A stretch of DNA of 64,000 bases, from assembly GCA_002269645.1 (NCBI GenBank), contig NIVC01000491.1, positions 310,001 through 374,000 on the forward strand. The letters run 5' to 3'. The DNA is from Macrostomum lignano (taxonomy: Eukaryota). Shown here piece by piece: positions 1 through 64,000 of this stretch. A program made the translations under genes and the position numbers. Positions within the stretch are counted from its first letter, which is position 1. Each line of letters begins with the position of its first letter. The notes under the pieces are model-generated. The model was not told the DNA's origin, did no database searches, and worked only from the letters and a program-made list of their open reading frames with translations.

Positions 1-1
1 A

Positions 2-208
2 GTAGAGGCATCAACAGGTAGAGAAAGTCGCTGCGTTGTTGTCAATGACGATCACCTGTTCCCAGACGCTGTAACTCCTAGCAAAGTTGATGTTAATCTG
101 TGCGAAACCTACGACGTGCCGTATATGGACGATGATTGTTTCATACTGGACGAGTGTTGGTATATCACGGATGACAGCAGACTGACCTGCCTTCGCGGCG
201 GAGAGTGA
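2..208 (+). CDS. Possible terminal coding exon of a gene starting left of the window (unknown product)
   Basis: Stop-free frame from position 2 (VEASTGRESRCVVVNDDHLFPD...CWYITDDSRLTCLRGGE*) ending at TGA 206-208, followed by AT-rich 3'UTR-like DNA. No recognisable motif. Confidence 0.35.
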   Translation, partial: VEASTGRESRCVVVNDDHLFPDAVTPSKVDVNLCETYDVPYMDDDCFILDECWYITDDSRLTCLRGGE

Positions 209-1620
209 TCAGGTCTGGACTAACATTTAACTACAATAATAATAGAAGTTGTTGAGTTAGACCTTTCTTGTTCCTGCTTAACCTTAAAATAGTTACAAGT
301 AGTGCAACTTATACAATTTTCGCTACCAAATTCGTTGGTCAATTAAAGAACAAAATAACCCAAATTATAACCTGAACTCCCACCTCCACCTTGCATGAAT
401 GTTTGAACTTTCTGTAACTCGTCAGTTCCTCGATCTATAACTTTGCTCTTGAATAACTTTTTCTACATGTACATGAGGCACAAACCTTGAGCAGACTTTG
501 ATTGCGTATTGAGAAGTTTCAAAAGAAGTTCGCACACCAGGTTGGCATTTGCGACCTGTAGCTGTTTCGTTTCATTAAGAGGACTTAAGCACTTTCATAA
601 CTAGAATAACTATATATATACCGTTGTAACATTTCATAAGGCCTATTAAAAACTCATATGAAATAGACATTATATGTAGGCATGGCTGTTATAGTTATTC
701 AAATATTAGTTTTACGTTCACATAATTCACTGCATATTTGCCATAATAGTTCTCGCGTATAGATATTTTTAGATTAGTAAATAACCTTTCAAGCCGGGTT
801 TTTCGATAGCTATACAATGTACGGGGCTCGTACATTTAAACTGTGTTGTACAGACCCCGTCAGTGGCTATTCCACGGAAAATCCATGGAAGAATTGAACC
901 TTCCTCGTTTCTACATGTACATTCTGTAGTAAATTTGATTCCTTATCTGATCGCTCTCTGGTTCAGCTAAGGATAAAATACGCGCGTGTTGATAGAAGAT
1001 AGATGGTTGATAGATGGTTGGTAGAAGAGTTGTAGTCTTCGCAAACTAACTACTCTTCACAAAAACATGGTAGACAAGCAAATAACAAAGCAGGAAATGA
1101 ACTTAAAAGTTCCTGGGAATTCGGCCATCATCTCGGAGAAGTACAATTGCTGCTCAACAGAGTACACTGGACTTTCACTTTCAAGATTAAACTGGATTCG
1201 TTCTAAATGCTCCAGATTGTTCAAGCTTTGCAAACGCAGGTTCAGCAAGTGCCACCGCACGATCTGGGACCACAACTTGTTCGACTCTTCAATTTTCATA
1301 TTGTCATATTTGATTGACAGCTTCCGACACAGAATTAAAAATACTGTTCATTTCAATGTAAATATACTGCAGCAAAAAGTATTCAAAACCTTTTAATGTA
1401 TACATCGGATTTTCTCTCGAACGAGTCTGTCTATGGCCAAACCCCCAGTGCAGCGAGCGCTATTGCGTATCTGGAGTGGAAAGAGAAAAGAAAGGACGAT
1501 ATGTCGTTGAAGGCGTTGCACCAGGGTGCACCCACAACCGTCCTGTAGTAGACTCTCCGAACCAGTGGCGTGTACACAGAAATTTTATTCAGAGGGCGCC
1601 GCAAATTTTAGGGGCGTCGT

Positions 1621-2745
1621 GGTGGGCGCCCTTGTCTGTTGGTGGGCGCCCCTGTCTTTTGATTAGCGCCCCTGTCAGTTGGTGGGCGCCCCTGTCACTT
1701 GGTGGGCGCCCCTGTCTATTAATGGGCGCCCCTGTCTCTTAATGGGCGCCTCTATTTCTTGGTGGGCGCCCCTATCACTTAATGGGCGCCCCTGTCTATT
1801 AGTGGGCGCCCCTGTCTCTTGGTGAGCGCCCCTGTTTCTTGGTGGGCGCCCCTATCTCTTGGTGAGCGCCCCTGTCTCTTAGAGGGCGCCCCTGTCTATT
1901 AATGGGCGCCCCTGTCTCTTAATAGGCGCCTCTGTCTCTTGGTGGGCGCCCCTATCTCTTGGTGGGCGCCCCTGTCTCTTGGTGGGCGCCCCTGTCTCTT
2001 GGTGGGCGCCCCTGTCTCTTAATCGGCGCCCCTGTCTCTTAATGGGTGCCTCTGTCTCTTGGTGGGCGCCCCTGTCTCTTAATGGGTACCCCTGTGTCTT
2101 GATGGGCGCCCCAGTCTATTAGTGGGCGCCCCTGTCTATTAATGGGCGCCCCTGTCTCTTAATAGGCGCCTCTGTCTCTTGGTGGGCGCCCCTATCTCTT
2201 GGTGGGCGCCCCTGTCTCTTGGTGGGCGCCCCTGTCTCTTGGTGGGCGCCCCTGTCTCTTAATCGGCGCCCCTGTCTCTTAATGGGTGCCTCTGTCTCTT
2301 GGTGGGCGCCCCTGTCTCTTAATGGGTACCCCTGTGTCTTGATGGGCGCCCCAGTCTATTAGTGGGCGCCCCTGTCTCTTACTGGGCGCCCCTGTCACTT
2401 AATGGGCGCCCCTGTCTCTTGGTGGGAGCCCCTGTCTCTTAATGGGTACCCCTGTGTCTTGATGGGCGCCCCTGTCTTTTGATTAGCGCCCCTGTCTCTT
2501 GGTGGGCGCCCCTGTCTCTTAATGGGCGCTCCTGTCTCTTAATGGGCGCCTCTGTTTCTTGGTGGGCGCCCCTATCACTTAATGGGAGCCCCTGTCTATT
2601 AGTGGGCGCCCCTGTGTCTTGGTGAGCGCCCCTGTCTCTTGGGTGGGCGCCCCTGTCTCTTGGTGAGCGCCCCTGTCTCTTGGGTGGGCGCCCCTGTCTC
2701 TTGGCGAACGCCCCTGTCTCTTGGTGAGCGCCCCTGTCTCTTGGT
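1621..2745. repeat. 20-bp minisatellite (CCTGTCTCTTGGTGGGCGCC family)
   Basis: About 55 tandem 20-bp monomers, each with a GGGCGCCC-type palindrome. Same family as 12128-12740. Confidence 0.95.
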
Positions 2746-3315
2746 GGACTTTCTGACTCGATGTGCAATTACAACAGGGCTTCAAAAAGTGCTCTTATCG
2801 AAGTCAATTATATTATCGCTGTCTTAAGAAGCCTTAAAAGTAGGATAGATTCGATCTTCGAAAAAGCCGAAAAAGAATGCTTAATTACGATGGTTAATTA
2901 CGCTCGTATTAAACCATCGGTGAAGGAAGTATCTTCCAGCGTATGAACATTGTATTTATCGAATAATAATTTGATATTTTGGGAACAGCGCTTGAAGCAA
3001 TGATTTTACACTAAATTTGATAGTGTAATTATAGGTAATTAATAGGCAATTATAGTGTTGACTCATTAAATATGAATAGTAGTTTGCAGTATTGGGTTTA
3101 AAAGTTGTTCTAGATAAATTTAGTGTATTAAATATTTATGATTCATGTTCATATTGTGCACTTCTTTAAAAACAATTTGGTAAATAGTATAAGTTTTGTT
3201 TAACTATTTTGACTGTTTTCTTTAACTATTTTTAACTGTTTTGTTTAGCACGACACACTGTTCTGCATTTACTGCACTAAACGTTCCGATGATCCAGACA
3301 ACCTTCGAGACCATC

Positions 3316-4086
3316 CTACAAACCGTCTCGGTGACCCCAACGACCGCCTCGACGACTCCAACGACTGCCTCGATGACCCCAACGACCGCCTCGACGACCC
3401 CAACGACCGCCTCGACGACCCCAACGACCGCCTCGACGACCCCAGCGACTGCCTCGACGACCCCAACGACCGCCTCGACGACCCCAACGACCGCCTCGAC
3501 GACCCCAACGACCGCCTCGACGACCCCAACGACCGACTCGACGACCCCAACGACCGCCTCGACGACCCCAACGACCGCCTCGACGACCCCAGCGACTGCC
3601 TCGACGACCCCAACGACCGCCTCGACGACCCCAACGACCGCCTCGACGACCCCAACGACCGCCTCGACGACCCCAACGACCGCCTCGACGACCCCAACGA
3701 CCGCCTCGACGACCCCAACGACTGTTGCGTCCAGTCCACCGAACTCCGTAGAACCGTTCCCATCTCTTGCTGCCCGAACTTCCTCGAATCTTGCCACCAG
3801 AATGTCTCCAAACCTTGCCTTCGGAGTGCCCCCATCGGTCACCTGAATGATTACTCGAATTGCTGCCTAATTTCGAATCTCTCAAGTCGCCTGTAGTAGG
3901 CTCGTCGTTGTCAACTGGAGTTTGAACCGTTGTTGGCGTTTTAGGCGTCGTTATTGTTGAGCTCACGCTTGTTGTCGTGGAGTCCGCAGTTTGGTTTTGA
4001 GATGTCAAATCGGTAGAGCAGCCTACACGTGCGTAGAGGCTCAGTAGAAACGGCAGACCAATTGTTAGCAGCAGCAAAGGGCGCAT
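3316..4086 (-). CDS. Secreted 256-aa protein: signal peptide, Thr/Ser-rich spacer, about 19 RWGRRGG-type repeats (candidate RWamide neuropeptide precursor or cationic peptide)
   Basis: True ATG at 4086, preceded by an acceptor-like TTCTCCGACACAG. Hydrophobic N-terminus MRPLLLLTIGLPFLLSLYARVGC. The frame stays open from unique sequence through the 21-bp repeat to the stop. 16 units read RW-G-RR. Confidence 0.65.
   Translation of the reverse strand: MRPLLLLTIGLPFLLSLYARVGCSTDLTSQNQTADSTTTSVSSTITTPKTPTTVQTPVDNDEPTTGDLRDSKLGSNSSNHSGDRWGHSEGKVWRHSGGKIRGSSGSKRWERFYGVRWTGRNSRWGRRGGRWGRRGGRWGRRGGRWGRRGGRWGRRGGRWGRRGSRWGRRGGRWGRRGGRWGRRVGRWGRRGGRWGRRGGRWGRRGGRWGRRGSRWGRRGGRWGRRGGRWGRRGGRWGHRGSRWSRRGGRWGHRDGL
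3330..3725. repeat. 21-bp coding tandem repeat (GCCTCGACGACCCCAACGACC)
   Basis: About 19 near-identical 21-bp units inside the minus-strand ORF. Confidence 0.95.
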
Positions 4087-4761
4087 GATCTGTGTCGGAG
4101 AAAGATTATAGAGCAGCTGGGATATTGAGTAGCCTTTGTATCTTAGGGATAAGAAAATCAGTACTCACATTGTCGCAGATTACAACCGATTGTCGGTCCT
4201 TTTAGTTAGCTATTTGACAAGATTTCAAAAGCACGGATTGTAGTAAGTAAGAGTTTGTTCTTCATGAAACTGCGCTGCCGCAGTCCTGAATCCTTTTAGG
4301 CGAATTGGCAGTTCAATGCCATAGACTATAAACTGTAAATCAAAGTACAGAACCTGTTGGCTTAGCTGATAGCTGGGAATAAAAATTGTCTACAATAAAC
4401 GCATGGATGAATAATATAACTGGATCGCCAGAAGCTCGATTTTTTTGGTCCTAGCCATAGACAAGCACCAGCATCACAAGAAGCTCAGAATGCCGTACTT
4501 TCTACGCATTTTCACTTATCCTACTAAGTATAATTATATATAAATGTGTGAAAGTTTGCGTTAAAAAGTTAAGTTATATAAAAAAGAGAGCTGGAAAAGC
4601 TCAGCTAAGAACTGAGCGAAAATATATGTAACTAGGCAGCTGCGAGCTGCAAATCCGACAACCTCAGCCTCAGCCTCCGAAAGCCTCAGCTATAAGCTTA
4701 TAACACTAACTAACTAATTAACAGTAGGAATACCAAGCCATTTTTTCCGCCCGTCGAACTA

Positions 4762-5718
4762 CCTGACAATTTTTTTTGCTGCGCCGGAACGGAGCAACGC
4801 AGGCACACGAAATTCAAGAATCGTGTGTCCGGCAGAAGTCCAGCAGTTGAGGTTTGCCCATTTTTGAAGCTTGATAAGAAAAACCTGACATATTTGCAAC
4901 AGGATGTCCATAGTCACCTGGTGTAATCTGTTAAAGTTGCCGACGGCGTCGGGGTGATGACTGAAGGCTCGAGAGACTAGCTGAGAATGTCCGGCAGTTG
5001 AGGTTTGCCCATTATTGAAGCTTGATAAGAAAAATCTGACATAGTTTCAACATGATCTTCATAGTAACCTGGTGCCACCTGTTGAAGGTGCCGACGGCGT
5101 CGGGGTGATGGCTGAATACTTGACTGACTAGCTGAGGATGTCCAGCAGTTGATTTTTGCCCACTGTCGAGGCTTGATCAGCGAAACTAGAGAAATCAGCA
5201 TCAGGCTGTCCATAGTCACCTGGTGTAATCTGTTGAAGGAGCCGACGGCGTCGGAATGATGACGGAATGCTTGAGAGACTAGCTGAGAATGTCTGACGGT
5301 TGATTCTTGCCCACTGTCGAGGCTTGATCGGCGAAACTAGAGAAATCCGCATCAGGGTGTCCATCGTCACCTGGTGCCACAGCTGTTGAGGGTCCAGAAG
5401 CTCCACCTGGGTGAAGGCTAGTGACCAACGAAGTCAGAACTGATGCAGACACATGTGGTCGACGTGCTGATGAAATTTGGAGACTTGGCAAGGCTGCACT
5501 GAGGCGCAGTGCTGATTGGCGCACAGGGGTGTACTGAATACACTAGCGCTTATGGGAAAAATCCGACCTTCTGGCAGAATCGTCGAATATCTCGACGGTC
5601 CGGAGGGCTGGCGACTTGATTCTTGTTTGAGAAGGTGCGCAACAAAAAGTTAGCCCGTGTTCTTGAATTTCGTGTGCCTGCGTTGCTCCGTTCCGGCGCA
5701 GCAAAAAAAATTGTCAGG
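4762..5718. mobile_element. MITE/foldback-like element with about 59-bp terminal inverted repeats and internal 151-bp tandem repeats
   Basis: 4762-4820 (CCTGACAATTTTTTTTGCTGCGCCGGAACGG...AAATTCAAGAA) is the reverse complement of 5660-5718. The interior has about 3.7 copies of a 151-bp unit (GACTAGCTGAG recurs near 4975, 5126, 5277). No clear TSD. Confidence 0.75.
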
Positions 5719-6146
5719 GGGGGGGGAAATTCCCCCCCCCCCTCTTGGTAGTTCTACTGTTAACTAACAAAACTATCTGACGAACTACCTATCTAACACA
5801 AGACAGACTAACTATACTGTTACAAGTTTTCAGGGAAGAATAAGTTCAACAAATTTCTAGCTAAATTAACTGTGCACCTGCCTCTTTCATGATGCGCTTG
5901 CAGCATCTTTACCAAACAAACCAAGCATACATTGCAAAACTCTCACCCTTGACAATGCGCGAGAAGCATTCCAGGTGGTAATCAACTTTGCAATTGTCTT
6001 CATATGTCTAGTGTTCCCATGCGGAACTCACTGAGCACGGTTTTCCTGTCGCAAAAAAGAGGTGGGACTGTGAACAGGTGTGTATTGAGCATAGCAACGG
6101 GAAAACACAACCAAATGTAGCCCCGGAGGGTAGGCCCTGAGCTCAT

Positions 6147-6149
<3 letters not shown>

Positions 6150-6185
<36 letters not shown>
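6150..6185. repeat. (CT)n microsatellite
   Basis: About 18 perfect CT units roughly 115 bp upstream of the ATG at 6300. Confidence 0.95.
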
Positions 6186-6186
<1 letters not shown>

Positions 6187-6299
6187 GAATTAAGTGGAAA
6201 TATAATTTCTCTACGCTTGTATAAGTGCCGTCAAAATTTGTTTGGCAAGAAGAGCTCCCGCACGACGAGTGTAATACGGCAGAATCAGACCAAGGAAAC

Positions 6300-9200
6300 A
6301 TGAAGAATGTCTGCGTATTTATCATTCTGATAGGTAAAGCATACATATCACTTTTCTTTGCTACTGACAATTGAAAATTGTAGTCAAAACTTTTTTCTCG
6401 GCAAAATTACGTTTTGAAAGCTAAATTTTATCTAAATTTTCACACAAAAAAGAGCGTCATTTTAATTATGGTTGGTTGGTTACAGAATAGTTGCGTGTTC
6501 TTACAGAATAGTTGCGTGTTCTTACAGAATAGTTGCGTGTTCTTACAGAATAGTTGCGTGTTCTTACAGAATAGTTGCGTGTTCTTACAGAATAGTTGGG
6601 CGTGTTCTTACAGAATAGTTGCGTGTTCTTACAGAATAGTTGCGTGTTCTTACAGAATAGTTGCGTGTTCTTACAGAATAGTTGCGTGTTCTTACAGAAT
6701 AGTTGCGTGTTCTTACAGAATAGTTGCGTGTTCTTACAGAATAGTTGCAATTTTTCTTACAGGATAGTTGCTTGTTCTTACAGAATAGTTGCAATTTTTC
6801 TTACAGGATAGTTGCTTGTTCTTACAGAATAGTTGCCTGTTCTTACAGAATAGTTGCGTGTTCTTACAGAATAGTTGCAATTTTTCTTACAGGATAGTTG
6901 CTTGTTCTTACAGAATAGTTGCCTGTTCTTGCAGAATTAGTTGCCTGTTCTTACAGAATAGTTGCGTGTTCTTACAGAATAGTTGCGTGTTCTTACAGAA
7001 TAGTTGCGTGTTCTTACAGAATAGTTGCCTGTTCTTGCAGAATTAGTTGCCTGTTCTTGCAGAATTAGTTGCCTGTTCTTACAGAATAGTTGCGTGTTCT
7101 TACAGAATAGTTGCCTGTTCTTGCAGAATTAGTTGCCTGTTCTTACAGAATTAGTTGCCTGTTCTTGCAGAATTAGTTGCCTGTTCTTACAGAATTAGTT
7201 GCCTGTTCTTGCAGAATTAGTTGCCTGTTCTTACAGAATTAGTTGCCTGTTCTTGCAGAATTAGTTGCCTGTTCTTACAGAATAGTTGCCTGTTCTTGCA
7301 GAATTAGTTGCCTGTTCTTACAGAATAGTTGCCTGTTCTTGCAGAATTAGTTGCCTGTTCTTACAGAATTAGTTGCCTGTTCTTGCAGAATAGTTGCCTG
7401 TTCTTACAGAATTAGTTGCCTGTTCTTGCAGAATTAGTTGCCTGTTCTTACAGAATAGTTGCCTGTTCTTGCAGAATTAGTTGCCTGTTCTTACAGAATT
7501 AGTTGCCTGTTCTTGCAGAATTAGTTGCCTGTTCTTACAGAATAGTTGCCTGTTCTTGCAGAATTAGTTGCCTGTTCTTACAGAATTAGTTGCCTGTTCT
7601 TGCAGAATTAGTTGCCTGTTCTTACAGAATTAGTTGCCTGTTCTTGCAGAATTAGTTGCCTGTTCTTACAGAATAGTTGCCTGTTCTTGCAGAATTAGTT
7701 GCCTGTTCTTACAGAATTAGTTGCCTGTTCTTGCAGAATTAGTTGCCTGTTCTTACAGAATTAGTTGCCTGTTCTTGCAGAATTAGTTGCCTGTTCTTAC
7801 AGAATTAGTTGCGTGTTTTTACAGAATAGATGCTTGTTCTTACAGAATAGTTGGGCGTGTTCTTACAGAATAGTTGCCTGTTCTTACAGAATAGGTGCCT
7901 GTTCTTACAGAAAAGTTGCCTGTTCTTACAGAATAGTTGTTTGTTCTTACAGAATAGTTGCAATTGTTCTTACAGAATAGTTGCTTCTTATTACAGAATA
8001 GTTGCCTGTTCTTGCAGAATTAGTTGCCTGTTCTTACAGAATTAGTTGCGTGTTCTTACAGAATTAGTTGCCTGTTCTTACAGAATTAGTTGCCTGTTCT
8101 TACAGAATTAGTTGCGTGTTCTTACAGAAAAGTTGCGTGTTCTTACAGAATAGTTGCCTGTTCTTACAGAATAGTTGCTTCTAATTACAGAATAATTGCG
8201 TGTTTTGAAAAATAATTCTAAATGTCTACCACCTTTTTTCAGAGTTTTACCAGCTTAAAAATAAATATTGAATCTCACCCCCTCTCTCTTCTTCATAGCC
8301 GTATGCGTTCACCAGGTATCAAGCAACTCCGCCAGCTACATCAGTGATGAGGCTGGCATAGTCTTGGACCTAGCAACCAGCAGCAATATTACCAACGACA
8401 CCAACACTCGAAACGAAGTTGAATGCATGGTGCGCTGCCGTCTGCAGGCCTGCGCTGCCGCCACATTTGTGAAGAGAGTGAGCACCTGCCAACTTCTGGT
8501 TATCTACGACGCGAACCTGCAAAATCCTGGACTAATGTCTACTCACGTTGCCAGGGTGATGCAGCCAGAGGCTGGAGATCAGTTCTGGAAGATGAAGGAT
8601 TTCGACAGCCATGTGATTAGCAGGAAAATTAACAATTTTACTACTGTGTTTAAAAGTGAGTTGGTCTTGTTTTGGTTTTTTGGATCTCTATATTTCAATG
8701 TGCACTCTCTGCGCCTTGGGGGTTGGCCTTCATGGCTGTTGGATCGCTAAACACCCTACCGTCAAATTTTAGTGCGCACACAAACCCCAAAAAATGTGAC
8801 AGCGAACAGAACCGAACCAGAAGTCGTGGTGCGAGGGTCAGACGGGTTTATCGCTGAGTTGCTCCTTGATTCATGGCCTTTATCTGCCATCGATCGCCAT
8901 ACATTTATTAAAACGCTCAAAATTTCGATATGCATAAACATAAAAAGCTTTGGGATTTCCTAGACCAGGGCTCGGCAAACTTTTTCAACTTAAGGGCCAG
9001 ATTAGAGAACCTAGAGCATGAGTGCGGGCCGGAGGAAGGAGAGAGGAGAGAGAATAGAGAAAGGAGACCACAGGAGACTAGGGAAATGAGAAAACAAGAG
9101 AGAAGAGAGACGAGCAAATAGAGAGAGGAGAAGAGAGGAGAGTAGAGAGGAGAGGAGAGAGAGGAGAGAGGAGAGAAGAAAGAGGAGAGAGGAGAGGAGA

Positions 9201-11987
9201 GGAGATAGAGGGGAGAGTAGAGAGGAGAGGAGAGGAGATAGAGGGGAGAGGAGAGAGGAGAGGACAGAGAGGAGAGAGGAGAGAGGAGAGATGAGAGGAG
9301 AGAGAGGAGAAGGGAGGAGATAGAGGAGAGGAGAGGAGATAGAGGGGAGAGGAGAGATGAGAGAGGAGAGAGGAGAGGAGAGAGAGAAGAGAGGAGATAG
9401 AGGGGAGAGGAGAGAGGAGAGGAGAGAGAGGAGAAGGGAGGAGATAGAGGAGAGGAGAGGAGATAGAGGGGAGAGGAGATAGGAGAGGAGAGAGAGGAAA
9501 GAAAAGAGAGGAGAGGGGAGAGGAGATAGAGGAGAGAGGAGAGAGGAGAGAAGAGAGAGGAGAAGGGAGGAGATAGAAGAGAGGAGAGAGAAGAGGAGAT
9601 AAAGGAGAGGAGAGGAAGGAAGAGAAGAAAGGAAAGGAGAGAGGAGATTAGAGAGAAGAGCGCTGAGAAGAGATATAAACATTGAGTGGGGTGGATTGTT
9701 ATTGTAAAGTTGCAAAGGACCCGTGGACCCGATATAGAGGCTCTTGCGAGAGGCATGTGGCCGGCCGATTTGAGTTAGCCGACATTCAGAAGTCACTGCT
9801 TCTTAATCAGTGTAACACGAAAAAAAACCCACTTCCAGACTCGAGCACGGGAAGCGTTGGCTCAATCCGAAACTGGACCATCGGAGTAACCGGCTGCTAC
9901 CTGATTGAAGGCCTGGGTGCCGGAGGCGGCGGCTACGAGCTCGACAAATCCCATAGCAGAGGCGCCAAAATCTCCGGATTGTTCAATTTCTCAATGGGCA
10001 GTGAGCTGAGCATTGTTGTCGGCCAGTTGGGAGGCAACGGGAGCAACAGAGCCGGAGCTGGTGGCGGCGGCGGCAGCTTCGTGTACGGAGCTGAGGACAA
10101 CAAGCTGTACTTGGCGGCTGGTGGCGGCGGCGGGGCATCGTCTTGGTATAAAGGTTGGTACGAATAGTTCATGATGCAGATAGCTTAAGTTGTTTGAGGT
10201 GGCGGAAATGAAAAGCAGCAGAAATCGTTGAAGAGTTGAAATTAAGTTTTTTTTAGTTGGAAAGTTAGAAAGCCGAAATCATGTAGAAGTTGAAATCACT
10301 TTGAAAATAAAATTTCTCTTTTGCCCTGCAGCTACAATTGTTGCTTGGGTTACATTGTTGTTGAGGTTGTCACATTTGCTGTTGAGGTTGTGGCATTGTT
10401 GTTGAGGTTGTCACATTTGTTGTTGAGGTTGTGGCATTGTTGTTAAGGTTGTGGAATTGTTGTTAAGGTTGTGGCATTGTTGTTGAGGTTGTGGCATTGT
10501 TGTTGAGGTTGTCGCATTGTTGCTGAGGTTGTGGCATTGTTGTTGAGGTTGTGGCATTGTTGTTGAGGTTGTGGCATTGTTGTTGAGGTTGTGGAATTGT
10601 TGTTAAGGTTGTGGCATTGTTGTTGAGGTTGTGGCATTGTTGTTGAGGTTGTCGCATTGTTGCTGAGGTTGTGGCATTGTTGTTGAGGTTGTGGCATTGT
10701 TGTTGAGGTTGTGGCATTGTTGTTGAGGTTGTGGCATTGTTGTTAAGGTTGTGGAATTGTTGTTAAGGTTGTGGCATTGTTGTTGAGGTTGTGGCATTGT
10801 TGTTGAGGTTGTCGCATTGTTGCTGAGGTTGTGGCATTGTTGTTGAGGTTGTGGCATTGTTGTTGAGGTTGTGGCATTGTTGTTGAGGTTGTGGCATTGT
10901 TGTTGAGGTTGTGGCATTGTTGTTGAGGTTGTGGCATTGTTGTTGAGGTTGTGGCATTGTTGTTGAGGTTGTCGCATTGTTGTTGAGGTTGTGGCATTGT
11001 TGTTGAGGTTGTCGCATTGTTGCTGAGGTTGTGGCATTGTTGTTGAGGTTGTGGCATTGTTGTTGAGGTTGTGGCATTGTTGTTGAGGTTGTGCCATTGT
11101 TGTTAAGGTTTTAGCATTTTTGTGCAGGTTGTGGCATTGTTGTTTAGGTTGTGGCATTGTTGTTGAGGCTGTACGTAGAATTGTTATTGGGGGTAGCATT
11201 GATGTTGGGGGAGTGGGTAGTATTGTCGTTTGGGAGAGGGGATGCATTGTTGTTGGGGGTAGCCATTATTTTTTTAGCTTTCTTTCGGGGCTTCAGAGCT
11301 TCAAGTTTACAGATATTGTTGCCTTCTTGATGAAAACTACACTTCTGGCTTCTAAAGACAGTTTAGAGTGAAGTTTAAACATTCTAATTAAAAGCTCCAA
11401 AACAGGTGCCTGGATCACTGGTGACACTCTGATTAGTAGGGGTTGTAGCCCCAGTGGTTAAAGCGCTAGACTTACGACTGAAAGGTTTGAAAAACGCTTG
11501 AAAACTCAGGAAGAGACGGGTCAGCTCAGGTCAACGGCTCCGATTCGCGCCACAACCCGACCTACGCGAACCGCACCGGTTTCGGGGCACCAACGGCCAG
11601 CCGGGCTTCAACGACCCCGCTCTGGCGACATCTGGACACCACGGCGGTTGCGGCGCCGGCTGGCTGGGCAAAGCTGTCAACCCGAGGCGAGGCACCAACG
11701 ACGGCCAAAGAGGCGGCGGTCTGGCCGACGGCTGGCTGGGCGGAGCTTCGACCGGCAGCGGCGGCAGCGGCGGATTCGGTGGCGGAGGCGGCGGCGGCGA
11801 CACTTGGGGCGCCGGCGGAGGTGCCGGCGGCTACAGCGGAGGCGGAGCCGGCATGCACCACAGCCATAGCGGAGGCGGCGGCGGCTCCTTCTGCGGCGGC
11901 GTCGGTTGCACTGGCGTCTCCGGCAGCAACGCGGACCACGGCCGAGTCACCGTCAGGCTGGTGGCATTCGGCGACACCTGCCAGTAG
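6300..11987 (+). CDS. Secreted PAN/apple-domain + ALK/LTK-type glycine-rich-domain protein (4 exons, about 394 aa; apparent 1-nt frameshift in the last exon)
   Basis: Exons 6300-6333, 8299-8655, 9839-10153, 11510-11987, all GT..AG with matching phase 1. Splicing builds the signal peptide MKNVCVFIILIAVCVHQVSS. PAN-like ECMVRCRLQACAAATFVKRVSTCQL. Glycine-rich domain motifs FTT..NWTIGVTGCYLIEGLGAGGG..GAKISGLFN..IVVGQLG..GGGGGSFV..LAAGGGGG and GGFGGGGGG..GAGGGAGGYSGGG..GGGGGSF..HGRVTV. No TM or kinase domain. Confidence 0.8.
6480..8195. repeat. 21/22-bp minisatellite (TTACAGAATAGTTGCGTGTTC) in intron 1 of the PAN/glycine-rich gene
   Basis: About 80 tandem units. A 21-bp variant dominates the 5' part and a 22-bp variant (AATTAGTTGCCTG) the middle. 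Confidence 0.95.
8966..9783. mobile_element. Degenerate hAT/Charlie-type MITE shell enclosing a GA-rich low-complexity tract (9040-9670)
   Basis: Left end CAGGGCTCGGCAAACTTTTT..AAGGGCCAGAT..GCGGGCCG and right end ..GCATGTGGCC..GTTAGCCGAC resemble Charlie-type MITE termini. It is preceded by TCCTAGAC, similar to the Charlie NTCTAGAN target. The right TIR is eroded. Confidence 0.5.
10345..11170. repeat. 20-bp minisatellite (TTGTTGTTGAGGTTGTGGCA) in intron 3
   Basis: About 40 tandem units, with extreme G/T strand skew. Confidence 0.95.
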
Positions 11988-12127
11988 GCTGGCTGTTTTG
12001 ACGGAGTCGTATAGAGCTTACGCTCGAATATCCTCAAACATCCTGTTAGTTGGTCGCTGATCTGTGCAGCAGTAACAGATACATTTGAGAGTTTGAGACG
12101 CTTTGTAATCTTTTGTCTGTTTTGTAT

Positions 12128-12740
12128 CCCTGTCTCTTGGTGGGTGCCCCTGTCTCTTGGTGGGTGCCCCTGTCTCTTGGTGGGTGCCCCTGTCTCTTGG
12201 TGGGTGCCCCTGTCTCTTAGTGGACGCCCCTGTCTCTTGGTGGGCGTCCCTGTCTCTTGGTGGGCGTCCCTGTCTCTTGATGGGTGCCCCTGTCTCTTGG
12301 TGGGCGCCCCTGTCTCTTGGTGGGTGCCCCTGTCTCTTAGTGGGCGCCCCTGTCTCTTGGTGGGCGTCCCTGTCTCTTAATGGGAACCCCTGTCTCTTGG
12401 TTGGCGCCCCTGTTTTTTAATTGGAGACCCTGTCTCTTGGAGGGCGCCCTTTTCTTTGAATTGGCGCCCCCGTCTCCTAATGGGCGCCCCTGTCTCTTGG
12501 TGGGCGCCGCCTGTCTCTTAATGGGTTCTCTTGGTGGGCGTCCCTGTTTTTTTAATGGGAGCCCGGCCTGTCTCTTATAGGGCGCGTCTATCTCTTGGTG
12601 GGCGCCCCTGTCTCTTGGTGAGCACCCTTGTCTCTTGGTGAGCGCCCCTGTCTCTAATGGGCGCCCTTGTCTCTTGGTGGGCGCCCCCGTCTCTTGGTTG
12701 GCCCCCTGTCTCTAAATGGCCGCCCCTGTCTCTTTGCAGG
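12128..12740. repeat. 20-bp minisatellite, same family as 1621-2745
   Basis: About 30 CCTGTCTCTTGGTGGGYGCC units starting about 140 bp after the stop at 11987. Confidence 0.95.
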
Positions 12741-13001
12741 CGCCTTTCTTGTAGTGAACATCGACTTGTTTAATGTAAAAACTAAAATTCTGTCTTTTTA
12801 ATTTTTCAAAATTTATTCTGTTTCATTCGTTTAATTTTTGCCTCCAAAAGATAAAAACAAAACTTTATTTATATATCCTCCCTTAGGCCTTAGGCTTTAT
12901 GGCCTGGCCATAGACTATAGAAGAGTATTTCTTTGAAAATTTAGTCTATGGTAGAAAGCCCCACACCCTTATCTATACCGTGGGCACTGCCTTCATTGAT
13001 A

Positions 13002-13685
13002 TCGCTTTTGACGCTCTAGATAAGACTTTAGACATTCAAAATAAGACTGCATAGGATCGCAAGCAAGGCCAGGCTAGCCACGGCCAGAGCATGCCCAGTC
13101 TTGGCTGCAGGAATGGCTTGGCCATAGACTAAAAATGGAATATCAAAATGAGAATAAGACGCTCAATATGAGACTGAATGTGAAAGCCTTCAGATATCGC
13201 TCTAACCCTCTGACCTTCAGCCAGCTCTCCTTCTTCACCCCTTGGGTTGCATCTGACCCCTTGGATTTCACTGTGATGGCACCATCGATTCCTGCAGCAG
13301 ACCGTCAGCGTCTGATCGACGCAGTAAACAATGGATCAACCATCCTAGCTGCCGCTCAAATTCTCAAGATCAAGAGAGCGTCCGCCTTTAGGATCGCTGC
13401 GGAGTTCCGCCTCCATGGCAGAGTTGAATCCCTACCTCGTGGCGGTCGGAGAGAAGAAAATTGCAAGGCTGACAACGACTGCCAAAAAGCAAATAAATTA
13501 CGTTCACTCCCGGTCTCATATTGAGCGTCTTATTCTCATTTTGATATTCCATTTTTAGTCTAAGGCCAAGCCATTCCTGCAGCCAAGACTGGGCATGCTC
13601 TGGCCGTGGCTAGCCTGGCCTTGCTTGCGATCCTATGCAGTCTTATTTTGAATGTCTAAAGTCTTATCTAGAGCGTCAAAAGCGA
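13002..13685 (+). mobile_element. Tc1/mariner-like internally deleted non-autonomous element
   Basis: About 170-bp TIRs (13002-13173 and 13510-13685) flanked by TA on both sides (TA|TCGCTTTTG...CAAAAGCGA|TA). The interior keeps a transposase N-terminal HTH remnant, MAPSIPAADRQRLIDAVNNGSTILAAAQILKIKRASAFRIAAEFRLHGRVESLPRGGRR. Confidence 0.85.
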
Positions 13686-14243
13686 TACTGCAAATAAAGA
13701 GACAACTTAAAAAACACGCAGTTCAATTTAGAATTTATATCAGCCAAAAGAGAACAAAACTGCGACTATACTACTGCCAGCGATATTAGTATATAACGTT
13801 TATTGATTTATTTTATTATCAATCAGAAAATTATAGAAAAGAGATGGCAAACTTGTTTTGAAACAGATTTTTCTGAATAACAAAAGCAAACCGGTAGATT
13901 AATCAAGATTAATAGAAACCACAGGAAATTAGTTAACTGTTTTGCTGAATAAAAAGCATCTGAATTGAAAACAAGAGCCAACAAAAAACGCACTGTTGTA
14001 TCCACCGAGTTACAAGACTTGGAAAACTTTAATAACCATTTCATTATTATTTTGTGCGCTTATTTCTTAGTAATAAATATAAAGCAACTAAAAATTTAGA
14101 CAAAAAAGACACACAATCAAATGACAGGCCAATAATCAATACTAATTAGCATATTATAATTATATGTTAGGTTTACTGTCAATTGTTAGGATTCTGTTGA
14201 ATAAATAAAACAAGTGATCATCAAATCGTGATTGTTTGTTTTT

Positions 14244-21716
<7,473 letters not shown>

Positions 21717-24529
21717 TCATTACGTCTTAGGGGGGAGCAGATCAGAGGTAAAAAATGTGGATTTTTTTAAGTTTCTGAAACCGAATCCGAATATCCGAAT
21801 GTTTCCAAATGCAAGAAAAAGTAAAAGGTAAACGGCGGGAGTAACTATAACTTTTTTAAGTAACAAAAATGCCTCGTCATCTAATTAGTAGTCTACTCTA
21901 GTTGTGGGACGATGAGCCAGTAAGTAGTATAGAAAAAAAGGCGAGCGAAGCGAGAATTTTTTTCTATACTGCTTACTTTTGCGAAATCGTCCCTGATAAG
22001 ATGTAGCAACGGTGTCACATAGGAAAATGACGTTTTTCAACTTTGAAACGCTGCCAATAAAAAACGGTACGACCGATTTGCAAACAGTTTTTGCCAAAAT
22101 GTGTCAAAGACTTAGGGCTACCAGAGCCGCAGGGTTTGGTTGCCATGGCGACGCTTTTTGGTTGCCATGGCAACCAAAAACTGCGTTTTTTCAACTTTTT
22201 CAAAAAATTTGATTTTAATTACAGCGGCAGGAAATTATGGCAGCGCTTAGTGAGTGTGCTCAATAGACGCGGGCATTCGAACGCTACAATGATCCGAAAT
22301 GGATTTTTTGATTGCACTTTAACTTTTAGGCTAAAAGTACAAAAAACGTGTTTTTTGAGGTCGAAAATTTGGCATTTTTTTCAACTTTGCCACACCGCAG
22401 CGAAAAGGACGCGCTTTCGCGCGGCCTTTGAGCTGCCTCCTAGCGTTGACAACACTTGGGGCTGTCTGATGCGCTAGATTTTTTTTGGCTAAAATGTACT
22501 TTTCACATGGCTGCCTATCTGCTGTTTAAAAGTACAAATTTTTAGTGCACTTTTGTAAGGCCTATGGCGTCGAGATGGAAAACTTTATTTTTGCTGTTTT
22601 GTATACCAAATAACTCAAATGGATGTCTTTTAATCGGAAACATCGAGATTTGGCCGATTGGGCCATCAATAACCTGCCCAGGTGCCAAAGAGTGCCTAAA
22701 AACGACATTTTCGAAAAATTGGGTCACGTTTTTAAAAAGTAGTCCCAAAAAATAAGAAAGTGTTTTATGCTACGGTGTTGAGACTTTAACACAACGTGTC
22801 AAACATATGGAAATTTGTTTTCCTGAATTTTCTAAGCATTTGGACCTACCTGTGCGGAGCAGTGACCCGGAAACCAGGGAAAAAAGGGCCCGGGGGCTCT
22901 GCAGAAAATCAAACGTTGTTAAAGAAATTTTTTTAAAATGGGGCGAATTTTTTCGAGTGTAGTGTCAACTTGTAGCCCATCGGATGCCCTTTTGAATGAC
23001 ATAAGACACTGTGGAAAAAACCCCTGTTAACAGGTACTTTTTACCGGTTAAGTGAAAAACGGCCCATTTTGGGGTACAAACTTTGGAGTGGAAAAATAAG
23101 AAATTTTGCGCACCGATTTTTCTGCATTTTCAATATTGTTTAGTCGAATAGCTAAAGTTTCACCGGTCATACGCCAATATGGCTGGAAAATTCGTATTTT
23201 TGAGCAAACTGCATCTGATTTTTAAAAATGCAATTTTTCGGCCAATTTTTTGTACATGTTTTTCAACCTTGCCCGTACTGCAGCGAAAAGGACGCGCAAT
23301 AGCGCGGCTTTTGAGCTGCTGCCTAATGTCAACAACACCTGGGGCTTTTAGATGCGCTATAATTTTTTGGGCTAAAATGTACTTTTGACATGGCTGCCTA
23401 TCTGCACTTTAAAAGTACAAACCGTTTGTGCACTTTAAAGAGGCTTATCCTATACAGATGCAAATCTTGATTTTTTCAATTTTTCAACCCAAATCACTCA
23501 AATGGATGTCTTTTATTCGGAAATGCTGAGATCTGCTTGATTGGGCCATTCATTGCTGCTCTATATGGCTACAAGGGTCAAAAACAGTGTTTTTGAAAAT
23601 TTGGGTCACGTTTTCAAAAAGTAGTCTCCAAAAATAAGAAAGTGTTTTTAGCTACGGTGTTGAGATTTTAACAAAACGTGTCAAACATATGGAAATTTGT
23701 TTTCCTAAATTTTCTAAGCATTTGGAGCTACCTGTGCGGAGCAGTGACCCGGAAACCGGGGAAAAAAGAGGCCGGGGGACTCGACCAAAAAAGCATATGT
23801 TGTTAAAGAAAAATTTTTATTACTGGGCGAATTTTTTCAAGTGTGGTGTCAAATTGTAGCCCATCGGATGCCCGTTCGAATGGCGCAAGACACTCTGGAA
23901 AAAATACCTGTTAACAGGTACTTTTTACCTGTTAATTGAAAAACGGCCCTTTTGGGGTACAAACTTTGAAGTCGAAAAATAAGAAATTTTGCGCACCGAT
24001 TTTTCTGCATTTTCAATATTGTTTAGTCGAATAGCTGAAGTTTCACCGGTCATACGCCAATATGGCTGGAAAATTCGTATTTTTGAGAAAATTGGCTCCG
24101 AATTTTGAGTAGGCCATTTTTGGGCAAATTTTGAGCATACTTTTGCTAATAACTCTGCATTGGCGAGACCTAGAGACTCAAGTTTGGTGTCTAAAAACAG
24201 CACTATGGATGCATTATGCAGCTAAATCAGTTTTGAAAACTGATTCTTAGGTTAACAGGTCTTAATACCTGTTTGATTACCTGTCAGAACAGGTGAAAAT
24301 TAATATTTTGGCGCCTAGCAGCCGAAAAAATTTGTTGACATAGTTTGAAAATGCATTGGATGAATGCGCCTTGATGTTATCTCTGTAACGACATGCGACT
24401 CGTATTTTTAGGTTAAGGCGTTGCGATGCAGCGAGCAGAAATGTATGAAAAAGCAGCAAAAATCGTATAAGTGGCTACCATACATACGGAATATTCGATA
24501 TAAAGCGCGTGCACTGTAGAGCTTCGCTC

Positions 24530-24615
24530 AAGCGAGAGATGGATCGGGGCCGAAGGCAGTTGCTTTGTAAATGGCCTAAACACGGGTTCGAATCCCAAGT
24601 GGGCCAGGTTTTTTT
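24530..24615 (+). promoter_or_regulatory. tRNA-like Pol III module (B box GGTTCGAATCCC, weak A box, T7 terminator) in unit A
   Basis: GGGCCGAAGG...TTTGTAAAT...CACGGGTTCGAATCCCAAG...TTTTTTT, at the same position as the modules in units B and C. Confidence 0.5.
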
Positions 24616-24884
24616 ATATTTAATTTTTTTAGCAGGAACGGATTTATTAGTATTTTCAATTCTCTTTCACTTGAATATAATTTAATATTAATTGTTTAAT
24701 TTTCCTTTCCTTGTATACCTTATTAAAGAGTAAGAGTGAAGCTGAAAGTGCGGCACAGATGATTTGTTAGTGCAGAAAGAGTATTACGATACATATCGGC
24801 AAGTATGTGTTGCGTGGTCGCCAGAAGGCTTACAAGCAGTTTTAGCGTGCTAAAAAGATGTGTTAGAGGTGGGAAAATTTGCGG

Positions 24885-25240
24885 AGGGGTTAGGTGGGGG
24901 AGCGGGGTGTGTGGGGCGGCAGCCCCCACAATACGCAAACCCCAACAACAACCACCCTCCCCAACAACAACGCGCGGGAGGGGTGGGGGAGCGGGGGTGT
25001 GGGGGCAGCAGCCCCACGTTACGCAAACCCCCCAACAACAACCACCCTCCCCAACAACAACGCGCGGGAGGGGTGGGGGAGCGGGGGTGTGGGGGCGGCA
25101 GCCCCCACGTTACGCAAACCCCCCAACAACAACCACCCCCAACAACAACAACAACAACCCAACAACAACAAAAACCCCAACAACAACAACCCCTTTTACA
25201 ACCAACAAACAACAACAACCGCCTTAACAACCCTTTCTAC
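24885..25240. repeat. About 90-bp G/C- and CAA-rich tandem array in unit A
   Basis: ACCACCCTCC recurs at 24951 and 25041, and the array decays into (CAA)n. Confidence 0.85.
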
Positions 25241-28200
25241 ACAACAGCAGAGTGGATATTCTTGTAATCTAATAAAATATTTTTTATTATTATATTTCCA
25301 CAGTTATTATAAACTTTGTTTAAATCAAATTGAAAATGCAGTATAGCCGTAAAATATAAAAACACGATATAGCGTTTTAATTAGTTCTTAATTTGGGTTA
25401 AATAAATAGGTCATAGCCATAAACAATAATGGACATAATAAACCATCATAAGTATTTTTATTAATTTTTTTAAATAGTTATGCTTAAACTTTGTTTAAAT
25501 TAAATTATAATCAACTAAGCTTCTTAGTTTTTTTTTAAATTTAAAATTAGGCCATAAAAGTTACGAACAATATATAAACCATCGTCCCACCTTTGAAGAC
25601 GACAGCGTCTTCATTCACTAGTTGTGGGACGATGAGCCAGTAAGTAGTATAGGAAAAAATGCGAGCGAAGCGAGAATTTTTTTCTATGCTGCTTACTTTT
25701 GCAAAATCGTCCCTGATAAGATGTAACGCCGTTGCACACACTAAAAATGACGTTTTTCAACTTTTAAACGCTGCCAATAAAAAACGGTACGACCGATTTA
25801 CAAACAGTTTTTGCCAAAATGTGTCAAAGACCTAGCGCTATCGGATGCACAATAGTTGGTTGCCATGGCAACGCGTTTTGGTTGCCATGGCAACCAAAAA
25901 CTGCGTTTTTTCTACATTGTCAAAAAAATTTGATCTCAAAAAATAAGGATTGAGAATATGGCAGCGCTTAGCGAGTGGGCTCAGTAAGCGCGGGCATTCA
26001 AACGCTGCAATGATCAGAAATTGATTTTTTGATTGTACTTTAACTTTTAGGGTAAAAGTACAAAAAACGTGTTTTTTGAGGTCGAAAAATCGGCATTTTT
26101 TTCAACTTTGCCTCACGGCAGCGAAAAGGACGCGCGATAGCGCGGCCTTTGAGCTGCCTCATAGCGTCAATAACACCTGGGGCTGTTTGATGCGCTATAA
26201 TTTTTAGGGCTAAAATGTACTTTTCACATGGCTGCCTATCTGCTGTTTAAAAGTACAAATTTTTAGTGCACTTTTGTGAGGCCTATGGCCTCGAGATGGA
26301 AAACTTTATTTTTGCTGTTTTGCATACCAAATAACTCAAATGGATGTCTTTTAATCGGAAACATCGAGATTTGGCCGATTGGGCCATCAATAACCTGCCC
26401 AGGTGCCAAAGAGTGCCTAAAAACGACATTTTCGAAAAATTGGGTCACGTTTTTAAAAAGTAGTCCCAAAAAATAAAAAAGTGTTTTATGCTACGGTGTT
26501 GAGACTTTAACACAACGTGTCAAACATTTGGAAATTTGTTTTCCTGAATTTTCTAAGCATTTGGACCTACCTGTGCGGAGCAGTGACCCGGAAACCAGGG
26601 AAAAAAGGGCCCGGGGGCTCTGCAGAAAATCAAACGTTGTTAAGGAAATTTTTTTAAAATGGGGCGAATTTTTTCGAGTGTAGTGTCAACTTGTAGCCCA
26701 TCGGATGCCCTTTTGAATGACATAAGACACTGTGGAAAAAACCCCTGTTAACAGGTACTTTTTACCGGTTAAGTGAAAAACGGCCCATTTTGGGGTACAA
26801 ACTTTGGAGTAGAAAAATAAGAAATTCTGCGCACCGATTTTTCTGCATTTTCTATATTGTTTAGTCGAATAGCTAAAGTTTCACCGGTCATACGCCAATA
26901 TGGCTGGAAAATTCGTATTTTTGAGCAAACTGCATCTGATTTTTAAAAATGCAATTTTTCGGCCAATTTTTTGTACATGTTTTTCAACCTTGCCCGTACT
27001 GCAGCGAAAAGGACGCGCAATAGCGCGGCTTTTGAGCTGCTGCCTAATGTCAACAACACCTGGGGCTTATAGATGCGCTATAATTTTTTGGGCTAAAATG
27101 TACTTTTGACATGGCTGCCTATCTGCACTTTAAAAGTACAAACCGTTTGTGCACTTTAAAGAGGCTTATCCTATACAGATGCAAATCTTGATTTTTTTAA
27201 TTTTTCAACCCAAATCACTCAAATGGATGTCTTCTATTCGGAAATGCTGAGATCTGCTTGATTGGGCCATTCATTGCTGCTCTATATGGCTACAAGGGTC
27301 AAAAACAGTGTTTTTGAAAATTTGGGTCACGTTTTCAAAAAGTAGTCTCCAAAAATAAGAAAGTGTTTTTAGCTACGGTGTTGAGATTTTAACAAAACGT
27401 GTCAAACATATGGAAATTTGTTTTCCTAAATTTTCTAAGCATTTGGACCTACCTGTGCGGAGCAGTGACCCGGAAACCGGGGAAAAAAGAGGCCGGGGGA
27501 CTCGACCAAAAAACCATATGTTGTTAAAGAAAAATTTTTATTACTCGGCGAATTTTTTCGAGTGTAGTGTCAAATTGTAGCCCATCGGATGCCCGTTCGA
27601 ATGGCGCAAGACACTCTGGAAAAAATACCTGTTAACAGGTACTTTTTACCTGTTAAGTGAAAAACGGCCCTTTTGGGGTACAAACTTTGAAGTCGAAAAA
27701 TAAGAAATTTTGCGCACCGATTTTTCTGCATTTTCAATATTGTTTAGTCGAATAGCTGAAGTTACACCGGTCATACGCCAATATGGCTGGAAAATTCGTA
27801 TTTTTGAGAAAATTGGCTCCGAATTTTGAGTAGGCCATTTTTGGGCAAATTTTGAGCATACTTTTGCTAATAACTCTGCATTGGCGAGACCTAGAGACTC
27901 AAGTTTGGTGTCTAAAAACAGCACTATGGATGCATTATGCAGCTAAATCAGTTTTGAAAACTGATTCTTAGGTTAACAGGTCTTAATACCTGTTTGATTA
28001 CCTGTCAGAACAGGTGAAAATTAATATTTTGGCGCCTAGCAGCCGAAAAATTTGTTGACATAATTTGAAAATGCATTGGATGAATGCGCCTTGATGTTAT
28101 CTCTGTAACGACATGCGACTCGTATTTTTAGGTAGAAGCGTTGCGATGCAACGAGCAGAAATGTATGAAAAAGCAGAAAAAATGGTAGAAATGGCTGCTA

Positions 28201-28249
28201 TTAGCGATATTCGATATAAAATACGTGTACAATAGGCCAACTTAGTAAG

Positions 28250-28335
28250 CAATTTGTGGCTCAGTGGCAGAGTTAGTTTCCATATAATTGAGTGCTGCAG
28301 GGTTCGATTCCCAAGAGATCCGAAAAATTTTTAGT
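28250..28335 (+). promoter_or_regulatory. tRNA-like Pol III module in unit B
   Basis: A box TGGCTCAGTGG (28257-28267), B box GGTTCGATTCC (28301-28311), then an oligo-T. No intact cloverleaf. Confidence 0.65.
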
Positions 28336-28639
28336 TTAAAGTTCTTTTAGAGCAAACAGATTTTTAGTATTTTTATTTCTCTAACTATTATGTTTTTTAT
28401 ACAATTAAATTACATTTATTTAAATTTATTTTTCTTTTTATACGTATTTAAAGAGTAACAGTGAATCTTTTAGTGCGGCACGTATGATTGTTAGTGCAAA
28501 AAGTATATTACGATACATGTCGGCAAGCAAGTATTTGATGTCTGGTCGTTTGAAGGCTAGAATATAGTTGTAACATATTACAAAGACGTGTTTAGATGTG
28601 GGAAAAGTTCTCGAGGGGTGGTGGAGCGGTGGGGGAGCC

Positions 28640-30350
28640 AGCCCCCCTTTACCACTAGACTAACTAATGCCAGGGGCGTGGGGGCGGCTAGCCCCCCACT
28701 ATACCACTATACCACTAGACTAACTAATGCCAGGGGCGTGGGGGCGGCCAGCCCCCCACTATACCACTAGACTAACTAATGCCAGGGGCGTGGGGGCGGC
28801 CAGCCCCCCACTATACCACTAGACTAACTAATGCCAGGGGCGTGGGGGGCGGCCAGCCCCCTACTATACCACTAGACTAACAAATGCCAGGGGCGTGAGG
28901 GGGGGCGGCTAGCCCCCCACTATACCACTAGACTAACTAATGCCAGGGGCGTGGGGGGCGGCCAGCCCCCCACTATACCACTAGACTAACTAATGCCAGG
29001 GGCGTGGGGGGCGGCCAGCCCCCACTATACTACTAGACTAACTAATGCCAGGGGCGTGGGGGCGGCCAGCCCCCCACTATACCACTAGACTAACTAATGC
29101 CAGGGGCGTGGGGGGCGGCCAGCCCCCCACTATACCACTAGACTAACTAATGCCAGGGGCGTGGGGGCGGCGAGCCCCCCACTATACCACTAGACTAATA
29201 ATGCCAGGGGCGTGGGGGGCGGCCAGCCCCCACTATACCACTAGACTAACTAATGCCAGGGGCGTGGGGGCGGCGAGCCCCCCACTATACCACTAGACTA
29301 ACTAATGCCAGGGGCGTGGGGGCGGCCAGCCCCCACTATACCACTTAGACTAACTAATGCCAGGGGCGTGGGGGCGGCCAGCCCCCACTATACCACTAGA
29401 CTAACTAATGCCAGGGGCGTGGGGGCGGCCAGCCCCCCACTATACCACTTAGACTAACTAATGCCAGGGGCGTGGGGGCGGCCAGCCCCCCACTATACCA
29501 CTAGACTAACTAATGCCAGGGGCGTGGGGGCGGCCAGCCCCCCACTATACCACTAGACTAATAAATGCCAGGGGCGTGGGGGCGGCCAGCCCCCACTATA
29601 CCACTAGACTAACTAATGCCAGGGGCGTGGGGGGCGGCTAGCCCCCACTATACCACTAGACTAACTAATGCCAGGGGCGTGGGGGCGGCCAGCCCCCTAC
29701 TATACCACTAGACTAACTAATGTCAGGGGCGTGGGGGCGGCCAGCCCCCACTATACCACTTAGACTAACTAATGCCAGGGGCCTGGGGGCGGCCAGCCCC
29801 CCACTATACCACTAGACTAACTAATGCCAGGGGCGTGGGGGCGGCCAGCCCCCACTATACCACAAGACTAACTAATGCCAGGGGCGTGGGGGCGGCCAGC
29901 CCCCACTATACCACTAGACTAACTAATGCCAGGGGCGTGGGGGGCGGCCAGCCCCCACTATACCACTAGACTAACTAATGCCAGGGGCGTGGGGGCGGCC
30001 AGCCCCCCACTATACCACTAGACTAACTAATGCCAGGGGCGTGGGGGCGGCCAGCCCCCACTATACCACTAGACTAACTAATGCCAGGGGCGTGGGGGCG
30101 GCCAGCCCCCCACTATACCACTAGACTAACTAATGCCAGGGGCGTGGGGGGCGGCCAGCCCCCTACTATACCACTAGACTAACTAATGCCAGGGGCGTGG
30201 GGGGCGGCCAGCCCCCACTATACCACTATACCACTAGACTAACTAATGCCAGGGGCGTGGGGGGCGGCCAGCCCCCACTATACCACTTAGACTAACTAAT
30301 GCCAGGGCGGCCAGCCCCCCACTATACCACTAGACTAACTAATGCCAGGA
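28640..30350. repeat. About 52-bp minisatellite (CCACTAGACTAACTAATGCCAGGGGCGTGGGGGCGGCCAGCCCCCCACTATA) in unit B
   Basis: About 33 units, varying mostly in G/C run length. Confidence 0.95.
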
Positions 30351-33099
30351 GCGTGGGGGGCTTTTTAGCTCTCAATTTAGGTTAAATAAATAGATGTCAT
30401 AGCCATAAACAATAATTGACACAATATAAACCATCGTCCCACCTTTGAAGACGACAGCGTCTTCATTCACTAGTTGTGGGACGATGAGCCAGTAAGTAGT
30501 ATAGAAAAAAAGGCGAGCGAAGCGAGAATTTTTTTCTATACTGCTTACTTTTGCGAAATCGTCCCTGATAAGATGTAGCAACGGTGTCACATAGGAAAAT
30601 GACGTTTTTCAACTTTGAAACGCTGCCAATAAAAAAACGGTACGACCGATTTGCAAACAGTTTTTGCCAAAATGTGTCAAAGACTTAGGGCTACCAGAGC
30701 CGCAGTGTTTGGTTGCCATGGCAATGCGTTTTGGTTGCCATGGCAACCAAAAACTGCGTTTTTTCGACATTGTCAAAAAATTTGATCTCAATTACAGCGG
30801 CAGGAAATTATGGCAGCGCTTAGTGAGTGTGCTCAAAAGACGCGGGCATTAAAACGCTACAATGATCCGAAATGGATTTTTTGATTGTACTTTTACTTCA
30901 CAGGTAAAAGTACAAAAAACGTGTTTTTTGAGGTCGAAAATTGGCATTTTTTTCAACTTTGCCTCACCGCAGCGAAAAGGACGCGCGATAGCGCGGCCTT
31001 TGAGCTGCCTCATAGCGTCAATAACACCTGGGGCTGTTTGATGCGCTATAGTTTTTAGGGCTAAAATGTACTTTTCACATGGCTGCCTATCTGCTGTTTA
31101 AAAGTACAAATTTTTAGTGCACTTTTGTGAGGCCTATGGCGTCGAGATGGAAAACTTTATTTTTGCTGTTTTGCATACCAAATAACTCAAATAGATGTCT
31201 TTTAATCGGAAACATCGAGATTTGGCCGATTGGGCCATCAATAACCTGCCCAGGTGCCAAAGAGTGCCTAAAAACGACATTTTCGAAAAATTGGGTCACG
31301 TTTTTAAAAAGTAGTCCCAAAAAATAAGAAAGTGTTTTATGCTACGGTGTTGAGACTTTAACACAACGTGTCAAACATATGGAAATTTGTTTTCCTGAAT
31401 TTTCTAAGCATTTGGACCTACCTGTGCGGAGCAGTGACCCGGAAACCGGGGAAAAAAGAGGCCGGGGGCTCTGCAGAAAATCAGACGTTGTTAAGAAAAA
31501 ATTTTTAAAATGGGGCGAATTTTTTCGAGTGTAGTGTCAAATTGTAGCCCATCGGATGCCCTTTTGAATGACATAAGACACTCCTGAAAAAACCCCTGTT
31601 AACAGGTACTTTTTACCTGTTAAGTGAAAAACGGCCCATTTGGGGGTACAAACTTTGGAGTGGAAAAATAAGAAATTTTGCGCACCGATTTTTCTGCATT
31701 TTCAATATTGTTTAGTCGAATAGCTGAAGTTTAATAGGTCATACGCCAATATGGCTGGAAAATTCGTATTTTTGAGCAAACTGCATCTGATTTTTAAAAA
31801 TGCAATTTTTCGGCCAATTTTTTGTACATGTTTTTCAACCTTGCCCGTACTGCAGCGAAAAGGACGCGCAATAGCGCGGCTTTTGAGCTGCTGCCTAATG
31901 TCAACAACACCTGGGGCTTTTAGATGCGCTATAATTTTTTGGGCTAAAATGTACTTTTGACATGGCTGCCTATCTGCACTTTAAAAGTACAAACCGTTTG
32001 TGCACTTTAAAGAGGCTTATCCTATACAGATGCAAATCTTGATTTTTTCAATTTTTCAACCCAAATCACTCAAATGGATGTCTTCTATTCGGAAATGCTG
32101 AGATCTGCTTGATTGGGCCATTCATTGCTGCTCTATATGGCTACAAGGGTCAAAAACAGTGTTTTTGAAAATTTGGGTCACGTTTTCAAAAAGTAGTCTC
32201 CAAAAATAAGAAAGTGTTTTAAGCTACAGTGTTGAGATTTTAACAAAACGTGTCAAACATATGGAAATTTGTTTTCATAAATTTTCTAAGCATTTGGACC
32301 TACCGGTGCGGAGCAGTGACCCGGAAACCGGGGAAAAAAGAGGCCGGGGGACTCGACCAAAAAACCATATGTTGTTAAAGAAAAATTTTTATTACTGGGC
32401 GAATTTTTTCGAGTGTGGTGTCAAATTGTAGCCCATTGGATGCCCGTTCGAATGGCGCAAGACACTCTGGAAAAAATACCTGTTAACAGGTACTTTTTAC
32501 CTGTTAAGTGAAAAACGGCCCATTTGGGGTACAAACTTTGAAGTCGAAAAATAAGAAATTTTGCGCACCGATTTTTCTGCATTTTCAATATTGTTTAGTC
32601 GAATAGCTGAAGTTTAATAGGTCATACGCCAATATGGCTGGAAAATTCGTATTTTTGAGAAAATTGGCTCCAAATTTTGAGTAAGCTATTTTTGGGCAAA
32701 TTTTGAGCATACTTTTGCTAATAACTCTGCATTGGCAAGGCCTAGAGACTCAAGTTTGGTGTCTAAAAACAGCACTACTGATGTACTATGCAACTAAATT
32801 AGTTTTGAAAATTGATTCTTAGGTTAACAGGTCTTAATACCTGTTTGATTACCTGTCAGAACAGGTGAAAATGCATTATTTGGCGCCTAGGAGCCGAAAA
32901 ATTTGTTGACATAATTTGAAAATGCATTGGATGAATGCGCCTTGATGTTATCTCAGTAACGACATGCGACTCGTATTTTTAGGTAGAAGCGTTGCGATGC
33001 AACGAGCAGAAATGTATGAAAAAGCAGCAAAAATGGTAGAAATGGCTGCTATTAGCGATATTCGATATAAAATACGTGTACTATAGGCCAACTTAGTAA

Positions 33100-33185
33100 G
33101 CAATTTGTGGCTCAGTGGCAGAGTTAGTTTCCATATAATTGAGTGCTGCAGGGTTCGATTCCCAAGAGATCCGAAAAATTTTTAG
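33100..33185 (+). promoter_or_regulatory. tRNA-like Pol III module in unit C
   Basis: A box TGGCTCAGTGG (33108-33118), B box GGTTCGATTCC (33152-33162), then an oligo-T. Confidence 0.65.
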
Positions 33186-33499
33186 TTTAAAGTTCTTTTA
33201 GAGCAAACAGATTTTTAGTATTTTTATTTCTCTAACTATTATGTTTTTTATACAATTAAATTACATTTATTTAAATTTATTTTTCTTTTTATACGTATTT
33301 AAAGAGTAACAGTGAATCTTTTAGTGCGGCACGTATGATTGTTAGTGCAAAAAGTATATTACGATACATGTCGGCAAGCAAGTATTTGATGTCTGGTCGT
33401 TTGAAGGCTAGAATATAGTTGTAACATATTACAAAGACGTGTTTAGATGTGGAAAAAGTTCTCGAGGGGTGGTGGAGCGGTGGGGGAGCCAGCCCCCCT

Positions 33500-34500
33500 T
33501 TACCACTAGACTAACTAATGCCAGGGGCGTGGGGGGCGGCTAGCCCCCCACTATACCACTATACCACTAGACTAACTAATGCCAGGGGCGTGGGGGGCGG
33601 CCAGCCCCCCACTATACCACTAGACTAACTAATGCCAAGGGCGTGGGGGCGGCTAGCCCCCACTATACCACTATACCACTAGACTAACTAATGCCAGGGG
33701 CGTGGGGGGCGGCCAGCCCCCCACTATACCACTAGACTAACTAATGCCAGGGGCGTGGGGGCGGCCAGCCCCCCACTATACCACTAGACTAACTAATGCC
33801 AGGGGCGTGGGGGCGGCCAGCCCCCCACTATACCACTAGACTAACTAATGCCAGGGGCGTGGGGGCGGCCAGCCCCCCACTATACCACTAGACTAACTAA
33901 TGCCAGGGGCGTGGGGGGCGGCGAGCCCCCCACTATACCACTAGACTAATAAATGCCAGGGGCGTGGGGGCGGCCAGCCCCCCACTATACCACTAGACTA
34001 ACTAATGCCAGGGGCGTGGGGGCGGCGAGCCCCCCACTATACCACTAGACTAATAAATGCCAGGGGCGTGGGGGCGGCCAGCCCCCACTATACCACTAGA
34101 CTAACTAATGCCAGGGGCGTGGGGGGCGGCCAGCCCCCACTATACCACTAGACTAACAAATGCCAGGGGCGTGGGGGCGGCCAGCTCCCCACTATACCAC
34201 TAGACTAATAAATGCCAGGGGCGTGGGGGCGGCCAGCCCCCCACTATACCACTAGACTAATAAATGCCAGGGGCGTGGGGGCGGCCAGCCCCCCACTATA
34301 CCACTAGACTAACTAATGCCAGGGGTGTGGGGGGCGGCTAGCCCCCCACTATACCACTATACCACTAGACTAACTAATGCCAGGGGCGTGGGGGCGGCCA
34401 GCCCCCACTATACCACTAGACTAACTAATGCCAGGGGCGTGGGGGGCGGCCAGCCCCCCACTATACCTATAGACTAACTAATGCCAAGGGTGTGGGGGGG
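33500..34500. repeat. About 52-bp minisatellite in unit C (same monomer as unit B)
   Basis: About 19 units. Confidence 0.95.
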
Positions 34501-34610
34501 CTTTTTAGCCCTTACTTTGGGTGAAACACAATTTAATTTAAGCCATAAAAGATAATAAGCCAATATATACCCATCGTCCCACCTTTGAAGACGACAGCGT
34601 CTTCATTCAC

Positions 34611-34692
34611 TAGTAGTAGTACTAGTCCACTAGTCTACTAGTAGTAGTACTAGTCCACTAGTCTACTAGTAGTAGTACTAGTCCACTAGTCT
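34611..34692. repeat. 28-bp CTAG-rich repeat (TAGTAGTAGTACTAGTCCACTAGTCTAC) x3
   Basis: Directly abuts the 3' CTAG of unit C. The left flank of unit A (TAGTAGTCTACTCTAG) is similar. Confidence 0.85.
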
Positions 34693-36757
34693 AACTCTTC
34701 AGGTCAAATTCAAGTGAAATTGCAAGAATTACAGTTTGACGAGTAAATCAGTTTAAATTAAACCTAATTTTTATATAACTAATCTAGCTAATTCTAATTA
34801 CTAATACTACAATAACTAATGTTACATTTATGCAATTTGAGAACTTTATTGTAAGTCAGTGCATTTGCATTTAAAAAAACCAACTAATGATTACACTTAA
34901 GCAATGATTGCCAAAAATGTTTCCGTGACTTTAGGTTCAATGGCTCAAGGGTTTCAAAGTTAAGTAGCTTAATACTTTATGTAACTTTTCTTTTAAATGT
35001 TACTGCAAAAATGAACAATATGGTGTAAATGTTGCATCTTTTCTTTTATTTATTTTTTTTTAATTTTAAAGTTTTTTGTTTCTTTTATGTTTGATTTTAG
35101 TTAGGTTTCTTGATTTTTTTATATTTGGAGACATTCAGAAACATTTGAAAAAAAAATTTCCAAATCTAAAACATTTTTATTTTGAAAAAAAACAGAGAAA
35201 TTATTTTGGATTAGGATTCTGAATCTGAATATTTAGATCCATCACTAGTAAAAAGCTTTTCCCATTTATATATTTCTGTAGAAGAGAGAAACTAAGGCTG
35301 CAGATTTATTTCTGGGTGAAGGCATATCCAAAGCTTTAGCTCTTTGCCATAGACTCAAAATAAATGGGGAATAATATGTTTACTTGGCTATTAATGCCAT
35401 CTATGATTAAAAAACACTAAAGAACATTATATATTAGTAGTGAAGCAGAGAGCTACTCAGTCATATTTCTATTTGATTATATCTATTCATTAGCCATAAA
35501 CAACATCAAAAATTGGTTTGATCTTGATACAAATTTTGTCCCACTAGATACTATAGAGCTTGAGAAGGCTTTGGGTTTAGCCAATGAAACTTGTTCTACT
35601 AAAATAAATGTGCTGTAGTAAAGTTAATTATAAACTTATGAGAATAAATTATTTTTTAATAGTATACTTAAAAGTTTCTAGTTACTAATAAAAATATACC
35701 TAAAACAAAAATATTCATAACTTAATAGTAAATTTAGTAATTAGTAATTAGAGTTTTAGACTTAGTTATTATTTTTAATCAATTGTTTCAATTTTGAATA
35801 ATATAGGTTTCATTTTTGTAGCAATTTAGTGATAGATCAAAATTATTTTTTTTGCATCAAAATTAAAATCAAAATTTTAGGTTCTTAAGAATTGAAATTG
35901 AAATCAAAGTTTTTGAGCTTAACAAATTTCTACATTTTTGATAATCATGCAAATAAGTTTAACACTATGCATCTTCATGTGTGAGCTTATATGTTTTTTT
36001 ATAAAATATCTTTGCTACTTGAGCCAGATTTAGAATATTTTAAATTATCAACTTAAAATTATGAAATAAAAAATGCTGGTGTATTATATATTATATGCTC
36101 ATACTTACAATGTGTGTGCCCCACACAATCTTTCCTTGTAAAAAGGTGATTCTTGCCTCCCTTGCTGAATCTTTGAACTGCACTTCCTATATATTTTCCT
36201 ACTTGTATAGCATGATCATGAATGTCTAATTGTTAAAATATAACCAAAATTTTGAAATTATTTTGGATAAATAGTATCAAAATTCAAAATTGAAATTGAA
36301 ATTATTGGGTTATTGATGCAAAATTGGGTTTGAAATTTAGAATATTGATGAAATCAAAATTGAATTTTGATCTTTCAGTATAGCAATTATTTGCTGTGTG
36401 CCTACTGCTTATTGCATTGGTTGTGCGCATTTTAATTATGCAATTTTAGTGGCACACAATTTACTAGAATATTTGATTGGTATAATTTACTGGCATACAC
36501 TTTACTCGATAGCAGTGTTGCCACTACAACAACCAAAGAAATTATCGCAGGATAAGAAAAAAATAGCAAGAACAAATTTCTTTTTGTCATAGAGAAAACA
36601 ACTTTATTTTTTAGCTTTCCATTTCTAATTCTATCTTCTATTTGACCAAAAAGAACTACTACAATTTGCAATAACTGCATGCAACTCTCATTTACACTGA
36701 ATCAGTGAAGTAGTCATACAACACAAGCATTTTCTCAAGGGAAGACAGGCATATATA

Positions 36758-37366
36758 CACTCAGCAACAGTCAAAACTGCCACCCTACCAAGAGATGCGA
36801 CTTCTCTCTCACCTCAACTGCAAGTGATGTAACTTGTGCCATGGTGTGGCTAAAGCTAGGTAAGAGTGAATTCCAGGGTGAGAGTACAAAATGGACTAGG
36901 GTTGAGGTTGGGGGTGCAACAGTACATGTGACAATGGTCAGGCATATGACAGACGCTGAACGATGGCACACTATAGGCATGCTAGAAGCTGGTGCATCCA
37001 TCAGCGCAGTTGCTTGCCAATTTGGCTGATCATGTTCAACAATTCGAGTCCAAAGTCCCAAGATACTGGTAGTGTTCAGCATGCAGCCATAGGCAGCCAG
37101 CGCCATGATCTCTGCGGTTCAATAGCCAGGGCAAATTGACGTCTGCTGTGGATTTTCAAGCAAACTCCAACTGTATCAGCCACCTTGCATCTAATGTGGG
37201 GTGAAAGAAGCAGATGGGGCATCCCCTGCATCCTCTGATTGCCCTCTCCTGCATTCACCCTCACCCAGCTTTAGCCACGCCGTGGTGCAAGTTACGTCAC
37301 TTGCAGTTGAGGTGAGAGAGAAGTTGTCTCTCTCAGTAGGGTGGCAGTTTTGACTGTTGCTGAGTG
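36758..37366 (+). mobile_element. Tc1-like internally deleted element (older, degenerate)
   Basis: TA|CACTCAGCAACAGTCAAAACTGCCACCCTAC ... GTAGGGTGGCAGTTTTGACTGTTGCTGAGTG|TA with imperfect TIRs of more than 100 bp. HTH remnant MTDAERWHTIGMLEAGASISAVACQFG*, with an in-frame stop. Confidence 0.8.
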
Positions 37367-37854
37367 TATAATATAGATTACTAATGTTCATTATGGAACC
37401 AACCTGAGCAACCAACTAAAACACAAGACACTATAACCACTGATGAGTAATAACAATTTTACAACTAAATTTTGTGCTATATTCCAGTTGTCTGAATCTT
37501 CTCAATTCTATATGTAGCTGAAATGAATTCTTTTAATATTTTAATTGTTGATCAATGTTGGTAACTGTAGGGGAAGAAATACTTTTATGTGAATCTTTGT
37601 TTGGTTAGTCAAACGTTAGTCAGGCAAAACTGCAGGCTTTTCTGTGGATGTTCATTTTTTCTTTGGAACCTTTGGCAGGACAGATCGAATGCCAAACTCT
37701 GCCTGTCTCTTTCAGCAGCTTTCTTCAGTGCTCACTCAACTGCAGCATGCTCAATCTCCTTTTGCCAAGCTTCATAACTGGAGGCTTGCATAGCCTCACA
37801 CTATATTCATACATGCGCAACAGTCGGCCGAGTCGGCCGATCCGGCCGACCGAT

Positions 37855-38100
37855 TTGGCGGCCAACCAAGGTAAGTCGCAAAAATGCCCACCCGAAAGAA
37901 TCATACGTAGTACTAATTAGATGACGAGGCATTTAGCCCTTATAAGACAGTCATAGTTACTCCTGCCGTTTACCCAAAATTGCGTTAATTTTGCTTAAGG
38001 GTTTCTTTTACAGGTAAGTCGCATTTTTGGCCAAAAACTACGTCGCATTTTTTGTTAAAACTAAGTCGCACGGCCGACCGAATTTTGGAGGTTGCGCATG
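37855..38100 (+). repeat. Dispersed repeat family (also at about 40280-40520 on + and about 21825-21890 on -)
   Basis: Shared TTGGCCAACCAAGGTAAGTCGCAAA and TAATTAGATGACGAGGCATTT..ATAGTTACTCCTGCCGTTTACC. Class not determined. Confidence 0.65.
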
Positions 38101-39169
38101 TATGACTATATTGATGACATTCATGACACTTAAATTGAGCACAAAATGAAACACAGTACTTGATAAAAAGTTGAAAGGACTGGTGTCCACAAAAAATCGC
38201 AGGAAACGAGCAAAATGGACAAAATTATCACTGAGCAATAAAAAATTGCTAAGCAATAAAAAATTGCAGTGGTGGCAACACTGCTAGATAGCCAAATACC
38301 TTCTAGCATATGTGTAACACAATCTGCAATATGGAATATGGCATCTATAAATGACTATGACATCTTTGTGATGCAATTGATGCGGTGACTCCAATAACAA
38401 CAAACAAGAAATGCAAAAATCACTATTTTTATACCAAACAATTCTGCAAGATAGCCTAGTTGGGTTTAAACTATATAAAACTATGCTTGAATTTAAATCA
38501 GCACTATCAAAAACTATAATAAATAGACAAAATTGCAATCTTATCTATGTCAAAATGAAAATCTTCCTTGCTTGCAATTGATTTTCTCCCAAAAAGCTTA
38601 ACCAATTTTTATGAGACTTGCACTGTTTGATCAGAAATTTTTCTGTGACAATATATGTATCTTGGCTAAGAAATTGCTTAATGCTTAAGAGATTAAATAT
38701 TCAAAAAACATGCTTTTTTGCAAAGGTCATGTAGCTCTTTCAACTTGAAATGCATTGTAAGAATGCTAGAGAAAAAACTGACTGGTTGAATTCTGATTTT
38801 GAAATAGATTGTATCACAATCGGCTTTTTTATTTATCATCTGTGTACTGGCTGAATTTTGACACTGAATTGAATTGCGTCATAGTGTTGAATGTTGAAGC
38901 ATAGCACAGTTACTTGATTTTTATAGTGTGACCATATTGTTAACTTTTATAGACTGGTACTGACTTGCCTAAGAAATTGATTATGTAATAATTGCTTCGT
39001 GTGACTTTTACTCAACTTGACTTGGTGTGAGTGTTGAATTATGAGTGCTAAAAATTCATTTATAAATTTGATAAGAGCTGGTGAACAGATTGGACTGCTA
39101 ATGCAGCAACCTAGGTTTGAATCTTAGTAGTTTTTTTAATGGAAAGCTTTTATTAAAGAACTAATTAAA

Positions 39170-39790
39170 AAGATCTGGATTACTAGGCTTGATAAACTTA
39201 GGACTATTGCACTTGATGTACCTAAGATTACTGCAATTGATAAGCCAAGGATTACTGCACTTGATAAGCCAAGAATTACTGCACTTGATAAACTAAATAT
39301 TATTTCACTTGATAGGCTAAGGATTACTATACTTGACTGACCTAGGATCACTGCACTTGATAAACCAAGATTACTGCACTTGATAAACCAAGGATTACTG
39401 CACTTGATTGACCAAGGATTATTACACTTGATAAACTAAGGATTACTGCACTTGATAAGCCAAGGTTTATTGCACTTGATAAACCAAGGATTACAGCACA
39501 TGATAAACCAAGGGTTATTGCACTTGATAAGCCAAGGATTATTGCACTTGATAAACAAAGGATTACTGCACTTGATAAACCAAGCATTACTGTACTTGAT
39601 AAGCCAAGGATTATTGCACTTGATAAACCAAGGATTACAGCACATGATAAACCAAGGATTATTGCACTTGATAAGCCAAGGATTATTGCACTTGATAAAC
39701 AAAGGATTACTGCACTTGATAAACCAAGCATTACTGCACTTGATAAGCCAAGGATTATTGCACTAGATAATAAAATGATTATTGCACTAG
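39170..39790. repeat. 24-bp minisatellite (GGATTACTGCACTTGATAAGCCAA)
   Basis: About 25 tandem units immediately after the tRNA-like module. Confidence 0.9.
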
Positions 39791-40539
39791 CTGAGACATG
39801 GATTATTGCACAACCTGAAAAAGTGATTGTTGCATTAGTGGAGGAAATATTTGCACTAGCTACTTGCTATCTAGTCGATGCTTGCTACCTAGGGGATGCT
39901 TTGCTATTGTATCTGGAGAGGGGAGAGTGCTTACTATTTGCCCTATTGGAATAAATGTTTGAAACCCGCGGACGTGCACTTTAGAAAAGAGTCAAACTAT
40001 TTTACTGCACTTTAGGATTATTAGAGATGTTCCATTTCGTTGAAATCAAAATTCGCTAACTTTCCAAAATTGAAATTGAAATTTTCCGAAATCAAAATTT
40101 TGAAAAACAAAGTTTACTGCTTATGCAAAATGAAATACATGCATATATAGCAGAAATTAGTTTATTTTTAGTGACTTTTTTAGACACTTCTAAAATTTTG
40201 ACTTCTAAATTTTTTTCAAAATTGAAATTTCCTCTTTAAAAATTCAAATTTTGGAAAATGAAATCAAAATCCAGCTGACCAATTTGTTGGCCAACCAAGG
40301 TAAGTCGCAAATTGCCTACCCAAATAAATATCCAAGTAGTACTAAGTAGATAATGAGGCATTTTACCTAAATAAAATAGTGATAGTTACTCTTGCTGTTT
40401 ACCCAAAGTTGCATGAATTTTGCTTTAGGGTTTCTTTTATATATGTAAGTTGCATTTTTGGCCAAAAACTATGTTGCATTTTTTGAAACAAAGTCATAGC
40501 CAACCAAATTTCAGTTGTGCATGAATGTTGCAATCTAGG

Positions 40540-40835
40540 GAAATGCTTGCTATCTGGGGGATGATTGCTATCTAAGGGATGCTTGCTATCTAAGGGATGC
40601 TTGCAATCTAGGGGGATGCTTGCTATCTGGGGGATGCTTGCTATCTGGGGGATACTTGCTATCTAGGGGATACTTGCTATCTGGGAGATGCTTACTATCT
40701 AAGATGTTTGCTATCTAGGGGATGCTTGCTATCTAGGAGGATGCTTGCTATCTGGGGGATGCTTCTGGGAGGATGCTTGCTATCTAAGAGGATGCTTGCT
40801 ATCTAGGAGGATGCTTGCTATCTGGGTGGATGCTT
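40540..40835. repeat. 17-18-bp minisatellite (GGGGATGCTTGCTATCT)
   Basis: Same monomer as 47690-48050 and 50630-51030. Confidence 0.9.
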
Positions 40836-41019
40836 GTTGTCTTGGGGATGTTTTGTATTTAGAGGGAATGTCTGTTAACTTTGTGAAAACTTTGTGTTGA
40901 TTGTCTTTCTATTAACTTTTGAAAAATAAGAAAGAGCTTCATGGCAACCATTTTTGTCCATGAGAATTATACTCAAATAGGCCTAAGGTGATTTATAAAA
41001 CTGAAGAATGAATTGGACT

Positions 41020-41680
41020 TTTTGAACTTTAGGTAGATAAAATAGTTGCAATTTCAATAAGATCATAATATTGTCTCTATAGAGGTTTTTGACGGTGCTG
41101 ATTTCAAATTTGAGCTTCATTTTTTTGTAGCTTAAAGCCAACCACTGGGATATGGGGAATGAGGGGTATTAGGATAGGGAGAATCTTCATGGGGATTGAT
41201 TTTATGTACCTAAACTTCAATAGAGGTATAGGGGTCTATTGAAGAATAGGTAGATAAATTCAGAGACTGAGGAGGGTGGGGGGGCATCTTGGGAGCGAGG
41301 ACAATTCTCAAGGGGGGGTGGCAAGTCTCAAAGGGAAGGCTAACAACTAAACAACTACCAACAACTAAGGCATGGGGAATGGGGGATGTTAGGGTGGGGA
41401 GAATCTTCATAGGGATTTATTTTACATACCTAAACTTCAATAAAGGCATGGAGGTCTATTGAAGATTAGATAGATAAATTTGGAGACTGAGGGGGTCTTG
41501 GGAGGGGGGGAGGCTAACAACTGTCAACAACTGCGGAATGGGGAATGTATGATTTTAGGGCAGGGAAAATTTTCATGGGGATTGATTTTACATACTTAAA
41601 CTTCAATAGAGGCATGGAGGTCTATTGAACTTTAGGTAGATAAATTCGGAGACTAAGGGGAGGGGTTCTTAGGGGGAAAA
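41020..41680. repeat. About 190-220-bp degenerate tandem repeat
   Basis: TAAACTTCAATARAGG..GGTCTATTGAA..TAGATAAATT..GAGACT recurs near 41210, 41430 and 41598. Confidence 0.7.
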
Positions 41681-42701
41681 TTGAAATAAAACTTAAATTA
41701 AAAATTCAACAAGTTATCAAAACACAACCATGGAGAAGAAATTATAATCCTATCAAAACTAATTGATATTAGCAGCTGCAGTTACCTTCAGAATGGAGAC
41801 AATGCAAATTAGTAGAAATTAGTACAGGTAAACAAGTAAATAATGTATGGCTAGTAGTAAACAACAATGAGAGAACAACAGCGAATAAAAAAGTGGGTGG
41901 TGAGGGGCGGGTGGCAAACTGTGAGTCAGCATTTTTTAAAAACAGTAAACAGATGCAGTACTCTCGCTACATTATAAAAATTTGAGTGAAGCAAAATTAG
42001 AATAGACACTATTTTTTCAGAGATAAAACTCAAATGTTCTAAATGTTTTTTTAGAATGAATTCATCAAATTTTGGAAAATATTTACATTAGAAAGCTATG
42101 ATTCTAAAAAAAGTTCAACTTTTAAACACACAATTCTCCAAAACTGCTTGGATCAAATTAACATTAGTTACATAGGAGATTAACAAATTGACCTACTCTT
42201 ACCTCTGAGGGTAATTTTTTTGCAGTTTTTTTGCTTTATTATCATTTTGGACAGCGTCTATGACTCTGGCGAAAGTTTCAGAAAAATCGGAAAATTGGAA
42301 GTATTTTATGTTTCTAAAGTTCAAGAAGGCCGGAATAAGTTCTTAAGTTAAGAAAATGTGCTTTTTAATTGTTTTTCATGAATAATTTTTGCTCTTTGCT
42401 TATTGCGCACCCCGAAGGAGGGCACTAGATTGCTAGACCTATCTTTATCAAATTTCGAAACTGCAACTATTTATCAACATGGCATAAACTTGAACTTGAT
42501 TGAAGTCCAAAAATAACTAAAAGTAAAACCATTCATTATTACTAAAAGATACTTACTCTTGTGTTGCTTGATTTGATGCCATAGTTGCTGGTAGAATGTT
42601 GAAAAAAACAATTTAAATTTTGACGACACTAATTTACAACCAAAGATACAAATTTTCAAGAAACAAATGGAAAACGAGGTACTGCAAATTAGCGTGTGGG
42701 C

Positions 42702-43516
42702 ACGTATTCATTTCCCGATTGACATTCAGATTCACATTCAAATTTTAACAAAGCCGCTGTAACTTTTCTTTACTTGAACGAAACGCTTTAAAATTTTACA
42801 AAAACTTTGACGCAATCAAGAAAAAAAACTACGTAAAATATCTCGGCATTTAAAAATAGACTGTAAAAATTATTCACATATAAAGTTTGTTCCTATCTCC
42901 TTAGTGTATTATTATGCAACTCAACAAAACGGCTTAAAATACACGCAGAGCTACGAAACTTTATTTTTCTCTTGACGCATGCGAGATGCGTTGGCAAGTC
43001 AAAAATCAGCACCCTAGCTTAAAGCCTGTACGAGTTATTCACCTGCAAACTGTGTTCCTATCTCCGTAGTGTATTTTGGGGGTCCAGCTTGACATTCGCT
43101 GACAGACACTTCTACTCAACGCAGAGCTACGAAACTTTATTTTTCTCTTGACGCACGCGAGATGCGTTGGCAAGTCAAAAATCAGCACCCTAGCTTAAAG
43201 CCTGTACGAGTTATTCACCTGCAAACTGTGTTCCTATCTCCGTAGTGTATTTTGGGGGTCCAGCTTGACATTCGCTGACAGACACTTCTACTCAACGCAG
43301 AGCTACGAAACTTTATTTTTCTCTTGACGCATGCGAGATGCGTTGGCAAGTCAAAAATCAGCACCCTAGCTTAAAGCCTGTACGAGTTATTCACCTGCAA
43401 ACTGTGTTCCTATCTCCGTAGTGTATTTTGGGGGTCCAGCTTGACATTCGCTGACAGACACTTCTACTCAACGCAGAGCTACGAAACTTTATATTTCTCT
43501 TGACGCATGCGAAATG
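42702..43516 (+). repeat. Left TIR: about 240-bp unique outer domain plus about 3.25 copies of a 176-bp unit
   Basis: CGCAGAGCTACGAAAC at 42944, 43120, 43296 and 43472. Confidence 0.95.
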
Positions 43517-46234
43517 CGCCGTCAGGTCTCAGTCGGAAGGCTTTAGAAAATACTAGTGCCCACGTCTATTTGAATTGTAAATTTCACAGCTTCTTCGTAC
43601 GTACGTGAATTTAAGCCATGGAAACGACGAAATTAATTCGGTCTGGATTTTAATTACAGGTTTTTATGACTGTTTTCTCTGAGAATAGTTTTTTTCTCTT
43701 TTTGAGATCGATAGTCCTTCAAATTTGACATTTGATCATTTTTATTGGATTGTTGGGCCAGTTTGACTCAGTATTGCATTTTATAATTTGTTAAAAACGA
43801 CACGGAAAGTCTTTTAGTATCGAATCGAATTTTACTCGCGTGGCTGTCGTGAAATTCAACAGGTGGGACACTATCTGTGAATTTAGTGTCTTTTATCACT
43901 GTTTTATATTTTTAACGTTTGTATTTATGTCTATATCGATTTTATTTTTGCTACTGCCACAGATTCATTCGTATTCGTTTGTAATGGATTTAATTACTGT
44001 TGTAGTAATCGTTTCTCTGTTCTTTTCGGGTGTCCTGGTTAACTAGCATATTAATTTGTGTAAATAGAACTGTATCCCAATAAAAGTACAGATAGTTTTT
44101 TTGTTTATTTGCTTTACTTGTTCAATTAATGTGTATAAATTAGTATAGCCTGCAAGCATTATAAGATGTAATCTTTTTAAACTTTATATATTTTACAGCT
44201 TTATCGAAATGAATGGATCTGAAAAATTTTCATAATGATTTGCAGATGCACTCTGGATAATATACGGGTATTTCACTGTTCTTTAAATTGAGAATTATTA
44301 CATATGATAGGTGAACATTTGAATGATTTAAATAGCTGAGTAAAGTGAACAAGTGAACAATATAATTAGAATTTTAAAGCAATATTTTAATCTTAATTAT
44401 TTTTAACTTAATTTCATGTCTATACGTATTAAAATTTAAGTAAATAAAAATGATTTCGGTTGTTACTCACAAGTATTGCTTTATTAAGACACACTTAACA
44501 AAGTTTAGATTCCTAATATATGTATATAAGAAATAAATCTGCATCTAGACACCAAAAATATTTTTATAACAATTTTTTTGGGGCAGGACTCCCACACTGA
44601 CTGTAATAGCGTAGTGTCGATTTGGCACAGAAGGGTTTAGCGCCCATTCGGCACCAAAAAGTTTTTGTTCAAGAATCTCTTGACCTCCCCTGGATGGTTC
44701 GATCTCCATATGTTTTTTTATTCACCAATGGTTTCAAATTTGAATTGAAATTTGAATTGCAGCAGAACAGTTAGCCTTTGCCTCTTGTTATAATTAAACA
44801 GATGGCGCTCGGATTCCAATGTCGCCTTCTACTGTACATTGTGGTGTTATTGATTGCCGCTAGTTCAGCAACCAAAACGAATGAGGTGAATTCTACTCTC
44901 AAGTTTGACGAATCGATAATTTTTTTGTTCTATCTTGATATTAAACGTTTAGAAAGTTGCATGTACGTGCACATACACAGAGTACAAAAAATGCACCGTT
45001 AATTTTTGTTCTACGCAAAGCTGCACTTATTTTTCCTAGACCTAAAGATTACCGCAGATCAGTTGCGTTCTTTTCCTACGTTACTAGGGAACTATCTATG
45101 CGCAACTCAATTCAAAATAGGAATATGCTTTGGAACCGACTGCGCCGAGCAGGAATTGAGTGGAATGAAGGGCGGTCCGGATCCCCCTCATTGATTGATT
45201 TTTCGTCTCCAAGACAAGATCAAGAGACAATAAACGGCAGTGAAATATCTGACACGGAATTACAAAACGAAATCGGTGCGACCGGCGGGGGCGCTGCTGG
45301 AAATGAAGATGAAGGCTCAACATCTGGAACCGAGGGTACAATTTGTTCGAGTAGCAGCCCAGTAGACAAGGATATATCTATTTCTGATGATGATAGCAAA
45401 GAGACAAGTTGTAGACTAGACCTGTTAAGATCAACTACCAATGAATGCGAAATTACTTTTGGCATCGAGGAAATACATAAAATCCAGTTTAGAGATGTCT
45501 CTCTGTGCGTTGGAAGCGATAGATCTGCTGTAAGAGTGGAATTTGACAAGAAGAAATTTAATGAATGTTTGGCATCAAAGTTTCGCTTATTGTCGACTTG
45601 CTGTCTAAGAATGACTGGATATAATAGAATCGGAGCTATTTGCAGTCGAAAAAGGGACTCGAAGTTTTGGACTGTGAAAGCAAGCTGCAAAATTGACGGG
45701 TGTCGTCGGCGCTATAGTTTCATAATGGATAGACCACCAATACTAAGCAATGGATTGCGATTTCGCATTGAGTTCAACGGAAATCCTATATACTAAAAAT
45801 GAGTTGTCTGTGGGTAGGTAGGTATGCGATAGATTTCAGAAAAAATGGCTCAACCGATTTTCTTCAAACTTGCACCATTTGATCAGAAATTTTCCTGGGA
45901 CGGTACATGCATCTTGGCTAAGAAATTTCTCAATTAAATATTCGAAAAACATGCTTTTTTGCAAAGGTCAAGCAGCTCTTTCGACCTGAAATGCATTGTA
46001 AAAATGCTAGAGAAAAAACTGACTGACTGAATTCCAATTGTGATAAAGATTACATCACAACCAGTTGAAAACAGTGCCGAACAAATGCACACAAAACTTG
46101 ATTTAAATTGCGTAACAATATTGCTAACTTAAATTGACACTGATACTGGCTGACTGAGAAATTGATTATGTCATAACTTTTTACTCTAACCGATTTGCTA
46201 TAAGAATTAAATTATAAGGGCCACAATTCAAGAC

Positions 46235-46318
46235 AAGAGATAGCATAGATGCGAACAGACTGGACTGCTAATGCTGCGACCTGGGTTCGAATCTTAGTAG
46301 TGCAAAAAGATTTTTTTA
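46235..46318 (+). promoter_or_regulatory. tRNA-Ser(GCT)-derived module in Helitron unit 1 (homologues at about 39075, 48660 and 51665)
   Basis: TAGCATAGATG (A-box-like), TGGACTGCTAAT (matches the tRNA-Ser GCT anticodon arm), T-arm CTGGG-TTCGAAT-CTTAG, then T7. The long variable arm is missing, so it is not a functional tRNA. Confidence 0.6.
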
Positions 46319-46359
46319 TTCAAAAACCTTAAAAACACAAAATGCTAAACACAAAAAAG

Positions 46360-47620
46360 CACAATGTCAAACATTCAAGAGCTACCATGTCAAACATATA
46401 CATGACTCCATGTCAAACATTGAAGAGCCACCATGTCGAACATAAAAGGGCCACCATGTCAAATATTAAAGAGCCACCATGTTAAACATTAAAGAGCCAC
46501 CAGGTCAAACATGAAAGTGCCACCATGTAAAACATTAAAGAGCCACCATGTCGAACATTTAAGAACCACCATGTCAAACATAAAATAGCCAACATGTGAA
46601 ACATATACGTGATTCCATGTAAAACATTAAAGAGCTACCATATCAGGCATATGCATGACTCCATGTCAAACATATAACGTGACTCCATGTTAGACAATTA
46701 AGAGCTACCGTTTCGAACATTAAAGAGTCAACATGTTAAAAATACAAGAGCATCCATGTCAAACATATACATGACTCCATGTCAAACATTGAAGAGACAC
46801 CATGTCGAACATAAAAGAGCCACCATGCAAAACAAAAAAGAGCCACCATGTCTAACATTAAAGAGCCACCATGTCAAACATATACATGACTCCATGTCAA
46901 ACATTAAAGAGACACTATGTCAAACATTAAAGAGCCACCATGTCGAACATTTAAGAGCCACCATGTCAAACATATACATGACTCCATGTCGAACATTACA
47001 GAGCCACCATGTCAAAGATAAAAGAGCCACCATGTCAAACATAAAAGAGCCACCATGTTCAATATTAAAGAGCCACCAGGTCAAACATGAAAGTTCCACC
47101 ATGTAAAACATTAACGAGCCACCATGTAAAACATATACGTAACTCCATGTCAAACATTGAAGCGACACCATGCCGAACATAAAAGAGCCACCATGTCGAA
47201 CATAAAAGAGCTACCATGTCAAACATTAAAGAGCCACCATGTCTAACATTAAAAAGCCACCATGTCCAACATTAAAGAGCCACCATGTCAAAAAGTAAAG
47301 AGCCACCTTTTTGAACATTAAAAAGCCACCATGTCAAACATAATAGAGCCACCATGTCAAACATAATAGAGCCACCATGTCAAACATAATAGAGCCACCA
47401 TGTCAAACATTAAAAAGCCACTTTGTCAAACATAGAAGAGCCCCCATGACAAACATAGAAGAGCCCCCATGTCAAACATAGAAGAGCCACCATGTCAGAC
47501 ATTGAAAAGCCACCGTATCAAACATAAAAGAGTTACCATGTACGAGCGTAGAACAAAAAAGAGCCACAATGTATAACATAAAAGAGCCACCCTGTTAAAC
47601 ATAAAAGATACACAATTTCA
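46360..47620. repeat. 23-bp satellite (AAACATTAAAGAGCCACCATGTC) in unit 1
   Basis: About 55 degenerate units. Confidence 0.9.
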
Positions 47621-47689
47621 AACGTAAAAGTAAGCGAATTTTAAAGGAGCCGCTATAATGCTAAGGAAATTGTCGCACTAGCTACTTAT

Positions 47690-48050
47690 TGTCTGGTGGA
47701 TGCTTACTATTTGGGGATGCTATCTATCTTGGGGATGCTTGCTATCTTGGGGATGCTTCTATCTGGGGGACGCTTGCTATCTGGGGATGCTTGCTATCCG
47801 GGGGATGCTTGCTATCTGGGGGATGCTTGCAATCTGGGGATGCTTGCTATCTGAGGGATGCTTGCTATCTGGGGGATGCTTGCTATCTTGGGGATGCTTG
47901 CTATCTGAGGGATGCTTGCTATCTGGGGGATGCTTGCTATCTGGGGGATGCTTGCTATCTGGGGGATGCTTGCTATCCGGGGGATGCTTGCTATCTGGGG
48001 GATGCTTGCTATCTGGGGGACGCTTGCTATCTGGGGGATGCTTGCGGTCT
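47690..48050. repeat. 17-18-bp GGGGATGCTTGCTATCT array in unit 1
   Basis: About 20 units just upstream of the 3' end. Confidence 0.9.
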
Positions 48051-48789
48051 TGGGATGATTTCTTTTTGCAATGCACTTCATTTGAGCAGTTTGTCTGTTG
48101 TCTTTTTGAAGGATTTTTGGCTGTTTTTTTGTTACTTGTAGAGAACAGAGATTCTATCCAGATGTCCCCCATCGGGGGGCGAAGATTGCTAGTTCCTATA
48201 TACTAAAAATGAGTTGTCTGTGGGTATGCGATAGATTTCAGAAAAATTGGCTCAACCGATTTTCTTCAAACTTGCACCATTCGATCAGAAATTTTCCTGG
48301 GACGGTACATGCATCTTGGCTAAGAAATTGCTCAATGTTAAAGGGATTAAATATTCGAAAAACATGCTTTTTTGCAAAGGTCACGCAAAATTTTCGACTT
48401 GAGATGCATTGTAAGAATGCTAGAGAAAAAACTGACTGACTGAATTCCGATTGTGATAAAGATTGCATCACAACAAGTAGAAAACAGTGCCGAAGAAATG
48501 CACACACGACATGATTTAGATTGCGTAACCATATTGCTAACTTGAAGTGAGACTGATACTGGCTGACTGAGAAATTGATTATGTCATAACTTTTTACTCC
48601 AATTGACTTGCTGTAAGAATTGAATTATAAGGGCCACAATTCATGTTCTCCAATTGAAAAGAGATAGCCCTGATGCGAACAGACTGGAATGCTAATATAG
48701 CGACCTGGGTTCGAATCTTAGTAGTGCAAAAAGATTTTTTTATTAAAACACCTTAAAAACACAACAAAACTGCTAAACATCAAAGAAGC

Positions 48790-50570
48790 GCAATGTCAAA
48801 CATAGAAGAGCCAACATATCGAACATAAAAGAGTTACCATGTCAAACATAGAAGAGCCACCATGTCAAACATAAAAGAGCCACCATTTCGAACATTAAAG
48901 AGCCACCATTTCGAACATTAACGAGCCACCATTTTGAACATTAAAGAGCCACCATGTCAAACAATTAGGAGCCACCATGTCAAACATTAAAGAGCCACCA
49001 TGTCGAACATAAAAGAGCCACCATGTCGAACATAAAAGAGCCACCATGTCAAACATATATGTGACTTTATGTCAAACATTAAAGAGCCACCATGTCGAAC
49101 GTTAAAGTGCCACCATGTGTAACATAAAAGAGCTACATCATGAAGAACATTAAAGAGCCACCATGTTAAACATAAATCTGGCATGATGTCAAACATTAAA
49201 GTGCCACCATATCGAACATTAAAGAGCCACCATGTCAAACATAAAAGAGCAACCATGTCGAACATTAAAGAGCCACCATGTCAAAAATTAAAGAGCCACT
49301 ACGTCAAACATTAAAGAGCCACCATGTCGAACATTAAAGAGCCACTATGTCAAACATTAAAGAGCCATCATGTCAAACATTAAAGAGCCACCACGTCAAA
49401 CATTAAAGAGCCACTATGTCAAACATTAAAGAGCCATCATGTCAAACATTAAAGAGCCACCACGTCAAACATTAAAGAGCCACCATGTCGAACATAAAAG
49501 AGCCACCATGTGAAACATACACGTGACTCAATCTCAAACAGTAAAGAGCCACTATGTCAAACATAAAATAACTACCATGTCAGACATAAAAGAGCCACCA
49601 TGTCAAATTTACAAAAGCCATCATGTCAAACATAAAACAGCCACATATACGTGACTTAATGTCAAACCTTAAGGAGCCACCATGTCAAACATTAAAGAGC
49701 CACCATGTCGAACATTAAAGAGCCACCATGTAAAATACAAAAGAGCTACCATGTAAAATATAAAAGAGCCATCATGTCAAACGTGTACGTGACTCAATGT
49801 CAAACATTAAAGAGCCACCATGTCGAACATTAAAGAGCCACCATGTCAAACATAAAAGAGTCACCATGCCAAACATAAAAGAGCCACCATTTTAAACATA
49901 TACGTGACTCCATGTCAAACATTAAAGCGCCATCATGTCAAACGTATACGTGACTCAATGTCAAACATTAAAGAGCCAAATGTCAAACAACTTAGCCACC
50001 ATGTCAAACAAAGAAGAGACACCATGTCAAACATAAAAGAGCCACCATGGCGAACATTAAAGAGCCACCATGTCAAACATAGAAGAGACACCATGTCAAA
50101 CATAAAGAGCCACCATGTAAAATATAAAAGAGCTACCATGTAAAATATAAAAGGGCCATCATGTCAAACATTTACGTGACTCAATGTCAAACATTAAAGA
50201 GCCACCATGTCGAACATTAAAGAGCCACCATGTTAAACATAAAAGAGCCACCATGCCAAACATAAAAGAGCCACCATGTCAAACATATACGTGACTCCAT
50301 GTCAAACATTAAAGCGCCATCATGTCAAACATATATGTGACTGCATGTCAAACATAAAAGAGCCACCATGTCAAACAACTAAGCCACCATGTCAAACAAA
50401 GAAGAGACACCATGTCAAACATAGAAGAGCCATCATGTCAAACATAACAGAGACAACATTTCAAACGTAAAAGGGCCGCCATGGTAAACATAGAAGAGCC
50501 ACTATGTCAACATTAAAGAGCCACCTTTTTAAACATAAAAGAGACACCGTTTCAAACATAAAAGAAGTTT
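48790..50570. repeat. 23-bp satellite in unit 2 (same monomer as unit 1)
   Basis: About 77 units. Confidence 0.9.
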
Positions 50571-50629
50571 CATGCCAAACAAAATTTAGCCACTATAAAT
50601 CTAAGGAAATTGTTGCACTAGCTACTTTC

Positions 50630-51030
50630 TCTGGTGGATGCTTGCTATTTAAGGATGGATACTTGCTATCAAGGGGATGCTTGCTATCGGAAGGATGCTT
50701 GCTACTGGGGTAACTTGCTATTGGGAGATGCTTGCTCTTGGGGGGTGGAGGGTACTTGCTATCTAAGAGGGGGCTGCTAGATATCTATAAGGTCTCTTTG
50801 TATCCAGGTTAATGCTTGCTATCCGGGGTTGCTTGCGGTCTGGGGGTTGCTTGCAGTCTGGGGGATGCTTACTATCTGGGGTCTGGGGGATGCTTGCTAT
50901 CTGGGGGATGCTTGCTATCTGGGGTTGCTTGCTATCGGGGAGATGCTTGCTATCTGGGGGATGCTTGCAGTCTGGAGGATTTCGCTATTTGGGGATCGAT
51001 GCTTGAATGCTTTCTGAGGATGCTTGCTGT
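50630..51030. repeat. 17-18-bp GGGGATGCTTGCTATCT array in unit 2
   Basis: Degenerate tandem units. Confidence 0.85.
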
Positions 51031-51794
51031 CTTGGGATGTTTTGTTTTTAGAGGGAATGTCTGTTGTTTTTTATGAAGGCTTTATTTTGCTGTCTATTTG
51101 TTATTTGTAAAGAACAAGGATCCTATCCAGATGTCCCCCATCGGGGGGCGAAGATTGCTAGTCCAATATACTAAAAATGGTCTGTCTGTGTCTATCTATC
51201 TATCTATGTGATCGATTAGAGAAAAAATGGCTGGACCGATTTTGTTCGAACTTGCACTGTTCGATCAGAAATTTTCCCGTGACTGTACATGCATCGTGGC
51301 TAAGAAATTGCTCGATGCTAAAGGCATTAAATATTCGAAAAACATGCTTTTTTGCAAAGGTCAAGCAAAGTTTTCGACTTGAAATGCATTGTAAGAATGC
51401 TAGAGAAAAAACTGACTGGTTGAATTCTGATTCTGAAATAGATTGCATCATAACTGAATTGTAACTCCGACTTGAATTGAAAATGCAGTTTGGAAGCGTA
51501 GCACCAGACTTGATTTAAATTGCGTAACCATGCATATTGTTAACTGATACTGACTGACTGAGAAATTGATTATGTCATAACTGCTTCGTGTGATTTACTC
51601 TATGCTTGGATTTTAAAGTGTTGAATTATATAAGTGCAAAATTTGATGTTATCAAAACGATGAGAGCTAGCCTAGAGGTGAACAAACTGAACTGCTAAAT
51701 GCAGCAACGATGGTTCGAATTTTCATAGAGTATAATTTTTTTTAATAAAAGCTTTTCAACGTCAGGAAAACTAAAAGACTTTTTAAAAAGAAGC

Positions 51795-54700
51795 GTCATG
51801 TAAAAATCATAGAAGCGTCATGTAAAAAATCATAGAAGCGTCATATAAACAATCATAGAAGCGTCATGTAAAAAATCATAGAAGCGTCATGTAAACAATC
51901 ATGGAAGCGTCATGTAAACAATCATAGAAGCGTCATGTAAAAAATTATAGAAGCGTCATGTAAAAAATCATAGAAGCGTCATGTAAAAAATCATAGAAGC
52001 GTCATGTAAACAATCATAGAAGCGTCATGTAAAAAATCATAGAAGCGTCATGTAAACAATCATAGAAGCGTCATGTAAACAATCATAGAAGCGTCATGTA
52101 AAAAATCATAGAAGCGTCATATAAAAATCATAGAAGCGTCATTTAAACAATCATAGAAGCGTCATGTAAAAAATCGTAGAAGCGTCATATAAAAATCATA
52201 GAAGCGTCATTTTAAAAATCATAGAAGCGTCATGTAAAAAATCATAAAAGCGTCAAATAAAAATCATAGAAGCGTCATTTAAAAAATCATAGAAGCGTCA
52301 ATATGTAAACAATCATAGAAGCGTCATGTAAAAAATCGTAGAAGCGTCATATAAAAATCATAGAAGCGCCATTTAAAAAATCATAGAAGCGTCATGTAAA
52401 AAATCATAAGAAGCGTCATGTAAACAATCATAGAAGCGTCATATAAAAATCATAGAAGCGTCATATAAAATATCATAGAAGCGTCATGTAAACAATCATA
52501 GAAGCGTCATGTAAACAATCATAGAAGCGTCATGTAAAAAATCATAGAAGCGTCATGTAAACAATCATGGAAGCGTCATGTAAACAATCATAGAAGCGTC
52601 ATGTAAACAATCATAGAAGCGTCATGTAAAAAATCGTAGAAGCGTCATATAAAAATCATAGAAGCGTCATTTTAAAAATCATAGAAGCGTCATGTAAAAA
52701 ATCATAAAAGCGTCAAATAAAAATCAAAGAAGCGTCATTTAAAAAATCATAGAAGCGTCAATATGTAAACAATCATAGAAGCGTCATGTAAAAAATCGTA
52801 GAAGCGTCATATAAAAATCATAGAAGCGCCATTTAAAAAATCATAGAAGCGTCATGTAAAAAATCATAAGAAGCGTCATGTAAACAATCATAGAAGCGTC
52901 ATATAAAAATCATAGAAGCGTCATATAAAAATATCATAGAAGCGTCATGTAAACAATCATAGAAGCGTCATTTAAAAAATCATAGAAGCGTCATGTAAAA
53001 AATCATAGAAGCGTCAAATAAAAATCATAGAAGCGTCATTTAAAAAATCATAGAAGCGTCAATATGTAAACAATCATAGAAGCGTCATGTAAAGAATCAT
53101 AGAAGCGTCATGTAAACAATCATAGAAGCGTCATGTAAACAATCATAGAAGCGTCATGTAAACAATCATAGAAGCGTCATGTAAACAATCATAGAAGCGT
53201 CATGTAAACAATCATAGAAGCGTCATATAAAATATCATAGAAGCGTCATGTAAACAATCATAGAAGCGTCATGTAAACAATCATAGAAGCGTCATGTAAA
53301 AAATCATAGAAGCGTCATGTAAAAAATCATAGAAGCGTCATGTAAACAATCATAGAAGCGTCATGTAAACAATCATAGAAGCGTCATGTTAACAATCATA
53401 GAAGCGTCATGTAAACAATCATAGAAGCGTCATGTAAACAATCATAGAAGCGTCATGTAAACAATCATAGAAGCGTCATTTAAAAAATCATAGAAGCGTC
53501 ATGTAAACAATCATAGAAGCGTCATGTAAAAAATCGTAGAAGCGTCATATTAAAATCATAGAAGCGTCATTTAAAAAGTCATAGAAGCGTCATGTAAACA
53601 ATCATAGAAACGTCATGTAAAAATCGTAGAAACGTCATATAAAAATCATAGAAGCGTCATGTAAAAAATCATAAAAGCGTCATTTAAAAAATCATAGAAG
53701 CGTCAATATGTAAACAATCATAGAAGCGTCATGTAAAAAATCGTAGAAGCGTCATATAAAAATAATAGAAGCGCCATTTAAAAAATCATAGAAGCGTCAT
53801 GTAAAAAATCATAAGAAGCGTCATGTAAACAATCATAGAAGCGTCATGTAAAAAATCGTAGAAGCGTCATATAAAAATCATAGAAGCGTTATTTAAAAAA
53901 AATCATAGAAGCGTCATATTAAAATCATAGAAGCGTCATTTAAAAAGTCATAGAAGCGTCATATAAAATCATAGAAGCGTCATATAAAATATCATAGAAG
54001 CGTCATGTAAAAATCATAGAAGCGTCATTTAAACAATCATAGAAGCGTCATATTAAAATCACAGAAGCGTCATTTAAAAAGTCATAGAAGCGTCATGTAA
54101 ACAATCATAGAAGCGTCATGTAAACAATCATAGAAGCGTCATATAAAATATCATAGAAGCGTCATGTAAACAATCATAGAAGCGTCATGTAAACAATCAT
54201 AGAAGCGTCATGTAAACAATCATAGAAGCGTCATGTAAACAATCATAGAAGCGTCATGTAAACAATCATAGAAGCGTCATGTAAACAATCATAGAAGCGT
54301 CATGTAAACAATCATAGAAGCGTCATTTAAAAAATCATAGAAGCGTCATGTAAACAATCATAGAAGCGTCATGTAAAAAATCGTAGAAGCGTCATATTAA
54401 AATCATAGAAGCGTCATTTAAAAAGTCATAGAAGCGTCATGTAAACAATCATAGAAACGTCATGTAAAAATCGTAGAAACGTCATATAAAAATCATAGAA
54501 GCGTCATTTAAAAAATCATAGAAGCGTCATTTAAAAAATCATAGAAGCGTCAATATGTAAACAATCATAGAAGCGTCATGTAAAAAATCGTAGAAGCGTC
54601 ATATAAAAATAATAGAAGCGCCATTTAAAAAATCATAGAAGCGTCATGTAAAAAATCATAGGAAGCGTCATGTAAACAATCATAGAAGCGTCATGTAAAA

Positions 54701-56200
54701 AATCGTAGAAGCGTCATATAAAAATCATAGAAGCGTTATTTAAAAAAATCATAGAAGCGTCATATTAAAATCATAGAAGCGTCATTTAAAAAGTCATAGA
54801 AGCGTCATATAAAATCATAGAAGCGTCATATAAAATATCATAGAAGCGTCATGTAAAAATCATAGAAGCGTCATGTAAACAATCATAGAAGCGTCATATT
54901 AAAATCACAGAAGCGTCATTTAAAAAGTCATAGAAGCGTCATGTAAACAATCATAGAAGCGTCATGTAAACAATCATAGAAGCGTCATGTAAACAATCAT
55001 AGAAGCGTCATGTAAACAATCATAGAAGCGTCATGTAAACAATCATAGAAGCGTCATGTAAAAAATCATAGAAGCGTCATGTAAAAAATCATAGAAGCGT
55101 CATGTAAACAATCATAGAAGCGTCATGTAAACAATCATAGAAGCGTCATGTAAACAATCATAGAAGCGTCATGTAAACAATCATAGAAGCGTCATGTAAA
55201 CAATCATAGAAGCGTCATGTAAACAATCATAGAAGCGTCATGTAAACAATCATAGAAGCGTCATGTAAACAATCATAGAAGCGTCATGTAAACAATCATA
55301 GAAGCGTCATGTAAAAAATCGTAGAAGCGTCATATTAAAATCATAGAAGCGTCATTTAAAAAGTCATAGAAGCGTCATGTAAACAATCATAGAAACGTCA
55401 TGTAAAAAATCGTAGAAACGTCATATAAAAATCATAGAAGCGTCATTTAAAAAATCATAGAAGCGTCATTTAAAAAATCATAGAAGCGTCAATATGTAAA
55501 CAATCATAGAAGCGTCATGTAAAAAATCGTAGAAGCGTCATATAAAAATAATAGAAGCGCCATTTAAAAAATCATAGAAGCGTCATGTAAAAAATCATAA
55601 GAAGCGTCATGTAAACAATCATAGAAGCGTCATGTAAAAAATCGTAGAAGCGCCATATAAAAATCATAGAAGCGTTATTTAAAAAAAATCATAGAAGCGT
55701 CATATTAAAATCATAGAAGCGTCATTTAAAAAGTCATAGAAGCGTCATATAAAATCATAGAAGCGTCATATAAAATATCATAGAAGCGTCATGTAAAAAT
55801 CATAGAAGCGTCATGTAAACAATCATAGAAGCGTCATATTAAAATCACAGAAGCGTCATTTAAAAAGTCATAGAAGCGTCATGTAAACAATCATAGAAGC
55901 GTCATGTAAAAAATCGTAGAAGCGTCATGTAAACAATCATAGAAGCGTCATGTAAAAAATCGTAGAAGCGTTATTTAAAAAAATCATAGAAGCGCCATTT
56001 AAAAAATCATAGAAGCGTCATGTAAACAATCATAGAAACGTCATGTAAACAATCATAGAAGCGTCATGTAAACAATCATAGAAGTGTCATGTAAACAATC
56101 ATAGAAGCGTCATATAAAAATCATAGAAGCGTCATGTAAAAAAATCATAGAAGCGTCATGTAAAAATCATACAAGCGTCAAGAAAAAATCATAGAAGCCT
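51795..56200. repeat. 23-bp satellite (AATCATAGAAGCGTCATGTAAAC), 4.4 kb, with higher-order structure
   Basis: About 190 units, with variant blocks recurring at sub-kb spacing. Confidence 0.97.
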
Positions 56201-57103
56201 CATTTAAAACTAATGAAAGTGTCATTTAAAAAATTAAGAAGCATCATGGTAGAATAAAAGAAGCGTCATGTCAGACATGAAGGGTGTCATGTAAAAATTA
56301 AATGAAGCTATCGTGCTGTGCTGGGGAGAATTACTAAGATGTCAAGGCTCTCAGAGAATAACTGAGATTACGGGGGGGGGGTTTCTGAGATGTCAAAGCA
56401 AAAGTCAGAAGCTACTTCAAAGTTCATGTACTTTACTCAATTTTTTTATTGCATTCTTCGTTGGCTCGCCACGGGGGGCGCTGATAGAAGAAGAGTCATG
56501 TAAAAAATAAAAGTAGCACTAAGTATACATAAAAGAAAAGTCATGTCGGAGTTAAAAGATTCATTTGGGAATTGCTACGATGTCAAAGCTTGGTGGAAAT
56601 CGTTATAGTGCTGTGATTCTTAAAGAAGGAATCACTAAAATGTCAAGGCTTAGGGGAGAAGAATTGCTGAGATTTCAAGGCTTTAGGTTGGGTTAAAGTT
56701 AGGTTTAGGTCAGGTTTGGGTTGAGGGTTATATTTTATCGGGTTTCAAGGTTAACAGGGGATTTTTTAGATTTCAAGGTTTATGGGGGCCATCGCTGACA
56801 TGTCAAGGCTTACGGGGGGAATAGATGAGATGTCAAGGCTCACGGGGGTATAAATGAGATTTCAAGGCTAAAGTCAGAAGCTACATGTAGTTTATTGAAA
56901 ACTTTTTATTACATTATTTGATGCCTCCTCAGGGGAGGGATCGCTGATAAAAAAAGCGTAACGTAAAAAATAAAAGAAGCTTCATGTCGAAGTTAAGAGA
57001 TTCATTTGGGAATCCCTACGATGTCGAGGCTTGCAGGGAATCGCTATAATGCTGTAGTAGTGCTATTATGACTCTTAGAGAGAATTACTGGAATTTCAAT
57101 GCT

Positions 57104-57177
57104 TTAGGGTTAGGTTAGGGTTAGGGTTAGGGTTAGGGTTAGGGTTAGGGTTAGGGTTAGGCTAGGGTTAGGGTTAG
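57104..57177 (+). repeat. Interstitial telomere-type (TTAGGG)n tract
   Basis: About 12 units, mostly perfect, inside Helitron unit 3. Confidence 0.95.
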
Positions 57178-60100
57178 AAGGTTGACAGATATTTTTAGAT
57201 TTCCAAGGCTTATTGGGGGCATTGCTGAGATGTCAAGGGGGGAAGTTGATATGTTAAAGCTTGTGGGGGGGGAATTACTGACATGTCAAGACTTACAAGG
57301 TTTGACAGGAGATTTTTTAAGATTTCAAGGATACATGTAGCTTATTAAAAAAACGTGTATTGCATTTCCTTGGCTCCCCAACGGGGGGCGTAGATTGCTA
57401 GTTTTAATCATACTATGGCAGAATGCAGTCGGTTCAGACGTACAACTAATGATGAATTCCAAAGATTTGCTGCTGAGTTGCGAGCATTTGGAGCTCGAGA
57501 AACACATCGGCGCAATCTGAACAATGAATCAAATAGAAACTATATACTCTCTAAGAACTTTGACTCATGCAAAACAAGAAATGTAATGCAAAACATCCAG
57601 TCAGCGATCAACCGAAATGAAAAGCTACATGCGATTCTAGAAGTTCAGATTGGGATCTTGAAAGACGTTTATTCTGGCATTTTTTGTCACCCATCACTAA
57701 CGGGAGTTATTCAGGAACGTTCGATGGATCCCTTTAGACTAACTCTTTTGTCGCATAATGAAGTACAACTCATAATTTCTATTATCAGGCGACAAAAACA
57801 TATTGTTCTGCATATAAATTCTACGGGATCCGTGACAAAAGAAGCGTCGATTTCAGGCGAAACGTATCTATATACAATTGTCACGACAGCAGACGATAAC
57901 AATAAGGCCGTGTCTGTTGCTAATTGTTTGACTAACAGTCACGACGTGACTTCGATTTCACATTTCTTGAAAATATTGCGACATTCAATTCTAAAACTAT
58001 CTGCAGCAGTCAGTGAATCATCCCATCTACCTATACTCTTCGTTTCAGACTTTTCCTGGGCACAGATTCATTCGTGTCTTGATTTTCATCACACCGACAT
58101 CTTGACTTATCTTAAGAACCAGTATTTATACTTTGAAAGAAGACAGCCGTCACCTTTTAAGTTTGGAATTTTCTTGTGCAGCAACCATCTCATTCATCAG
58201 ATATGTCGCACAACACAGCGCCTGAATATTGATAAGGGACCGAGAGAGCTGTTTGTGAAGATGTTTGTAGCAGTGATATATGCAAACTCCCAGGACGAAG
58301 CCGAGCGACTGATTCAGTCCATATTTAGAATATTTCTGGCACGTTCCCTTAGAAATGTAACCGAAGAGCTTCAAACTATTCAATACTGGCTTAATCACAG
58401 TGAAGAGATTTCAAACGATTATTGGACTTCCGAGCCAAAGACACGACCTGATGCAGCGTTTAACTCTATGAATGGGATATTTATGTCATCACCATACTAC
58501 CATTACTTTCAGACAATTAAGACCGAAATAAAAAATCAAGTGGGTTCCAACATTGATGAGCAATTTAATGATAATCCATTTTTTCATCCACGAATTGTTG
58601 AAATTTTCCTAACTCGGTACTTGTCGCTTTTGCCGCTCTGGTGTCTCTTTACGTGGTCGCATATTGTCAGTAAAAATAACAAATCCTTCTACTCGAACGC
58701 TCACGTTGAAAGTTGGTTCGGAAATATTAAAAGACGATTTAAGAAGACGAAGAGTGTCGTTGAATTTTTAATACCCTATATACAGATAATCCAAAATGCT
58801 GTCAATGAGAATCAATTGTATTCTACTGTTCCGAGAGCCTGTTTTTGGTCTAAGAAGAGGGAACCCATTAATGAGGAGAATGCAACCGAGATGTGGAAAA
58901 AGAATGGTCGCAAGAGACGTAGAGGAACGAAATTTGCAGGAACTGGAAACAATAGCTATTTTTCGAAAATTATTTCTGATACGATGCCATCAGCGGAGCG
59001 TCAGAAAACCACCAGTCGTGCAAGAACTGGAGTTCTTTTTCACCTGCGAGACATTAGATCGACCCCAATTTTAACGGACCACAAAAATTCTGTGAATGGC
59101 AATGGTTGGATGGACTACTCGGTTAGATTATAAAGCATTCTCATATATTATCTGTTACAAGTATATTCTAGACTGCGGTTACCATCAGGGGTGTCGAAAC
59201 CGAGGGGGCGGCATGAGTGGGCTGGACCCCCGACTGTTTAGCATGATCTTGCAAGTGCCTCTTCGAATTTTAAACAAAGTGTTGGCCGGTTTGGGGCTTT
59301 CGCTTTTCTGAGTCTTGGGAGCTTACAAGCTGAAGCGAGAGGGCACCGTTGCTATCCACACCCTTAGAGATCAATGTGCATGTTCCAAAATGTGTTTAAA
59401 ATCTGTAAATATTTTCCGATCAACCTGTTTCAGTCAGAGTCGATGATGTAGGACATTGTTTTGGTCAGAATTCATGCAGATGCATGAATATCTTTACGAA
59501 AGCAGCAGGGGAATAAATAATATTTCCCAAAAATTCAGGAAAAGCGAGTTAGAAGGGAGTATGCACTATTCAACTTTAAGTGAACCAGCCAAACTATCGA
59601 ACAGATTTTCCGGACCATGAAGAGCTTAGATGAATTGTAACCGCAGTCGAATGATACACGCCTTGACATTAAATATACAAATTATTTATCCATGTAGATC
59701 GTCTACGGATACTTAAGCGCTATTTCATCAGTATCTCCAAACTGCGTGGTTCTAATCGAGGGTGTCTTTCGTGACCTGTTGGATTCGTCTACAGCAGGCG
59801 TAACTGACGCACTGGCAGAAGTATTCAGCCAACTATTCATCGATAAGGTCAGTCTAGCAGAGCTAGTCCGACACTGTCATCTTACTATTGATTATGATGT
59901 CAACAGCCACGAGTAATACATGTGCTTACTCGTATCAATTCATATGTTTTTAGAATGTACAAGACATTCTCGTTCCAATATTTACCGGGAGTCATTTCTT
60001 TCTGCTTCACATCTGTACTCCATTGGGACTAATTTTTAAACTGGATTCATTGTCGAGGTTTAGTGCACCGATTGAAGAAGACTTTCAGAATGTTCTCCTG

Positions 60101-61916
60101 AAATGGAAGTGAGTATTCAATATGTCTTAATTAATATCTTAATAAAAATACGGTAACTTTACGGTTGAATTACTAATCTACAATTGCACTTGTTACATAA
60201 TACAATATTACATCCCAGTGCGTTGGTGCAATCGGATGCTTTACCGGAGGCCGTACTAGTTGCAATGGGACTTGAGGAAAGACGTATAGACGACTTGTTT
60301 CACGAAGGAGTAGTGCAGTGTACTCAGCAAGAAGACTCTATGAGCTGTGGCGTTTTTACTTGTCTTTATGGACGGAGCATCATGAAGAGTTTGAGCTTGC
60401 AATTTTCCTCCACTCCAGCGTTTCTGCGAAATTCACGAAAATACATTTGGACTACGATACAGAATTATGCTGTGACACCACAAAAGGTTGTGTGTCAACG
60501 CTGCCGATCGAGCGAGGCTGACGAGAACTCAAATTCGACGACAAAGACCACGGTTTGAATAATTGAAATCTTGTATTACTTTTTACTGTTTCTCTTTCCA
60601 GAAGCTTTCTAATAAAACAAATTAAATATGCATTTTAGTGTTCTTCGTGCCTGGGCAGTCATGAAGAAGGTACATGCAACATCATATGTGGCTCATCCAG
60701 TTTTTGCCACTGTTGCAGGTTGCTTTTCAATTTAAGTTGATAATCAACCAGAAGTACCAGCGTCGCATCCATGTACTGGCACTGATCATCTGAAAACAAT
60801 AGAGCTAACGTTTTGAGGTTCCCTCAAAGTACAATAATTTTTGTAGTCTAATGTACTAGTACGGGCGTATCTTCATCAGTTCCAGGATATTTCGTCCACC
60901 GGCATTTTGACAACTGGTATCGTACATGTACATCACGTAACCATGCAGACATTACGGCAACTGGACATTTTGGTTCAAGCTAAAATTTACTTCCAAGTGT
61001 AAATGCTTAAATCAGCTACAATTTGCTGAGTTGCCGTAATGTCTGGTTGACGAACTGCCGGTTGACGAAATGCTGGTTGACAAAATGTCCGGTCACCTCT
61101 TCATCATTCACAGAAAGAGGATCCACTGTTTAAAAAGTCTTCTGCATGGCTGCATGGTGTAGCAGACTCCCAATGAGTCCCGTTTTCGACTTCCGGGCTA
61201 CACCAGATGGCTCAAACAACTCCCGGTCATGAGGACCCCACTAAAGCAGCGTAAAAATGATGCGATGCATGCTCATTAAGGGATGTGTGGCAGGGGTCCG
61301 TACAGAAATTATTTTTAAGGCTCAGGTGGGTGACCCAGCTATATGACCAGAGCCGAATTTCTGAACTTTCTATCCCGTCATATGTTTCCCATTAGATGAA
61401 TTCCCTGAATCTTAGTCACTGTCCAGACTACAGAGGCGGAAAGCGTAGTAAATACTGTAATCTAATTTATATAATTTCGTGGATTTTATTCCTAGCTCAT
61501 GTACGAGTAACAGATTCGTTTTATGCCAGTGAGCAGGAATGAGCTAATTGAGCTAAAGGTTTCGAGGGCTTAAATTATTTACTTGCCATTTCAATAATAG
61601 AATTCTCGTCCAACTCTAAATAATTTCTTTCCTTCCTCTAGTACATGATGTTTTTTTTCTTCTACAAAATGCACTAAAAATCTCTTAGTACTTTTCTAAG
61701 CATGCAGATTAAGCCATACAGCGCAATATTTATTTATGCTTCTTGATGCATGATGTTTTTCTTTAAAAGTTTTTGTTCCGTTCATTGCTTTCCCGCTTTA
61801 AGTTACGCTTTGAAAAATGTTAATTTGTTTTGAAAATAAACAGTTGCTCAAGATATGAATTTTGACCCGTCCTAATTTTCCAGTTTTCCTTTTTAATATA
61901 GCAATATAGTGGTTCT

Positions 61917-63019
61917 CAGCGAATGTCAAGCTGGACCCCCAAAATACACTACGGAGATAGGAACACAGTTTGCAGGTGAATAACTCGTACAGGCTTTAAG
62001 CTAGGGTGCTGATTTTTGACTTGCCAACGCATCTCGCATGCGTCAAGAGAAAAATAAAGTTTCGTAGCTCTGCGTTGAGTAGAAGTGTCTGTCAGCGAAT
62101 GTCAAGCTGGACCCCCAAAATACACTACGGAGATAGGAACACAGTTTGCAGGTGAATAACTCGTACAGGCTTTAAGCTAGGGTGCTGATTTTTGACTTGC
62201 CAACGCATCTCGCGTGCGTCAAGAGAAAATAATGTTTTGTAGCTCTGCGTTGAGTAGAAGTGTCTGTCAGCGAATGTCAAGCTGGACCCCCAAAATACAC
62301 TACGGAGATAGGAACACAGTTTGCAGGTGAATAACTCGTACAGGCTTTAAGCTAGGGTGCTGATTTTTGACTTGCCAACGCATCTCGCATGCGTCAAGAG
62401 AAAAATAAAGTTTCGTAGCTCTGCGTTGAGTAGAAGTGTCTGTCAGCGAATGTCAAGCTGGACCCCCAAAATACACTACGGAGATAGGAACACAGTTTGC
62501 AGGTGAATAACTCGTACAGGCTTTAAGCTAGGGTGCTGATTTTTGACTTGCCAACGCATCTCGCATGCGTCAAGAGAAAAATAAAGTTTCGTAGCTCTGC
62601 GTTGAGTAGAAGTGTCTGTCAGCGAATGTCAAGCTGGACCCCCAAAATACACTACGGAGATAGGAACACAGTTTGCAGGTGAATAACTCGTACAGGCTTT
62701 AAGCTAGGGTGCTGATTTTTGACTTGCCAACGCATCTCGCATGCGTCAAGAGAAAAATAAAGTTTCGTAGCTCTGCGTGTATTTTAAGCCGTTTTGTTGA
62801 GTTGCATAATAATACACTAAGGAGATAGGAACAAACTTTATATGTGAATAATTTTTACAGTCTATTTTTAAATGCCGAGATATTTTACGTAGTTTTTTTT
62901 CTTGATTGCGTCAAAGTTTTTGTAAAATTTTAAAGCGTTTCGTTCAAGTAAAGAAAAGTTACAGCGGCTTTGTTAAAATTTGAATGTGAATCTGAATGTC
63001 AATCGGGAAATGAATACGT
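61917..63019 (-). repeat. Right TIR: about 4.9 copies of the 176-bp unit plus the outer domain
   Basis: Reverse complement of the left TIR, with more array copies. Confidence 0.95.
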
Positions 63020-64000
63020 CGTGTGGGCCGATTGCGAAAAATTCTTTTTTTAGAAATAAGCTCTGTTGTCAGAATAACAAAGTGAATAATATAACTAGGA
63101 GTTATTATTAAAGTTTAGGCACCATGAAGATCAAAGTGGTAATCTTAAAAAAATTCATTACGATAACACTGCTAGATTTAGATTTCATGACACTGAAAAG
63201 ATTAGCGTTATACTTCTATCACGCCAAAACTGCACCAAAATTTCACATTGGCAGAAAACTTCAAGCATTCAAACAAGGACGACTGAAGTGATCTATATAT
63301 TTAATTGATTAGTCCTTGTATTCAAATCTAGGAAACTTTCAGAAGATGTGAAATTTATAATCTTGAATAAAATTTTGCTTATTTGATTTTTGACACCGTC
63401 ATCGAAATTCAGATCTGGCGTGTGACGGTGTGGTTCGTAGAAGGCATGTATCATACGGTATTTCATTATTTCGCACACATATCGTACTACTTGTAATCCT
63501 TCATTCATTTTAACAATATTCTATACGTATTAATCGTACGCTTATGTTACTTTTGTACATGATCATAGTTATTTGTCGCCTCGTGTATTTTCACGTGCAT
63601 GCGCATTATTAGTATTTCATGCATATCGTGTTACTTCTCGTAGAGTAGTTTCTGTCTATGTACATGTATTTACTTTGTAATATTCTAGCACGATGTTTTA
63701 TCGATTTGTTTATTGTACATTGCACCTGGGGGGTTGTCTTATTAGGCTTTCTCTTGTTTTTGGGATTAGGCGATCTCAAGCTCAAAATCTCAAATTCTTG
63801 CCATTAAAGATATTTTGTGAGGGCAATTTCCTACTTATCAGTTGGTTTCCAAGACACTTCCTTTGCAATCTAGCCTTCTTTGATAGTGGCCAATTTGCTG
63901 GACGGCTTCCCCATTAGCTTCATTCATCTTAACTTAAGCTCCCACCATCCCAACCACAACATGCATGTAGTGCCAAAAATTCTGTTTGAGTCCCTTACCC

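Follow-up and report, generated by a model that had tools for sequence, protein, structure and literature searches.

Does the 20-kb locus that we followed in the window (the whole stretch of DNA analysed here, 64,000 nucleotides of Macrostomum lignano contig NIVC01000491.1) hold a near-intact Foldback-like transposon, and is its fusion of transposase, Ulp1-type protease and PHD-like tail an undescribed combination? Positions 42702-63019 constitute a cut-and-paste transposon of about 20 kb. Both ends adjoin a 9-bp target-site duplication (TSD), CGTGTGGGC, the left (42693-42701) and right (63020-63028) copies of which are identical; a random 9-bp match is expected at about 4e-6. The terminal inverted repeats (TIRs) occupy 42702-43528 on the plus strand and 61908-63019 on the minus strand, and their design is modular. 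A unique terminal part of 241 bp (42702-42942 on the left, 62779-63019 on the right) is followed inwards by 176-bp tandem units, 3.3 of them in the left TIR (42943-43518) and 4.9 in the right (61916-62778), and these repeats make up about 70% of each arm. The arms are 99% complementary over at least 794 nt (42702-43495 and 62226-63019), with a single mismatch in the first 781 nt. Every 176-bp unit contains a stretch that shares 81% similarity with a 53-nt stretch of the unique terminal part. The TIR terminus reads ACGTATTCATTTCCCGATTGACATTCAG, and the terminal 28-mer is confined to the two ends of the element. The perfect TSD and modular TIRs described in a first-pass annotation of this DNA were both seen. 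Since the TSD is perfect and the ends are nearly identical, we judged the window copy to be a recent insertion. Conversion between the arms, and not youth, could also explain the near-identity of the TIRs. In the neighbouring ORFs, Pfam returned weak PAN and glue-like matches alone. Rfam gave no match, and a VCP fragment reached 87% identity at most, to proteins of marine eukaryotes.

The gene of the element lies on the plus strand and is split into pieces, the junctions of which are all GT..AG and in phase. The conceptual spliced product has 1061 aa and no internal stop. Because its approximately 1060 codons contain neither a stop nor a frameshift, the decay of the coding sequence is slight. 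Downstream of the DDE core, the removal of four short GT..AG introns restores a Peptidase_C48 domain. The junction WMDYS/IVYGYL (59121/59698), which removes the 576-bp intron ahead of the protease exons, is gap-free against the relative P0003; the phase-matched joining of the DDE region to the protease, as annotated earlier, was confirmed. Ahead of GSHF, the preferred junction is DYD/NVQ (59898/59954), which is gap-free against the same uninterrupted relative and lifts the Pfam Peptidase_C48 (PF02902) score of the spliced domain from 20.9 to 32.4 bits (gathering cut-off 20.7, E=1e-7). A different model of the third intron, running from GA/GTAATA to GGGAG/T, was dropped, since DYD/NVQ scores higher and fits the relatives.

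The spliced Ulp1/SENP-like domain spans 59698-60552 on the plus strand, with exons 59698-59898, 59954-60108 and 60219-60552 parted by introns of 55 and 110 bp. Its catalytic residues are intact: the His of GSHF is encoded at 59993-59995, the Asp of LDSL at 60044-60046, and the Gln and Cys of QQEDSMSCGVF at 60328-60330 and 60346-60348. Among 16 aligned tails His, Gln and Cys are invariant. In a comparison of the family profile with PDB sequences, SENP1 (E=1.4e-32), Ulp1 (2.3e-29) and PHD fingers (5e-9) were matched. The C-terminal part is an apparently complete C48 protease, as the first-pass annotation had it, by both Pfam and the profile comparison. A Cys-rich tail (60493-60740, plus strand) follows across the last intron (60553-60638) into the last exon (60639-60740, stop codon 60738-60740). 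The tail, CQRC..CSSC..H..C..CHCC, has the pattern C-x2-C-x18-C-x2-C-x3-H-x4-C-x9-C-x2-C; it occupies the position of the PHD finger that Pfam finds in relatives and keeps eight Cys/His residues in atypical spacing. Against the PHD profile of the relatives it scored -4.6 bits, while shuffled tails reached up to 8.6. What stands of the proposed PHD-like fusion is the presence of a Cys-rich tail; a significant PHD score is not part of it.

The fusion itself is a property of the family. About 20 of the best 150 relatives carry C48-like tails in the layout transposase-C48(-PHD), as counted over rounds 1-3 of an iterative profile search and a cleaner re-run. Pfam assigned C48 to 13 of 47 long relatives, PHD to 6, OTU to 4 and UCH to 1. 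P0002, P0003 and P0004 show the transposase-C48 layout as uninterrupted ORFs, and P0065 and P0093 also join the DDE core and a C48(-PHD) tail in a single one. These layouts bear on whether the C48/Cys-rich part of the window is a captured host gene fragment, in the manner of Pack-MULEs or KI-MULEs, separate from the transposase protein. The window protease does sit behind a 576-bp intron, and captured ULP-like genes occur in plant MULEs (cited in PMC2836005). However, core and tail form one ORF in the five relatives named and in others, and the first protease junction of the window aligns with P0003 without a gap. We therefore consider capture very unlikely and treat the protease as fused to the transposase.

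The transposase core, a DDE core of Rehavkus type, spans 57402-59121 on the plus strand. An exact-sequence look-up of the 572-aa ORF found no record, and Pfam assigned it no family at E<=1, the MULE transposase domain included. A word-indexed protein search with the core gave 0 matches; relatives emerged from an exhaustive HMMER search of 1.84 billion representatives, 544 of them at E<=1e-3. By phmmer against reference sequences (supplement of PMC6446971), residues 132-439 of the query matched residues 1-307 of Rehavkus-1_TC at 68.9 bits, and the core matched Rehavkus-1_HR, -3_TC and -1_DY at 53.7, 34.5 and 27.9 bits, respectively. The Drosophila NOF protein (residues 294-631) matched residues 93-440 of the window protein at 35.7 bits, and in a published alignment the NOF core has almost the same sequence as Rehavkus-1_DY (PMC6446971). 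The core thus aligns over its full length with Rehavkus references and also with NOF, and the Foldback/NOF-like, Mutator-related character claimed for the element was upheld.

The AF2 model of the core (pLDDT 81.8, pTM 0.78) may point in the same direction. Its best match among PDB folds was the IS256-family transposase of ISCth4 (6xgx, 6xg8; E=1.5e-4, prob 0.98), with low TM values of 0.18-0.29, followed by RAG1, Hermes, Transib and Mos1. Among bacterial families, IS256 is the one classically tied to Mutator. In the PDB sequence comparison, the family profile found no transposase relative and the core matched no chain. ISCth4 further differs from the window protein in having no zinc finger, protease or PHD finger. 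We also weighed an origin in another Ulp1-bearing superfamily, Zisupton/KDZ or Ginger1. The first-pass annotation had named Ulp1 in Zisupton, and Ginger1 transposases carry Ulp1, OTU and PHD modules (PMC2836005). The TSD of Zisupton is 8 bp (PMC12730594) and not 9 bp as here, Pfam found neither a KDZ nor an integrase domain in the core, and the core aligns with Rehavkus and NOF, its nearest fold being IS256-type and not that of a retroviral integrase. Such an origin is extremely improbable, and the Rehavkus/FB-NOF assignment is retained below.

Upstream of the core, an N-terminal coding segment of about 230 aa (45098-45790, plus strand) carries a WRKY-like zinc finger in its last 80 aa. The domain shares the conserved pattern C..SRK..C-x4-C..G-x3-H with 26 relatives. 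WRKY domains were the best fold matches of the modelled N-terminal domain (TM 0.64-0.69 normalised to the target), but at a non-significant E of about 1. The Cys codons of the finger lie at 45602-45604, 45686-45688 and 45701-45703; the position of the invariant His is taken by Tyr in the window (codon TAC, 45791-45793), and TAA comes next. There begins a block of 11,618 bp (45791-57408) that belongs to another repeat family. The block consists of three modules, one with units of about 420-560 bp and two that are satellites of 23 and 18 bp, plus further repeats, and it includes (TTAGGG)12 at 57104-57177. TACTA adjoins the block on its left side and CATACTA on its right, and its repeat module is present at 38591-40867 too, outside the element. 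When 45790 was joined to 57409, an uninterrupted frame of 802 codons was obtained; the join restores EFNGNPIHTMAECSRFRRTT and is collinear with the closest relative, L001. An earlier empty-site model, based on the duplicate AATC..ATACTA and giving the junction GNH, was set aside, since the 45790/57409 join keeps the nearly invariant G-x3-H. A secondary insertion at the codon of the invariant zinc-ligand His accounts for the 11.6 kb that separate the first two "exons".

The block is formally spliceable, from GA/GTTCAA at 45771 to TAG/T at 57402, giving RFRIDFNH. This allows the locus to be read as a near-intact autonomous element with a six-exon gene, a first intron of 11.6 kb and an active 1061-aa transposase-protease-PHD protein. 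Consistent with this reading, the five junctions are in phase without an internal stop, the TIRs are almost identical beside a perfect TSD, and the C48 catalytic residues are intact. However, splicing leaves the zinc finger of the product without its nearly invariant G-x3-H, whereas the unspliced frame matches the relatives residue for residue up to the Tyr and stop at the His position. In addition, the "intron" is a repeat family found outside the element as well, and its removal restores the ancestral frame. Finally, the first catalytic Asp is replaced by Asn. We regard a near-intact, active element as unlikely. The single protein of about 1050 aa that the first-pass annotation had proposed does assemble, as a conceptual product of 1061 aa; the near-intact state claimed with it is not supported, given the Asn in the DDE triad, the insertion at the His codon and a tail that does not score as PHD.

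The triad D, D, E is incomplete in the window copy: the first position is Asn (AAT, 57817-57819), while the second Asp (58048-58050) and the Glu (58708-58710) are kept; a C/H motif of the core lies at 58177-58188. Asp occupies the first position in 122 of the 127 relatives. P0002 and P0003, the full-length relatives most similar to the window protein, also have Asn there, so the substitution may be a trait of the lineage instead of a lesion. The shared Asn would also suit a domesticated host gene that lies between inverted repeats by chance, as would two P0002 loci (L002 and L005) that have no TIRs within the available sequence. Against domestication, a perfect 9-bp TSD adjoins inverted ends at least 794 nt long, the signature of a transposition event, and a nested repeat breaks up the gene; we give this explanation almost no weight. 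L002 and L005 are collinear at 99.3-99.5% including their flanks. Possibly a single locus recovered from two samples, they do not constitute evidence of copy number. The sequences of loci L003 and L004 are too short to show ends. A search of metagenome contigs for further copies or for relatives with ends found none when a single protein was used, and a small alignment returned three short contigs only.

Taken together, the element is likely a Rehavkus/FB-NOF-type transposon (Mutator/IS256-related) with a fused C48 protease, of which the window holds a copy that is very probably non-functional. The gene of this copy is judged very probably non-functional because of three lesions, namely Asn in place of the first Asp, the 11.6-kb block at the His ligand and the degenerate PHD-like tail. 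The protein of the family consists of an N-terminal WRKY-like zinc finger, a DDE (RNase-H-like) core and a C48 cysteine protease, to which a PHD finger is usually added. By analogy with MULE and Foldback elements, repeated sites in the long, repeat-bearing inverted ends would be recognised by the zinc finger, and the core would excise the element and insert it through a staggered cut of 9 bp. SUMO-dependent chromatin silencing, or else repair where the element transposes, may be the target of the protease and PHD finger. The deSUMOylation of silencing factors and the reading of chromatin suggested in the first-pass annotation are likewise putative roles. The window copy would need an intact family member for its mobilisation in trans.

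We compared the element with known systems. Rehavkus is a catalogued group; its TSD is 9 bp, its inverted termini contain tandem repeats, and a PHD finger is on record for it (PMC6446971; bioRxiv 10.1101/2024.12.02.626372). The Repbase members are Rehavkus-1_TC, -3_TC, -1_HR, -2_NVi, -1_DY and Rehavkus1_AP. The window element resembles them in a DDE core homologous over its whole length, in the TSD, in long repeat-bearing TIRs, in the PHD finger at the level of the family, and in its large size, Rehavkus-3_TC being 18.5 kb in the same two sources. It differs in that its TIRs, of at least 794 nt, are longer than the 26-412 bp that these sources list for the references; for Rehavkus these describe a PHD finger and a minisatellite, whereas C48 is unmentioned there. 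The 11.6-kb nested block and the Asn at the first catalytic position are further differences of the window copy. The published hosts of Rehavkus are insects and an annelid.

FB-NOF shares with the window element a NOF-like protein and long inverted ends that consist mostly of tandem repeats. FB elements have TSDs of 9 bp, and the repeat units of their arms are much shorter than 176 bp. A C48 domain, present in the window protein, is absent from NOF; the C-terminus of NOF gave no match in Pfam and PDB sequence searches, and its reading as a USP domain was a likeness by eye that these searches did not support. As for the C48 fusion, Bao, Kapitonov & Jurka (2010, PMC2836005, with the Repbase Reports cited in it) describe Ulp1 and PHD domains on Mutator transposases from hydra and lancelet and also on Ginger1. 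The hydra and lancelet proteins, compared by description, are like the window protein in a C-terminal Ulp1 catalytic domain and a PHD finger. Ginger1 is alike in its accessory modules C48, OTU and PHD, but has a Gypsy-integrase-like DDE core without homology to the window core, and other TSDs. The ULP of plant MULEs is mostly a separate captured gene, unlike the fusion in the window. An accessory C48 fusion on a transposase is already known in animal transposons, and with Rehavkus also catalogued, the claim of an undescribed combination is not supported.

Being damaged, and with the combination already published, the window copy contributes little on its own. It does provide a clean and fully delimited example of a Rehavkus/Foldback-type element, with TSD, modular TIRs, WRKY-like finger, DDE core and C48. 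It also brings Drosophila NOF, Rehavkus and several hundred unannotated ORFs of metagenomes and read archives together as one family. A broader proposal, which we put forward tentatively and think doubtful, is that the whole Rehavkus/FB-NOF lineage carries interchangeable C48, OTU and USP/UCH proteases, usually with a PHD finger, as a conserved accessory module that would counter SUMO- or ubiquitin-dependent silencing or aid repair; the Asn variants of the window copy, P0002 and P0003 would then represent a sub-lineage, propagating or regulatory, instead of dead copies. We found no description of this interchangeable-protease pattern for Rehavkus/NOF specifically. MULE/Rehavkus, Ginger1 and Helitron are unrelated superfamilies that have repeatedly gained SUMO or ubiquitin proteases, and uninterrupted single-ORF relatives such as P0003, P0004, P0065 and P0093 would offer convenient material on these transposon-borne proteases.

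The element (42702-63019) is bounded by inverted arms of 794 nt each (42702-43495 and 62226-63019), which are 99% complementary, with 1 mismatch in their outermost 781 nt. The 9-mer CGTGTGGGC adjoins both ends (42693-42701 and 63020-63028), and each arm consists of a 241-bp unique terminal part and then 176-bp tandem units (3.3 copies in the left arm, 4.9 in the right), confirming the 9-bp TSD and modular TIRs of the first-pass annotation. The terminal 28-mer does not occur again within the window. The 9-bp duplication and inverted arms are the mark of a single transposition event. In addition, a 53-nt part of the unique terminus (42858-42910) was 81% similar to a segment in every 176-bp subrepeat (e.g., 43023-43075); sharing of this kind between terminus and subrepeats has been reported in the foldback element Tetris (PMC4079207). 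The subrepeats may have derived from the TIR terminus and may bear additional candidate transposase-binding sites. A 166-bp unit in 1.9 copies (41350-41660) precedes the element by about 1 kb.

For the DDE transposase region (the core), Pfam found no family and a word-indexed protein search gave no match. When 1.84 billion representatives were searched exhaustively with HMMER, 544 relatives passed E<=1e-3, and 179 of them E<=1e-10. We compared the core with the DDE domains of six Rehavkus transposases and the Drosophila NOF-FB protein (supplement of PMC6446971). The core aligned with Rehavkus-1_TC at 68.9 bits over the entire length of the latter, and with Rehavkus-1_HR, Rehavkus-3_TC, Rehavkus-1_DY and NOF at 53.7, 34.5, 27.9 and 35.7 bits, respectively. 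The common motifs were h-h-h-D-A/S-T-G-S, V-T/S-D-F-S, L-C-x-x-H, P-L-W and S-N-A-x-V-E-N/S-W-F..K. The NOF core is nearly identical in sequence to Rehavkus-1_DY; therefore, FB-NOF and Rehavkus form one group. These alignments support the proposed classification of the element as Foldback/NOF-like and Mutator-related. An AlphaFold2 model of the core (67 aligned sequences; pLDDT 81.8, pTM 0.78) best matched the solved structure of the IS256-family ISCth4 transposase (E=1.5e-4, probability 0.98), followed by RAG1, Hermes, Transib and Mos1. The ISCth4 match, with its low TM-scores, is consistent with a Mutator/IS256 relationship. Published Rehavkus elements have 9-bp TSDs, TIRs of 26-412 bp, a PHD finger and a minisatellite (PMC6446971), and have been named 'foldback DNA transposons' with tandem repeats in inverted termini (bioRxiv 10.1101/2024.12.02.626372). 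The element fits this description, the PHD finger only at the level of the family.

Downstream of a 572-codon plus-strand ORF (57415-59133), the gene continues in shorter coding pieces. Its four short interruptions (576, 55, 110 and 86 bp) are all in phase and bounded by GT and AG, and the intron-free sequence aligned to the uninterrupted relative P0003 without a gap at any junction. The suggestion that phase-matched GT..AG splicing joins the DDE region to a C48 (Ulp1/SENP-like) protease is thus borne out. For the 55-bp intron, homology favours the junction DYD|NVQ (59898/59954), with which Pfam Peptidase_C48 scored 32.4 bits (E=1e-7; cut-off 20.7); an alternative junction (20.9 bits) was rejected. 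When the window tail was aligned with those of 15 relatives, the catalytic His, oxyanion Gln and catalytic Cys were invariant; the catalytic Asp is present in the window copy, so that the C48 catalytic residues are complete, as had been claimed. The profile of this alignment matched SENP1 over the whole catalytic domain (E=1.4e-32), yeast Ulp1 (2.3e-29), SENP2, SENP3 and SENP5; the match to the NEDD8-specific SENP8 was weaker (1e-13). The last 60 positions of the profile matched PHD fingers (DPF3, 5e-9; KAT6A, 1e-7). Therefore, the family-level tail is C48 plus PHD. The Cys-rich tail of the window copy contains eight Cys/His residues (C-x2-C-x18-C-x2-C-x3-H-x4-C-x9-C-x2-C). Because it had no PHD match in Pfam and scored -4.6 bits with a profile built from PHD fingers of relatives (shuffled versions, up to 8.6), the label 'PHD-like' is fair by position and fails as a domain call in this copy.

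The uninterrupted ORFs of relatives P0002 (1212 aa), P0003 (1010 aa) and P0004 (995 aa) show the same succession of zinc finger, DDE core, C48 and PHD, and P0065 and P0093 share this layout. Pfam detected Peptidase_C48 in 13 of 47 long relatives (best E=9e-22), PHD in 6, OTU in 4 (P0121 at 28.9 bits) and UCH in 1. By local profile search, about 20 of the 150 best relatives have a C48-like tail. These sequence comparisons indicate that the transposase-C48 fusion is a family trait and not specific to the window locus. Several further observations were made on relatives. At its C-terminal end, P0021 has the beginning of a UCH domain (999-1021), below threshold (16.7 bits; cut-off 23.9). The C-terminus of Drosophila NOF (~780-1056) had no Pfam or PDB sequence match; by eye it shows a USP-like Cys-box and His-box (KNTCPFDSL; GHYIAY..W..HND), and it resembles the C-terminus of P0035 (925-1020). 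Downstream of P0002, at one of its loci (L002, 14208-17143), two arrays of a 186-bp tandem repeat (~15 copies) resemble the 'minisatellite before the 3' TIR' reported in Rehavkus; the 20 kb of sequence at this locus showed no TIRs. P0013 and P0015 (NCBI MES9880808.1, MES9883988.1) are deposited under the bacterial MAG 'Sedimenticola sp.'; their contigs are probably wrongly binned eukaryotic host DNA.

Counted from the ATG at 45098, the N-terminal ORF (44957-45796) adds about 230 aa to the protein. Over 20 relatives have a match to the final 80 of these residues immediately before their DDE core, and the pattern C..S-R-K..C-x4-C..G-x3-H is common to 27 aligned sequences. A model of the segment (pLDDT 81.8) showed a helix and then a four-stranded sheet, and its best PDB matches were WRKY DNA-binding domains (TM 0.64-0.69 on target, rmsd ~3.2 A), with non-significant E-values. 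Mutator-like transposases carry a WRKY-GCM1-type finger at the N-terminus, and the model is no more than suggestive of such a finger here. The N-terminal frame aligned with relatives residue by residue to a nearly invariant His, where the window has Tyr (TAC) and then TAA. At this point begins an 11,618-bp block (45791-57408), bordered by TACTA (left) and CATACTA (right) and composed of three modules (420-560 bp unit, 23-bp satellite, 18-bp satellite) along with other repeats and a stretch of (TTAGGG)12. This telomere-type run (57104-57177) lies ~230 bp from the right end of the block, and its TTAGGG unit speaks against an insect as host. A like module stands outside the element (38591-40867), with a ~560 bp unit (38591-39151), a 24-bp satellite (39177-39838) and an 18-bp satellite, ATGCTTGCTATCTGGGGG (40543-40850); the three occurrences inside (45812-51756) are 72-87% identical to it. 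These modules are a separate satellite-carrying repeat family.

The block could be removed as an intron by the GT..AG pair 45771/57402, which yields a 1061-aa product; this product, however, lacks the G-x3-H segment. The single protein of about 1050 aa envisaged earlier can thus be assembled conceptually, at the cost of that segment. Joining 45790 to 57409 instead gave an open 802-codon frame with EFNGNPIHTMAECSRFRRTT, regaining both G-x3-H and the spacing to FRRTT, and L001, the locus of the closest relative (48% core identity), is uninterrupted across the insertion point (..VGTFDHSRSPSSCFRRTT). The sequence thus argues that the block is a nested insertion of another repeat family rather than a normal intron. 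In the DDE triad of the window copy, Asn (AAT, 57817-57819) takes the place of the first catalytic Asp. This position is Asp in 122 of the 127 relatives with a locatable motif (150 examined), and Asn only in P0002 (residue 445) and P0003 (residue 202), the two most similar full-length relatives of the window copy; the three Asn residues represent either independent lesions or one Asn-bearing sub-lineage. With this substitution, the nested insertion at the His codon and a degenerate PHD-like tail, the window copy is damaged, contrary to its description as near-intact. As a counterpoint to decay, about 1060 conceptual codons are free of stops and frameshifts and the C48 catalytic residues are intact.

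Elsewhere in the window, the exons of a VCP/p97 (CDC48) AAA-ATPase gene lie on the minus strand (16661-20937; best database identity 87%, to marine eukaryote proteins). Its introns are full of microsatellite-like low-complexity repeats, which produce long spurious ORFs on both strands. Long multi-frame ORFs at 3222-4086, 8917-9796 and 10603-11247 arise from tandem low-complexity repeats (Thr/Pro-rich, Ser/Leu-rich) and are probably not genes. The ORF 8268-8750 had a weak PAN-domain match, and the ORF 9682-10167 is a Gly-rich stretch. An Rfam search gave no match.

The first-pass annotation knew of no description of this combination with Foldback ends. The domain combination is not new: Rehavkus is catalogued, and protease/PHD-transposase fusions are published (PMC2836005). 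The same paper lists Ginger1 families with Ulp1, OTU and PHD, and already proposes a role of such proteases in transposition or repair. In the literature apart from Repbase Reports, we found no paper naming C48 on Rehavkus or NOF specifically. The element is an additional member of a catalogued kind. Judging by what is established for DDE transposons, MULEs and Foldback elements, the zinc finger would, together with the core, bind repeated sites in the element ends, and the DDE core would excise the element and then integrate it with a 9-bp stagger. Since the C48 domain is nearest to the SUMO-specific SENP1, SENP2 and Ulp1 in profile searches, and less near to the NEDD8-specific SENP8, deSUMOylation is its most likely predicted activity; candidate substrates would be a silencing factor, a repair factor or the transposase itself. 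For its movement, the window copy would depend on an intact relative.
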